Assembly: GCA_965235115.1 (NCBI GenBank)
Contig: OZ249436.1
Location: forward strand, 36,148,001-36,212,000
From: Laetmonice hystrix
Lineage: Eukaryota
Direction: 5' to 3'
Length of the DNA stretch: 64,000 bases
The notes under the pieces were generated by a model, which searched no databases, had not been told where the DNA came from, and saw only the letters and a program-made list of their open reading frames with translations. Every line of letters starts with the position of its first letter. Within the stretch, counting starts at the first letter, position 1. Below are positions 1 to 64,000 of this stretch, in pieces. The position numbers were made by a program, and so were the translations under genes.

Positions 1-757
1 TTGGGGATCCTATCAATGATCAAGAATCCATCTTTGATCAAACGATCTGGAAGCGCCGACGTATAAGCCATATGGTTGAGGCGTTCTTTTTATGGTTTTA
101 CCTACAAGGAACCCATGCATGATTAGGCCATTCACAAAGGTGGACGATAGCTACCCTAATGACCTATTAATGTGGGGCTGGGGCCCAATGTTACATTATG
201 GCCAAATAAAGACTCTTACATTTTTATTCAATAAACATCAATAAGAAGTTGATAATGAATGAAACTGTTCATCAAATGTTCTATACAGATATGTACATGA
301 TTAGGTGTGTTGTATACATTCAATTATAGAGGCACTAGGGCCTATTCTCCCGAATAAAAGGAAGTTGTTCATTGAATGAATGATGCGTTCTCCTTTGGGG
401 TCTACCTGTTCCGGTTTACGTCCTTGGTTACACAGAGATATTACATCGTCTTCCGGTTTACGAATCACCACCGCCGATATTACACGTATTTGAGTCTGTA
501 ATTGCAATAGAAGATCATAAACCTAACAAAAGGCTATCAGTGGCCCGGATCATGGGGCCCAAGTTAGGTGAGTTGAGAAACAGCCACCCCCCCCCCCCCA
601 GAATAATTCGGATGATGTTCTAAAATAGAAAGACATGGATAGTCCAGAGGGCCAGGGGCATTGCCCGATGATTAGCCCCCTCTATACTCCCCATTCCCCC
701 TCCAACATTCCTACCATTGAAATATTAGTTTCATTTTTGGATTAGTTGAAAATGAAC

Positions 758-3700
758 CTGTCTTGTAGCAGCCGACGGCAACAGGAAAAACGTGACGTGC
801 GTGATGTTTCCCAAAAGGTGCTCCACCTGGCTGACGCTGTCAGTGTCGCTGACGATCATCCAACGTTGGAGAAACGTTCCAGTCCCCTGCTCATCAGTCA
901 CTAAGTCATGCCTATTAATCTGCAAATTGGCAAATTCTTCATCAATCGTCGATAGGCTGCACATCATGATGGCATGATCTTTATTAACAACTTGCTGTTC
1001 GAAAAACTTCAAGTGGCAATATGTCTTTACCTATATATGGGGATAACAAATATTGTCGAACTGTCACGTTAAATATAAATGACCTCATCCAAGCACACAT
1101 GTCACACAGAGGTCTATGCAAGCGAGTGTGTATACAAAGGGCTCTTACGTAAGTGTACACTGTACATATAGTGTGTCGACCGTCATGATTATATACACAT
1201 CCTACCTGCTGTAGGAGCTCTGTAAGACAGGTTTGTCTACAGAATACCATGAAGTGTTTATCATCCAAATGATCGTCCAATAACTGACTCACGTCACGAC
1301 GTACAGAATGACCTCGGACGTGGACGTCTTCAGTGACCAGAAACTCTGGGAATGCCGTATGCCATTCACGATATGTACCAGCTATCAACAGAAATAGGCA
1401 CGGTAAAATTTTAATAGGCTCAACCCTATAATTTCTAAACTCACTGGAACGCATGTCCTCCACTTAGCTCATATTTTATGTTCGCTCACATGCAATTGCC
1501 CGTCACATTGCCCATCAATTTACTTTATGGACGGACCATTGGATGTAGGCCTGCCTACATGGGTGGAGCTATCTTTTCTTTCTCTATAAACTTTCTTCAT
1601 TTCCAAAACTCAACGAGTTTTTAACCTTGTGGACTTTATTTTTTGTACGTGTGTCATGAGAAGTATTTGTTATCCACGATCTGCTGAAGAAACTTGTAAT
1701 ACCCCCCACCCTCTGGGATCCGATGGCTCGCCACTGCCACTTCGCCATGTTACACAGGTGTCAGATTACAAAATGGTGTACTGAGTTATCGCCACCTATT
1801 GATGCTGCTGTGTCAACATCAATTATGGTGCATCCAGTCAGGATGGCAAAATCCATAGGCCATGCATGGACGGGCATTGTTTGGTGAGGGTTGGTATCAT
1901 TGAACATGGCCGGGCATACAAAGACTAGGATATTGAGTTTGACGTCGACGTAACACGAGGCGTGTTATTACGTTGAAATGACGTATTCATTCATCCCCAG
2001 ACATGACAAAAATACAAGAAATGCAACACTATGCTAAAAATAATAGGAGATGGCGGTATGGGCCAAGTTATACGTGCAAATTAAATTAAAAATAGATTCG
2101 AGAAAGTACCAGAATTTCCTTTTTTCTAAAAAGCAAGGACCTCACTAGTGCGCACTAACTAAGAATGCCCTCAGACAACTCCCATCGCACCTAACCCCAC
2201 CCTACCCCCACCACACCCCGCAAAAAGTGCTATTTTACCTGTTTTTTTAGCGACAGAGTCTAATGATGGTATACCCCGAGCCCCCTGCTATCACCTGACA
2301 AAGTGTGACCCATACCGTTGTAATCATCGTACACGAAGACCATGTGGCGCCAACCCGTCCTGTCAATAATGTCGCTGATGGCTCGGTGAACTGCTGGCTG
2401 ATAGTGAGTTGACATGTCGAAGACAATGCCGACGCCGCTCGTGCACTTGATCACGTGTCTACCAGGTGGGAGGGCATCCTGTATGTTTGGGTCGTTTGGC
2501 AACGATATAAGTTTCTCTCGAATGCAGCGCCCTTTCGCCAACTCAATAGCATTTGTTACAACTAGACAGACTGTTAAAACATAATTTCAATGAGGCATTT
2601 ATTAATTATAATAGGAGACATTTAAAAGGCTTTTACATAGATGTAAAGGGAATTCTGTCATTGGTTGTTAAGGAGCTATAACATTTCAAAGCTTGTTGCT
2701 AGGCAACAAGATGGCGCTACCTAAAATTCAATATACTCATTTTACTCCTTTAGTCCTACTTATGTTATTTCAACAAGTTTCATGTAGCTTATGTATATTT
2801 AGGAAACCGGTTGCTAAGGAAATATGCAAAAATTAAGTGGTTGCTATGGATTTATGCAAATTAGGCCCTTTCGACCACCCAGATTCTTCTAGACTTTTGA
2901 TGTATTTATCTATGGACAATTCTGATGTTCATGGCGATTCAATAACTTCTGTTGCAATTTGTGCTGGGTTGACCATTTTTTTTATCGTAGAATGACTGGA
3001 CTGTCATGGCCGTAGTGCCTTTTAAACCATGTATATCTACAGATAAGGTATAACTATACAGACAAAAAAACTTTCCAAACCATATAACGAAATGACCTTG
3101 AACCAAGTGGGAGATGACCTTGACCTTTAATTTAAGGTCATGTCCCTCTTGCTTGGCGCAGAGCCTAAAACCTATACCTTAATCTGCCGAAATATATCCA
3201 GTATAGTCTGCATGGTTGCCATGGTAACCATCCACAGGGAGACTATATATTTCTAGGAAACATGTATATTTTCCATAAATATATCACACCGCCTTAAAAA
3301 ACCTTTTTTGTTTACTCCAATTCAAAATAGTCCCACACAGCCCAGGCAAATGTACGGAAAATGGGTATAAAGCATCGGATTTAGCGCTTTTTGAGATCCT
3401 GCACATCTTTCGTTGCCAGGGGATTTGCCATAGTTACCAAGGCTTGATGGCCAAACGTGATGACATGGCAACTGGCAGGCTCCGTCAGCTTCTGAATATT
3501 TTTAAACTTATAGAATCGGGCCTCAAATTTTTAAAAGAGATAAAACGTTCTCATGTCATAACTAAATTTTGGCCTTTTTAAAAGGATGTTTTGGTTCAAA
3601 TGACCTTGACCTTGGGGTCAAAGGTCAACAAATTATATTTTTCTGGAAAGCCCCCTCGAACGTCTAATAATATACCAATTTGGAGATTCATAGCTATATT

Positions 3701-6538
3701 AAGTTTCGAGTTAGGGGGGAATATGTTTATTTTTTAGGAACCCCTTTTTTGTGTGACCTTTGACCTTTGACCCCTGCGTTCGTGACCTTAGCACAAGAAT
3801 AGAGCTTGACCACCACCCTAGCAGGACGCAGGGTATTGCATAGAATAATTTTGACATGGTGGTTGCTTTTGCTCTCTCCGGTAGAACGAAATCGATATTT
3901 AGGCCACTTTTCCAGGTTCAGCCTCCCTACTAATTCCCTTTACGTACATGGTATTTAGCACAGGTCTGCACACTCATTAAATGCCTGGGTGTTATTCAAA
4001 GTTTATGGTTTGGATAGTTAGGGATGCAGGTGAAACTCCTAGGCACATACTACTGGACTGAGTGACCGTAAGTTTGCATGATGGGAATTAATTCGGAGGA
4101 GTAACCGTTCGAAAAGTAGGCCTACATTAATTCGAAACATGAATTTAGTAACAAACCTTACTGATCGAAGGTACAATGGAACATTTGGATGTGTTTTTCG
4201 GGGGAGGGTGCGGAGTAGGGTTGACGTTCCTGTACCCCTATGTATTTCTATGTTCGCGAGGTCTACATGACATTGTTACCTTGTTGTAGGGATGACCGAT
4301 ATTACTTACTCGCACGACGGACATCATCTGCGACTTCATGTTTATTGAGATCAATTAAATCATCTTCAAACATATCACGTCGTGAAGACAGCAGATATTG
4401 CAGTGTACTCGAATTAGTAAGCCCCCTTCTATGCGTTATTTCGTCTGAAACATGTAATGAATAAGCCGCTATATTGAATCAATGACTTTAGGCCTCCATA
4501 TAGTCCTATAAATATACGAGCCGATAGCATTCCGAATAGCCTTACTTACCTTTGAAAACGGGAAGGGAAAGTTATCGGTCGTGGTTGCAACGCATAGAAT
4601 GTGACACCCATGGTAAATAGAAACAAAATACTTAATGTGTGGCTAGACCTTGCTTCTGGAAAAGCCGTTGTTTCCCGTCTATATTTGACTATAGATTGTG
4701 TCAACGTGTTCTCCATCAACGTATCTGGGCCTCGACCATCAAAACAGAGTGTTACTAAGCACGGCAAGTGTCATATTAGTTTTGTGGTACAAGGCCAAAT
4801 TCACGTACATTACCTTGTGCCAACTTAATACAGGTTCGGACGAAAAATCGATAGATGAACCTTTTTATCAAGCGACTGGTACTGCTTTATGACAATTTAC
4901 GATTTATGTGGGCTTAACTGTCAGTCTATATAGCATTTCGACCACTGCGCATTCTCTAAAAGGGCATAAAATTTACCTGCATAATTTAAGAAGCTTTTAA
5001 AGCAAAGAATATCTCTAGGCTGTTGGGTTATATAGATAAGACCTTTAGACAAGGCCTAAATAAATCAATAAATGTTACCCATAATAATGGAGAAATCTAA
5101 CGAAATTCAACATTCCAGTTTACCTCATATGGCTAATGGTTATTGGCAAAATGGTTGACCTGGCATTGACTTCAACAGCCAATGAAATTCATTGGGCGAT
5201 GAACCGATGAATTTCCGAAGATTTCCCCATTTCTGTGGGATGTAGGCCTAGTCCAGGGCCTATCTATACTAACAGCGCATGTCTGAATTTTGGAGTAATT
5301 GAAATGAGAGATTTCCGTCCAGTAATTCTTTTTAAACAAAATTCGGCTTATAGAGCGATGTAACATCGACATTCTGATGTAAGTTGTATTGTGCTATATC
5401 TCCATGATAATACGACTTTAAAGAATCTCCCCTCCTCCACTTACAGTTTAATTTCCATCGTATAAGGCGATCACTAACACTGGCATCCTTTTACTTCGCA
5501 GAGAGGAAATAATGATTTGCTTAAAGGTAATATGTCACGAATTTCAAATAATACGTCGTGTTTCAGCAAAAATATGTCTGCATTGTGGTTCTCTGATATG
5601 CCCCAAAGGTCCCCAACCTGCATGTATATGTAGCTTTGGCCGGTATTTTGTAAAAAAGAAAATCGCCAATTCTTACAATGCGGTCACCGAAAATGACACA
5701 CTTAGATTCCGAGACCCCGAGATTTGCAGCCGGCTGTGTTTTGCACCCTTTTTCACACGATCGGCGGATGGGCCATTATAGTCCCACTATCATTTTATTG
5801 ATTTGTTATTTTTACTTATATATTTATTTATTTGTTTATTTATTAGTTATTTACTTAGATGACGGATTCATCGCACTTTGCGGACTGCAGCTAGTTGTAT
5901 TCATTTTTTCACATTATGGAGAATTTCACAGCTGTCTACTCGTAGTAGGCTAGATCCTCTAGGCCTATGTGTTAACAGAATCAATATGAAAAACAATCAG
6001 TGCCATAAAGTACGTCAGTGGTGAGCAGGTAAGCAGAAAACTGAAGATTTCGTCGATACCCCCGTGACATATTTCCTTTAATTCACGTACTTTCTGAATA
6101 TCCCCCATTCTCACGTTCGAGTCCTTTCGGCAATCTTCGGCCGTCCCGTTCATTTCAGGGACCGCGGAAGCGGGGGAGGGGGGCTGGGGGCGGGCTTTAG
6201 CCCCCCCCCCCCCACTTTTTCTGAAAGCCCTTTCTTTTTTAATACAATTTTTTTTAAATAAAAAATCTCCAATAGTAGACCCTCTATTTGCGGTTCCTGC
6301 AAATAGCTAGGCCTATATCTGAATACGGGGTGGAAGCAATCCGTACCACTCCTCTCAGCACTTTCCCGTCAATTCGGCGTCAAACATGCAATTCTTACAT
6401 TTCAAACAAAACATTTGAATGAAACTATTTAAAGTCTGTAAAATTCCTACCTTCACATGTGCTGCACTGAAGTAATAGAGAAAAATACAAGATGAATGGT
6501 AGCGCATGTAAATCACAGCTCACAAGACGAGTGGCCAT
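758..6538 (-). CDS. Divergent ionotropic glutamate receptor / IR-like gene A (5' part; the rest lies beyond the left edge)
   Basis: Phase-compatible GT-AG exons: 6538-6451 (signal peptide MATRLVSCDLHALPFILYFSLLLQCSTCE), 4444-4310, 2570-2316 (AISDIIDRTGWRHMVFVYDDYN), 1381-1206 (TEDVHVR..KHFMVFC..ELLQQ), 919-758 (INRHDLVTDEQG..FLQRW). Each aligns by eye with the matching exon of gene B, which has full LBD and channel motifs. Confidence 0.8.
2608..3932. mobile_element. Composite non-autonomous DNA-transposon fragments in intron 2 of gene A
   Basis: Non-coding; recurrent GTTGCTA/GTTGCCATGG and TGACCTT(T)GACCTT motifs typical of invertebrate DNA elements; TAG-type end (rc TAGTAGGGAGGC) at ~3932. 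Boundaries and family uncertain. Confidence 0.4.
5018..5215 (+). repeat. Dispersed ~200-bp repeat, copy 1 of 3
   Basis: Shares ATGGAGAAATCTAA..TTCAACATTCCAGTT..AACAGCCAATGAAATT with 8216-8399 and 61417-61535; the GGCTGTTGGGTTA lead-in is shared with 8216 only. Confidence 0.75.
6156..6299. mobile_element. Short GC-rich MITE remnant (hAT-like CAGG termini)
   Basis: TIR CAGGGACCGC / GCGGTTCCTG with internal poly-G/poly-C runs; no clear TSD. Confidence 0.5.
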
Positions 6539-6755
6539 GACCGTGTTCGGGACCCTCTGCAATGTCGGTAAATGTTGTCACAGATGAAATATCACTCTGG
6601 ATGTCGAGTCGTGAACGGCCACCTGGCGGATTCGACAGTAGGTCTAACCATTATGGTCTAACTGCAAGTACAAACTTTGACGAGATGGCGCCACTGGTAG
6701 GCTTATAGATGCGCCGAGATGAAAGCCGCTGTACACAGGTTTAGGTGGTTACCGC

Positions 6756-7005
6756 CAGGGGCGGATTGGGGGGGGGGGGGGGGCGGGGGTCGACCGTTTC
6801 TCGCCCCCCCCCCCAACAAGAATAGCTTTACATAATTATTTAATAAAATACATCTTCCAGGCTTTACTCTCAGTCTGATTTTCTTGCCTAAAACGCAATG
6901 AAGCACTCCAATTTTTTAAAAAAAATTCTAGTCCCAGGCCCCCATAGCACGCCCCTATATTGGAAACACGACGCGCTTAGTGAAACCCTCCTGGATCCGC
7001 CCCTG
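6756..7005. mobile_element. MITE (hAT-like CAGGGGCGGAT termini)
   Basis: CAGGGGCGGAT ... ATCCGCCCCTG terminal inverted repeats; a related remnant lies at ~48841-48926. Confidence 0.6.
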
Positions 7006-7626
7006 TGCCATCCTGCTCCGCTCGGGGTTGAACCGCTTCCAGTGATTCACCCCCTCCCGCCTGCCCGCCTATTCACAGAAACGCACAGCTCGCAGCGCCA
7101 TCTGTTTTCCACCTGCTACGGTACCCCGTAGACCAATCAGATTACAGCACTGCCTGAGGTGCGATTAATAAAAATTAGCGTGCATTTCTGGTTAGCCAAT
7201 AGGAACGTCCCCGGCCCAGAGGCCGAGAGCGACAGCCAGCGCCAGCGCTAGCGACACCGGGTCGCGAGCAGGCCAGTGTAGGCCTAATGTTTGGATGCCA
7301 GCACGAAGCGACGATGACAGGGGAGCTAAACTTTGGAATTTCGCATGTTAAACCGTAGGCCTGCACATGTATTGTTAGGAAGGGACACAATTTTGTTTAT
7401 CAGCGAACTGGGCAAGGCTATCAGGCATTTTTGCGAGAAGTAAGCCTTCGGCGAGGACCGTTAGTGCGGGTAGCGCGACGATGACAGGTCCTATTAATAT
7501 TCATAAGGTTGACCTCAGGGTCAACCTCTGCCCGGTTAGCGTGGGTTGGGCTCAAGGGGTAGAATGCAGGATGCGCGATGCCCCTTGACAACTCAAGATG
7601 CCCCTGTGCTAGCGTCCTATTTAAAG

Positions 7627-7957
7627 AGATTCTAGGGCATTTGCCCCCCGGACAACTGCCCCCCGGACATTTGCCCCCGGATTTTTGCCCCCCGGACATT
7701 TGCCCCCGTAGGACTTCTGCTCCCCTAGGACCCTAACCTAACCCTAATCCAGTCCTACGGGTAGTAGGCCTACTTCCGCCCCCCCCAGGACTCTGACCTA
7801 ACCCTAACCTTAAGTTACCCTGTCCTACGGGGGTTAATGTCCGGGAGTGAATGTCGGGGGGGGGGGGGGCAGATGTCCCAGGGAGGCAAAAGTCCTACAG
7901 GGGTGAATGTCGGGGAGGGGGGGGGGCAAATGTCCAGGGGGGAAGTGCCCTGATACC
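7627..7957. mobile_element. Fold-back MITE with subterminal GGACATTTGCCCCC repeats and CCCTAACC core
   Basis: Tandem CCCCCGGACA(T/A)(T/C)TG units on the left mirrored by GGGGGCAAATGTCC on the right; ends AGGGCA / TGCCCT. Confidence 0.65.
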
Positions 7958-8215
7958 ATTTAGATTGAACCAAAAAGTCTTAATCAGGACCTTAGGGCCC
8001 CCTATTATTCAAGCGAACGCAAACACTGAACGCGAACGCAATGGCGGTACCAAGCAACCATATTGTGGAAAAAAATGTTTCAATGATACTTATCGCTTAT
8101 TATGTAGTTTTGAATTGATTCTGTATCATACCTCTTCGCTCATTCTTATTTTATTTAGATATTAGAGATAGGTAAAATAGTCAACTGTTTCAATGACTTC
8201 AAAATGAAGACATTG

Positions 8216-8399
8216 GCTGTTGGGTTAGATAAGGTCTTAGACTACATAAATCAAACAAATTATACCCACAGAAATGGAGAGATCTAATGAATTTCAACAT
8301 TCCAGTTGCCTGTTGTTGCCTGATGAAGCGATCGTCTCATGGCTGGTTGTTGACCTGAACAGCCAATGAAATTCATTGGTTCATCGCCCGGTGAATTCC
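8216..8399 (+). repeat. Dispersed ~200-bp repeat, copy 2 of 3, upstream of gene B
   Basis: Homologous to 5018-5215 and 61417-61535. Confidence 0.75.
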
Positions 8400-8827
8400 A
8401 TTGCCTTCATGGTTCCGATCTTGTATTAGTTGGATCTATGCACACTAAAGTGTATCCAACTCAAACCTATGCAGCTCATGCGGTGCACCTGAGGGAAAAG
8501 TCCCTCGGCCAACTCTTCACATAATAATCTAAGTATATGGGATCGTATGGCCTCATGAACCGCGGGCTTACTGCCGCTTTTCATGGCTCAGACACGTTCA
8601 ACGTTTCAATGACAGTCTACACAATGACGTTAATATTATATGGCATACGCATGCCCGTCGCCGTCAACTGATGTCACGAAGGAACGAGTTGTGCTGCGTC
8701 TGTCAACGTTCATGTGGATCTTCTTTCTGACGATGACGTTAATATGTAATGGCATATCCGCGAGTCATCAGTGCGTTCATCGTCATGAACGCTCGCCATA
8801 GCATGCCCGTCACTGTCAACTGATGTC

Positions 8828-11800
8828 ATGAAGGAACGTGTTGTGCTGTATGAGCTGTGTCTGTCAACGTTTCTGTGGATCGTCTTGCTGACCAGGATAT
8901 GTCCGAACTGTGCAAGCCTGACCGATGAAGGTATGTAAGTCCACGTGGTATCATGCAACGTTGAGATCTTTCGTAGGCCTATTTAGGCGGATGTGGTGCT
9001 TCTCTACACGGCCGTATACCAAGCCTAAAATTTAAAACGATTACTGGAGGGGGGGGGGGCTGCCCCCTGCCCCTATACGTCCCTGATATTTAACCTTAAA
9101 TATAGAACTTATGAGAGCTAGATGGCTGCTGGTCAACCCTGAAAAGAAATATCATTATGTTCGGTAACTTTATCAAAAGTACAATAGGCCAATAGGCCTA
9201 TAGATCTACTATAGACTTCTGATATAGGCTAATGCCCATTAATCTTAAAACCTGGTGAACACGAGTTATTGGCAAAGCAAGGTTTCCTTCCGCCAAATGC
9301 ACGCCCCCCCCCCCCCAAAAAAAAGGTCTCCCTCCCCAGTTTTAAAGGTCAGGCTGCTGCTGCATGCGTTTTGAATTAAAATTGGACTATCCCTCCGCAA
9401 CCTTTCTATATCAATGGTCTCACAATGAAATGGTCCCGCAATGCAATAAAGGTTGCAAGAACAAACGCTTCAATTTTTCTGGCTCTTTCAGTCATGGATA
9501 AAAAGCGTCTTTGTCAGCGATTTTAGCAGAGCCCTGAGCTAAGAAACTAACTGCTACCATCCCGTTATTTCGACTTTTAAATTGCCTGGATCGAACTATG
9601 CCGGGAAAAATCACATTAAGTAAATAAAGTGTAATATGCGAAGCATTCATTAGTGACATGTTGGTCAATAACCTTTTTAACCTATATCGGATGCTGTTGC
9701 TAGGCAACTAAGAGATTTCTCGGGAATCCGATTTACCTAAAATGTTTGAAGAACAATCGAAATCGTTTACTTTGGATCCTTTTAGGGTTGTCTCGAAGCG
9801 AGTGTGGAAAAATATCGAGGCTTACAGACAACTCCGCCGGTTCAATCCCATACATGTGTGAAAGAGAGGGAGAGGGAGAGAGGGAGGGTGAGAGGGAGGG
9901 AGATAGAGAGAGATAGAGAGATGCTGTTTTCCAGGTCACGTTATTTTCAGGTTGTCTTGTGTTTCAGACAATCAACAGACCAGTAAGGATATTACACGAT
10001 GCTTCTTGGCTAACGAGGACAAACTGAATGCCAGTAGCCTCTCGCTAAGTAATATCCTTTTCTTCGAACGCCGTGTTTCCGATGGGGTCCTTTGCCTGAA
10101 AGGTGCATAATTGGTTCCACTGCTGTTACGTGTCTTGTCGTATATATTCTGAGATAATGGATGTAGCAATAGTCCAATGAGGCCTTAATATTAATGATAT
10201 AAAAACGAAATCGATTCTCACCGACTATATGCGGTGCTGACGCTTAACTAATGGATCCATTTGGACATATACCACTTTAGCATAACTTCCGAGGGAGATA
10301 TGAGAGGGAATTTGGTTAGGTTGTATTTTTTATATAAAGGCCTATCCCTTTATTTTAGAGCGTGCAAGGATTTTATAAAATTGAGAGAACGTTATATGCA
10401 TCACGTGACGCTATTGTCGTTGGTGCGTTATTGTGCCTGTTTCGATTTCGTCGTTACTAATGTATAGATGTTTTCCCAGAATCTGATGAATCAGAACCAG
10501 TCGCCCGTGATGGCTTTGGATCTGTGCCTGCAAACAGCTTACCACGGTTTATGGTTAAATTGTCTGGATATGACATTTCAATATGTGTGAATGCTTTTGG
10601 CATTGCCTACATCAGTGGTGATACGTACAGAAATAAATTGGTCGAGGCTATTCGTGACGTTATACAAAGAGTCCATTGGCAAAATGTCGTGATCTTGTAT
10701 GACGACAATAATGGTAAGTGCCAGTACCACGATATGTGAACGGGTGATATCTATTTTTGCATATCTTGCAAAATATCGTCTGATACAAAGAACTGGTCCA
10801 ATGCATATAGTTTCCTTTTTATAATTCCTACGTTCCCTCATGAAATGGGATTCATTTAAATTATTAAGGAATATGTGACGTTCGTGTTGCACATGGTCTA
10901 AAATAGGCATAATATGTGTTGCGACTTTTCTTTGCAATGTATCTGCCCTAATTTTTATTCCGATGTATTTATCAAGTGGACCTGGTGCACATGCTGTACA
11001 CGTCCGTCCCAAGTGGAATCGCCACTGAGGACATCCACGTGAGAGAGGACCAGGTGATTGCTGACGTCAGTGGTCTACTTGATATCCACAGTCAAATCTG
11101 GCGCGGCAAAAAACATTTTGTTGTCTTATGTAGCCTTGGGTGCATACTGGAACTCCTTAATCAGGTATATTACATGGAGATGCTGGTCAACCTCGAAAAG
11201 AAATACACATGTACAATAACAGACAATATACAAAAGGATTTTCCTGGAACAGCGGATAGTATAATCGATTAGTGAGAGGCAGGCAGTAGGAAGAATATCT
11301 TTTTGACATACTTTAACTCGTATATAATGTTTACTTTGTTACAGGTTAACGGTCATGACAGTTTGCATGACGAGCAAGGCGTTTTGACCTTCATGCATCG
11401 TTGGACTTTTCTCATTGATGAGGAGAGCACGGGACCAGTGGAACATGCCATTGGGAATGTTGTAAATGCGCTCTTCATCATTCCCGTGGAGTTTCCTGTC
11501 GGTAACCGCAAGGTATGCAAGCCTATAGAAGGGTTAAATGTGCTTTACATAAATGTACTTTTCAGAATCTATTTTTATTTTACACATACCCAGACCTATA
11601 ATCGCCATCTATTCCTATTTTGTTGGCATTTTTATTTTTTCATTTCTGGGCAGAAAATGTGTAAGCACGCCTACAGTGCCTAATGGAAGCTATATATTGC
11701 GCCTGCTTGCTCCTTTTCGAGAGAGTATACGGCCATGTTTGTAAGGTGTTGATAATGTCTGCCCAGGTGGGATATCCTATGGAGTTTCATCATATTGATG

Positions 11801-14800
11801 AAGAACATCGAATACGGCCATCCAACGATTCCCTGTGTGATCACTCGAATTTAAATCAACGTCAGGTATTTCAATTACGTACTGAACGAAAATACAAATT
11901 GTGACAAGGTAAATTGGGGTCTTGATGTTTTATTATAAACAAATTGTATGGAACCAAAAAAGCAAAGATTAATTTGTCATTTCGGACTTTGCGAAAGTTA
12001 CTAACTATTCTACCGGTTCCAGTGCCATTTCTGTGTTTATATTTGAGTGGATTTCCACGTGAGTGAGAGTCTTTTTTGGACAGCCCACTTTTTTATATTA
12101 TGTCGGTGGGTGTGTGGGTGTGTTTTTGTGGACAGTCCACTTTTTTATATTATGTCGGTGGGTGTGTGGGTGTGTTTTTGTGGACAGTCCACTTTTTTAT
12201 ATTATGTCGGTGGGTGTGTGGGTGTGTTTTTGTGGACAGTCCACTTTTTTATATTATGTCGGTGGGTGTGTGGGTGTGTTTTTGTGGACAGTCCACTTTT
12301 TTATATTATGTCGGTGGGTGTGTGGGTGTGTTTTTTGTGGACAGTCCACTTTTTTATATTATGTCGGTGGGTGTGTGGGTGTGGGTGTTTTTTTTTTTTG
12401 GGGGGGGGGGGGGGGTTAAAGTACCTATATAAGTTGAAGACTTTAGCTGCATGCTTACTGAAGGATGTTATTGTATATTGACCTTATGACAGCTGATGAC
12501 GCTGCAGGAATACTCACTGTCGGTGACACTGAAGACGGCAGCATGGACACCACACGGTCGGCCTCTTCAAGACGTTGGACATTGGATGAATGGCAGGTTG
12601 AGCCTCCACAATGTCCTCTTCCCTAGCGCTAGGTACGGCCTGAATGGACGTCACTTCAAGGTGTTGACAATAGAGGTGTGTAAAATATTTCACGTCTCTG
12701 CATCGGGGCCGCATTTAATCAATCTGTACTTCCTAATCCAATGTGTCCCGATTGTCATCGTTTCAGTGGCCTCCTTTTGTAATGAAGGACGAACACGTAA
12801 ACATCACTTCCTTTTCTGGTTTTTGTATGACCGCATTGGAACTTTTGTCGAAGACCCTCAACTTCAGGTAAGTATGAGATAACTGTTTAATCGAATCCTC
12901 CTTGTACTTATGCCTATATTTCCAGTTTTGCAGAAGAATTCCATCCGATCCTTGGAAACGCGTCTCTTGCCCTTTTTTTCAGCTACACGATCAAGGCGGT
13001 CCCTGACGGTCAGTTTGGAGGCAAACTGGCCAATGGTAGCTGGACGGGATTACTGGGACAGCTAACCTCGAAGGTAATATTTGCTCTTACTACCCCTATT
13101 ACCTCTTACTATGCTATTATTTTGAAATTCCAAAAAATTCTAAGTTAATTTTGAAAAGTGAATTTATGCATATAGGCCTACCCATGGAATATTAAAAGAA
13201 TGGGGGGGGGGGGGAGGAGGGGGTGTGAATTCTGGTAACACTACCTTTTATTTTAGGCACTCCTCGATTCTATTCTTAGGTCATGCACTGAATGTGACTC
13301 AATGTTTAAAGTGCCTTGTTTTACATTATTAGAAGGCCGACATGGTGGTAGCATCATTGACAGTGTCGTACGACAGAGAGTCGATGATTGACTTCGTCAA
13401 GGATTACTACGTTGACTATATCACTGTCCTTTACAGGCGGCCAGACAACCAACTCGAACATATTTCTCTCATCACCAAGTCACTTCGGTAATCTCAATGT
13501 GGAATGAAATAACATAATTTGTTAGAAAGAAATGGTTTCTTATCGAGATTGAAAAAGATTGTTGTTTTGAGGGAATGAAATATAATATATTTCTCTCAAT
13601 CTACACCTCTTTAGTGGCGCAGGGTATCGAGTACTTCGGTCATTCTGCGATTATATATAGTATAGATTTATTTAATTTGTTTAAAGGTCATCATAATTTT
13701 AAAAGGATGATCTATTGATAAATCTCGTAACCGTTACTTTTTTCGTGGATGAAAGCAAATGAAGTAAGACGGAATACACCGAGCTGTTAATCGTTATTAT
13801 ATAGCCCACCACCTATTGGCTGTATTGTAGGTGGGAGGTGTGGTTGGGCGTCGGAATATTCGTGCTCGTGGCAGGAATCAGTCTCAGCTTTGTCTCACGT
13901 CTGCGGGGATCTACTAAAGTTCAAGTCTCCCCTAACGACAGCGGAGTACCTAAAGCTGCATCCCCAGTTTGTCGAGGTTGTCGACCAAAGATCACGGCTG
14001 GGGCTTTGGTTTCTCAGAGTGATAGAAGTCTGGCACACCTTCCAACAGGGATCTGGTTTTCTTTCGGGGCCATTCTGCACCAAGGTGTGAAAATATTTGA
14101 TAGTGTCTGCTGGTGGTATTTATGCAATGTGGTAATCGTATGCTTTTCACATGGAAGAGGGAGGGCCGTATATCTTCATCTTTAAACAATCTGTAAGTTG
14201 ACTGAAAATAGTAATGTCGATTTGCTTAAGCAAGTACCAGGAGGTGTTAATTTCAGTGTCCAATTAAAAATCCCCGGGGACAGTACCCCCTTGCCTAGTC
14301 AGTCGTCTCAACAACAATTTGACACTTGGTGGAATTTTGTGTTGCTACATGGCGTAAGCTCTACCGCAACCGTTGTCAGCGTAGATCTACAGTTTTTGAG
14401 TGTCGAGTGCCATCTGTAATAGAAACATCCTCAGTATACATCACGAACACACAGGCGGATGACGAGTGTTTGTTTTATGTCAGGTAGTGAAGTGGTGCCT
14501 GTCGGTCAACCCGGACGATGCATCTTCTCCTTCTGGTTTCTCTTCTCCATGGTGATCGGAGCGACGTATAGCGGCAACCTGATCGCCTTTCTCACTGTTG
14601 ACAAGTCCAACCCTCCTTTTAGGACTCTGAATGAACTTTGTCATCAAAACCAATACATGATCGGAACGCTTGGGGGATCGATCTATAGTGACATGCTCCA
14701 GGTGAGGGAACAGGCTAATATTACTAAAACATGCAATAAAGAAATTCAGAGAACACTGTGGACCGGTATCAAATTATCTAGGGGAAGTCCGACCTCTAAC

Positions 14801-15655
14801 GTTAAAGGTCTCATCATAGGCATATTTTACACTACACGCCGTCCATATTCCAAAATTTCCACTGTCTTCCACTGGCTAAGAAATACTTTGGTCCATCTTC
14901 CAATAATTTGCAGTACTCCACCAGCGCCACCTACCAATGTTTGTGGGAAAAGATCCAGGCGTCTGTTGAGATTGGACTCCGCGTGACCAGCACCAACCAT
15001 ACAGAACATGCTGAATGGGTTCGTGCCGGCGGCTATGCGTATGTGGTAGACGAAGTGGCCAGCAAAAATGAGATTCTCAAGGACCAGGAGCTAGCCATCT
15101 TGGGCGAGGCCGTCTCGACTTCACCATACGCTATAGGCCTTCAAAATAATTCTGCCTACAGAGAAGCGTTTTCAGATGCGTACGTTTACTTCGTGCAATT
15201 CAGTAGGCCTTTAAGGGCTTAGTATAAAATAATGCAGCATATAGGCTAAGTCTAGCGAAAGAGGTATAGATAGGCCTACGACAGCTTGGCAGAGGATGCT
15301 ACAGTATTCACTTCTCTGAATAGAGGGCCAAGTCTTCGCAAGGCCAGTCCATCTTATACCAAGCTGACCTCCCCCCCCCAAAAAAAGGACCCAGCTTATT
15401 TATGTATCCGATTTTTTATCTAATCACCCGACTTTTCCTTCAAGTGTCCAGAACATGAGAGATACGGGCCTTCTACACAAGTGGCAGACCGACATGTACC
15501 CAGCGTATGTCGGGAAGAGAAGCTCGACACCCAGCCGTGCCATCTCTATCGCCATCATTCACATGGAAGGATTGTTTCTAGCGGCGTCCGTCCTGGTCGT
15601 CTTGGCCGGGTTTATTCTCCTTGCAGAGCGACTTCATCACCGACCTGTCCCATGA
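8828..15655 (+). CDS. Divergent ionotropic glutamate receptor / IR-like gene B (complete, ~13 exons)
   Basis: Exons 8828-8930 (signal peptide MKERVVLYELCLSTFLWIVLL..), 9968-10102, 10480-10713, 10977-11164, 11345-11512, ~12508-12675, 12767-12867 (WPPFVM..GFC), 12983-13073 (DGQFGG..NGSWTGLLGQL), 13333-13487 (ADMVVASLTVSYDRESMIDF), 13831-14084 (M1; pore IWFSFGAILHQG), 14484-14701 (M3 ATYSGNLIAFLT), 14914-15179, 15445-15655 (MRDTGLLHKW, M4, stop). All phases are consistent. Confidence 0.9.
12072..12388. repeat. Minisatellite, 52-bp unit x6 (intron of gene B)
   Basis: GGACAG recurs at 12078, 12130, 12182, 12234, 12286 and 12339. Confidence 0.95.
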
Positions 15656-18446
15656 TTGTAGCGGAAATCCCTGATCAGGGTACTGACGACTCCGTAGGGG
15701 TGGACAAACAATAAGGTCTAGTGCATAGCCAGGAAATAGAAATAACGCACAGCTTGATCAGGGGCATGCATGCCCGAGAAAGTTTCTCTGACGTGCCTCA
15801 CGTGGTCACGGGCCTGCTTAGGCCTATAGTACGATACATTGTATATGATATAATTTAATGTATAATTAAAGCAACCACTCAAGATTACGCAAGACCTGTA
15901 TCTATATATCGTATGGAGCCGCCCACATCAGCTATTGACTGGAGTTCTGCATCGTAGCTTTGGATATAGGCTAGTCTATAATAGTAGGCCTAAAGGCCTG
16001 TCCTGTCGTATCCATCCTTTAAGAGTTGTGCACCTTTTAGGAGTTCCGGTTCCACCAAACCTTATTATCACGCAGCAGTAAAGCATGGCAAACCCCATCA
16101 AGAGTGTGTCTGGTTGTCGATGATGAATTGATGGATTACGCTACTAATTCGTACATTACCTGAAATACAAACAGGAAAGACAACATTGGCGACATGTCGC
16201 CTTGGACACTTGCTCCGTAACATCTGCCTGGATTTAAATTAGGGGACTGATTGGAGGTTCTACAGCTGTGTTGAGCTGAGGATTCGGGAATCATTCTCTG
16301 CGTGCCACCTGCCACCTTGTGAGTACTGTTTTGTTTGTGATCGTGCCTAGAAAGGTAGCGGTTTTGGGAGGAAGATGGCTGCTGCTGCTTGTCATAACCC
16401 TCACCGTGCATTGCCACCGTTTGACTGTACTGGGGATGCCTGGGGGGTATCCCGCAGGTGAACAGACTGGTTGGATGAGTTTGAGTGCTATGCAGATGCT
16501 CTGAGACATTTGCACCGTGACACTTTTGAACATCGCACTAATTGCAAGGCCTCATTAAGATGACACTTGGGCCTGAAGGATGTAAGATCTACAGCATTCT
16601 CGATACTGGTGGGCCAGCATATTACGATACGGCCACCAATGCTTTGAGTAGCCACTTCAAAATGAAGACAAATAAGAGGTTCATGAGAGCATTGTTACGT
16701 GATATGGCGCAAGGGCTCGACGAGTCAATAGCAGAGTATGTCGTCTGCCTGATGAAGGCATCGGAAGGGTGTGAGTTCGGCGACGAAGTAAACTCCCACA
16801 TAGTTGACCAGGTGGTTTTGACATGCACTAATGGGACTCTCTGTGGGAAGTTCCTGGAGAGGGGGGGGGGTGAACTTGACCTCACTGTGATGCAATATAC
16901 CCACGTCAGTCAAGAGCCAGGCCAGCCGTATGCCTGCTGCTGTGGACAGCACTGTAAATCGAGTAAGTCGGGGTCCATGTCACCGAGATCGACAGAGAGA
17001 TAATACCCGGAAACCGGAGGATGGAGGGTGTAGTCGCTGTGGATCCCATAATCATGATGCATCTTACCACAAATGCCCAGTGATCGGACAGAAGTGAAAT
17101 TAGTGCGGAAAACTGACCACTTCGTCAACAAATGCAGGTCTACAGGCCAAGCAGATGGAAGAAACTTCCCATGTCACCGAGGGAAACGATAGAAGAAAAC
17201 CGCCCATTCGAAGTGTTGAATGCACGGCTTTCGACAGCCAGAAAACAGAGCGAGATCCTGCTTGTTCGGCAGCTGCATGGCTATGATCTGCCTAGCGTTT
17301 ATTTTACAGTATATATTAAAGTATAGTGGTCGGACTGCCGGCAGTCAGTTCCTCCCTTCTTCAGATGGCGATGCTAGAATTTAATTGGCGTTATCTGCCA
17401 CGCCGCCTCTCCAGAGATCAGGATAAGCCGGCCTGGCAAGGAGTACACCTGGCGTCTGGACATAGAGTACATTTCTAGAACCAACTCTACACATCAATAT
17501 TAGTTGTGAATAAATAAAAAATGTTACAATAAAGATACATAATAAATACGTCAACATCCCGCTATATTTTCTACAATCTGCAAGAAGGTAGAGGCCAAAT
17601 CAAAGAACTTCTTGAACAGGATATCATTGATCCAGTCAATGGACTGATGCCATGGCTCAGCCCAGTGAATGTCATGAAGCCAAGTGGGGAGATACGTCTA
17701 TGCATAGATATGCGCCGTGCGTCACCCCATTCTAACATTTGACGAGTCCCTACAGGATATGTCGCAGAGTCGTGTATTCTCAAAACTCGACCTAAAATGG
17801 GGTTACCATCAGCTGGAGCTCAAGAGACATCACAGCGTTTGTGGTACACTGTGGGCTGTATCGTTATAAACGCCCAGTTTCCGGCATAAACGCGGCACCA
17901 GAAATTTATCAGTGGGACATTTATCGTCTCCTATTGGGGATTTCCAATGCTGTCAACATCTCAGATGACATCCTAATCCATTGGAAGGACCACGACACAG
18001 CTCTCTGTTAGGTACTTGATAGGATTCGAGATGCAGGGATGACACTAAACAAGGATAAATGCAAGTTTGGTGTGGACAAGGTCACTTTCTGGGCCCACGA
18101 GTTGTTCAGTGACGGGATTGATCTTAGCAAAAGCAAGGTAAAAGCCACCCCAGAGATGAGATTGAGGTTCGCAGTTTCCTCAGACTCGCTGAGTTTTGTC
18201 GAGCCTTTATACCTAATTTTGAGTCGGTCGCCAAACCTCTGTATCAGTTGACACACAAAGGTCAGGAGTTTGTCTTCGGCAAGGCCCAACAAGAGGCTTT
18301 CAAGAGGATTAAGGGAAGTATCAGCAACCCCAAGACGTTAGGGTACTTCAGCCTGGGTGACAAGACACAAGTGATTGCTGACGCGAGCCCCCATGGGCTT
18401 GGGGCTGTACTGGGATGCATGTGTGTGTTATCAGGGATGCAAGCAT

Positions 18447-19767
18447 CCCTGATAACACACACACGTTGGTACAACTTTGGGCCGACGTCAGCAGCTACGT
18501 TGGGCCAACATCAGATGCCAACATTGGACCAACGTCATTTTGCTCATCGGACCCATGTTGGGCCACCAGATAGGCAAACGTTGAAACAGGCCATTGGCCC
18601 AGCATCAGACCAATGTGTGTACAAACGTTAAGCCAACGTCAGATGCCCGACGTTGGACCAACATTTTGCTCATTGGGCCCACGTTGGGCCAACAGTTGGG
18701 CCAACGTTGAACCAGCCAATTGGCCCAACGTCAGACCAATGTGTTTACAAACGTTGAGCCAACGTCTAATACCAACGCTGGACCAAAGTCAGATGCCCGA
18801 CGTTGGACCAATGACATGTTGCTTATTGGTCCCACGCTGGGCCACCTTTTGGGCCAAAGTTGAACCAGCCCATTGGCCCAACATCAGACCAACATGCTTA
18901 CAAACATAGAGCCATCTTCTAATACCAACGCTGGGCCAACGTCAGATGCCCGACGTTGGACCGACGACATTGGGCCCCGAGTTGGGCCACCAGTTAGGCC
19001 AACGTGTGGCACGACCTTCCTCCAACCCGAGCCAATTTAAATAGACTCCCAAATAAAATCCTGGCTCAGGCAGAATCATTGCGTGGGTACGCTATAGTAT
19101 CTCCTGTGCCAGTTAAGCACTGACGCATAACACCCAAACCCTGTCCTCACTATTGTTGTTTCCCATCGGAAATCCAAATTGGTCTTTTCTTTATTGGGTT
19201 GTTTAAAAACAAAATATAATCTCTACGTCCCTATCTTGTTCTTTTCTCACTCAAAAAAAAATAAAGCGTAATTTTACAGAATGAATAGCTGTTCTTGTAT
19301 TCGTGGGAATAACTTGAAGTCGCTAAAAGCTCACCTGGACTGTGTTTGAGACTGTCTAGTTAATCTTACTGATAACAGCGCCACCTAGCGCCTGCTAGGT
19401 AAAGAAGAATTCCAATGTTGGGACAACGTGGGTGTTCCAACTGGGTTCCAACAAAGAGGGTGGCGACAGTGTTGACTAATTACCAACGTTGGGCCAACAT
19501 GGATGTTCAAACCGGGTTCCAACAAAGAGGGTGACAACAGTACTGACTAAATGCCAACATTGGGTCAACTTGGTTGATCCAACAGGGTTCCAACAAAAAG
19601 GCTGTCGACAGTGCTGAATAAATACCAACATTGGGCCAACATGGATGTTCCAACCGGGTTCCAACAAAGAGGGTGGCGACAGTACTGACTAAATTCCAAC
19701 ATTAGGTCGACTTGGGTGTTCCAACCGGGTTCCAACAAAGAGGTTGTCGACAACGTCGGGCCAACGT
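18447..19767. mobile_element. Non-autonomous CACTA/EnSpm-like element nested in Gypsy pol
   Basis: CCC terminus (CCCTGATAACACAC) and two blocks of subterminal ACGTTGGGCCAAC-type repeats (18464-19005, 19411-19767) around a unique core; right terminus missing. Superfamily is inferred. Confidence 0.55.
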
Positions 19768-20887
19768 AGTAGTGAATGGAAGGCTGCTGGTAGTAACCAG
19801 CAGCCTTCCATTCACTCCTATGTTAACTTAACGATCTGGTTATTAACTAGCCTAAACAGCAGCCTTCCATTCACTCCTATGTTAACTTAACGATCTGGTT
19901 ATTAACCAGTCTTTAGTGAGACGGGCCATGAAATCGACCACAGCAGCAAGGACTTGTGAGGCCCTTTGTGAAATCTTTGCTAGGTTTGGCAACCCTCCCA
20001 CCATTAAGACTGAAGGCCCTCAATTCACCTCAGCTACGTTCAGTCAGTTTGTGAGGGGGGAGGGATTGCAGCATCATAAAGTCACACCGAGACATGCCCA
20101 GGCAAATGGGGAAGTAGAAAGACAGAATCAGTCCCTGAAAAAGAGGCTGCGTATTGCCCATTCCCAAGGAGCCGGATGGAAGGAAGCGCTTCGTAATTAT
20201 GTTTTAAAGCAGTATCGGGCCACACCCCACTCAACAACGGGAAAGTCACCAAGATGTTGTTTGGGTTCGACGTACGAACCAAAATGCCTTGGGGATCACT
20301 GGGGAGTTTGCCAACGACTTGGAAGTGCGCGACCGAGATGGCAAGGTAAAAGGCAAGGCGAAATTGTATGCTGATCAAAGGCGCAATGCTGCAGTCTCTA
20401 ACGTTGCACGAGGTGACCAAGTCCTTCTGAAACGCAATAACAAACTGGAAACTCCAATTCTCCCAGAGCCATATCACGTTGTGGCTAGATCAGGGAACCA
20501 GGTGACAGTGGAGTCACCTGCAGGGGTCAGGTATGACCGCAACACAACCCATTATGCGGTACGTCACTGAGACGTCGGATGCCGATGTTGACACCACCCC
20601 TCCAAAGCGTCTGGAACCTGCGGCTCCTCCAAAGTCACAGGAGTCAAAGTCATATTCTAGTTACTGCCGTTTTGGTAGGACACTAGATTAAGTGGAGGTT
20701 CCCATAGACAGCTTAAAACTTGTTGGCTGTGTAGTTGACGCCAAGCCTATAAGTGACATTTAGCTAAAGTTGCTTACAGTTTGAAGAGTTAAGACACGAG
20801 ACAGTATCGAATCCTAGTCACTGACTAAGTATGCCTATAAAGCAGGACTGCTAAGTCTTGGAATCCCTATGTAGGCCTATCCGTTCT

Positions 20888-21059
20888 AAGGGGTGTAGCC
20901 AGGATTTTCTGAGGGGGGGGGGGGGCTGAGATCCGCGACGAGCTGAAACCGCGCACATGAGTCCGTTTCATCATTGAAAATTCAATCTTTACTGGTGTAA
21001 GCCTGGATGGGGGGGGGGGGGGGGGCGAGGCCCCCTTCGGCCCCCTGGCTACACCCATG
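20888..21059. mobile_element. MITE with GGGTGTAGCCAGG termini
   Basis: GGGTGTAGCCAGG ... CCTGGCTACACCC inverted repeats with internal poly-G runs. Confidence 0.6.
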
Positions 21060-21243
21060 GTTCTCGTACATAAGATTTTAGTCACATGTAGTTTTACACT
21101 AAATGAGCTCAATACATTCTGGTACAGAATTATTCATATAAACTCCATCTAGGCCTAGGCTAATCAAAAGAAGAAAAAAGGGAGGGATGTCATAGACTAT
21201 GAGTTGCGCACCTTTTAGGACTTCCGGTTCCATGGCAGTGCAC

Positions 21244-21294
21244 CATAGACCATACAGCACGTTGTTGTAATTTGTTAGGCCTATATGGTCTATG
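21244..21294. mobile_element. 51-bp micro-MITE, CA..TG ends, 7-bp TSD
   Basis: TIR CATAGACCATA / TATGGTCTATG flanked by direct AGTGCAC at 21237-21243 and 21295-21301. Confidence 0.75.
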
Positions 21295-21658
21295 AGTGCA
21301 CCGAACTCCGAAGAGGAGGCCAATACTTTTGTTTACATTAGGCAAACGCGTGTCCGTGGGGGGGGGGGGGGGGGGTCCCGTAGCCTATGGCGGGAAATTG
21401 GGTCTCAGTTTTAACAAGTTTCCTGCAAAAAGACTTGCTGAAAATCCGGGACACGCGCCTGCCCTGCCGATAATATCGACGGGGATCCATTTTCTGTTCA
21501 ATCATGAGACACAGATCATTTCTCCTTGTTGGAATGGGGGCTGAAAAGTAGGCTGAATTCACGATCAAGGAAATGACCCCTGTCCAAAGGGCCACGTGGG
21601 GGCCGATCCCTTGAACATTCTGTACATAGGATATCGACCACGGCTCTCTGATGGTAGC

Positions 21659-21695
21659 CAAAGAACGTCACATAACAGTTATGTGACGTTCTTTG
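21659..21695. mobile_element. 37-bp perfect-palindrome micro-MITE, CA..TG ends, 7-bp TSD
   Basis: CAAAGAACGTCACATAAC-a-GTTATGTGACGTTCTTTG flanked by direct TGGTAGC at 21652-21658 and 21696-21702. Confidence 0.75.
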
Positions 21696-21708
21696 TGGTA
21701 GCGTTAAT

Positions 21709-22037
21709 AGGGGGACCGGGGTGGCGCAGTGGTTAGAGCACGGGACCTTTGATCCAAGGGTTCTGGCCGCGCCGGACTTTCCTGCATAAGCAGTGCTGCC
21801 GACTGCTTTATCAAAGGCCGGCCGTGTCACGATACGTCTATGTGGAGGGGCACGTTAAAGATCCCTTGGCACCTATCGATAAGAGTAGGGGTTCGCCCCG
21901 CTGCCAGGTTTCCTCCTATCATCTCATTATCACCCAATGGATTTCACCGACTGAGTTAGTTACCTTGTTCTCGCCCTGAAATAGCTGAAATACTGCTGAC
22001 TGGGCGTTAAACACCAGCTTCTCACTCACTCACTCAC
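21709..22037 (+). mobile_element. tRNA-derived SINE with Deu/Nin-like central domain and (CACT)n tail
   Basis: A-box TGGCGCAGTGGTTAG; central GTTAAAGATCCCTTGGCAC..TAAGAGTAGGGG resembling the Deu/Nin domain; 3' GCTGAAATACTGCT..GCGTTAAAC plus (CACT)4; 13-bp TSD TGGTAGCGTTAAT at 21696-21708 and 22038-22050. Confidence 0.9.
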
Positions 22038-22050
22038 TGGTAGCGTTAAT

Positions 22051-22241
22051 GCTGCCCTCTAGCGGAAACAGGTGCTCTAACACAAGAACTCTACCAGAGG
22101 GCGTGTATCAGGATATAGCCAATCACAATCCGCGTAGCTAGGATTCTTCAAAACAAGAATGGCGGACAACTTTTAGGAGCAATGTTTTTATTTCGGAGCC
22201 AAAGCTTTTCTTTGGATTAAGCCCTACACGGTTCACTTTCG
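22051..22241 (+). promoter_or_regulatory. Probable PTPN13 promoter and non-coding exon 1
   Basis: CCAAT box (AGCCAATCA, ~22117), YY1-like AAGAATGGCGG (~22155), strong donor CG|GTAAGT at 22241/22242; the next good acceptor (25622) precedes the KIND-domain ATG. Confidence 0.55.
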
Positions 22242-23411
22242 GTAAGTAGAGCGACCTGATATTTCCATAAAGTCCATTCTTCCAAATCTGGCGATATAAA
22301 TAAGGCATGCACATAGTTGATATTTTGCTAACTATGTTTATATTGGAGCAAATTTGGCAAGCATTGCCACGGCACTGGCACTGACTTGACAGGCGAGTTT
22401 TGACACGCCAGCATGTGGTCGGATCAAGTTTCTATCACAACTTTTAGTGTGAACAGAATGGGGTTATGAGCTCCAGAAATATGTGATGACCCTGTGTCTT
22501 AAACGCATATGATTTGGTCGATTTGTAAACACATTATCAGAAAGTACTGAAACAGCAATCGTTAAATTTGGCGGGCAAGAATGATTGTAAATTTATTCGA
22601 CCTCTGTCTCTGATCTGACTTCGGGATGACAGCGGGGCTGCACGGTCTGTTGACGCCCCCCCCCCCGCCCCCCTTCTCCCCGGTCAGTCGCCCGGCACCA
22701 CAGCCAGGACTAGCTGGCACAGTCCGAGACTCAAAATTCCATATGTATCTGTTTAATGTGTATTGCAGGGATCAGGCTGGGTTTTGTGTGTCAGAGAATA
22801 TCTCATTATTTTGAAAGCAATGAGATTTTAAAACTTTAAATGAGACTGAAACCGTCACGGAGAGTGAGACCGAGAGGAAAATTTATGGGATTGTTGTTTT
22901 GATGAAAGAATATCTCGATATCGCGGGCCAATCTCGGCCTTATGTACTCACTTCTGTTTTAAAAAAAAAGCTTAAAAAGCCGAAAAAGTTGTTGGCGTAT
23001 TTTTTCTTGGAAAGTTTGGCTGTTCAAATGATTCGAATTTGCTTTTGTTGTTGTTGTGATGAGCAACTGTCTATAAACTTTATGGGCCTGACAGTAACTG
23101 ATGCTAGTGATGGTATAACAGACTTTGCCAGTGATTGTGTAAGAAAAAATTTTGAGGTGTGAAGATGACTGAACCCCACTGATGCCTGGTGCAACTTGGG
23201 TGTGGCAACAATGATGATTCAAGCTAGTTCATGTGTCACTGGCCAGTGAAAAATTGCACTAGAAAATGCATCTATAGTAGAGTCATATTTCCTTTACTTA
23301 AATTTAATGGTCCAAGAATGAAAATTATTGACAAAAAATTTGATCTTTTTTGATAATAATCTTAATCTATTTGGAATGCATGCTTTGCAATAGTAGGTAC
23401 TCTTTATAGAC

Positions 23412-25225
23412 CTGTATTTTTCTTTTGAAATGCACGGGCATCAGGGGTAACCCAATTACTTTGACAATGTCCCTAAAGAGAAAAGTTGTATAGTCCTCTA
23501 CAGGAATCGAACCCAGACCCTAAGATTACTGCACCCATTCGCATAGCATAAGGTGTCGACATCCATGCCCGCTAGGCCACCGCCACTCCCCTAAAAAAAG
23601 GAGCTTTGGTGGTCGAGCAGGACAATGGACCCTCCCCCCTACACACATCTTTTTTAAATGAGACGGAATCCATATTTTCCTAGTTAGAGCTACACATGAT
23701 TTCTACCGAACATTGACTGTTAAGGTAATCCTGGCACTGGCGTAGACTGTATTTTTCTTTTGAAATGCACGGGCATCAGGGGTAACCCAATTACTTTGAC
23801 AATGTCCCTAAAGAGAAAAGTTGTATAGTCCTCTACAGGAATCGAACCCAGACCCTAAGATTACTGCACCCATTCGCATAGCATAAGGTGTCAACATCCA
23901 TGCCCGCTAGGCCACCGCCACTCCCCTAAAAAAAGGAGCTTTGGTGGTCGAGCAGGACAATGGACCCTCCCCCCTACACACATCTTTTTTAAATGAGACG
24001 GAATCCATATTTTCCTAGTTAGAGCTACACATGATTTCTACCGAACATTGACTGTTAAGGTAATCCTGGCACTGGCGTAGACTGTATTTTTCTTTTGAAA
24101 TGCACGGGCATCAGGGGTAACCCAATTACTTTGACAATGTCCCTAAAGAGAAAAGTTGTATAGTCCTCTACAGGAATCGAACCCAGACCCTAAGATTACT
24201 GCACCCATTCGCATAGCATAAGGTGTCGACATCCATGCCCGCTAGGCCACCGCCACTCCCCTAAAAAAAGGAGCTTTGGTGGTCGAGCAGGACAATGGAC
24301 CCTCCCCCCTACACACATCTTTTTTAAATGAGACGGAATCCATATTTTCCTAGTTAGAGCTACACATGATTTCTACCGAACATTGACTGTTAAGGTAATC
24401 CTGGCACTGGCGTAGACTGTATTTTTCTTTTGAAATGCACGGGCATCAGGGGTAACCCAATTACTTTGACAATGTCCCTAAAGAGAAAAGTTGTATAGTC
24501 CTCTACAGGAATCGAACCCAGACCCTAAGATTACTGCACCCATTCGCATAGCATAAGGTGTCGACATCCATGCCCGCTAGGCCACCGCCACTCCCCTAAA
24601 AAAAGGAGCTTTGGTGGTCGAGCAGGACAATGGACCCTCCCCCCTACACACATCTTTTTTAAATGAGACGGAATCCATATTTTCCTAGTTAGAGCTACAC
24701 ATGATTTCTACCGAACATTGACTGTTAAGGTAATCCTGGCACTGGCGTAGACTGTATTTTTCTTTTGAAATGCACGGGCATCAGGGGTAACCCAATTACT
24801 TTGACAATGTCCCTAAAGAGAAAAGTTGTATAGTCCTCTACAGGAATCGAACCCAGACCCTAAGATTACTGCACCCATTCGCATAGCATAAGGTGTCGAC
24901 ATCCATGCCCGCTAGGCCACCGCCACTCCCCTAAAAAAAGGAGCTTTGGTGGTCGAGCAGGACAATGGACCCTCCCCCCTACACACATCTTTTTTAAATG
25001 AGACGGAATCCATATTTTCCTAGTTAGAGCTACACATGATTTCTACCGAACATTGACTGTTAAGGTAATCCTGGCACTGGCGTAGACTGTATTTTTCTTT
25101 TGAAATGCACGGGCATCAGGGGTAACCCAATTACTTTGACAATGTCCCTAAAGAGAAAAGTTGTATAGTCCTCTACAGGAATCGAACCCAGACCCTAAGA
25201 TTACTGCACCCATTCGCATAGCATA
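23412..25225. repeat. Tandem array, 335-bp unit x5.4, with a tRNA-like Pol III promoter on the minus strand
   Basis: Units start at 23412, 23747, 24082, 24417, 24752 and 25087 (partial). Copies are nearly identical (one substitution noticed at ~23893). Minus strand carries A-box TGGCCTAGCGGG and B-box GGGTTCGATTCC. Confidence 0.95.
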
Positions 25226-25639
25226 GGTCAGCTTTATAAATTGAGAGATTTTGCATTGTATTGATGTCATCATGATAATCATGAAAAATAAATGAAATTA
25301 TAAGGAATAAGGAGCCAAAGGAGAACATATTTTCTCTACCACCGTGTGGTCAGATAGTCAACCTTCACCCTCCCCGCTTCCTTTGCACATGAGTAGAGCT
25401 GGTTGTGGAGGTGGTCTGGATGTTGGAAGGGGTCCGAGTCCCAGCTGGCCACTAAGACCTCCATGAAGTGCATTATGCTCCATGGACGCTGGGGTAAAAA
25501 TGGATTCTCGACCACCAAGTAAGGGAGAAACACATCAATAACCCTATTCTGTTTGCTGTCCTAATCCAATGAGTGTGCCTGGTTTATTTTCTAACTATGT
25601 ACTATTATTGTTTGTGGCTCAGGTTCATTCTACTGGAGG

Positions 25640-28600
25640 ATGCCGGGGCTCAAAGTGCACGTGACATTGTCAGAGGCGCTGGAGGTGCGGGGCGGTCCCC
25701 TCCAGGAGGATGAGATATGGGGCGTCCTCTGTCAAGGAGCCCAGGCACTTCAGGATCTCTTCCTCACAGGTCAGTATGAACTCCCATACAATTAATTGTT
25801 CATTGAGTTGGTGTCATGAATCAGTTCCACATAGATGTTCTCTTAGTTTTAGTTTTACAGAGTAAAAGTAAACATGGACTAAGTAATCAGTTTGATGGTC
25901 ACAAGATGTCGTTTCTTTTTAATGAGGAACATGAGATCATGATTTTCTAATAAAGTTCACGTGATTAAATCAGTTTTTGCTAAACCCTTTTGCTAAAATA
26001 AGATTCAGTTGTTAGTACATGTACTATCTTGATGTTCGTAAGGGTGCCAGAATCTATAATCGTGAGAATAGAGTTAGGAGCAGCATGTTAACACATTGTA
26101 CACACCAGGACATGTTTGAACCTGGTTGGAGACCCATAATCCCAACTCCACTGTGGTCTGAAGGGTTAAAGATTGAAGGGTCAGGAAAGCTTAATGTAAG
26201 CCTCAGATGGTTTTCCCAGCATGACTGTAGAAATACAACAAAGACACCTCAGACATTAGATTGTTGCCGCCTGCATCTGATCATTATAAAGTAAACTATA
26301 ACCCACAATAGATTCCAAGTTGTATCTTACATGCCTGCCTAGAATCTAGGGAAATTGCCAAAAGCACCTTTTGCATGTATACTGGCCTTGTGGCAGATCT
26401 ACAGATGTGGAGGGCCAGTCACAATTAGGGCTAAAGTTAATTTTCCCCTAGATACTGTAGTCATTTCCAAATTTAAAACTGACTGTGTATGATTGGCATG
26501 TAAAATCCTGCCAGGTCTGTGAGTATCTGGAGCATCATGTAATGTTTTTGTGACATTCCTGCTGACTGTTGCTGACAGGTGAACTGAACAGTGAGGAAGG
26601 CCTGGGGTTTGCAATCTCACCAGACACGCTCATGTTATGTGCTGATGGACACGTGACCTTCGCAGAATCTTCCTTCGAGTCGGTCCGAAACAAGAATGTA
26701 GTGCCTCCCGAATTCTTCCCTGATACTCGTCCTTCAGATGCCATCCTTGAAAAGGTATTAGAAAGTTCACTTGTAAAAAAGGAAAATAATTATGAGTACC
26801 AGTACATTGTTTGACCGGTATGTGATTATTGGACATTTTGGTGTCCAGTTTTCATGGAACCATATCTGTAGGATATTGTTTTGTCATTATATGAGAACCT
26901 AAACATCAGAGTGCTTCAACCATAGTAGCAGGCTTGGTGTCGCAAAGATTTTTGCATTACATCTGGTAAATTCCTGATGTTTCTTCTATTGACCATTGCA
27001 GATGTTAGTGTTTGCTCTCGGGATGACATTGTATGAGGCAGCAGACTTCAAGCTCCCACACCATCAGGTTGGAATCTCTTTGTATTTATCAAGTTAGGAA
27101 TATGGTATATCTTCTAGGTAATGATTCAGCAAGTGATTTGACAAGAAATACTTTCTCTGCAGGGGAGAAAAAGAAGGAAAAATATAAATCATATCAAAGA
27201 AATAACAATTCTCAAGGGCATCCAGTGCCACAAAATGGTTTTAATGTGACTTTTTGTGATATTGTCCTTTTTCACCTTTTCTTATCCCATCCTGTTTTTA
27301 TGCCGTCTTCAGGGAAGGATAAGGAAAGTGAGACATAAGGTACACAAATATATGGTGGCAGATCTCAGTATCACTTTTTAGTGGGAAACATAAGGGAAAA
27401 GTGGTTATTGGGTAATTCCGTTACAGACTGTTCTTCCCCCCTTTACTTAAAGAATATATTTCAGTACTGGTGAATCGTCATTTTCGATAGGAGTATAACC
27501 AAAGAAAGGGCTTAAATCTTTCAGAGCATTAGGGTTATGTTATTTCCAAATAAATTTAGATACATGTAGAATCTTTTTATATTGAGGTTTGCTTTTTAAA
27601 AAACACTGCCTCCTAGCAAATTGCACATTTTTACACTTACTGAATAAATGATGTTTGATCTGCATGTGATATCCACGTTATCAACATCAGTTCACGATTT
27701 CTACCAGTAACTTACACTGAATTTTATCAAAGCAAGGAAGAATTTATTCATAAAAACATATACTTTTTCAGTGCTATCTAAAGAGAGATATACCTGGTAC
27801 TCACATCTCTTGTGACACAGCTCTCTTTTCATAAGCTCTTTCAGATAGGGAATCTCTTGACATGTTTGCAGCAGTTGATTTTCAAAAAAACTTTTTTTCT
27901 TTCAGTCTAGCTTGTAAAACACCTATGAAAACCATACACACTACTGCCAATGTACACTCAGTTTTAATTTTTGCACACCTACTTAAGGAAGTTTTGCCTA
28001 AAGGTTTGCTTTCATAGCCACCATAGATACCATATCTCACGTCATTATTTTAAAAAAAAATTTTTATTTGGACCCCAGCCTATATTTATTTGGCAACGCA
28101 GTACACAGCATGGATAGCATACAGATACAGATCACTATTTACAACCTACAATAATATGGCAGCCTTCAGTAGAATATTAACATGAAAATCACAGAGGCAT
28201 AATTTGACTGTTGGAGAAATATGGACACACATGTAAATCATTATATTTACCTATTCAAGAAATTCAGAATATTGGGTAATGATGATTCTTACCCTTTTAT
28301 TAATGCAAGATTTGCCCCTAAAGAAACTTATTTTTCATCTTTCACCACATACAGGAACTTTCTTTAAGTGCTGCTCTGGATGCCTTACTGAGTGGTATGT
28401 GTGAGGAGAGCACATCACTCCGCAGTTCTCTGGGACAGGTCCTCGAAAGCTGTGCCCATCATGCCCACACTGACCCGTACCATTTGCAAAACTCGCATCA
28501 TGTAACCAAGCTCTACAAACTAGTGTTAGGCAGTGAACAAATGGTAAGTATGGTAGTTGCTTAGAAATGATTCTAATTGTGAAGCTGTGCCAACAGACTG

Positions 28601-31600
28601 GATTTGAACGATTGTTAGATTTTATAAGAGTGCGCTATAAAAATTGATGGACAATTAAACAGGATCTCGTAGTTCAAGGAGGTATGGAATGGACGTAATG
28701 TTTTTATTTTATCTCTCAGATTGTCTTTCAGTGTTACCTTTAATAGGCTAATTCAGTTGATTAAACCTGTAAAAGTCTGTGCTGTAGAAAATGGTGGCCC
28801 AGATTATCAAGATGGTACTTAGGTCACTGAAGTAAATATTGCCAACTGCTTACAGCTGGATAGCTGGTATCAAGAATATAGCATTAGTGACATCAGAAGA
28901 AGAACAAGGTATAAGAAGTCGCCGCCGTGCAGTCGTAACAGCAGCCTTCACAGATCCAGGTCGAGGTCCAGATCTAGGAGCAGAAGTCGTACACGAGAAG
29001 ATGGAGGTAATTTCATCAAGTCAAGCAGTTACTTGCAATAATTTGTCTATTTTTGATTTTTCTTCTGACATGTTCTTTAAAATTAATAGTTTACTGGGAG
29101 AGATAAATGATGGCTATTTATTGAAGCATTCCCTCATCCCTCAGTTTACAGGTCCCGTCATGTGGAACGCCCTCTGCCCGTAGGCAGAGATCAACCTTTG
29201 GAACACCAAGATGGCCATGTTTCTCGCAGACAGCAGAGTTTCTTGAGCCAACGCAGTGGCGGAAGCAAACACAGCGAGAGGCACGACTCACAAGGTCCAA
29301 GTCGCCATAGCTCCCGTCAGAATCTGACAACACACTTGTATGATTCTTATATGACGATGCCTAAACAGATGCCAAGCCGACGTGTTCTAACAGAAGTTCA
29401 GCCAAGAGTTGCGTATGCTGCAGATGATGGCCACAGAGGAAAGTCAGCAGACCTAGGGAAAGCTCTGCAGATGACATATAACCGGCTTCGAGAGCGACGC
29501 AGAAAGCTTCAAGCTTTAAGATACGGATTAGAATTTGATGAGATGGATTACAGTGATGCAGGCTCCCTCCAGAGTGAAGTGACAGACTTCACAGACAAAA
29601 AGTCTGTGATGTCTGCCAACTCCTACACACATGGCATATACAGACCAGACTTGCTGTCCCATTATGGCTCCCAGGTTACTTTACAGATGGGCCAGCGAAA
29701 GGCTGAAGACATTGAGAGTGTTTTGAGCACAGATGTTGACCTACTTCGTAGACAGCAGCTGGAGATGGAAGCTGCAAGGTAAGGTATCCATTTTCAGTTA
29801 CAAGGTTTTTGATGTCATTTTCAAACCTGGACTGCTATTTGATGCATTCAGAAGAACACATGGAAAAAACTGTTGGATGAGTGTTCCTAAGTATCTATAA
29901 CAGTTTCTTTCCCAGTCTTTTGTGACATCAAGAAAGAAATAACAATTTTCAAAAATTAAGATTTATTGGATGCTTTTATTTGACTCAAGGCGAAAAAGAG
30001 GAGTGCAAACAGTTGACAGGCGCCAGCGTAGGTCTATGTCTGCAGATGGTCATCCATTACCTTCACCTCCTACGAAGGGAGGTGTGCAACGGACACGTCC
30101 AGCAGGCCAACCCCCACCCCCACCGCGGGCTCGCAGTAGACCTCGCAGCGTCTCTCCTAGAAGGTTTAGGGTGAGTTAAACTAACACTTCTTAGAATTTA
30201 CTCAGCAGTTTATATGTATCAAGTTTAGGATATTTTGTCACAGATCATCAAGTGAGTTTTGGGGATGGTTTCAGCTTTGATAAAGAAGAGCAAAGTTGTC
30301 CTGACGATTCATTGACCTGTATGACAAAATTCTTTCAGGAATTCTTTGGAGCAGAGTTTGTAGAGTTCAGCAGTCGACCACCAATAAATCTTGTCATTCC
30401 TCAGGCTCGGGTAAGTCTAAAATAAGTTCAGAGTGCTCATAAAGATAAATTTAGTGAAGAGGTTTTATCCATATAAACAAGGCAAAACTGTTTATTTAGA
30501 GTAACAGGGTGTGGTGATTATGCTAGTCACAAGGTTTACCAGGTTTATGTCAAGTTTTAGAAGAAAATATATCGCTTTCACAGCAGTGGGAATGTCATTA
30601 TCTGTTATAATTGTTTTGTAAAAATAACTGACTCGTCCTTTTTTATTAATTGCAGAATGTGAATCCATCCCATCTGCACCAGATAACCATCATACACCTC
30701 ACGGGACAACGTTTGAACGTTTCGTGTGACCCCAGTAACACTGGACGCCAGCTCTTTGAAACCATTGTATCCCATATGGCATTACCTGAACACTTCTTCT
30801 TTGGCATAACCTACGTCAAAGGTGAAGATTCAATTTTATGGCCTTGGACTAACCATACAAAGAACAAAATAGAAAGAACGAAGAACTGCAAAACGGGATC
30901 CATTTTAGACTTAGATTATAATGGTTATTGGATACAAATACAGTATTGCCTATTAATAGCATAGATCAGCTTAATAAGAAGAAAGTGGCATATTAGCATT
31001 ATATTGAAGATGGTGGAATGAAAAACTTCAATAAGCCAGTGTTGCATAACTTGCAGTTGACCTCGTCTTAACATCTTTTCAGGCTGGTCTTGTCTGATTG
31101 ACAGGACTGATTGGCTACTTGGCCATGATGATGCTTGTACGTCCACAAAAAGACTCTTTCTCTATACCATATTTTATTATTAGTTATGTTTTGAAATGAA
31201 ATGCAGTTAAAATTTTACTATTCCGGTATTAGCTCACCTCCTTGCTGTGGTCCCATTGTGACATTCACCAAGTTTCTCCTAGATTGGCTTATATTTATTT
31301 TTGCCATTTTGTGGCATTCAGCCTTTTACTCTCTTACATTATTTTCAGGTCTTTAGGTGAGCACTCGCTGTCCATTTTCAATTTATGATATCAATACACT
31401 TCATTGATCAGCCTAGCAAACCCGTACACATAACATATGCTTTCCCCAACCTAAAATGCTGTAGTTCACTTTGGGTCAAATTTCTATAGAAGTGATCAGG
31501 CCATCAATTTGCACATTCGTGGTAAAACTATTATCACAATTACATGCAAGAGTTGATCATGATAAGGAAATCGCTAAACGTGCGTGTTGAATAAAATGAA

Positions 31601-34600
31601 CCAGAAGATAAGTAAGATCAATTTTTAAAGATATAGAAAAAAATGTTTTTTCATGTCAGAAATAAGAAAATGATTATTGATTGAATTTTCTGATAAATTA
31701 TTTGTGGATTCGAATAGATGTAATCAGGAGCCTAGAATTACCCAGTAGTTTAACCTGTTTTTTTTCTCCTTGTCCTTAGATGTTGAACATTACTTCCTGG
31801 AGGATAACCAGAAACTGCACAAGGTAGCACCTCCAGGCTGGAAGGACCCAGGCAAAGGTCGAATAGCGGCAAACTTCACCATGTTCCTCCGCATCAAGTA
31901 TTATGTGGATAGTATTGCAACATTGAGGTAAGATATATGGCAGAGTAAACTGTTCACCATAGCTCGGATTTTTAATTGTATTTTATTTTAAGTTTTGACA
32001 TTTTTATTTATTTTAAGTTTTGACATGATATGAGTGTTAAAGCAAGTGTTCTTTGTTCTGGCAGACATCCACTGTCGCGTCACCTCTACTATCTCCAGTT
32101 ACGTCGTGACGTTCTCGAGGAGAAATGTCATGTCACAGAAGACCAGGCCATGAGCCTTGCTGCCATCGCGCTGCAGGCCGAGTATGACGACTACGATGCA
32201 AACGTTCACACTCGAACTTACTTTCAGCCTGATAATTACATCCCACAGCGTGTCATGCGACACGTGGGCTCAACATATGTCCGAGAGAACCTGCCCCCAC
32301 TGCACATGGAGCAGAGAGGGATTAGACAGGAGGAAGCTGAGTGGAAGTACATGAGGGAGCTTCAGAATGTGGCCGAGTATGGCATCCATTTCTACAAGGT
32401 TTTCAGGGTGAGTCAGCAATCCTCTTTGAGAAAGACGACTTCATTTACACAGCCGTAGGATGACCCGATCATATGTTGAAGGGAAAGTGAGGGTGTAAAC
32501 TCTACTGGTGCCCTGTCAAGAGTGTCCTTATAGGAATATCCATGGATAGCAGTTTGTGAATACTGACATATAGGTAATAAAGTATATCTGATGCTCTCTA
32601 CAATATCTAGTCTTATGGGTCCAAAAATCCTAAAGTAGAAGTTGTAAGGTAGAAGTTGTATGACATAGAAATGGTATGTAATATTGAGTGTTCTGTGTGA
32701 TTTTATTTGGCAGAGTAAGAAGAACACAGCAGTGCCATTGTGGATCGGGATAGGAATTCATGGAGTTCTGGTGGCTGAACAACGTGGCGAGCACCGTGAA
32801 CCACAACATCGTCATCCATGGCATTTCACACAGAAGATTTCGTTCAATCGCCGTAGATTCAGTATCACACCCAAGACAAATGTTGGGCCCCTCAAACTTA
32901 CCAAACTCAACTACTTCACTGACAGTCATCGCAAGTGAGTAATCAGTTTTTCAGATGGATTTATTTATGATAATCCAATTGTGCAAATCATAATGATAAT
33001 ATGATTTCATTTATAATATTTGAAAGAAATGTTCATGCAAAATCAAACCACTCTGAGGTAAATTAAATCCTGGTGTCTGTTGCTTATTTTGAAGGAGTTG
33101 AATTACAATATGTAGTGGACAGTTGGAAATCATAGTTGATATATTTTAATCCAGGGGGCGCTACCTACTTCAGTTTTGCACAACCCAACATCACTTCCAG
33201 ATGAGGATGAAAACCAGAATTAACGTGACAGATATGTTTGACCAAGGTACATTTTTGTACTTCTTTTTTTTAATTTAGAAACATATAATTGATGTAGATT
33301 GTCTCTCTTTATATGCAGTCTATTTATCTTTGGTGTCATAGCCAAATTTAGAAATGAATGTTTTGTGCATTGTTAAGACTTGCATACTATGAGTCTGAGA
33401 GTGAAACCACAGTTTTCCGGTGAACTGGCATTGAAAGTTATTCCCCAGTTTCATTTTGATATAAATGTTGTGACTGACAGAGTATCCAATGGAAGCTGGT
33501 GGGAACTCGGGACGTTTTGAACCAGGAGATTTCGACCCAGAGTTGGACATTGGTGGTCGTGACAACAATGCACCTTTCAGTGATGGTAGCTTTGATGAGT
33601 ACTCTGACGATGATCAACAGGTATGTTACAGCATTGTTAAGTTAGTATATTGATATGGTGTATTAAGATGGTAAGAGCAGAAGGTATGTTTGCTCATTTT
33701 CCACTTTAGGACCATCTGTTGAAGACCTGATTATTCTGTTCATTTATATAACATGATACAAATCATGTTCAGAAAGACTGTCTCATCTGCAGGCAGTCAT
33801 TGGCGAAAAGAGGGACAGATGCAAATGATAGCAGTAAAACACTTAAGATGAACTTCCAGGTTTCTGTCTCACCTAGTTGTGTTAAAATTAGGTAAAGAGA
33901 ATCATACAGTAATTTAGTTTTATATGGAAAACTTGGGAAGTAAATGTCGTGTCACATTTGCATTCCACTGTACAGATGGTAAGAAAGAAGAGGTCTGTAA
34001 ACCGGTCTTTACTTGCCTCTTATATTTCAAACTGTATTATTTGAAAACCCATTTACTGTTGTTTTTTTCCATTATGCAGCTTATCTTGTGTGATGTTGAG
34101 GTTATCATATCCTAATCACTGGCATTCTTTGATTTTAGTATTACTTAACTGAAAAACTGATGAACCTGATGTTCCAAAAATCACAATTTACTTTGAAGTG
34201 AATGCTGATCATAAAAAATTCAGCCATTTAAGAGTGCATTATTTTGAAAGGTTTTCTCTCAGTGCCAGCAGCCTTGTTTTGTTCCCACCTTTTTCAGCCT
34301 GATATTGTCAGCATAGTTTGAGTAAAACAGTTGTTTGTTAATTTTGAATTAGATAACACTGGTAGCCCATTAGTTTTGTGTCAAGCCACCTGTAGACTGG
34401 TGTGGTCATGAATTGTTTGTTTGGTGTGACAGATGGAGGAGCATCCCTACGAGAACATGAACAGGCCAGGTGGCCACCAACAAATAGTGCCCAAATCAAG
34501 GTCAGTTAAAAACCACACAGATTTCCGCATCTTTCCTTTTGTTTTTGGTCCACCTTTCTGTTTATGTAGCTTTGTGCAGATATGATCATGTCTGTACTGA

Positions 34601-37600
34601 CCTCAGAAAAAATGGTTAAAAATGGTAATATTACGTATATTACGGAATGTCTTTGGAAATGTGGTCAGAGATTCTCCACAATAATATTATAATCACAAAG
34701 GATCCATCTGGTCTTTCTTTTGTAATGACGTCTATTGTATGAGTGTTAAAAATTTGAGATGGAAACTTGTTTTAATGTTTTTAGATGTGATTTCAGGGCA
34801 GGACAAGGTGCCACAGATGGAGAATCTACTGGTACAGAACATCGTAGAGATGATGAGGCATTTGTCTTAGGTGCAAGTATAAGATCCCATGATGGAACAC
34901 TCTATGCGAACGAAGATGAAACTATCTCTGGTTAGTGTATTTGCTGCTAGTTTTTCCATTTTTTATTAAAGCTTATAAATGTGGGGAAAAAGGCAAGTTG
35001 TGGGTAAGCATTGTATGAAGGTGTTTACCTACCATTATTTAATTATGAATCATATACCTAGTGTTTTGGGAAGCAGATGAGTAAAAGATTTAAGATTTTA
35101 AAAGGAACATTTTAGCAAACGTTAACCTTAATTCTGATTTATCATTTTTAAGATTCTCTGGCAATCCGCTTTGAACACCTGCCAGATTCCCCCGAGAGGT
35201 GCATCACTATTGTGGAACTTGAGAAAGAACCAAAGCATGGCATCGGCCTGACTATTGTTGGTGGGGAGAACACGGGTAAGCTTGACCTCGGTGTCTTTGT
35301 GCGGTCTGTTGACCGAGATGGACCTGCCGCTCGCAGTGGGAGGGTTCATCCTGGCGACAGAATTATTGCCATTAACGGGCAGAGCCTGGAGGGAATGCCA
35401 CATCATGTGGCCGTCGACCTCATCCGTGCCTCACCATCGCTGGTACAGCTAGTCCTCTCCCAGAACAAGGCCACCACTACACAGGGTGACTACGACAGTG
35501 AAAACTCGCCAAACAACAGCGAGACAGCTGGGGAGGGGATGATGGCTGACCGCAGGATGAGAGGTAGCCAGAGTGGCAGCAGTCGCAATGGAAGTCTCAG
35601 CTCTAGGCGGATTGATGGCCAGGAGACTGTGATAGACGACCAGGCAGCAGCGGCACACTTTAATGACGGGTCGTCGGACAACAGCTCAGACCTAGAGTTG
35701 GAAGATGTTGTGCCTCCAGAGGCTCTCAAACCAGATTACCCTCGTCACCACATGTCATATTCACCTAACCGTCCACAAGGGGAGACACGGGGTAGTCGGA
35801 CTGGCACGCCAGGCAAGGCAGATGGGTGGGCCCCGACCAGCTCAGCACACCTTGATAGTCTGACCGTCCAGTCAACACAACAGGCAAACACAGGTCAGTA
35901 AACAAAATATTTTCTTTATACAGTCTCAATATGACATGGTCCATGTAACATTTATGTCCGTGATTTTTGTCAAGGTCTTTAGGGACCAGGGCCCCGTCTT
36001 ACTAAGCATCGTTATTAACGATATAGTTAACTGCTGGTAAAGTAGGCCGTCGTCAAGGCGACAACCAGACAACGTTACAACATTAGCGGCACCCCCTCCC
36101 CAGTCGTTAAGGGGAAGGAGCACCGAAGCAAATCAGACCACTGCGCAGGTTTACGCGCATAGTAGGCCTACAGTGGCGCCCCAGTGGCACAGACAAGAAC
36201 TAGCAGTCACAAATCAGAACAGTCCTATTGTCATCACTCAGATACTGTGACGTCACAATACTTTTAGAACTACTGAACAATAGGGCCTAATTTCTAACGT
36301 CACAATAGTAGCCGGCCTGTACCACTGCCACTGGCCACAGTGTGACCAGCCATGGGAGGGGGGGGGGGGTGATTTGGGGCCCTTTTCAACATAAAAGGTG
36401 GTCACAGGGACACGTTTACCTGAAATGACATAGATGTCTTAGTTTATTTTGATGAAAATGGTCATTATCTTTAATTATAGGCCAAAACTGTATAAATACA
36501 TTCACCACTAATTAGTTTGTAGGAGCAAAAAACCCGAATTTTGGGTAAAAATGGGTAAATTTCCTACAAAAAAGGGGTCCTACCAAAAAAAATACCCTGG
36601 AATGGTATATTTTTTTTTACTGATTTGATGAGAGTTGGTCATTGTCTTTAATTTTAGCCAAAAAAAATATAACATTTACTACCAGTTTTCTCCTGTTATT
36701 GAAAAAGGTGGGATTTTACGATGAAAAATATATGCAATCACCTCGGCAAAAATACAAAATCTGAAAAAAAAGAGTTTAATCGGGATATTTTTTAGTACAG
36801 TGTGGTAGGTATGTTACATTTCAGTCCTTCTAGGTAAAAAAAAATATACATTTGATATTATTTGATGTATTTCTTTTGCCTGAAACGAGACATGGAAGTG
36901 CGTCAGAATTTGCCATATTTTCAGGGAGGGGGCAGTTGAAAAACCCCCATACTACAAAAATTAGCATGGAAGCATATCATTTTTTTGGTGATTATGTGAT
37001 GCTTACATGGTAATAAATTGAAAAAACTCAAAAAATGTCAAAGTTTACTACTGAAATTTTACGGTCCTCCTTCCCCTTAAGTTAACTAGACCATTCCCTA
37101 TATGCTACGCTACTAACTAGACCTTAGTAAGACGGGTTTTAACCAGCTCTAGTTAATAACGATTAACTAGCTATAAGTTAACTAGATCGGGCTTAACGAT
37201 GTTTAGTAAGACGGGCCCCTGGTCGCCAATTAAAGTCAAAGCTAACAATCAGGGTTTTTGGTCTGTTCATAGAGGGTTCTGATGGATACATTTCGGATGT
37301 TGAGTTGGATGAAGTGTTGCGTGGAGGGAGGAAGCACCAGCTTTTCGTGGGCCAGTCTCTGTCACCGGCCTTCCCTCAGACAACTCCACTGGGTTCCCAG
37401 CAAAGCTCTCACCGCAGTCAGTCTGCGCCACACAGCCAACTTAAATCAGGCGACAAGTACGAGATGGTGCTGCAGAAGATGCACAGCAGCCTGGGACTCC
37501 ATGTAACGGTATGTAGGAGTGAAAAAAAATCTCTCCACACCTGTACTCCTTCATTACCATTTTAAGGACTTTTCTTGAGCGGTCCCAAAATTAAAAGAGA

Positions 37601-40600
37601 GCCTTTTGTTGATTTTATTTACATTTTAGCATTTCCTTGTTTTTTAATTTTCAGGGAGGTGTCAACACAAGTGTCAAATATGGTGGCATCTATGTTAAGT
37701 CACTGAAAGAAAACGGTGCTGCTGAGCAGGATGGTCGTATACATATAGGTAAGAAAGTAATATTAGTTTTCAGCGTTGCGTTCTGAATGAAAGAAACAAG
37801 TATTGCCGAAGTATTTTAAAATTTGTGTTTAGTATTTGCTGATGGTTCTAAATTGAAATGAATGCAGCTGACAAGGAAATGTTGATATTCAACAGGTGAC
37901 AGAGTTCTGGAGGTGGATGGGGTCAGCCTAGTAGGTGTCACACACAAACATGCCGTGGAGACTCTACGCCAGGCACCCCAGGTTTGTAAGCTGGTCATGG
38001 AGCGAGGGGTCCCACCAATGCCTCGCCTGAACAGCAGCACAGCGACGCCAAGTTTTGGCTCCGACTCGGGAATGTCACAAGCCGATAGGGCAAATTCTAC
38101 GGATCTGGAACACCAAGTTCCAAATATTCAGCCGTCCATTGTTATGAGGGGAATGGAGTATTATCCATTCATTACACAAGGTAGGTTGATATGTGGAGAA
38201 AATCTTTGCAGAATTTGAAGGGCATTCATTGTACCACAGCATACCTGTATTGATGTACACACTTGCACTGACACACAGAAACAATCACACTATGTATTTA
38301 TTTGTCCTAGATTTGTGTCATGCTACCTTTGATATTGCAGACGGTAATAGTAAATATATATGCTATAACAGTAAAAGAACCAGAAAGTGCCCAGATCCAC
38401 TGTGGTGATATCATGAATGTGCGTGTAGAATTTGGCAACATTACATGAGTTGTTGCTAAATCCAGCCTCAAGCGGCGTGCACTCTTCATCATCTAATTGG
38501 GCTGTAATGAAACTTGCCACCCAAAGGACATGATGTTTTCTTGTGGAAGCTACAACTCGAAAATTAAAATTTGAAAGTTAACGATAAAATGAATATGGTC
38601 TTATTCCAGTCTTAAATGAGCACCAGTATGTGTAATTTTGTCTAGAACATAGTTTCCACAACATGAACATGTTTTTATGTTTATTGTGGACAAGTTTCAT
38701 TTCTGTTTTATTTCTCATTTCAGCTTTCAAATTCACATTCAACAGGCTGTGAATTACATGTTGTTGTTTTTTCGGAATTTCCCCCTCTGAGATTCACCCA
38801 TGTAACATATGTTTCGATTTTCGAAGTTTGTATTACCCACTATCATACTCGCTACATTATTCATCAAGTTGAAGTAAATGATGCATGAATGGAGGAATGG
38901 CAGCTACAAGACATTTACATGGTATGAACACGTGTCAGTCTGTCAGGGGTGGGTATAACAGCAAATGTCGTGAATTACATTGTTAGATGCCTCATAATTT
39001 CTGAAAATTTATATTTTTTAACACATTCAGTTATCTGTTGGTGGCCTTTCTTGGACCTGATTTATCCTGTAATAGACAAACAAACGTTTGGGTCTATCAT
39101 TACATTATTGCCTAAGGGATATAATTTGAGCTCTCTCTGAGTTGATAACAATTAAACACACGGCACAGGTTGTAGAACACACCCCTGAGTTATTCAAAGG
39201 ACCAGTTCCTTTGTTTTTGCCTGCGAGTACCAGTAGTGCTGCATGGGATTGCCCTCTCCCAATGCATCATGGAATTTTAGGGATTCCAACAATGTATGAG
39301 ATGAAGGAATGAGTGTTGGAATGGGGGAATTTATTTGTGAGATATAATTCAAGTTGATAGGACGAAACAAGATTATGGCTGTTTAGTTCACACCAAGAAA
39401 TCTCCCAAGAACCTTCATGTAACAGTAGATCCTGAGTTCACAACTTTGTATAGGGAAACCAGAACTTATTTACAAAAAAAGATACTATTGCAAATGAAAA
39501 TGTAGTATCTTTATGCTGTGACAGGGCTCGATTTAACCGGTATAGCACTGCAAACTGCGATTCATTTTGGACCCCTTTGTGATGCAAGACAAAAATTGTC
39601 CTGCAATAAATGTGATACAATGATATTATACACGATACCCGTTTAATATGTCCTTGAATGTTCAAGAGACTGTGCTCAATCAGGCAGTAGTCAATAAAAT
39701 CAGCCAAAATTTAGCCTAAAATCAATTGCGGTGCGCTAATAAATATGTGCCTCAAATCTAAAAATTAAAATCTAAATTTCCCATGCATGTATAGCAAATG
39801 CTATGCAAATGCGATTTTGTATAGCAGAATTTTCTATGTATTACCGGGGGTAAGTACCCATTACATCATGCCCTGTGGGAGGACGTGATATCGGGTTCTT
39901 GTCCACAGGAACAAATGTTTGATACAAATGTTGATATGTTGTACGTAGCAGCAAGTTTTAATTGCAGTGGCTTGTTTATCCGTCTGAAAGACAAGTATGT
40001 TTGACAGCACTAATAAAACCAAGGCTTGGATTACCTGCAGGTGTCTACTGTGAATAATATGAATGTTAGATTGCTTCATGACATGTATCTTGCCCCCCTC
40101 CGCCCCCCCCCCCCCCCCCCCCCCCCCAACAACTCGGCAGACTAACCGTGTTTGGATACCTGATGGCGTAATGAAGTTTAACAATTTACAGTACACTTCA
40201 TTTGATTACATTCTGAAATGTTTAGTTAGAACCTATATAAAATTTCAGGTAAAATTAGTCTTAATGGGCCATCGTAGATTGGGTCGTTTGGATTCTGAAA
40301 CATGAAATGATCATGACCTGTTTGTTTTGATTTATAGAGAATGCATACATGGTCCATCTTACTAAAGATGGTCCCAGAGACTGTACAGGCCAGTCAGAAT
40401 GGGACTCAGAACAATCACAAACCTGTAAAGGTAAACTAAATGCAAGTAAAGGCCAATTGCTTTAGTGAGGACAGAGCCTTTGTACGGGGCTAGTGATTGT
40501 TTTGCTTCCCTCTAGGTGGCAGTGTTGTGGTCATGCGTGTTTTGTGGCGCCGTCTTTGCCCCTGTTACAGGAACACTCCTCTGCCAGGTCGATATGCAGG

Positions 40601-43600
40601 GTGATGCTCATGTCATCTGTTTTGTTTTTCATTCGTAAACGCCCTCTGCTCAATCTTCAACTTCTGTGGTGTAAAATAAGCAGAATTCAGCAGCATTTAA
40701 CCTACAGTACAGTGTAACTAAATACTTAATGGTTGTAGGGCGTTGTGATTTCTATAATTTCTAAAATTGAAATTAGGCAGACAGGAAATTGTTAATTTGA
40801 GGGCAAACACAACGTTGGACAAGAGGTTGTCTTTATGTGACTTTACTAATAGAATAGGATTAGTGTTTTTGCTTTGGTTATTGCTTCCTGCAGTTGACTG
40901 GATTGTGTCCTGGTCTTGAATGTATGAAACATTGCTGGCATGTGCAACCTGGCTGTCTAGTCAAGTGATGCATTGCGTCATCTGTGAGCTGAAATTATAC
41001 ATGATGGTTATCAGTTACACGAGAGCCTTGCATGAAGTCGTAGTCAGTTATCAGACATTTGGCTGATAAACTGACTTACAGTTACCTTTAACTGTGTTTG
41101 GTGCCAATTTATATAAACAGAACAGTGCTTTGCAAAGCTGCGTGGATAATAAAAGTTAACGGCTAGCTATCCAAAGGGTTCGTCTGAAGGGTCGCCCTTA
41201 TGATAATTCCTGGGCCTGTGCTGTTAAGTTACCAATACAACGCGATTGTGTTTTTGTTATGATTGGTAATATTATCTTTGTTATCATGTATGAATGAGAT
41301 TAATTGAACGATCTGATATTATCGGGTATATAGTATTTGTATAGCAATGAAAACAATATTGCTTGAATTTTAATTAATAAATGTAAGGTGAGACTAACAT
41401 GGAAGTACATGTAATGATGATGGATAGCAGTATAAAACAAAGACAGGCCGGTGAGACGTGAGTAGTCATCCGACAACAATAACAAAACACTGGTTTGAGA
41501 GGGTGACGATCTCTGTTTCAGATACACTTAGGATGATTCAGCTGACGAAGGACATCAGTGGGCTGGGATTCAGTGTTATAGGGGGTAGAAACGTCCACCC
41601 TGACCCCCTGCGCTGTGTCACTCGGGTGAAGAAGGTCTTCCCCATTGGTGCTGCGGCCCAGAATGGTCAGCTGCAGGTCGGCGACGTCATTCTGGAGGTG
41701 AACGAGAAACCAACCAAAGGATTGTCATCTCATGTAAGTATACGCATTATAGACTTGGCCAGGCAGGGCTGGGAAGTAATTCTGTTGGAAAATTTGGACA
41801 GCTGAGATTAATGAAGTCTCATAAATCCAGGGATTATCATAAATTACCCATACATGCTATTTTAAAGCATTTTATTTATTTATTTACAGCTATTGTATTA
41901 AGAATAATTTACTTACGTGGAATTTTAAAAACTTTCTCGGCAGAGCCTTGATAATGGAGTAAAGCTCTGACGTAGCAGTGATGATGCAGCAGTACGGTAT
42001 ATAGAATATGTTTACCTCTGATTACAGGACACTGTGAACTTATTACGTACTGCACCACCTGAGGTCAGCTTACTCATATGCCGACCACTGGAGGGCACGC
42101 TGCCACCAATATCACAGTTGGTAAGATGAAAAGCCATTTTGAATATTGTATATTGCCTAACTTTCTCAAATCTCAATGAGGGTTAACTGCTTCAGCTAAT
42201 TGCCTAGTTTAATAAAATTTACTGTATTTAAGGTGTGCCCAAATAAGGGAAATAAAAAATAATTGTTTTATATGTTCATCTCATTGCAGTTGAATGAAAT
42301 AGACTCATCTCATGACTCATCTTTACGTGAGACTCCGATGTCTCAAATCACTAGTCCACCAATAACCCCCGGTATCGGAGAAAGGGGTAGGAATCCAGAT
42401 GGTGCTTCCCCCTCAGATACACCCCGTACCCCACCAGTCCAAAATAAAACCCCTACACCCCTTCGGGATTCAATAACAAAGACACACCATCACGATCCTA
42501 ACCAGCCAAGTGCCTTAGTTGATAGAGTAACTCCATCAGTAGACCACTGCACTGAACCCGAGTATAGTGATGACGAGGAGTCAAACATTGGCGACTCGGC
42601 ATCAGTCATCAGACTTCAGCCAACCCGTCATGCTCAAAGTGACAGCAGAGATCATAATGGCAGCCAAGAAGAGTTGAACTGTTCACTGGACAGTACAACT
42701 GGAACCGGGTGTAACAGACAGGAACAGCTGTCTAAGGTGAGGCAGGCTCCTTCAGAGGGCACAGACAGTGATAAAGTAGTAGACGTACGGTTAGACAAGT
42801 CACCGTCAGAAAACAGACATCCCAGCAATCACTACATGGCCCCGCAGGATGAACTCTGTGTAAATGGTGACACAGAGGAGGGCTCTGAGGAGGAAGAGGA
42901 GGAGGAGGAGGGACAAGGTGAAGATGACCGTGAAGAGGTTGTGGTGGAACTGGAGGAAGAGGAGGAAGAGGAGAATCTGAAACCTGGGGTGAGATATGAT
43001 TTATGATTACTTTAGATATTGCATTTAAATTCATTCGGCCAATGAAACATTTGATTTCATGTACCTGATAAAGATGTAATGCCCACTGGAGCATGAAACC
43101 CTACCAGATTCATTAACCAGTAATAACAACACCATTATATTCCAACTGCAGGAGTTTGATAACAACACCATTATATTCTGACTGCAGGAGTTTGATAACA
43201 CCATTATATTCCGACTGCAGGAGTTTGATAACAACACCATTATATTCCGACTGCAGGAGTTTGATAACAACACCATTATATTCCGACTGCAGGAGTTTGA
43301 TAACAACGCCATTATATTCCAACTGCAGGAGTTTGATAACAACACCATTATATTCCAACTGCAGGAGTTTGATAACAACACCATTATATTCCAACTGCAG
43401 GAGTTTGATAACAATACCATTATATTCCAACTGCAGGAGTTTGATAACAACGCCATTATATTCCAACTGCAGGAGTTTGATAACAACGCCATTATATTCC
43501 AACTGCAGGAGTTTGATAACAATACCATTATATTCCAACTGCAGGAGTTTGATAACAATACCATTATATTCCAACTGCAGGAGTTTGATAACAACGCCAT

Positions 43601-46600
43601 TATATTCCAACTGCAGGAGTTTGATAACAACACCATTATATTCCAACTGCAGGAGTTTGATAACAACACCATTATATTCCAACTGCAGGAGTTTGATAAC
43701 AATACCATTATATTCCAACTGCAGGAGTTTGATAACAACGCCATTATATTCCAACTGCAGGAGTTTGATAACAATACCATTATATTCCAATTGCAGGAGT
43801 TTGATAACAACACCATTATATTCCGACTGCAGGAGTTTGATAATTAACAACACCATTATATTCCAACTGCAGAAGTTTGATAACAACACCATTATATTCC
43901 GACTGCAGGAGTTTGATAATAAACAACACCATTATATTCCGACTGCAGAAGTTTGATAACAATACCATTATATTCCAACTGCAGGAGTTTGATGTTACCA
44001 TGACAAAGGGTGATAAGGGACTGGGCTTCACAGTGGCCGGTGGTCAGAAGACTGGCTTCTTCTACGTGAAGAGTATCCTGTATAACCCTGCCCTGTCTGA
44101 CGGCCGCATCCAGGAAGGTGACAGACTCATCCAGGTACCTGTTGAAATGTTGGTCTGGTAATAAATAGAAAAGGTGAAAATAATTATAATATGGAATTAT
44201 AAGTTGTAATATATGATTTTATGGAGTTAAGAAGATTTTCCATTGGGGGTTACATTATGAACCTCCAGGGTATGTGCCCCCAGATTAGAAGATTGAATTA
44301 TAATCTTATAAATTATAAGATTAAAGAAATAGAAAAGTGAACTCCAGATAGTGAATTATATATTAAGTGTGGCATTGTTTCCTGACTAGGTGGAAGAGCA
44401 GGACATGACAGATCTGAATCACAAGGAAGCTGTCAACTATCTTCGTCTGACTCCAAATACTGTCACCATCCGATTCTTCCGTCCAGTCCGGGTCGTCACT
44501 CCAACAGATGACCAAAACCACAAGACTGTCAAAAAGGTAATGTGCCCAGATTATAAGGGTTGCTTTTTAAAGCTCTCTTTTTTAATGTCTCAGAAAGTGC
44601 AAATCTGAAAATCATTGAGATTGCTAAGCCAGTGCCCTGGCCTACCGGTAATTGCAGTACAATATACTTCTTTTGATTACCGGTACATTCTCAAATATTT
44701 AGCAAGGGTGTGCCCAAGTCAGGCACCAACGAGCAGGCCCGCCTAGCACTGATTTTAGCTGCCCAGCACAAAACTAAAAGGGTTCAAGTGCTGCCGGGCA
44801 GGAAAATTTATAAGGCCCATCATCTGATAAATATGTGTACTTAATAACTTTTCATACCTTCTCTTGTTTATTCCATCATAAGACGCTAACCACTACGGGG
44901 GTAGGAAGATTTTATAAATTTCCCAACTCCAATTTCTTCATGAAAAATACTACTGCCGGCACTAAATTTTTCCTGGGCACATCCCTGATCTAGTTATGAC
45001 TTTAAAAAAATTTTCAGGTAAAATTTGCCCAAAACAACACAAGCCAAATGCCAAAGGTAACTCTTCAGGAAGCCAGAAAGGTACATTACTTAGAATGCAA
45101 ACTAGGCACCACAGGTCACTGCATGGAAATCTTTGAGAACTTGCCTCACAAAAACTATTTTTCTGATGCCGTCTATGTACACTTAGTCTCTTAGCTATGT
45201 TCACTGACCTGACCTTCATCTCTCAGTTTCTCATATGTAAACAGAGATGCAAAGGGATTGGTTATATAAATTCCGGAGTCGCTTGTCCTGTTGAAAGAGG
45301 ACTTTTTTCTTGTTATCTCAGATTCTACTGAATCCAGGATTCTCAGAATCATAGTGGCTAACCTTCCTCTTGATGAAAGGTGAATGTTATTGATGTTTTA
45401 GGTGTATTTTGGCTTTTGTTGATGTTTCATGAACAATAAACCAGGACCAAGGTTGTGAATATGCTCAGTTTGATGAAGAAATGATTGTGACGGAATGTCT
45501 GGCCCGATCAAGGTCCAGGGCCTGCAGCAGGACTTTCGAAAATAGCAGTTAGCTGTACATTCGGCTAGTAGGAATTAATCTAAAGCTAGGGAATGTGGTG
45601 TTATGAATCGTGCCCTTACTTCCAGACATGTGGTCATGTTTTTTCTAAAATAAAAGTAGGGAAAAAAACTGACCCTGAGATTTCATTGTTTGAACAGAAC
45701 AATAGTTCAGAACCTGAAGGCAGTGATTGCCCCCCTGCCGACCCCCCAGCAACAGCGCCGCCTGGTGGACAGGATGGGGGCAACTACCGATCTGTACGTA
45801 ACATGGTGCAAACACTGGAGGAGAGTCAGAAACTTATCCGACCTCACACGTACGGGCGCCGCCTGGAGGATAGCGAGGATGAGGACGATCTGGAGGTACT
45901 GGAGGAGAGGCACAGGAGCGGGATGCTGACCCCAACACATGACCTGGAAGTCCCCACTGTCGTCACCACTCCAGAGAAACCCCACAGAGGGCCAGAGAAC
46001 GGCAGTGAAGGTCGGATATCACAGGCCTCCTCCTGGGGGAACCTGACCCTTCCGATGCCAGAGGATGAGCACAACGAGGAGGTGAGACAGATTACTGGAG
46101 CACCTGCTACCCCGGTCCCACAGGAGGTGAGTCTGCTCAGTGAACGTATCACAGACAGACTACAGTGCAGTGATAGTAAGATCTCGTAACAAGTGTACAG
46201 TCAAGAATTATTTTAATCTGCCTTTCTTTGAATGAACATCTTCTGCTCTGAAAGTTTAAATGCTCATATTAGGAAGGTGGAGTAGAGGCAAGACACAATT
46301 AATGCCTTCATTAGATGATTCCTTCTGTATAATAGACTTTGAGAGTTAGAGTTACCAGGATGTCAAAAAAAACCATGTCTACAAAGTTTGATTTGTTAGC
46401 CAATTGGTTGGTATTGTTTTATTTTGCAGGCTGGAATAGTAAGAGTGAACCTACATAAAAAACCCAATGAGAGCTATGGTTTTAGTCTCATCCAGGGAGA
46501 GAAAGGGTCGGCCTCTGCCCTTTACATTCGCTCGCTGACACCAGCAGGTGCTGCTGCCGATAAAACCCAAATCCGGGTCGGCGACCGACTTCTCCAGGTG

Positions 46601-49600
46601 AATGGGGAGTCTGTGATTGGGGTGCCACACAACAAGGCAGTCGCTCTCATCAAGAAATCAACAGAGCATCTGACCATCACTCTGTCCAGGTAAGGACGTT
46701 AACCATGCAAGTGTAAAGAAATAAAAGATTTCTTTGTATAGGGGAAAACATTATGGCCTCCAATGAGTAAACTCTTTGGCTTAACTCAAGAACTTTGATC
46801 CAGTTGCTGACTTTAATTATAAGTACTTGCATCATCTAATGTCAAGATGACACTGTTCCCGGTCACTTTCAGACCCCCCTCAAGATCTGGATCACGCATG
46901 TCTCGAGGCTCGGTGGTGACACCTACTGGATCTCCGCCTACAGTTCCCGAAACTGACTCGTGGTCACGAACAGTCTCCAGAGCTGACACTGAGAGTGACT
47001 TCGACTCGGCTGCTCTGGATGACGATGGTCATGTGGTGCTCTCCAGTAACCATCGTCACCCAGGAGAAACGTGGAGTGGCCACACGACCCCGACAGGCCG
47101 GCTTGATGATGAAGACGATGATCCGGATACGTTTGATTCAGTGGAGTATAAGGAAGGATACCAAGGGTTCAATGGTCCAACAACGCCAACACGGACACGG
47201 GGGTCCGGGGCTGAGTCGGAGGATGATTCTGATGGAGACGATCACCATGGCAACAGGCATCACAAACCACCACACAAACCACCACGTGAGTCTGTTAAAA
47301 CAATTGATCATCTAAACTTCCAGTCGTAATCCTTACATTTGATCTCTTTACTAGGGACCCATTTTGGTAAATTTATCTGTACCTCTTCGGTATCTTCACC
47401 TTGTATTAAAACGGGACCATTTTAAAATCACTTTTTATTCAAATCGGTTGGCCTGAATTGTTCTGGTCTGGGGACATCGCCAGACAGTTGTTCATTCCCC
47501 AGACCAGACTTGTCAACACACTCACAAAGTACCAGGGGTAAGCTAAGGAAACAATTCACCATTCAGGTAGTGTCCCAGCAGAGCCCAGTGAGCTTCCTGC
47601 TATTACTAATTAGAGAGATTTTAGGAGATGGAATGGATCAGATGACTCTATTGTTACAGGCCGTGACCTGTCCCGGGTACCAGCTGAACTCAGTGACTCG
47701 TGGTTGGATACCCAACCCCTGGTGATCGTGCCTCAAGAGTCGGTGCACTACACCGGGCGTCAACTGTCAGCCTCCCTCAAACTGCTCACTGCCAGGTTGG
47801 AGCAGGACGACCCAGTGGAGGAATACAAGGTACGACCAACCAACCCGGTCAACATAGCTTATGTGTTGATTGATATATTTATTCCGAGCTTTTCCTCTTG
47901 TATGAGAAATTGTGCATAAAAATGTTACACTGGCATTGTGTACAGGTCTAATTTAGTATGTTTTTCTTTCAGTTTTTTGGATATTTTTGCTTGACAGTGA
48001 GGGTCTCAATGTAATGTCTTCTTTTAACAGACTTTACGTCATGCCAAGTTGACAGATAATTGTAATGATGCCCGGCGGCCAGAAAATAAAACCAAGAACC
48101 GATACCGGAACGTCCTACCATGTAAGGAACTCTATCACTTACCCTTAGTATCAGACTTAATCGTATGGGCTTAATCTTAGGGAGGGTTTTAAAAATTAAA
48201 TATTTCAGCCATTTTAGTTTGTTTTCAAATTTAGCTTGATTTTAGCATAGTTTTTTTTATGATGAATGCTGGCATCATCAACTGACTGGAATGGTGTTTT
48301 GAAATTGGTCCAGACTTCTACAAACCCAGATTGATCCAGTGATTAGATTCAGGCAAACTTGAGTGCATGGAGTTTGTCCTTTGTACAGATGACTCCACCC
48401 GTGTCCATCTGAGTGGTGAGGAGAGTTATATCAATGCGTCCCACATACGGTACAGGGTGGGCAAGGACTGCCTACATTACATAGCCTGTCAGGGACCGCT
48501 ACCACACACTACGGAGGACTTCTGGAGGATGGTGTGGGAAACGAAAGCAGACACCATTGCCATGCTTACACTAGACGTGGAAGCTGGGAAGGTGAAATGT
48601 CATCGATACTGGCCAGATTCAACTCAGTCATCATTTACTGTCTGCGACAGGTTTGTGTTTTATTTTCACAGTTTAGCATTTGATAATTATTATGATAATT
48701 CTGGGAGGTTGTGGAAGGCCCAAGTTTTTTTGTACAGATCCAAAAATTAATCAAGATAGATAGTAATGTTTCGTTGCAGTTATGCAAAATGAAGCTCTGA
48801 CATCGAATCACTTAATTCAGTAGCAGATTGGTGAGTCATGACACCCCTGCCCCCGCGTTAATTTTTCATTTCCAAGATTTCCCCTTTGGACCGTCTCTCC
48901 TTTCCAAAATCCTGGACCCGCCCCTGTAAGTTTGGAGTGTCTAAATGAGACTGATTGTTCCGGTGAACAGGTTGGAGGTGAGTCTGGTAAAGGTGGAGAG
49001 ATTGGAGAACTTTGATATCCATTCCGTGAGGTTGGAGGACGTAGAGACTGGAGATAGCCAACTGGTGACACATGTCAACTTCACCACCTGGCCCGACCAT
49101 GGCAGCCCAGACACTGCCCTCCCACTGCTCCAGGTATCCGTCTCTTTTACCAACTTTGAATTCTGTAAAAGGGAATTATGGTGTTTGAACACTAAGGCTA
49201 AAGGGGGAAAGTATGTGTCATTGTACCTTGACATACATAGTGTTTGTTAACCGAAGGCTGTAAAACTCCTGAATGTCGTGTCCCATTTTGTTGCAGTACG
49301 TGAGGTTCCTTCACTTGGTTCACAACTCGGGGCCAATCGTTGTTCACTGTAGTGCAGGCATAGGCCGCACAGGGGCGCTCATCACAGTGGATATTGCACT
49401 GGCTCAGGTTGAGGCAGATCTCAAGTTTGATATCCAAAAGATTGTCGTGGATTTGCGGCGGCAAAGGCAAGGCATGATTCAAACTAAGGTAGGTATAGTA
49501 CAAATGAACTGTCTCTCTTTGGTCAGAGTTTTGGTCGATTTCTTGAGAACAGCTGTAGTTTTTAAAAATTACAAAGTTTAGCATTACCGCAACATTGATT

Positions 49601-49839
49601 AAGTTGAAAAAGGGACATAGGTGACCCTGTAGTTTCTTCTCAGTATTTACCAGTGAATCATACTTTTGAGAAAAAAGCGTTCAGTAAATAGGACCATGCT
49701 ACCGTTGTCCTGCATTCTTCAATCAACTCAAATTCATTGCTTGAACCTCAATTCCCTGTTTTTCTTTCAGGACCAGTATGTTTTTTGCTACAAAGCCGTC
49801 GTTGAAGCTCTGAGCAGTGTACTTTCGAAGTGTGGCTGA
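25640..49839 (+). CDS. PTPN13: Tyrosine-protein phosphatase non-receptor type 13 (KIND-FERM-5xPDZ-PTP), ~33 coding exons
   Basis: KIND start [27 protein letters not shown] (25640-25769; then 26579-26754, 27002-27067, 28355-28543). FERM exons 30656-33245 ([20 protein letters not shown]). PDZ1 ~35190; PDZ2 37441-38010 ([15 protein letters not shown]); PDZ3 41522-42120; PDZ4 43985-44490; PDZ5 46430-46689. PTP motifs [37 protein letters not shown]; stop at 49837-49839. Confidence 0.96.
35989..37219. mobile_element. PIF/Harbinger-like MITE (host of a nested element)
   Basis: ~27-bp TIR GGGCCCCGTCTTACTAAGCATCGTTA / TAACGATGTTTAGTAAGACGGGCCCC; internal TTAACTAG repeats. Confidence 0.75.
36111..37076. 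mobile_element. Kolobok-like MITE with TTAA TSD
   Basis: TTAA|GGGGAAGGAGCACCG ... CGGTCCTCCTTCCCC|TTAA. Confidence 0.8.
43122..43993 (+). repeat. Minisatellite, 36-bp unit x24, containing the PDZ4-exon splice acceptor
   Basis: Unit ATAACAACACCATTATATTCCAACTGCAG|GAGTTTG; 24 YTGCAG sites counted; the last (43984/43985) opens exon [15 protein letters not shown]. Confidence 0.95.
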
Positions 49840-50420
49840 TGTCATAATAACCACCAGGTGGCAGTTAACGACGTTAGCTAATTCTCCCCCAGGGGGCGCG
49901 CTTTGCGGAGCCGATACGTGTGCGTAATATTGACGGAGGAACTGTAAGGTTACACTCAAAGCCAACAAATCCCTCAGGGTTTTTATTACATCGACGCCAA
50001 CAGAACGGTTTTAGCGACTGCATTGTGCGAGACAGTGCAGAAATTAAACTAACACACCTCTTTTCTCTGACAAAAAAACAAAGGGTATAAGGTTTCATTG
50101 GTATAGACATTCATCAGCTGACCGGAATTAGAATGCAGTTGGGTAGCTCACATTGAGTTCTCACAAGCATAAAGAGTGTCGCAACGCCATTGGATAAAAA
50201 ATCATTTGTTAATTATGTTTGTATATCCCCTCAATCTCAGGTATTGCATGGGCCGTTCCCAGTAATGTCAGAAAGTAAACAAACTCCTCTGCCTCGTGTT
50301 ACGGCGAAGTTCTGAAATCGAAGTTTGCTGGCAGGTGGAACGTGAAAAAACAAATGGTTCATCGTTTGTGTGTGAACCATTATTAAATGAACAGGTTTAA
50401 CCAATGTTCTTTAATATCAG

Positions 50421-50546
50421 GGCCCACTTCACAAACAAAGTCAAGTCAATTTTAATTAACTTGAAATCCATTTTAACCAATCAGATTCAAGTATGATAGA
50501 CTTCAAGTCAATTAAAATTGACTTGACTTTGTTTGTGAACCGGGCC
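50421..50546. mobile_element. Hairpin MITE (Harbinger-like, CAG TSD) in the probable PTPN13 3' UTR
   Basis: ~48-bp near-perfect arms GGCCCACTTCACAAACAAAGTCAAGTCAATTTTAATT.. and its complement; CAG direct repeat on both sides; AATAAA candidates at ~51000 and ~51375. Confidence 0.8.
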
Positions 50547-52491
50547 CAGAAGATTGATTAGGATAAGAGGTCTCCGGTGCAAAGAATTGGATTTGCGTCA
50601 TATTTCAGACCCCTCCAGGCAGCTGTTTATAAACGACTAAATTATTTCCATTCCATCGTTACTGTAGGAAGGCAAGTGGCGAGTCACAGAAATGGGTCCA
50701 AGTTTAACCACAGAACGTGTGTGCACTTGGCATGAATAGTTTCATCGCCGGACGGCTACTATGAATTTGTATGAATTAGAGTGAATCCAAAAGAAAATTA
50801 GTATGAGAAAGGTTTTTATGATGGTAAGATTAGGTCGTGTATGGTTGAATAGCACCTCATTGCCTTTTTTCAGGCTTCCACACCGCTACATAGCAGCCCT
50901 GGTGTAGAACAACAAACTAAAGTCATTCCTGCTGTTTTTCCCCAACAGATGATGCTAGACCTAGCTAGGTGGTCTCGAGGGAGAACGTGCGTGCCTTACA
51001 ATAAATGTTGTAGGTTCTGTAGGATGTACAAATGGTAATTTATTCATGACTTGTCACAGATATCAAGTGGATCGCTGGTCGGCTCACTGAGTGTATGAAT
51101 GTAAATGTCTTGTAAATTGTAGCAGAATATGAGGTGCCAGGCTGATTTCTTTCTCTGTGGCCTCTACTTGTTTTGCATGTAAAACGAGGCGTGTTCGATA
51201 CCAGTTAGAATTATCATCATTACAGAGGTATAAAAACATTGTATTACAGTGTTAAAAGTGTAAAAGAAGCGATTTATGTTGCTGTGCATGCATATATTCT
51301 GCTGATAGTACTGAGTGAGAAATGCCGTCCTGGTAAATGTATGGCCACCGTAACTAATGGCATGCATTGTTCGAAATAAATGAGAACCATCACTTCGTAT
51401 TAGTAACGGTTAGCAGTATATATATATAAACTTAGTGTCCTGAGCGTGATTTTCTGGTGCACATAAACTTTATATTTTGGTTTATGTTTATTGTTAACAG
51501 GAGTGGTTGCCCTATGTGGATATCGTTGCAACTTCATTACATGAAATAAGCAAGAGAAAAAATGATAAAAGCGAAAAACTATATGTGAAAAATAGTTTTT
51601 CAGTCAAGGTTTCGTATATTAACAATGTATTTCGTGTTTTACCCGTCAGTCTCGGGGTGAGGGGGGGTGAGGGGAGTTGTCGGGTGTGGAAATTGTCGGA
51701 TTTTTTAAACGCCCTCCGGAGGTAGTTCCATTAACCTGTAGGTCAGAGTGTGACGGTCTAAAAGCTTTACCTGCATTGCTCGGACCTGTCATGTGCCTCA
51801 CCTTTAATCAGGTGCTAACACCGCAGGACGTGCCTTGTCAATGCCTGGTGCCCGTCCATAGCAGATACTGTATGATGGATGAACCAGTCCACCTTGTTGA
51901 CAAACAGGCCGGGGTGACCTGGGGCGTAAACTGAACGCACCTCAGTGTGCAACACTCGGCCAGTTTATCATTTTGTCTAGTCGTTTCATTTGATAAATGC
52001 GTACTTAAGCTCATTTTTGACGCCCAGTATTACTCAGATAAGATAGGCCGCATCTGTTTGCCTCGTGATTGAGTGTTTCAATAAATTATATTTCTTCTTC
52101 ATTCTCTGCAATAGCATACTAGATTACGAGCAACATAATTGTAATTTTATACCCGACAAATTTATACTGCCCTATCTGAAGAATAAAAATATATTTATCA
52201 TGAAAAAGCTGTCGTCATATTTTAGGAATGCAGTGTGTCAAACATCCTTTTCGGCGGTATGGAACTAACGTGGCATGCCAATCGTTGTTACAAACCATGA
52301 ATTAAACATTGAATTTTTTGAATTTTTTTTTTTTACATTAGTGATCATTTATTGCTGAAGACACATACAAGGCCAGGGCCTGTTTCCTGATACATTTTCA
52401 ACAATAGAGCGGTAATTCAGCATCAGTGCAGGTATAATAATGAAACCAGGTGAACACAAATAATGTAGGATGAGGATGAGATGGCTGGATA

Positions 52492-53350
52492 TATCGGGTG
52501 GATAAAAAAAAAACGCCCCGAACTTTAAACTTCAATATTTCAAAAAGTAATGATTGTAATTCAATGAAATTTCTCTTCATATCACTTCATGATGTTGTCT
52601 CTTAGTTGTTAATGTTACAAGTCAATAGCTTGCATAATATTTCAGTGGGGCTAAAAACAAAAATCATTGTACAAAAGCGCAATGCCGGGCTAGAGCGATG
52701 TGTAGTCGCACCCAGAGTACCTGGCCTCACACTCGAGTAGGTGGTCAATCGGTCCCCCGTTTTCACTTCATACTGCTCTCAGTCTCTTTTTCCATGAGCC
52801 AATGCACTTTCTGATCTCTGATAGGGAAATATCTTCCCAACATTGGGAAATATGCAACGTTCTGAATGTGTTGCTAAACGTGATAATGATACGATTTCCC
52901 TTGAACTTCTGGTTACAGTCATATCGTCCTAATGTTGCAGTTTCTCTGTAGGGTTTGGCACATTAAACATCTGTTTTTCTCTAGAAGTACTAGGAATAGC
53001 ACATATTTTATTATATCTAGTGGTCCACAACATTATATATATTGTAAAACATGCAAAAACTAAATATTGAAAATGTTTTTACCCAAGGTACAACGCGGTG
53101 CATCAAACAGGTATCAAATTGGACACCTGGCAGCTGCATGATATTTGACCTAATTCCGGCATTGCGTTTTTAGACACTGATTTTAGTTTTTAGCGCCACG
53201 GGATTAATATCGGAACTATTGAGCTGAACCTTTAATATACCAGAGATAATAGCATGAAGTGATATTAAGAGAAATTTTATTGAATTATGATGCATATTTT
53301 TTGAAATATTAAAGTTTAAAGTTCGGGCCGTTTTTTTTATCCACCCGATA
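52492..53350. mobile_element. Tc1/mariner-like MITE with ~100-bp TIRs and TA TSD
   Basis: TA|TATCGGGTGGATAAAAAAA..GAACTTTAAACTT..ATATCACTTCATG, mirrored at ~53253-53350 and followed by TA. Confidence 0.8.
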
Positions 53351-53360
53351 TATACAGGGT

Positions 53361-53989
53361 GATTAGGCGGCTAGCCGGCCGGCAAGTATCTTTCCATGAA
53401 CGCGGCTGTGAAGCGGCTGCCGCTAAGCGGTCCACTCATCAACAGTCTCATCACAGAACCAAGCTGCCAAGCAAATACTGGTGATAGCCCTAGATGCAAC
53501 AGGTCATTGTTTTACCGATACAATAAATCACGTGTTGCAATTCCATGAAGTTCAGTGTCTAGTAGGCCTATTAGTAGTGTGCATAGGCCTATATAATAGG
53601 CCTAATAATACGCCAAACTAAATTAACAACTATTTAGGCTATGATCCATGCCTGACAGTGATAGGGGATGTCCATCCATTACTTAACGCCTTTTTGGGGG
53701 CTATTTTAAAGACCCCACCCCCTGTAATGACAAGAGAAACGGCCCAAAAAGTGAAAGAAATATGGGGTATCCCAGGGATGACGACATTTTCATTGAATTC
53801 CCTGGCGGCTGAGCCGCGCGGGTCGTAAAAAAATTGAACACTGCTCGATTCTCTAGCCGGCCGGCTAGCCGCCTGGCGGCTAAACGCGGCAATGGAAATG
53901 CTACCATTGGATATTACTAGTTCGATTTTTTCGCAGCCGCCAGGCGGCTAGCCGGCCGGCTAAACCGCATTAATGGAAAGGCACCCTTA
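53361..53989. mobile_element. Truncated DNA-transposon remnant with GGCGGCTAGCCGGCCGGC repeats
   Basis: Palindromic GC repeats at 53366, 53853 and 53943; right end AATGGAAAGGCACCCTTA; no matching left TIR. Confidence 0.5.
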
Positions 53990-54730
53990 TGCTCACAGAC
54001 CTTGTCTACACGATGTGGAGTCCCAACGTTTGTAAACGTCCGAGGTGATGAACACACAAGCAGAGCAAGGTTAGAACCAGCGGCGTCACACATCGGGCAG
54101 TTACACGTTAATTACTTCATTCAGACAACGTAATTGTGGCATTTATTGCCCTGAGGTAAATGCTGGTGTTCCATTTGGAAATTGGAGAATGAGAAATGAT
54201 TTTTTGAAGTGAGAAACTTAAAAAAAAAACACTTTTTTTCTCCGCCCACTTGGAGGCCTGCAATCGTTAAATACGTGGTTGGAGTTAATGACACAAATAT
54301 AGAAGAATATTTGAGCCGTTTGTTCATTACGTATGGGCAATTCACAATGACAATGAATTGTCCAGAAACCTGGTAATATCACCAGTTGATGATGGAGCCA
54401 CAATAGGACGAGCGCTGCGCTGTGCGAGAACCAGATTTGTAATGGGTCGTTGTAGGGGTTTAATGACATCATTGACCAGTATGTTGTATCCTTGCCTGGC
54501 CTGGCCTGCTCCCCGGTGCCCGTATAATTCACAATAACTGCTGTTCCGAGCCCGGCGCTGGCTGGCAGCCTCATTTGGTGTCTGCAGGTCACAGCAGCCT
54601 AATTCGAAACTCATGAGGGATTTCCTTTAAATAATCCCAGTCCTCATCAGGGAATACAATGCTATACTACCCACATTAATTATTAGTCCGCCAGTGGCAC
54701 CATTACTCAGGCCTACTTGGTTGCGTTTTT

Positions 54731-55320
54731 TTAGCTCCCAACCCAATCGAAGGGTGGGGCTTCTACCCTCCGTCCGTACGTACGCAGACACCGATTTCTC
54801 AGAAGTGTATTGGTCAAATTGTAAGAACGTTCACACAATAATTACGGATGGTCTGAGGACAGTTGGAAGATAACGACATAATCTTCATGAAAGCCATAGG
54901 CCTAATGATCAGGGAACGTCTAAGGATGACACAGGTCACATATATTTTTGATATAATTCAAAATGGCCACTTGGTGGCCATCTGGGACACATTTGTAGCA
55001 ATAACCGTTCAGACAAAATTGTCTGAATTTCTTGTAAACTTGGTGACAAGAGAAGGCCCATTTATTTTTTGTCATTTGTTAATATTTCTCTTTCCAGTGA
55101 GTGACTTTTTGAGATCAATCAATTCAAGGTCAGGGACATTTTCGACAATTCATATCTCGAAAACACTTCAAGATAACCACTACAAAAATATTATTATTAA
55201 TGATGGATGAAAATGTATGAAGTTTCTTTGTGACTATATCTCAAAAGTACAAAGTACTCATAGTTCCTCGACCACAGATAATCGCTCTCTATGGGGCCAT
55301 GACTCCGACGGGGTCTTGTT
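54731..55320 (+). mobile_element. Helentron-associated interspersed element (HINE / pearl-like)
   Basis: T-run insertion site, 5' AGCTCCCAACC..GGTGGGGCT stem, CCGT/ACGT microsatellite, 3' GACTCC..GGGGTC hairpin followed by TTGTT. Confidence 0.6.
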
Positions 55321-55663
55321 AAAACATTGGTCGGTGTATACCTTGCCTCTTTTAAGCAATTTCTTTAGGGAAACAGGAAATACTAATAATATCCGTGCAC
55401 ATATGGAACTGACGTCTCAAGAATTTCGTAGTAGAATTCTTGTCAAAACGCGGGACTATCATGGCAGACTATATGAATTGACAAAAAGAGATTTTACCAT
55501 TTTTAGCACGGTCCGATTTGACCGCAGTCATGACCACCGACAGTGAGTGGTGCAGTGGCTTGTTCAGCGGGTTTCTCACGTTCGCAAGATCAGCTTCAAT
55601 TACGACTGACTCTTCTTCCTTTTTTTCCCGTGGCTCTGCGTATCCTTTACTTTGTTCTTTAAT

Positions 55664-56477
55664 GTATAATCACTAGGCTGAGGGTATCTGTATGATCACT
55701 AGGCTGAGGGTACCTGTATAATCACTAGGCTGAGGGTACCTGTATGGTACCTGTATGATCACTAGGCTGAGGGTACCTGTATAATCACTAGGCTGAGGGT
55801 ACCTGTATGATCACTAGGCTGAGGGTACCTGTATGATCACTAGACTGAGGGTACCTGTATGATCACTAGGCTGAGGGTACCTGTATGATCACTAGGCTGA
55901 GGGTACCTGTATGATCACTAGGCTGAGGGTACCTGTATGATCACTAGGCTGAGGGTACCTGTATGATCACTAGGCTGAGGGTACCTGTATGATCACTAGG
56001 CTGAGGGTACCTGTATGATCACTAGGCTGAGGGTACCTGTATAATCACTAGGCTGAGGGTACCTGTATGATCACTAGGCTGAGGGTACCTGTATGATCAC
56101 TAGGCTGGGAGTACCTGTATGATCACTAGGCTGAGGGTACCTGTATAATCACTAGGCTGAGGGTACCTGTACGATCACTAGGCTGAGGGTACCTGTAAAA
56201 TCACTAGGCTGAGGGTACCTGTATAATCACTAGGCTGAGGGTACCTGTATAATCACTAGGCTGAGGGTACCTGTATGATCACTAGGCTGAGGGTACCTGT
56301 ATGATCACTAGGCTGGGAGTACCTGTATGATCACTAGGCTGAGGGTACCTTTATGGTACCTATATGATCACTAGGCTGAGGGTACCTGTATGATCACTAG
56401 GCTGAGGGTACCTGTATGATCACTAGGCTGGGAGTACCTGTATGACTAGGCTGAGGGTACCTGTATGATCACTAGGC
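55664..56477. repeat. Minisatellite, 26-bp unit, ~30 copies
   Basis: Unit GTATGATCACTAGGCTGAGGGTACCT, with ATAATC, GGGAGT and short-duplication variants. Confidence 0.95.
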
Positions 56478-58094
56478 CTCTTTACTAGGTGATAAAAAGA
56501 ACTTCTTTTTAGGCATCCCACTTGTTAGCTTCCTCGAAATGAACAACTAAAATGTAAATCGGGCATTATTAAACTTGCTCGTGCTCCAAATTGATCATAG
56601 AGTAAAAAACTGTTATACGACCACATTAACAAAGGACACGAATTAGTCTATTTCCGGAAATAATTTTTTTGAAACCATTTAATAGATTCAAGTCTCAAAT
56701 TGCTTTCAGTACTGAGAGTGACAGTCAGAGGGGCATTTCGAAGAACCCAGATTAAGGTTCTTACAACAAGGAGTGCAATTAAGTCTGAAGATAGTAGGCC
56801 CCGACTCTTAATTTCGGAAGGATGCCAGAATGCCAGTTGCGACGCGTCAGTAATCACCGCTAAAAGGTGGACTGAACGTTGAGGAAGAAAATTAAATTTC
56901 AAAGAGTGCGAATTAAGTTTTGTCGTCATGAAAAGCTTAATTAAGCATCCTCCTAATTTAAATGCATGAGGTTATTACCAGCTAAAGAGGATGCAACTGA
57001 TTTGCGGCAGCATGATTTACCTGTCCACAGAAATTAATGACTTGATGCAACTTTGTGCGGATAAATGGGTAAGCCACTGTAGGCCTACACGGGATCGTGA
57101 CCATTTGAACGTGTAGGCTGAATGATGCTCCTTTGACCCCCACTCCCAGACCCTTTCCTGGGGGGGGGGGGGGGGGGGGGCGGGGGGGGGGTCTGCGGTA
57201 CGGGGTGCCAGCACCATTCAATGACCATCTGGGAGTTCCCATCGTGCCAACCCATCGTGCCAACTCCTGTCCCAGGGGTCCCTGTCAGCTGGCGGATTGT
57301 TGGGTGTGGAGACAGGCGTAGCCGACGTGGTCTACAATCTGATTACTCGCGGATTAGTCCATGAGCCAGATAGGCCAAAAATGGCCAATCGGTACCAGTT
57401 TGGGGGGCAAATTCTAATATATGCATTTTTGTTAACTCTAATATCCCTAGTTAATATTTCTGCATGATAGACATTTGTAAGTAGGCCTAGTAGCTGAATG
57501 TGTTTTCATGGGTGGGACAGTGCAAATTGCTACTCCAAGATCTTTGTAATCTTATATAGACCACTTGTGCCTACCAATGTCTAGGCTACATAGCATGTCG
57601 TCGAAGCATGTTATAACCATCGGTTTTACAGCTTCATCGACATATGAAGTCAGCTTTGATCAAGAATCTGATGAGTAGGCCTACTCTTATGCAACATAAT
57701 GATCAATGAATTTTCGTGTAATGGCTCTGCTGGTTACTAAACGGAATTAAATGGCCTGAACACGCCGTGGCTTACGATGCATGCATTAAGTCTACAGTCG
57801 AGTACAACAGTGCCAGCCTTAAAGGGTAACTTAAACTTCACGACACGAGTCAGTACTAGACCTACGTATTTAGCGACACCCACTGAACACTGAATCTTCC
57901 TGCAGTTGATTTAATACAAATGTAGCTGGATTCGATTGGGTGGGACAGTAACGCTGTTTCAGTTCCGGGTAGGCCATACCTGCTGGATGTCTTTCTCTTA
58001 GCACAATATTTCGAGGTAGCGCTGGTGTTGAACTTGGCGAAATTATACAATTTGTTTTCGAGGGCGGAGGAGATTATTAGTGGAATATATCCTA

Positions 58095-58900
58095 GTATCG
58101 TCTGTTCACTCTAAGAAGAGCTCGACCTCGGCCTCATTTAAGCTATTAGGCCTTCTTCATTTGGGGTAATACAGAACCACGTGGAATTTGGTCATATTGT
58201 TGAATGACAGGCGGTGATGACTTGTGATACCCCAGCTGTGGGTAGACGGGAGGAGGGGGGGGGGGGGGCAGGTCAGAGCTTTAAAGGGAAATGTGAGTGT
58301 TCGAATCGACCACTAGAATTTTCAAAATATTTTTATGGGGGATAGCCTTTGTCCTTGGGAGTACAAAGAAACAAAAAAAATCATATGTCACCGAATTAGA
58401 TTTTTTTATACAGGCCTCCGTAAAAAATGGGTCTTTACTATAGGTTTCAATGGGGAAAACAGGATTTTTCAGACATTTTGACTAATAGTTAAAAAATGAC
58501 CACCAATTTCTTCTGAAACTCGGTGACAAGATAAAGTGGATCAGGACTAATAGATTAAAACAAAATAAATTGGGGGTCACCAAATCAAAAAAAAAGTTAC
58601 AGCCTGCCAACAGTCAGTGCCTTGGTAAAACACGGGTCTTAACTATAGGATTCAATGGAGTAGACAGGTTCTGGCACACAGTTTGGTTCATGGTTTAAAA
58701 TATACTACTAATTTCCACATCAAACTAGTTGACTGCATAAATAAGCCAAACATTTTTCTGTTAAAGTTCACTATGCGGCGCTTTGAATACTCACATTTCC
58801 CCCGTGGTACCTACGCGACTCACTAGGCGGCGCTTTGAACACTCACATTTCCCTTTAATGAGGCCGAGGTCGAGGTCTTCTTAGAGCAAACAGACTATAG
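58095..58900. mobile_element. MITE with ~45-bp TIRs hosting a Kolobok-like insertion
   Basis: GTCTGTTCACTCTAAGAAGAGCTCGACCTCGGCCTCATT mirrored by AATGAGGCCGAGGTCGAGGTCTTCTTAGAGCAAACAGAC. Confidence 0.7.
58285..58854. mobile_element. Kolobok-like MITE with TTAA TSD and duplicated right end
   Basis: TTAA|AGGGAAATGTGAGTGTTC ... GAACACTCACATTTCCCT|TTAA; a second degenerate right-TIR copy at ~58770-58802. Confidence 0.8.
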
Positions 58901-60067
58901 TCCTAAAAATGAGGCTACCGTCTCAAACCCCGACCTATCTGTTGTCAAGTCATGCGGCGCCGTAGGCCGTTGTTCTCAAAGACGACGTCACAGTCATGTT
59001 CGTCAAACTGCTCCCATATAAGGGAGCGACCATTAGATCGGGGCCTGCATTTGTGACGGCAATTAGTCGAGCAGGACTCCCTGGGTAAAGATGATCAATA
59101 AAAAAAAAAAAATAATAAAAAAAAGAAGAAGATATTTGCGGGGGGGGGGGGGGGGCTGTGTGTTTTTGGAAAAGAATAACTTCGGGTGGACAATTAGTGA
59201 AATAAATAAATTCTCCCTGGCCATGCGCCAAATAAATAATGTGTTATTAGTATCTGAAAATAAATAATGAGTCTCATGTGAAATAAATAAAATTTTGCCA
59301 TGAGGGTTGGAAAAAAAATAATTGAGGCAGGTCGCCCCCTCATCCGACCAGGTAGACAGGACGTGATCACATCTGCCTGCTGGAGACATCCTCAAAAAAT
59401 CACCAGCTCCATCGTAATTAACGTTGGAACGCACTCCTCTATCCATTATTGCTTGAGGTATTTTTAACATATTATCGATAGTCTGTTCATGTCATAATTG
59501 GCTCTCACAGGCCCATTTTATTTAATGCACCATCTATATTTTAGAGAGCGTGCTCGTGTGAAGTCTAGAGGCCTAGATACTAGCGATTTGTTGGCATGGA
59601 AATCCAATATCGGTTTAACAAAGGAAATGGGTAAACTTGGAGCTGGAGTGGGGGTAAAAAGTATGGTAATTAATCTGATAAATCCTCGTGCAATATATTA
59701 GGCAAATGCGCCTTTTAAATATGTAGGCGAACTGTTGGTATATAGCTCCGTTGTATCTATAAATAAGCAGAACAGCGAAATAAAAGTGGGAAATTATCGT
59801 TCAAACTATCTCAAGGCTTTATTTTATGAAATAAAAGCCGGGTCAAACAGGTCAGTCTGGAAAGTGACCGATTGCCTGTCCCCTTCCCATGCACTATATA
59901 CCTGTCAGATAATGATGAGAACAATTCATTGTCATAAAGTTTCAATGGCTAACAATCGTCTCTCGTAGAGATCATGGACATTTCGGAAAGACCGGCAAAA
60001 TAGCAGTAAACTATCTTTACAATGTTTTAATCGGACGCCAAGCAACCATTTAAAGACCGACAGGCAC

Positions 60068-60104
60068 TATAAAAGTGGCGCGGGTGACGACCACCAGCTC
60101 AGTT
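60068..60104 (+). promoter_or_regulatory. Candidate Pol II core promoter (TATA + Inr)
   Basis: TATAAAAG at 60068-60075 and TCAGTT initiator at 60099-60104, about 33 nt apart. Confidence 0.55.
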
Positions 60105-60215
60105 GGCTCTTGGTCCGGTCCCTAAAGATGCGCTAAAACAGCAGAAGGCATGGCTGAAGTAAGCAAACGACTGTGACGTCATCAAGGAGATGAGACGTTG
60201 TTTCTGAGCGGAATT

Positions 60216-60395
60216 ATGTTATTATTTATAACCTTTATAACAGCTACTTTGGTGGCATCACGGCCATTTCCGGACGTGGACCTGTTGGCGGCATTTAGGA
60301 GTTTACGACATGCTGCACGGCGTCACCCTGCAGAGTCATCAAACGGGGCAGTGGTAGATTACGACACAAATTCAGCTTTTTACAGAACCGACTGA
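60216..60395 (+). CDS. Putative small secreted peptide precursor (59 aa)
   Basis: MLLFITFITATLVA-SRPFPDVDLLAAFRSLRHAARRHPAESS..; hydrophobic leader and an RR site, directly downstream of the TATA/Inr. No homolog recognised. Confidence 0.3.
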   Translation: MLLFITFITATLVASRPFPDVDLLAAFRSLRHAARRHPAESSNGAVVDYDTNSAFYRTD

Positions 60396-61416
60396 TTAAT
60401 GACTGTTCCTAGAAGATAGACAGCCGTAAAAACAACATAAAGGCCTATGGGCACTACAGTATATTGTCTGGTGTTACACGATAACATCTTATAGAGTCTA
60501 CATGCTGCCTATATGCCTCATTCAAGCTTTGGCATTTAAAACTGAATTAAAGGCCTATAACACACAGGGTCATTACCAGACCGTAGAATCATAGGAGGGA
60601 ACGCGCCAAGCGAAGTACCAATTATGTGGGAATCCTGACTCAATGCCTCCAGGAAGTTTCAAACTAAGAAGCGAACTCCAAGTACACGTGTACATATGAT
60701 TGGCACTTATGAGTTATTAAGAGGGCCAGGTGACTCAATATTATTGATCTCGCATTTGGTCATCCTCACATCCTCAAAGAAATTGAATATTATACGTGGT
60801 GCGGGCCATTGAAATTCGAACTAAAGCCCATATCCTTTCATGACATTATTGCATGTATGCCATAGCAGCGGATTCTCAAAAGAAGTTACACCCTATAGAT
60901 CTAGGCCTAGTATTAATATTTCTGTCTCAAAACTTTTGAAATATATGATCGCCTTAATGCTTTCGGTGTTCTAAATGTAAGCACCAAGAGAGGGTGGAAT
61001 TCATGCACTGTGAGTGGAAACGCTGAACATGTTTTGTGCGGAGTGTTCATCGTACATCACTGCCTTCATCATGGCGAGTCTGCCGCCACATTCTAATTGT
61101 ATGTATCAGACAGGAGCTCCTTCCTGACATCCAAGTGTCAGACGGCTAATTGCTACTTATTCATTTATTTTTTAAAGGAGAGAAGAGATATGATAATGCA
61201 CACTGAGCCTTTTTATTCAAATTGAATATTCTACACAATAACATTCATACCTTTATTTTGCATAGGAAGTGGCAACTCTTGATCATACATTCCGGGTTTT
61301 ATCAGCGTTGGGACAATTTCTGGCGAACATTTAAAGCAACCGCCGACTATCTCAATGACTCCAATATGCAGACATGAGCTGTTAAGTTATGCCCGGTGCA
61401 ATAAATGTATATCTAG

Positions 61417-61535
61417 ATGGAGAAATTTAATGAAATTCAACATTTCAGTTGTCTGTTGTCGCCATGAAGCGATCGTCTCATGGCTGTAATTGTTGACCTG
61501 GCCTTAACTTGAACAGCCAATGAAATTAATCGGGC
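61417..61535 (+). repeat. Dispersed repeat, copy 3 of 3
   Basis: ATGAAGCGATCGTCTCATGGCTG..TTGTTGACCTG..GAACAGCCAATGAAATT shared with 8216-8399. Confidence 0.75.
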
Positions 61536-62370
61536 TTTGAAATAGCATTGGTGTCTCATATGAGAGAGAGGGGAAAGAGAGGGAAAGAGGAGTGGGGGGG
61601 GGAGAGGGAGGAGTGGGAGAGGGAGAAAGGTCTTTCTCGGATTCAGTGCATGTGTTCTTTCCATAGGAATGTATACCCAGGGTTGTAAATTGCATTGAGG
61701 CAACCGAAATTCCAAAATAAAAAAAAGATGTATTGCAAAAGATTTCTGGAAGAGGCCTTCCAATCCTCGCCACATGAATGCGGCCAAAATCCCTTCAAAT
61801 TTATCGCTCTGACGACGAGGTTTCGTCATCAATCAGAACAGCGGTTGGGGTCTTGACATTAAAAGAATATTTCTGTCAATTTAAAAGCGTTTATTTTTCA
61901 AACTGGTCCCTTCTTAGAATTACAGGGGGAACGCAACTGACCCCCCCCCCCCTCTTCTATGGGCCCGGCTTTGAGTCGACCTACATTAAAATTTAGACGG
62001 TGGACGTTACAGGGCGCTAGACTCATTGACTCATCAGGGTTTGGCGTGACCTTTTCCTAGACCTCTGTACGGAGGTAAATATTGAATGAGCTATAGTGCC
62101 TTGAAGCCCTGACACTGAAGGTAGTTTCTTCCACCTTGGCTAATCAGGCCCGACCAAAAAGTGCTGACAGCTGCCTCATTGACCAATTAAGTCCCTGCTT
62201 TGACACCACAGCCGCCGTCGAAATAGATCAGGCCCGGCGTGAATTTTTTATCCGCCTCTGTCCCTCTCGCTTTCCGTTGTGAAAGTGACGGTTCTTGTCT
62301 GCAACTATAGTCAGTCACGCAGCAAACAATGGGGTCGGTTTCTCATTCGTTGGGCAAGTCGTTTGCCATA

Positions 62371-63363
62371 TGCCACTATTCCACACAGACCACGAATCCC
62401 ACGAATTGCCAGGATTTGATAAATTTTAGGATTCGTGAGGATTCGTGATATTTTGCAAATTTCTTGTCCAATTCGTGATGATGTACGATTCTGTTACGAT
62501 AAAGCTACGATATAATTACGAATATTCGTGGGATTCTGCTCGAACCGCTGAAATATTGTCAAGAATTCATAACGATTTACAAGAATCCATTACGAATACT
62601 GCAAGAACGTTAGGAATCAGTTACGAATCAGTTAAGAATATGCCGAATCAGGTACGATCAAATTTGAATTCGTGACTATTCTTGACAATTCGTGGGATTT
62701 TCCCTGATTTTCCCTGAGAATAGGTATAAAAAGGCCTTCACCCCTGCTTGGCCATCAGTACCAAAAGTCCCCTTGCCCTTGCCTGCAACTTTTCTTGGCA
62801 TCTTGTAACTGATCTCCTGGAGTTCGTCTTCACAAATGACCTGAAGTCAAACGTTAAACTCCTTATATACCCAATTCGCCGGCAATCGTAGCTCATTCGT
62901 GATTGGTTCGTGGGAATTCGTAATAGATTCGTAGCTGCTTCGTACCCTATCGTGAATTCGTAGATATTTCTTACTTGCTTCGTGCCTGCTTCGGTGTGTA
63001 TTCGGGGGATTCGTGACAGATTCGTAGTCGATTCGTGGTCAAGTCACGAATTCCTGAATGAGTTAAGAATACCTACGAGTGCCTACGAATCTATTACGAC
63101 TCAGTTACGATGCCTAAGAATGCACTACGAATTTGTTACGAATTAACTACGATTTTTTGGAATCAAGAGTTCGGGGCCAAAATTTTGAACAGCTCAAAAC
63201 TTTTGCCACAAATTCCCGATCACTCAAGAATTGAAAGAACTCACTACGAATAAATAAGAATCAGTTAAGAACTTCACGAACTGATTAAGATTAAACTACG
63301 AATCCGAGAATTCATCAGTTCGTAGGGATTCGTGAAATTCGTGGTCGGTGTGGAATAGGGGCA
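62371..63363. mobile_element. ~1-kb non-autonomous DNA transposon with ~27-bp TIRs and ACGAAT/ATTCGT internal repeats
   Basis: TA|TGCCACTATTCCACACAGACCACGAAT ... ATTCGTGGTCGGTGTGGAATAGGGGCA|TA. Confidence 0.8.
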
Positions 63364-63381
63364 TAAAGGGCCTGATCCACT

Positions 63382-64000
63382 AAAGCCCCTCTTCAACCAA
63401 AGCGGAATTAGCTACGATGTGTCACGATCTGATAAATCGTGTAGAATCGGGAAAGGTTCTAACGCGGTCGTAGAGTCGTCTTGATAGATCCTCATAGGTC
63501 GGGATAGGCCACGATTGCACCCCGACAATTGTGAACTGTTCAAAACAATCGGTATTGGTCGGGAAAAAGCTCAAATCGGGGATATACCGTAGGTCAAACG
63601 TTCCTCAGTCGGGAATAGTCGGGGGACAATCGGGATAGTTCGTTGTTCAGTCCTGGTTGATCGTAAGACAATCGCCAGAAATTTTCCAAAGATCTAGCCC
63701 TGACGTCATCATGACAGGTCGTATCTCGGTTGGGGCTCAGAAGGCATAGAACGTTGCTACATCGTTGGTCAATCTTCGTATAGGTCGCCATACATCGGGC
63801 CGGGATCGTAATAAGACGTAGCTCAACCTGCATAGTCGGCATAGAACGTTGCTAAGTCGTTGCTCGGTAGGGAAGGTCGGGGCGATGTCGGAATAGAACA
63901 TGCTAGAATGCAGCGTGATCGTTGAAAGATCTTTGTGTACCCGTGAACGTGACAATTTGTAGGTCTTCGGATTGTCATGATCGAGAAGGAGCTAAAAATG
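63382..64000. mobile_element. Left part of another DNA element, cut by the window edge
   Basis: Starts AAAGCCCCTCTTCAACC; dense TCGT/TCGG/ACGAT motifs and an internal GGCATAGAACGTTGCTA duplication; no convincing ORF. Confidence 0.45.

Follow-up and report, generated by a model that had tools for sequence, protein, structure and literature searches.

Between an ion-channel exon and a PDZ-gene exon of an animal with a 627-Mb assembly, a 335-bp sequence stands repeated head to tail, and the question that this locus raises is what copied the sequence, and from what kind of template. The window analysed here is a stretch of 64,000 nucleotides; a preliminary description of it, made from the letters alone, saw in the array a mobile element copied from circular RNA, perhaps with a new self-cleaving RNA. 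Our analysis indicates that the element is very probably a tandem retroelement with a Pol III head that depends on a Penelope-like element (PLE). A fuller reading, for which the balance of evidence is about even, makes it a non-autonomous union of a tRNA-type Pol III SINE head with the RT-start module of a Neptune-like PLE, whose arrays would be copied from a covalent circle closed without a ribozyme.

For the array TRF reports a period of 335 bp, 5.4 copies and 99% identity, and in a unit comparison the 4 full internal units are at most 1 base apart, which bears out the near-identical tandem structure first noticed. Unit positions are counted here from the G at 23742. The array and its ends are as follows.

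23412..25225, minus strand (the sense, Pol III strand): one insertion of 5.4 head-to-tail 335-bp units (TRF, unit comparison, end mapping)
23412..23415, minus strand: fixed 3' end, the putative internal RT priming site, RNA ACAG matching genomic CTGT (end mapping, genome junction count; PLE partner with the same end base)
23747-23750 and so on, minus strand: repeats of the priming site in each unit
25215..25225, minus strand: variable 5'-truncated end, at unit phase 144 (unit comparison, end mapping)

The array had been said to start and end in mid-unit; its right end is indeed random, but its left end is the fixed end of a family. The proposed 7-bp TSD did not hold up, as the two copies of CTTTATA (23402-23408 and 25232-25238) are flush with neither end, lying 3 nt off the left and 6 nt off the right, and the family mostly lacks TSDs. 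The neighbouring exons are those of a ligand-gated channel (14423-14983) and a PDZ gene (35152-35898); we take 25637-25770, about 410 bp right of the array, to be the probable first coding exon of a PTPN13-like gene, and it has no match in Pfam or PDB. The window also contains other minisatellites, at 12072-12383, 18497-19752, 43123-43993 and 55663-56477 (periods 52, 126/153, 71, 36 and 26 bp), and decayed LTR retrotransposon fragments at 16542-20374. DNA contigs from two runs of one sample, possibly the source material, bridge the unit junction, contig depth not being a measure of copy number; one flank contig that stops 6 bases inside the element may represent an empty allele, and one RNA run gave no coverage.

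The sequence is not confined to this locus. A search with the unit gave 235 matches in 40 of 493 candidate regions, and the 150 matches listed lie on 16 contigs. Exact end junctions number 1,880 genome-wide, a count that overlooks ends carrying C at one position of the flank and that is not cleared of local duplicates, and insertions number at least 1,880; internal unit-unit junctions number 2,323 and start/T-run junctions 2,663. The evidence supports the earlier view of a young, mobile, dispersed, RNA-templated and retrozyme-like element, and the genome-wide check of copies, phase and TSDs that it had proposed gave dispersed copies with one fixed end, the other end variable, and mostly no TSD. 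Among 36 loci, 61 of 67 segments have the fixed end at unit position 2-7, and 3 of the 6 exceptions are cut by the edge of the retrieved sequence; the opposite (5') end falls at any unit phase. The left flank is mostly CTGT, with C at -4 in 58 of 71 cases (the TGT was preset by the search pattern), the right flank tends to resume the target sequence, and target and RNA are identical over 3-6 nt at the junctions. A fixed 3' end, short target identity and a variable 5' end together point to target-primed reverse transcription of a minus-strand RNA. No simple-repeat tail was found at the 3' end in 88 insertions or in the 36 loci, the copies finishing at a unique site.

In a TSD census of 88 insertions, 36 show no duplication, 39 lie in tandem-repeat targets, 11 have one downstream copy of the left flank and 2 have insufficient flank. 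The 11 comprise one exact 82-bp duplication (L139), two more that are probable (L084 and L085) and a minisatellite-like remainder; rare long target duplications do occur among these TSD-poor insertions. The partial-tandem, 5'-truncated insertions are biased to micro- and minisatellites (the 39 of 88 in tandem-repeat targets), as are those of non-autonomous PLE derivatives.

The features that would drive transcription of the unit lie on the minus strand.

23569..23579, minus strand: Pol III A box (common and older haplotypes are nearer tRNA-Ser/Leu than the present copy)
23503..23513, minus strand: Pol III B box (sequence; matches genomic tRNA-Ser/Leu B boxes)
23481..23484, minus strand: T4 run beyond the B box, weak as a Pol III terminator (sequence)
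23592, also 23927, 24262, 24597 and 24932, minus strand: putative Pol III start, +1 A, unit position 186 (short-copy 5' ends; related SINE)
23593..23599, minus strand: T7 run just before the start, where a Pol III transcript from the start one unit upstream would terminate (the segment that varies most among insertions)
23593..23927, minus strand: predicted unit-length Pol III transcript, from the start at 23927 to its end in the T-run 23593-23599 (four complete such units)

The minus-strand A box, B box and T4 run reported earlier were all located, and ARAGORN found no tRNA in the whole window, in agreement with the statement that the boxes belong to no real tRNA. Their A-to-B spacing is that of an ordinary SINE family in the same genome. 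Among short copies, 5' ends cluster at 176-188. This interval includes an A at position 186, which precedes the A box by 13 nt, and the same (A)GGGG also marks the beginning of an ordinary SINE that has TSDs, a head of related sequence and an identical A-to-B spacing. The head is Ser/Leu-like and closest to that of the ordinary SINE (local score 74, against 60 and 47). This tRNA-headed SINE is abundant and has TSDs (1,458 candidates; L230-L236), and may be donor or sister of the head of the 335-bp element. Upstream of another SINE head (L222) a stretch looked related, but it was rejected, scoring 34.5 against a shuffle maximum of 39.

The T-run before the start has 5 to 7 T across copies; neither this run nor the pairing of the RNA ends, described below, is mentioned in the preliminary description. 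Since the run lies directly before the Pol III start, a transcript that passed the T4 would have the length of exactly one unit, and the priming site would fall in the middle of the RNA. We infer that Pol III starts at position 186, passes the weak T4 and the PLE module and stops in the T5-7 run, giving a 335-nt minus-strand RNA; passage of the T4 would be necessary for that RNA to contain the priming site.

A search of the genome for the GIY-YIG domain returned 124 matches, mostly to one 759-aa ORF that lies in 5.57-5.61-kb tandems at many loci; a young example of this PLE forms perfect 5.6-kb tandems of up to 7 units (L214:1739-7319). Its 5,581-bp unit contains a TATA box (684), a minimal hammerhead of type I (727-766) and an upstream ORF of 839 aa with NADAR and GDSL/SGNH domains, which the RT plus GIY-YIG ORF overlaps. 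The UUUAAAC-type sequence at the overlap into the RT ORF is presumably a slippery motif, suggesting a -1 frameshift. Pfam places the RT first in ORF2 and GIY-YIG at its C-terminus, and the two domains are joined by a CX2-5CxxC cysteine linker such as Neptune/Nematis elements have. This motif is described for EN+ PLEs in PMC8557442, and an esterase ORF has been reported for Neptune-like PLEs of fish and molluscs (PMC5408684). The partner thus appears to be a Neptune-like EN+ PLE; a NADAR domain in any PLE was not found in our literature search.

About 100 nt just 3' of the ORF2 stop are common to the PLE and the 335-bp unit and extend to both sides of the fixed end (BLAST, alignment).

23707..23807, minus strand: ~100-nt PLE-shared module spanning the priming site, whole only across a unit junction, with three candidate helices (BLAST, alignment)

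By pair counts the module helices differ between the PLE and the 335-bp unit by one two-sided change only, and the SINE version of the module folds no better than shuffles (z +1.4; PLE version, z -2.5). All 19 distinct PLE 3' junctions (19 of 19) lie within a few bases of the same ACAG, several of them in the same minisatellites. Of 16 mapped PLE 5' ends, 2 fall at 714 and 771 (promoter, hammerhead), 2 upstream of the promoter, and 12 are scattered. Because the ~100 nt, the end base and the targets are shared, we consider the PLE the mobilising partner, on which the 335-bp element very likely depends; similarity at the 3' end and the same insertion end as an autonomous PLE are features of a non-autonomous PLE derivative. 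The same sharing of sequence, end and targets underlies the next step, which is strongly inferred: the partner's GIY-YIG endonuclease would nick DNA after (C)TGT, often in minisatellites, and RT would start inside the RNA at ACAG. An anole PLE initiates internally in vitro, at an AC-rich site, and its hammerhead is dispensable there (PMC11167929).

No LINE partner emerged, there being no shared tail in the top 30 RVT_1 loci of 4,701 candidates. A second PLE family, with a 789-aa ORF (L213), was rejected as partner since the shared module is absent from it. That RT plus GIY-YIG family, found at L213 (C17:23000-32999) and at the contig ends of C2, C5, C6, C12, C15, C18 and C21, is possibly a subtelomeric PLE. 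A dispersed minisatellite family of ~34 bp is a hot target of both the 335-bp element and the PLE (for example L035, L042, L140, L159 and L161), and its loci often hold several insertions each. At one PLE array the same allele of the 335-bp element is found at both ends in opposite orientation (L198:6501-6906, L199:4353-4758), which suggests that insertion duplicated the target in inverted orientation.

Helitrons, too, typically leave dispersed tandem arrays that lack TSDs and share one fixed end. In these traits the family would suit a process at the level of DNA, either a Helitron-type rolling circle or the spread of a satellite by circular DNA, but 5' ends are concentrated where Pol III would start, and both end and targets are held in common with an element that encodes RT. 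These facts largely refute a DNA-level origin, to which we attach hardly any credence.

The preliminary description, which had recognised no canonical hammerhead, HDV, twister, pistol or hairpin core, suggested that the element may use a different processing or self-cleaving RNA. We found no ribozyme either. A relaxed hammerhead descriptor, with one extra core base allowed, gave 0 matches on both strands of a unit dimer, and the same descriptor detects the hammerhead of the PLE partner; short core motifs of twister, pistol, twister-sister, hatchet and hairpin, used without a positive control, were absent. The proposed Infernal search of Rfam matched neither a ribozyme nor a tRNA in the array, a weak negative, because Rfam likewise missed the partner's hammerhead. 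A loose HDV descriptor, run without a shuffle control, gave 2 overlapping minus-strand matches that start inside the tRNA head, away from both fixed points, and these were set aside.

Were an unrecognised self-cleaving RNA to cut at the fixed end, near a GUC, with RtcB circularising the monomers as in retrozymes, arrays that end at the same point on both sides might be expected, and 4 of 41 multi-unit arrays in the best-hit set do end at phase 3-4; the GUC triplet is present there and its flank is conserved with the PLE. However, the GUC is not kept in the PLE partner, which has GUG, ends at the same base, and carries its own hammerhead ~760 nt from its fixed end. Ends at phase 3-9 are also expected by microhomology, because the site resembles the target, and cleavage at the fixed end would give no reason for 5' ends to cluster at the Pol III start. 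With no descriptor match besides, we judge self-cleavage very improbable; an internal RT start shared with the PLE accounts for the fixed end without it.

The positions at which copies stop bear on whether the template had an end. The sample consists of 88 insertions kept from the first 100 ends listed on contig C1, duplicates removed. Copies of less than one unit make up 57 of the 88, and 41 of these end at 111-188, 17 of them at 176-188. Stops at 176-188 occurred in 17 of 59 first passes and 1 of 37 later passes (Fisher p 0.001), and stops at 111-188 in 41 of 83 and 7 of 43 (p 2e-4), whereas the control interval 189-335 showed no difference (11 of 42 against 11 of 34; p 0.62); in all these comparisons any array expansion after insertion would inflate the later-pass counts, and neighbouring insertions are not independent. 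The 5' end phases of 29 multi-unit copies fit a uniform spread (KS p 0.41), with 1 of 29 at 176-188. That stops are concentrated in the first pass indicates that short copies derive from an RNA whose 5' end lies at the start site, and arrays from a template that has no such end. This fits a scheme in which linear RNA yields dead monomers and end-joined RNA yields arrays. On linear RNA, RT would run off at the Pol III start and leave copies of up to 182 bp, which are seen; as neither the terminator nor the module's downstream half is present in them, they would be unable to propagate. If a protein ligase, and no ribozyme, had joined the ends, RT could circle and write 1.x to n.x identical units, which would be the live copies, and long arrays may grow further by unequal recombination.

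Comparison of units within 26 arrays gave a divergence of 1.9% within an array against 4.6% between arrays. In 17 of 26 arrays no unit departs from the others at any of the 21 diagnostic sites, even where the allele is a rare one, which fits a single-unit template. In 9 of 26, units differ at diagnostic sites, and some combine old and young haplotypes; against the circle, such mosaics would need later nesting, conversion or template switching if each array came from a single one. Mosaic arrays would be natural if the same PLE and priming site were used but the arrays were copied from long linear RNA read through existing arrays, by Pol II entering upstream or by leaky Pol III, and then expanded and homogenised by unequal recombination, with no circle, a route that we consider possible though doubtful. 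Arrays of 16 and ~30 units exist as possible donors, the ~30-unit array on C6 has higher-order patterns of local expansion, and a similar scenario, with an mRNA of multiple copies, has been proposed for the anole PLE (PMC11167929). Read-through by Pol III would still stop at a start, however, where the multi-unit copies almost never end, and read-through by Pol II should sometimes carry donor flank, but by eye no phase and flank are shared between unlinked loci. Each rare haplotype that fills an array would also need its own homogenised donor, and a terminator at the start, with the end pairing described below, would be left unexplained.

Repeated units might also arise without a covalent circle if the PLE RT jumped, repeatedly, from the 5' end of the linear 335-nt RNA to the U-tail of the same molecule. 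PLE RT is related to telomerase, and bacterial RTs that synthesise repeats reportedly do so by template jumps. Jumping would use the same panhandle and junction as end-joining, first-pass stops at the start would be expected, and bacterial RTs are reported to make repeats from a non-coding RNA template (PMC12039810). It should, however, give an equal chance of stopping on each pass, but the observed values are 29% on the first and 3% on later passes, and the length of the junction is nearly always identical within an array. Both objections weaken if the arrays expanded after insertion; on the whole we think jumping unlikely.

The end-joined template that we favour would be assisted by pairing of the RNA ends, which is predicted to bring the U-tail beside the first base.

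23568..23620, minus strand: panhandle, the last ~28 nt being the imperfect reverse complement of the first ~25 nt (fold, haplotype comparison)

In the fold predicted for the second unit, the U-tail meets the +1 A at the apex of the panhandle, with -30.6 kcal/mol and z -4.21, and 0 of 200 shuffles were as good. Over 14 equal-length haplotypes (of 30), 97.6% of cells are paired, a value reached by 3 of 500 shuffles, and one C-G/U-A pair, the one compensatory change, covaries. Because the haplotypes are related, these results are suggestive only of a real end pairing. The whole unit folds no better than shuffles (z -0.9 and -0.7). What had been called an unrecognised structured RNA resolves into the PLE-derived initiation module and the end panhandle.

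The start/T-run junction has 9 alleles in 33 insertions and carries 2.34 bits, compared with 0.20-1.64 for eight control segments. Several alleles have A residues adjoining +1, like a tailed Pol III 3' end, and within an array the junction is mostly constant. Variability between arrays with constancy within them agrees with closure of a circle at a tailed Pol III 3' end, and the T7 run (23593..23599) would be the site of joining. Part of the variability could be slippage, since the junction is the longest homopolymer; some alleles interrupt the T-run yet have spread.

To join a Pol III 3'-OH to the 5' end, the triphosphate must first be trimmed to a phosphate, after which a ligase such as RLIG1 could act. 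The genome has 29 matches to RLIG1-family genes, of which 11 are near full-length and intronless. In vitro, RLIG1 is able to close open hairpins, and its reported distribution is chordates and some molluscs (PMC9931718). The loci examined are as follows.

L224:4314-9999, at C1:3.42M: RLIG1
L225, at C7:9.77M: RLIG1
L226, at C5:32.26M: RLIG1
L227, at C13:18.87M: RLIG1
L228, at C2:38.99M: RLIG1

At 4 of these 5 loci RLIG1 lies near a packaging-ATPase-like ORF, and at 2 near an integrase as well; the copies thus appear to sit in or beside Maverick/Polinton-like elements, a link not found in the literature search. Their presence shows a supply of ligase, not its involvement with the 335-nt RNA. We tentatively put forward a class of ribozyme-free "Pol III retrozymes", with self-paired ends, sealing by a Maverick-encoded, RLIG1-type 5'-phosphate/3'-OH ligase, and rolling-circle copying by a PLE from an internal site, though such a class seems to us rather less than probable. 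If true, it would represent a natural route to circular RNA without splicing or ribozyme, and a dependence linking three mobile elements.

SINEs are classically parasites of LINEs, and the passengers known for PLEs are mainly hammerhead-bearing retrozymes. Here a SINE head is tied to a PLE by direct evidence of sequence, end and target, and the ribozyme has been dropped; a literature search, with Repbase, Dfam and most subscription journals outside its reach, found no such tRNA-headed, ribozyme-free PLE passenger. Where the passenger has a Pol III start and terminator the PLE has a TATA box and hammerhead, with the same end pattern, so the pair forms a natural experiment on the role of the PLE hammerhead in setting unit ends and on whether PLE tandems arise from circles. 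The shared module of ~100 nt would pinpoint the RNA element needed by a Neptune-type RT, and the 335-nt RNA offers a substrate for testing internal priming, rolling-circle copying and the ligation of Pol III RNA ends.

Several known systems resemble the element in part. PolIII/TAN, OAX, Rana/polIII and Hy/polIII are orphan tRNA-related tandem repeats of amphibians, whose mobiliser and ends PMC10702118 does not describe. Like the 335-bp element they consist of tandem units measuring a few hundred bases, part of each unit is tRNA-like, and no ordinary SINE matches them (PMC10702118). Ribozyme-free end-joining could explain such orphan repeats of animals, OAX and PolIII/TAN among them, and under the model OAX, PolIII/TAN and Rana/polIII should each share one fixed end with a PLE. 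With tRNA-derived SINEs, as defined in PMC10702118, the element shares the A/B-box head, a partner-derived region, 5' truncation and short copies bounded by the Pol III start and the 3' end; it differs in having a PLE instead of a LINE as partner, internal priming, no tail, mostly no TSD, and a permuted tandem as its live form.

Among PLEs, the Anolis Poseidon element PAc likewise starts RT inside the RNA at an AC-rich site, forms tandem loci and can dispense with its hammerhead in vitro, but PAc is an autonomous element that cleaves AT-rich DNA and primes with no homology (PMC11167929). The non-autonomous Chlamys element MRC1 is a known tandem-forming PLE derivative (PMC8557442); it belongs to another PLE clade and another host kingdom, and the accessible text of PMC8557442 mentions no tRNA-derived Pol III head for it. 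Schistosoma Sm-alpha and Sj-alpha also carry a Pol III promoter in a tandem unit, and their single copies too need a tandem neighbour in order to propagate (PMC6765202). Unlike Sm-alpha, which has an active hammerhead (PMC6765202), the 335-bp element would have its unit ends set by Pol III start and stop, and its partner is identified by sequence. The defining mark of the non-LTR retrozymes of animals is that every unit carries a type I hammerhead (PMC7229834; 10.64898/2026.07.22.740005). The 335-bp element has in common with them non-coding units in the range of 170-400 nt, dispersed head-to-tail arrays, homology to a PLE terminus and a proposed circular RNA template, but its unit lacks the hammerhead and has an internal Pol III promoter and terminator. 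What the 335-bp unit has in common with its PLE is the site of RT initiation and not the hammerhead.

Follow-up and report, generated by a model that had tools for sequence, protein, structure and literature searches.

The window, meaning the whole 64-kb stretch of DNA analyzed, carries on its minus strand a tandem array of a 335-bp unit. The units are nearly identical, with only one site differing among them, and the array is truncated on its 5′ side at unit position 38. Unit positions are numbered on the minus strand, where position 1 is the first G after the T-run. The features of the array are as follows, where PLE stands for Penelope-like element and the helices, transcript and domains are predicted.

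23412..25228, minus strand: tandem array, a single insertion of 5.4 head-to-tail copies of the 335-bp unit
23412, minus strand: 3′ junction of the array, where the insertion ends ...TACAG
23593..23927, minus strand: one complete unit, equal to one predicted Pol III transcript; the layout recurs every 335 bp
23927, minus strand: predicted transcript start (A), marked by a pile-up of 5′ ends
23832..23926, minus strand: tRNA-like head, recognized by sequence
23904-23914, minus strand: A box, within the tRNA-like head
23838-23848, minus strand: B box, within the tRNA-like head
23593..23599, minus strand: T6-7 Pol III terminator, abutting the start of the next unit; its between-locus variability is the highest among the homopolymers
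23600..23630, minus strand: 3′ tail complementary to transcript nt 1-31 (23896-23926), which would join the RNA ends
23708..23807, minus strand: putative PLE-derived 3′ recognition domain (the flagged region), assigned by homology to a PLE 3′ UTR
23800-23807 with 23708-23715, minus strand: helix P1
23783-23788 with 23723-23728, minus strand: helix P2
23777-23780 (CCTG) with 23730-23733 (CAGG), minus strand: helix P3
23767..23774, minus strand: 5′ arm of the conserved core, GCCCGTGC (GCCAGTGC in the PLE)
23734..23741, minus strand: 3′ arm of the conserved core, GCCAGTGC
23742..23766, minus strand: putative priming loop, placed by insertion ends and target matches
23747-23751 and beyond, minus strand: TACAG(TC), the fixed 3′ end of insertions, also found in target DNA

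The best match of the tRNA-like head is tRNA-Arg(TCG), a weak match with a score of 42 against shuffle maxima of 33.5-36 in a comparison that covered 30 loci out of 63 scored tRNA hits; ARAGORN found no tRNA in the 64-kb window. Four sets of sequencing contigs fall on the window and carry variants, with loose contig ends at 23745/23746, inside the priming loop. The tandem junction is present in one set only, from a second organism (run X5, organism B), in which a 364-nt contig on window positions 23660-23994 contains a whole unit plus the junction with 6 differing letters; the repeat family is thus present under a second organism label.

Elsewhere in the window, the plus strand contains an ionotropic-receptor-like (Lig_chan) coding stretch at 14423-15222 with a seeming frame change near 14800-14990, decayed LTR-retrotransposon pieces at 16542-20570 (RNase H-like, integrase) broken by 126/153-, 71- and 59-bp tandem repeats, and another tRNA-headed, SINE-like element at 21710-22040 that ends in (ACTC)n. 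PTPN13-like exons (FERM, PDZ, phosphatase) occupy 25640-48750 on the same strand, and what is likely their first coding exon, near 25640, is downstream of the array. Homogeneous minisatellites are found at 12072-12383 (52 bp), 43123-43993 (36 bp) and 55663-56477 (26 bp).

A dispersed family with one fixed end

A search of the unit's own genome (627 Mb, 35 contigs) returned, from 40 scored among 492 candidates, at least 247 matches of about 99% identity, and a diagnostic 22-mer occurs exactly 4,473 times, as compared to 0 for the control. Judged by this abundance and identity, the unit belongs to a young dispersed family. The 22-mer is found 2317 times in forward and 2156 times in reverse orientation, which makes the link to the PTPN13 pre-mRNA drawn by the first-pass annotation an incidental one.

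The loci compared comprised 38 best-hit stretches, this being how the long loci were chosen, 40 loci from the first 100 22-mer hits, and 30 of 537 variant hits. After de-duplication, these yielded 121 blocks, 115 with a 3′ end away from the locus edge and 101 with both ends usable. The 3′ end fell at unit positions 165-191, within the flagged stretch, in 102/115 blocks, while the 5′ ends were scattered, except that 12/101 lay at unit positions 334-6, the transcript start (binomial p 6e-6). Sixty-three of the 101 blocks are longer than 185 nt and hence span the T-run terminator. A fixed 3′ end combined with variable 5′ ends is the mark of target-primed reverse transcription, and the polarity observed here points to an internally primed RNA of the minus strand, whose start is the tRNA-like head. 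No clear target-site duplication was found for the window's own insertion. As a full explanation, we consider it probable from these sequence comparisons that the 335-bp unit, with its tRNA-like Pol III head, is a non-autonomous retroelement and a SINE-like parasite of a PLE.

A Penelope-like partner in the same genome

A GIY-YIG search of the genome gave 126 matches among 143 scored and revealed a 5,581-bp head-to-tail element. ORF1 is an 839-aa frame with NADAR and GDSL domains, and ORF2 (759 aa) encodes RVT_1, a Cys-rich linker and, at its C terminus, a GIY-YIG endonuclease, the linker between RT and endonuclease being CX4CxxC. A C-terminal endonuclease with a Cys-rich CX2-5CxxC linker is described as a feature of Neptune, common to Nematis (PMC8557442). 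Named by architecture as opposed to an RT tree, the 5,581-bp element is a PLE of the Neptune type, and it is an apparently active element with an intact partner protein. Before ORF1 it carries a minimal CTGAnGA...GAAA hammerhead-type motif with stems I and II that Rfam does not detect. The copy at L139:2445-7219 (C7:18345000-18354999 of the same genome) is a two-ORF PLE that forms full head-to-tail arrays, the longest with at least 7 units; its ORF1 couples the NADAR domain to a GDSL/SGNH domain.

Copies of the PLE are 5′-truncated and terminate at AAAT|ACA(G), some 100 nt past the stop of ORF2, and they are found in the same minisatellite targets as the small unit, ending at the same site. 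Unit positions 122-164 and 172-205 match the PLE 3′ UTR at 78% and 88%, respectively, in the ORF sense, and a longer gapped alignment scored 133, as compared to 52-100 for 21 other element windows. By these alignments, the flagged stretch and the 3′ UTR of the 5,581-bp PLE in the same genome are homologous. The unit agrees with its partner in having a fixed 3′ end and variably truncated 5′ ends, in inserting in tandem, and in its targets. One of the two functions proposed by the first-pass annotation for the flagged stretch, a replication signal, is supported: the fixed 3′ (priming) end of insertions falls within the stretch, and the stretch is common to the autonomous element. It is a candidate cis signal bound by the PLE protein; homology and shared ends are observed, and the binding would follow from them.

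A second PLE family (L153, L154) encodes a 789-aa ORF2 that is 41% identical, has many copies near contig ends, and carries short tandem repeats behind the stop. The two-arm motif described below was not found near its stop, with one arm present ∼420 nt behind the stop in L154 only. PLE-like RT matches also occur in records labelled as bacterial MAGs (L249-L289), which are probably eukaryotic contamination.

Folding of the flagged domain and its probable working strand

The first-pass annotation had drawn a nested plus-strand fold over the flagged region of 96 nt. All of its strings are in place (ACATTG at 23710, AAGGTAAT at 23722, CCTGG at 23730 and TGTATTT at 23748, with their partners AAATGCA at 23763, TCAGG at 23776, ATTACTTT at 23790 and CAATGT at 23800), and the outer ACATTG/CAATGT and CCTG/CAGG helices are real and conserved, but the full structure as drawn cannot form. 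The proposed GGG-GTAA-CCC hairpin (23779-23788) has two Gs in common with the TCAGG arm (23776-23780), and the pair that closes its GNRA loop is broken by the variant 23781 G>C (385,008/1,243,051 summed contig depth, run X1). The loop-side arm of the TGTATTT/AAATGCA helix is present in only 2/7 families. The large asymmetric internal loop is conserved, being a mirrored view of the minus-strand two-armed GCC(A/C)GTGC motif. Part of the drawn middle helix is kept on the plus strand in subfamily B too.

Helices are indeed present in the flagged region, yet the RNA that functions would be the minus strand of the window. Three independent lines place it there, namely the Pol III boxes with the start-site pile-up, the orientation of the partner ORFs, and the fixed 3′/variable 5′ polarity. 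The opposite assignment arose because folding energy alone favors the plus strand for this copy: the plus strand does fold better (-23.7 versus -14.5 kcal/mol), but not beyond chance, with z = -1.45 and 20/200 shuffles equally good; the minus strand has z +0.40. Subfamily substitutions in P1 and P2 give mostly G-U on the minus strand, the exceptions being one A-C and two other mismatches; the sequences compared were those of subfamily A, of the PLE, and of three B-type copies with one intermediate. Among these, a P1 pair varies as G-C, C-G or U-A between the two subfamilies and the PLE. Pairing of the outer helix is thereby supported at the level of sequence.

The core is clearly conserved in sequence. 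Its four G-C pairs are paired in 20/20 cells with one compensatory change, and core pair counting on a MAFFT alignment lay within the shuffle control (341/500), so that the covariation sought by the first-pass annotation holds for the outer helix but is not significant for the core. Pairs this near to invariant, and within the shuffle control, mean that the two arms may be unpaired direct repeats; we infer core arm pairing as a possible arrangement. The modelled minus-strand domain fold lies above the naked-RNA minimum (-11.5 versus -19.4 kcal/mol). Cognate flanks in 7 families, among which unit A and the PLE are close kin, gave a mean pairing energy of -13.9 kcal/mol, as compared to -7.7 for swapped flanks, with 2/5040 permutations equally good; these energies do not select a strand.

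A two-arm motif behind the stop codon of PLE relatives

In metagenomes, 26 loci encode ORF2 relatives at 33-65% identity, and 21 of these extend to the stop codon. GCC(A/C)GTGC occurs within 150 nt after the stop in 10/21, two of which (L160, L161) are near-identical, as compared to 0 antisense and a background of 2 in 108,086 nt. The exact motif is absent from the first 150 nt in the other 11, 6 of which have less than 150 nt available. Loci with further sequence show a second arm as well (L160/161, L170, L171, L181 and, as a variant, L183), and several truncated copies pass into a microsatellite between the arms. In other families the loop holds repeats of the CT-, TA/TG- or CCCTAA-type, and repeats of this kind are also where truncated relatives end. 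CCCTAA telomere-type repeats lie behind the stop in L181 and L164, in L181 inside the loop between the arms.

The two-arm pattern searched in the unit's own genome hit almost only minisatellites, with the control equal (75 versus 75), and two patterns for the subfamily B 3′ arm matched at 1 and 2 places. A stricter 5′-arm pattern matched none of 42 distant loci in genome contigs, and no relative was found in the viral contigs searched.

Loop sequence and insertion targets

In subfamily A, 82/90 distinct terminal junctions extend 4-7 nt into loop sequence. For 56 junctions the flank was found a second time; once the 5 that belonged to further element copies are set aside, 29/51 have at least 4 loop nt in the target; the targets are often the same minisatellites, so junction counts overstate independence. 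The 3′ core arm lies beyond the priming site and is missing from the last copy of every insertion. Subfamily B, with 33 pattern hits, instead has a loop that in 4 internal copies reads (T)CACTCT, and its terminal junctions start with TCAC/CAC in 8/15 cases and with TACA in 0/15, whereas those of subfamily A start with TACA in 109/120 and with CAC in 1 (Fisher p 1e-11). The match between loop and target suggests that the RNA may help choose the insertion site.

Two minisatellite families (L033, L040, L047, L080 and L044, L045, L054, L067, respectively) have TACAG in their units, and both are insertion hot spots for the unit and the PLE, often with nested insertions. Subfamily B copies often lie within CACT repeats.

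Predicted pairing of the RNA ends and array homogeneity

A single predicted Pol III transcript spans the unit exactly, and terminator and start follow each other without a spacer. Transcript nt 1-31 are predicted to pair with positions 297-329 (pair probabilities 0.7-1.0), and a junction-spanning window on the minus strand has a folding z of -4.32, as compared to -0.5, no better than shuffles, for the whole predicted transcript. The terminal helix keeps its pairing in older copies, where G4-C326 changes to A-U. With the RNA ends held together in this way, ligation or an RT jump would be possible.

Most of 38 multi-unit arrays are uniform for an array-specific haplotype. T6 and T7 junctions are found on three haplotype backgrounds and are mostly uniform within arrays. 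The T-run junction has its modal form at 43/91 loci, as compared to 82/90 to 118/118 for four other homopolymers (loci not de-duplicated).

Discussion

Taken together, the data are consistent with the following route, for which the junction pattern is observed and the order of steps is our reconstruction. Pol III would begin at the tRNA-like head and transcribe the minus strand as far as the T-run, as judged from the boxes and the 5′-end pile-up. The flagged domain, presumably copied from the PLE 3′ UTR, would then be bound by the PLE protein, with the outer helices and the two-armed GCC(A/C)GTGC core presenting a single-stranded loop. After the GIY-YIG endonuclease nicks the target DNA, the freed 3′ end could pair with the loop over 4-7 nt, and reverse transcription would start there, inside the RNA, to stop either at random, giving 5′ truncation, or at the transcript start. 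Where the paired 5′ and 3′ RNA ends are ligated or jumped across, RT could circle repeatedly and produce homogeneous arrays. This last step, in which arrays arise from an end-joined or circular monomer template, is the least certain, and we favor it by a narrow judgment.

Existing arrays might instead be the source, through read-through or host Pol II transcripts, or homogeneous arrays might be produced by amplification at the DNA level after insertion, a plausible reading that we hold to be somewhat doubtful. A homogeneous parent array also yields homogeneous offspring, homopolymer slippage could vary the T-run, 18/64 multi-copy loci are heterogeneous at the junction, and just 5/101 5′ ends lie at exact unit multiples (p 0.06). 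Against this, a T6-7 run should terminate Pol III transcription, the terminator directly abuts the start site, a helix with compensatory changes holds the ends, and the T6/T7 forms on three backgrounds are mostly uniform inside arrays. As to targeting, it falls only a little short of probable that the protein alone, through its endonuclease or CxxC linker, picks the target, in which case the loop co-evolved for primer pairing and subfamily B used an older, different PLE. CAC precedes the shared TACA in 14/29 targets (hand count) and is absent from the RNA, so that part of the specificity is not RNA-paired and points to a protein contribution; for Neptune, a microsatellite bias of the protein has been hypothesized (PMC8557442), and no PLE partner for subfamily B was identified. 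Loop and target nevertheless change jointly between A and B, a change that fits cause and co-evolution equally, and the repeats in which truncated relatives of other families end are also carried in their loops.

The other function named by the first-pass annotation, a novel ribozyme, would have the domain cut RNA at the fixed end on either strand. The unpaired-looking conserved core, the fixed end within the domain, and a tandem layout that resembles retrozymes would suit such an activity, as would the A^GUC that A copies carry at the fixed end, which we take to resemble a hairpin ribozyme site. That last resemblance was dropped because B and the PLE differ at this site. No ribozyme model matched in Rfam searches of the window (gathering threshold), the array (E up to 10) or the 5,581-bp PLE, and no hammerhead core was found on either strand of the 335-bp unit. 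Moreover, the loop sequence is not conserved, the end position tracks target identity over 4-7 nt, and the PLE has its separate hammerhead-type motif before ORF1, leaving self-cleavage by this domain very unlikely. A functional plus-strand structure in the PTPN13 pre-mRNA is more improbable still: although the plus strand folds better for this copy and the FERM, PDZ and phosphatase exons lie downstream on that strand, the insertion is recent with nearly identical units, its copies stand in both orientations genome-wide, its z is just -1.45, and the motif lies in the ORF sense of PLEs.

The unit works, as far as its structure indicates, like a SINE or retrozyme of a PLE, though it is not a retrozyme by definition, as it is without a hammerhead. 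Non-LTR retrozymes are likewise short non-coding units in dispersed head-to-tail arrays, with kinship to PLE terminal sequence and a proposed circular template, but each is described as carrying a type I hammerhead (PMC7229834; 10.64898/2026.07.22.740005); the 335-bp unit has none, and in its place has the tRNA head, terminator and paired ends. The SMalpha/Sjalpha repeats of Schistosoma are also tandem, SINE-like and apparently transcribed by Pol III, but hammerheads cut their monomers from multimers, and the available text of the review names no PLE partner or priming domain (PMC6765202). Chlamys MRC1 is similarly non-autonomous, with multicopy head-to-tail insertions into repeats, 3′ similarity to an autonomous PLE and no canonical hammerhead; it differs in being algal and of an N-terminal-endonuclease clade, and neither a tRNA head nor a two-arm motif is described in the available text (PMC8557442). 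Poseidon PAc resembles the present case in that RT starts inside the RNA, at an AC-rich stem-loop, but its site is within the ORF and lacks homology to the cut DNA (PMC11167929), as opposed to a site ∼100 nt behind the stop with 4-7 nt common with the target. PLE tandems, PLE-derived hammerhead retrozymes and non-autonomous Chlamys elements (PMC7229834, PMC8557442), schistosome Pol III hammerhead repeats (PMC6765202), and internal initiation in Poseidon (PMC11167929) are thus already known from these sources.

Like tRNA-derived SINEs (SINE2, with LINE-derived 3′ tails), the unit joins an A/B-box tRNA-like head to a segment of its partner's 3′ end. Unlike SINE2, its partner is a PLE, priming is internal with half of the unit past the point of priming, and the terminator lies within most of the insertions sampled. 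In telomerase RNA, a template/alignment region serves the TERT-related RT at the 3′ end of repeat DNA. The loop would correspond to it by analogy, as a short single-stranded stretch of a structured RNA that may pair with the 3′ end of repeat DNA; here, however, the whole RNA is copied.

In full-text searches of the open literature, neither a hammerhead-free, PLE-mobilized tRNA SINE nor the two-arm motif or loop-target co-variation was found; Repbase, Dfam, subscription papers and supplements could include related families. With mobilization in trans putative, the 335-bp unit appears as a new variant among non-autonomous PLE derivatives. A more general scheme can be offered only tentatively, in which Neptune-type PLEs possess a conserved, telomerase-like RNA module whose loop is a swappable target guide, and a parasite with a tRNA head took this module over, with a Pol III start, a terminator and an end-pairing helix in place of the hammerhead, leading to ribozyme-free rolling reverse transcription.

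How PLE RNA is recognized, how microsatellite insertion occurs and how tandems form are stated questions in the field (PMC8557442; PMC11167929). The locus offers an ∼100-nt candidate for the minimal cis element, whose conservation extends over RTs that are just 39-65% identical, together with an intact partner protein and a naturally occurring variant of the loop that has different targets, making RNA-directed PLE targeting directly testable by a loop swap. If true, the model would give PLEs a partner of the SINE type and provide a way to retrozyme-like arrays that needs no ribozyme.

Follow-up and report, generated by a model that had tools for sequence, protein, structure and literature searches.

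A minisatellite of 24 units spanning the 3' splice site ahead of the PDZ4 exon in a PTPN13-like gene of Laetmonice hystrix

Within a window of 64,000 nucleotides from Laetmonice hystrix (contig OZ249436.1, positions 36,148,001 to 36,212,000, to which the numbering below is relative), one intron of a PTPN13-like gene ends in a tandem array that presents the spliceosome with 24 near-identical acceptors. The locus thus raises two questions, namely which of these acceptors is likely to be employed, and whether the array has any bearing on the output of the gene.

The PTPN13-like gene and its fourth PDZ domain

The gene lies on the forward strand between positions 25640 and 49841, and its model contains 35 exons encoding an N-terminal KIND-like part, a FERM domain, five PDZ domains, and a PTP domain. 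The Pfam matches occur in the order FERM (FERM_M), five PDZ, and Y_phosphatase, and the ten-residue PTP-domain motif is present in the translation. Among 1.84 billion representative sequences, the top match to the FERM region is a PTPN13-like protein from Tubulanus polymorphus with 49% identity. The homologue from Branchiostoma floridae is 46% identical over the same domain. This domain order, the named homologues, and an alignment of the fourth PDZ domain bear out the preliminary description, in which the gene was identified as PTPN13 and the exon behind the array as that of PDZ4. In a tree of 19 rows, calculated by a quick method, the protein groups with those of a nemertean and a mollusc with an SH-aLRT value of 100, which places the animal among the spiralians and not with the lancelets. 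A protein word-index search, the index of which covers only sequences of 201 to 2000 residues, provided one match among 151 candidates. PTPN13, also referred to as PTP-BAS or FAP-1, carries a KIND domain at its N-terminus; the 58-residue piece encoded by the first exon, a single short piece scanned for KIND, gave no Pfam match.

The exon ahead of the array, delineated by positions 42290 and 42988 on the forward strand, is a 699-nt linker whose translation ends in ...ENLKPG. Its donor GT at 42989 scores 6.3, as compared to values of 3.5 to 11.6 across the 33 donors of the gene, and the break after 42988 is in phase 0. The authentic exon behind the array extends from 43985 to 44134 (forward strand, 150 nt) and encodes the first half of PDZ4, as judged by a Pfam PDZ match (E = 6e-07), the fourth PDZ domains of the homologues, and a conserved junction motif. 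Via acceptor 24 the protein junction reads LKPG/EFDV, which is similar to LKEG/EIEV in the nemertean Tubulanus and LQSG/EIEV in the lancelet Branchiostoma, both of which are without an insert. Indeed, no repeat-like insert is observed at this position in the 10 homologues compared, one row of which (P0036) is out of register. With acceptor 24, the 27 exons starting at 30656 join into 2,040 codons closed by a single terminal stop, the exons ahead of 30656 being outside this joint frame.

Architecture of the array and its presence in public runs

The array spans positions 43123 to 43993 on the forward strand and was delineated by TRF, an acceptor scan, and public contigs. According to TRF it contains 24.1 copies of a 36-nt unit with 93% matches and a score of 1495, and as a repeat it exceeds chance by far. 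Each unit is composed of 27 intron bases, ending in CAG, followed by nine exon bases (GAGTTTGAT). A script scan of the array located 24 acceptors of the form CAG/GAG or CAG/AAG, with first exon bases running from 43152 to 43985; the unit does indeed straddle the end of the intron and the start of the PDZ4 exon, as was originally proposed. The 23 spacings between these acceptors are 36 nt in 20 cases, 33 nt in one (copy 3), and 40 nt in two (copies 21 and 23). Upstream of the array lies the unique 5' part of the intron (42989 to 43122, forward strand), which contains a branch-point-like TTAAC identified by motif match only. Without the array the intron would measure 163 nt, and the distances from the donor to the 24 acceptors range from 163 to 996 nt. 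Use of copies 1, 2, or 3 would produce introns of 163, 199, and 232 nt, respectively.

The units fall into 10 distinct strings with patterned variants (copy 1 having been cut longer than the others). The variant types are interspersed, and the array contains a 76-nt higher-order duplication between 43809 and 43960 on the forward strand, the halves of which are identical at 74 of 76 positions; both features are signs of minisatellite turnover. The duplication holds both of the CAG/AAG variants and both of the 4-nt insertions (43842 to 43845 and 43918 to 43921, one per half). The two insertions noted in the preliminary description are thus present, but as they lie within the duplicated block they probably do not represent separate events: a single slippage event was most likely copied along with its 76-nt block. 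The array as a whole may have originated from a short tandem duplication that straddled the acceptor by accident and then grew via slippage or unequal exchange, with the 33- and 40-nt units arising from slips in the AAT/AAC tract and one 76-nt block being recopied. That such an array straddles a splice site is unremarkable. When 36-nt seeds are placed on the array-collapsed gene, 1156 of 23,334 (5.0%) span an acceptor and approximately 10% span either type of junction; with wholly exonic seeds left out these values are 6.9% and 13.7%. The chance that a unit length is divisible by three is one in three.

Four public runs of one sample, possibly the source of the assembly itself, were compared over positions 43910 to 47900. 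In all three of the genome-scale runs (X1, X2, and X3) a unique contig starts exactly at 43964, which is where the first 31-mer takes in a non-repeat base. The contig depths for the unit and the flank, respectively, are 567 and 47.7 in X1, 328 and 28 in X2, and 675 and 42.2 in X3. The unit contigs are therefore at 12 to 16 times the flank depth, although depth is not a measure of copy number; in the assembled array, the most frequent 31-mers are each found 14 times. An assembly artefact is exceedingly improbable, given that the public contigs break at the array edge and that the units comprise 10 distinct, patterned strings. What speaks for it is that neither the precise number of copies nor the pair of insertions is confirmed by independent reads, all of the runs being from one sample. 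The repeat is accordingly present in the reads. No second allele length is seen in these contigs, which are of one sample and end at the array edge, and the preliminary label of a VNTR is thus unsupported.

The fourth run, X4, the kind of which is not on record, contains spliced contigs with at least one GT..AG joint. This joint connects the second PDZ4 exon (44390 to 44536, forward strand) with 45698, and two loose ends match neighboring exons, one that ends at 47285 and one that starts at 48031. The gene is thus transcribed beyond the array. Among the X4 contigs listed, none covers positions 43910 to 44445, which include the insertion at 43918 to 43921 and the exon behind the array, but such a hole proves nothing, and X4 therefore does not discriminate among the acceptors.

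Reading frames and strengths of the 24 acceptors

The frame entered from acceptor 1 is closed by a TGA (43179 to 43181, forward strand), which arises from a point change in copy 2. From acceptors 2 through 20 translation runs into a TAA at 43845, and acceptors 21 and 22 lead to a frameshift with a stop at 43954. As argued in the preliminary description, the frame to PDZ4 and beyond is kept by acceptors 23 and 24 only: the former adds 12 residues in frame (43949 to 43984, forward strand), and the latter provides the native protein. The related claim that the 4-nt insertions disable copies 1 through 22 holds for acceptors 2 through 22, but not for acceptor 1, the frame of which has already ended in copy 2. 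A coding tandem repeat can be ruled out, for the frame is not open through the array into the exon (stops at 43179, 43845, and 43954). Premature stops well ahead of a last junction trigger nonsense-mediated decay, and those reached after copies 1 through 22 lie at least 180 nt ahead of the next junction.

Six substitution types are found in the units, and by eye they can be read as two synonymous, three missense, and one nonsense. All six spare the AG, the chance expectation for which is 0.69. From the sequence, the substitutions look unconstrained, and nothing in them points to selection for coding or to selection for or against decoy acceptors.

The CAG is retained in 24 of 24 copies. On a matrix derived from the 32 other acceptors of the gene, the array acceptors fall between 6.2 and 9.0 as compared to -0.2 to 12.6 for those 32 sites under leave-one-out scoring, and 48 of 892 intronic AGs score 6.5 or higher. 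The matrix is crude in that it is built from 32 sites, one of which is misplaced by 2 nt (40340 for 40338), and lacks the exon at 33155. Over positions -20 to +3, 14 of the 23 upstream copies are identical to copy 24, eight score higher, and one scores lower. The branch-point consensus is YTRAY, and a match to this motif occurs 26 to 36 nt upstream in every copy, as judged by motif only. For copy 1 the match is the TTAAC that lies outside of the unit, 36 nt ahead of acceptor 1, and for copies 2 through 24 it is a TTGAT within the duplicated exon bases. Masking of the upstream copies by RNA structure was rejected as a candidate: predicted folding does not favor copy 24, whose AG is the most paired of the 24. 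Given that the copies are nearly equal and that folding is of no help, the choice of acceptor must presumably rest on context rather than on site strength.

Several further candidates were considered and set aside. The tandem AG three bases downstream is a poor competitor with scores of -1.9 to -0.4. In a recursive-splicing ratchet the acceptor AG is directly followed by a donor GT; all copies here read AG/GAG or AG/AAG, and there is no GT after the AG. Likewise, micro-exons or recursive splicing that would employ the GT inside the unit are rejected on the basis of its scores, -1.1 or 0.8, as compared to 3.5 to 11.6 for the real donors.

Acceptor choice and comparison with known arrays

In light of these results, copy 24 probably dominates and the array is likely to be tolerated as a mirage minisatellite. 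The spliceosome would mainly select copy 24 through exon definition since only this copy leads directly into the complete 150-nt exon and lies closest to the downstream donor; the resulting exon measures 150 nt from copy 24 versus 983 nt from copy 1, with a median for the gene of 173 nt. Its branch point is probably borrowed, namely the TTGAT in the exon bases of the preceding copy. Rare products of copies 1 through 22 would meet premature stops and be removed by nonsense-mediated decay, leakage to copy 23 would yield a protein with 12 additional residues, and the array itself would have no selected role. Favoring such tolerance are the unbroken 2,040-codon frame and the homologue-like junction obtained via copy 24, the spliced contigs downstream, the unconstrained-looking units, and the 5% chance from the seed placements. 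Against the dominance of copy 24, sequence scores do not single it out, the introns to copies 1 through 3 are below a 250-nt limit, and copy 1 retains the original upstream context. This limit derives from human data, in which a switch from intron to exon definition is reported near 250 nt, with short upstream introns favoring upstream acceptors (PMC9225289). Some leakage may occur, the first three acceptors being less than 250 nt away from the donor.

Such leakage might be more than trivial. A sizeable share of the transcripts could pass via copies 1 through 3, copy 23, or exon skipping, and thereby lower the amount of full-length PTPN13 as an unselected by-product, perhaps scaling with array length. 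The equal strengths of the acceptors and the reported preference for upstream acceptors at short introns (PMC9225289) are in keeping with this, as are the low-level one-unit retention and the length-dependent skipping of the next exon described for the ABCA7 VNTR (PMC5954066). In that same report, however, one-unit retention is unchanged by VNTR size, amphioxus genes with mirages are reported to splice normally (PMC3087553, PMC3902484), and no acceptor-destroying change has spread within the Laetmonice array. On balance, substantial leakage is unlikely. It is improbable that copy number acts as a switch on splice-site pairing, with copies 1 through 3 via the short intron competing against copy 24 via the exon, thereby setting the ratio of full-length to decayed or phosphatase-less FERM-PDZ1-3 products. 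If true, this switch would turn an acceptor-side mirage into a heritable dosage dial and would provide a natural ladder of 24 steps on which a spiralian could be tested for intron as opposed to exon definition.

If copy 1 were dominant instead, this chromosome would make little functional PTPN13, a damaging state tolerated via the other allele or weak selection. Copy 1 does retain the 163-nt intron and its TTAAC, and the adjoining 699-nt exon would favor intron definition. Nonetheless, the 27 exons of the downstream model are free of stops and frameshifts, and spliced downstream transcripts are present. In addition, the unit depth of 12 to 16 times the flank is close to the 14-fold count of the top 31-mers, which suggests, if only weakly, that the array is present on more than one chromosome. 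A damaging allele is thus very unlikely. Highly improbable is a selected rheostat, in which the frameshifting insertions would have been retained so that mis-spliced products decay or lose the phosphatase, with copy number tuning either dosage or a scaffold-only isoform. It would agree with the stops ahead of PDZ4 from 22 of 24 acceptors and with a truncated product that would retain FERM and PDZ1-3. Yet all of the stops are explained by one duplicated slippage event and one point change, the units are without visible coding constraint, and the 10 homologues have no such insert. The earlier suggestion that the array tunes PTPN13 dosage, which starts from a low prior, is not supported: the insertions probably amount to one event, the units look unconstrained, and similar published arrays are reported either to leave splicing undisturbed or to favor the site next to the exon strongly. 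Nor is it refuted, in view of the preference for upstream acceptors at short introns in the human data.

The Adh3 mirage minisatellites of amphioxus were reportedly first described by Canestro et al. in 2002. On structural grounds the Laetmonice array would belong to this type, for its unit spans the exon-intron boundary, the splice signal is retained, and signs of turnover are evident. The repeat type has therefore already been described in amphioxus, and related repeats occur in human CBS, F7, and ABCA7. The amphioxus examples reported include Adh3, the globins BflGb6 and BflGb9, troponin C, and PGBD5 (PMC3087553, PMC3902484). In BflGb6 the 3' end of an intron and the start of an exon are repeated, and mirage units are given as 10-160 bp (PMC3087553); the array described here is likewise of the acceptor-side type, with a retained splice signal and a 36-nt unit inside that range. 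It differs in its spiralian host and in having 24 copies, as compared to three to six in BflGb6. RT-PCR suggests that splicing is not interfered with by mirages, and cluster length is said to vary between haplotypes (PMC3087553). Normal splicing and length instability are thus amphioxus results, whereas the present array is known from DNA sequence.

The human repeats offer further parallels. CBS 844ins68 also duplicates an intron/exon junction, but in two copies of 68 bp rather than 24 of 36 bp; its distal site is reported to be strongly favored, giving normal mRNA (PMC2630376, where the sites are worded as donors and a 3' splice site study is cited). The 37-bp unit of the F7 intron 7 VNTR spans a junction as well, although on the donor side and in five to nine copies, and only the site adjoining the intact exon is reportedly used even though the others are functional (PMC1557585). 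Less in keeping with a dominant copy 24, globin duplications in which the "proximal" copy is spliced are cited in the same paper, together with a study that reports the opposite. The ABCA7 intron 18 VNTR is a minisatellite that bears a splice site, with some 24 units in the reference and a range of 12-427; it is located on the donor side, and length variation is an ABCA7 finding. There, length is described as driving skipping of the next exon, with leakage to the adjacent unit producing a target for nonsense-mediated decay (PMC5954066). An effect of copy number on PTPN13, if true, would be the acceptor-side counterpart, but the present analysis yielded no evidence of one. Publications on this PTPN13 locus repeat were sought by title and abstract start, and none was found, most subscription journals lying outside of the search.

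The array adds one clear case, from beyond the lancelets, to a repeat type that has already been described, and it is a trap for gene annotation. Its near-identical acceptors straddle the approximate 250-nt boundary between intron and exon definition, and thus junction counts would reveal how an acceptor is chosen in this animal. Note that the cDNA continuation after the donor at 42988 differs among the acceptors: it reads GAGTTTGATGTT for copy 24, AAGTTTGAT for copies 21 or 23, and GAGTTTGATAA for the other copies.

Repeats within and near the PTPN13-like gene

The start codon of the PTPN13-like gene lies ∼400 nt past the end of a tandem repeat, positioned at 23407-25225, with a 335-nt unit present in 5.4 copies that match at 99%. 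By eye, a duplication of ∼22 nt in two copies (31980-32026) ends ∼40 nt before the acceptor of the FERM exon. The intron that follows the second PDZ4 exon harbors a high-copy interspersed repeat, extending from 44736 to 44989. In the contigs from one sample, the bin depth over this repeat reaches as high as 7,492 versus ∼50 in the flanks. Over the region delineated by 43964 to 47900, the contigs of this sample differ from the window by ∼1%, with ∼40 places carrying other letters and eight rows of small insertions or deletions.

A tandem array at 55663-56477

An additional tandem array, built from ∼31 copies of a 26-nt unit, extends from 55663 to 56477 and adjoins a minus-strand open frame at 55472-55669. 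When read on the minus strand, the unit contains CAG followed by GTACC, which corresponds to a donor-like or AG-GT motif. The array may represent a second splice-site array.

The ionotropic-receptor-like gene and a retroelement-like stretch

The plus-strand ionotropic-receptor-like gene is located at 10461-15650, with a Pfam Lig_chan match at 14423-14700. Within it lies an array of six copies of a 52-nt unit (12072-12383) that, as placed by eye, is intronic and spans no junction. Open frames on the minus strand at 987-2586 resemble, by eye, the N-terminal exons of this gene, and possibly belong to a divergent paralogue. The stretch from 16542 to 20567 contains broken open frames with a by-eye likeness to pieces of retroelement reverse transcriptase and integrase, and these frames are interrupted by tandem repeats.
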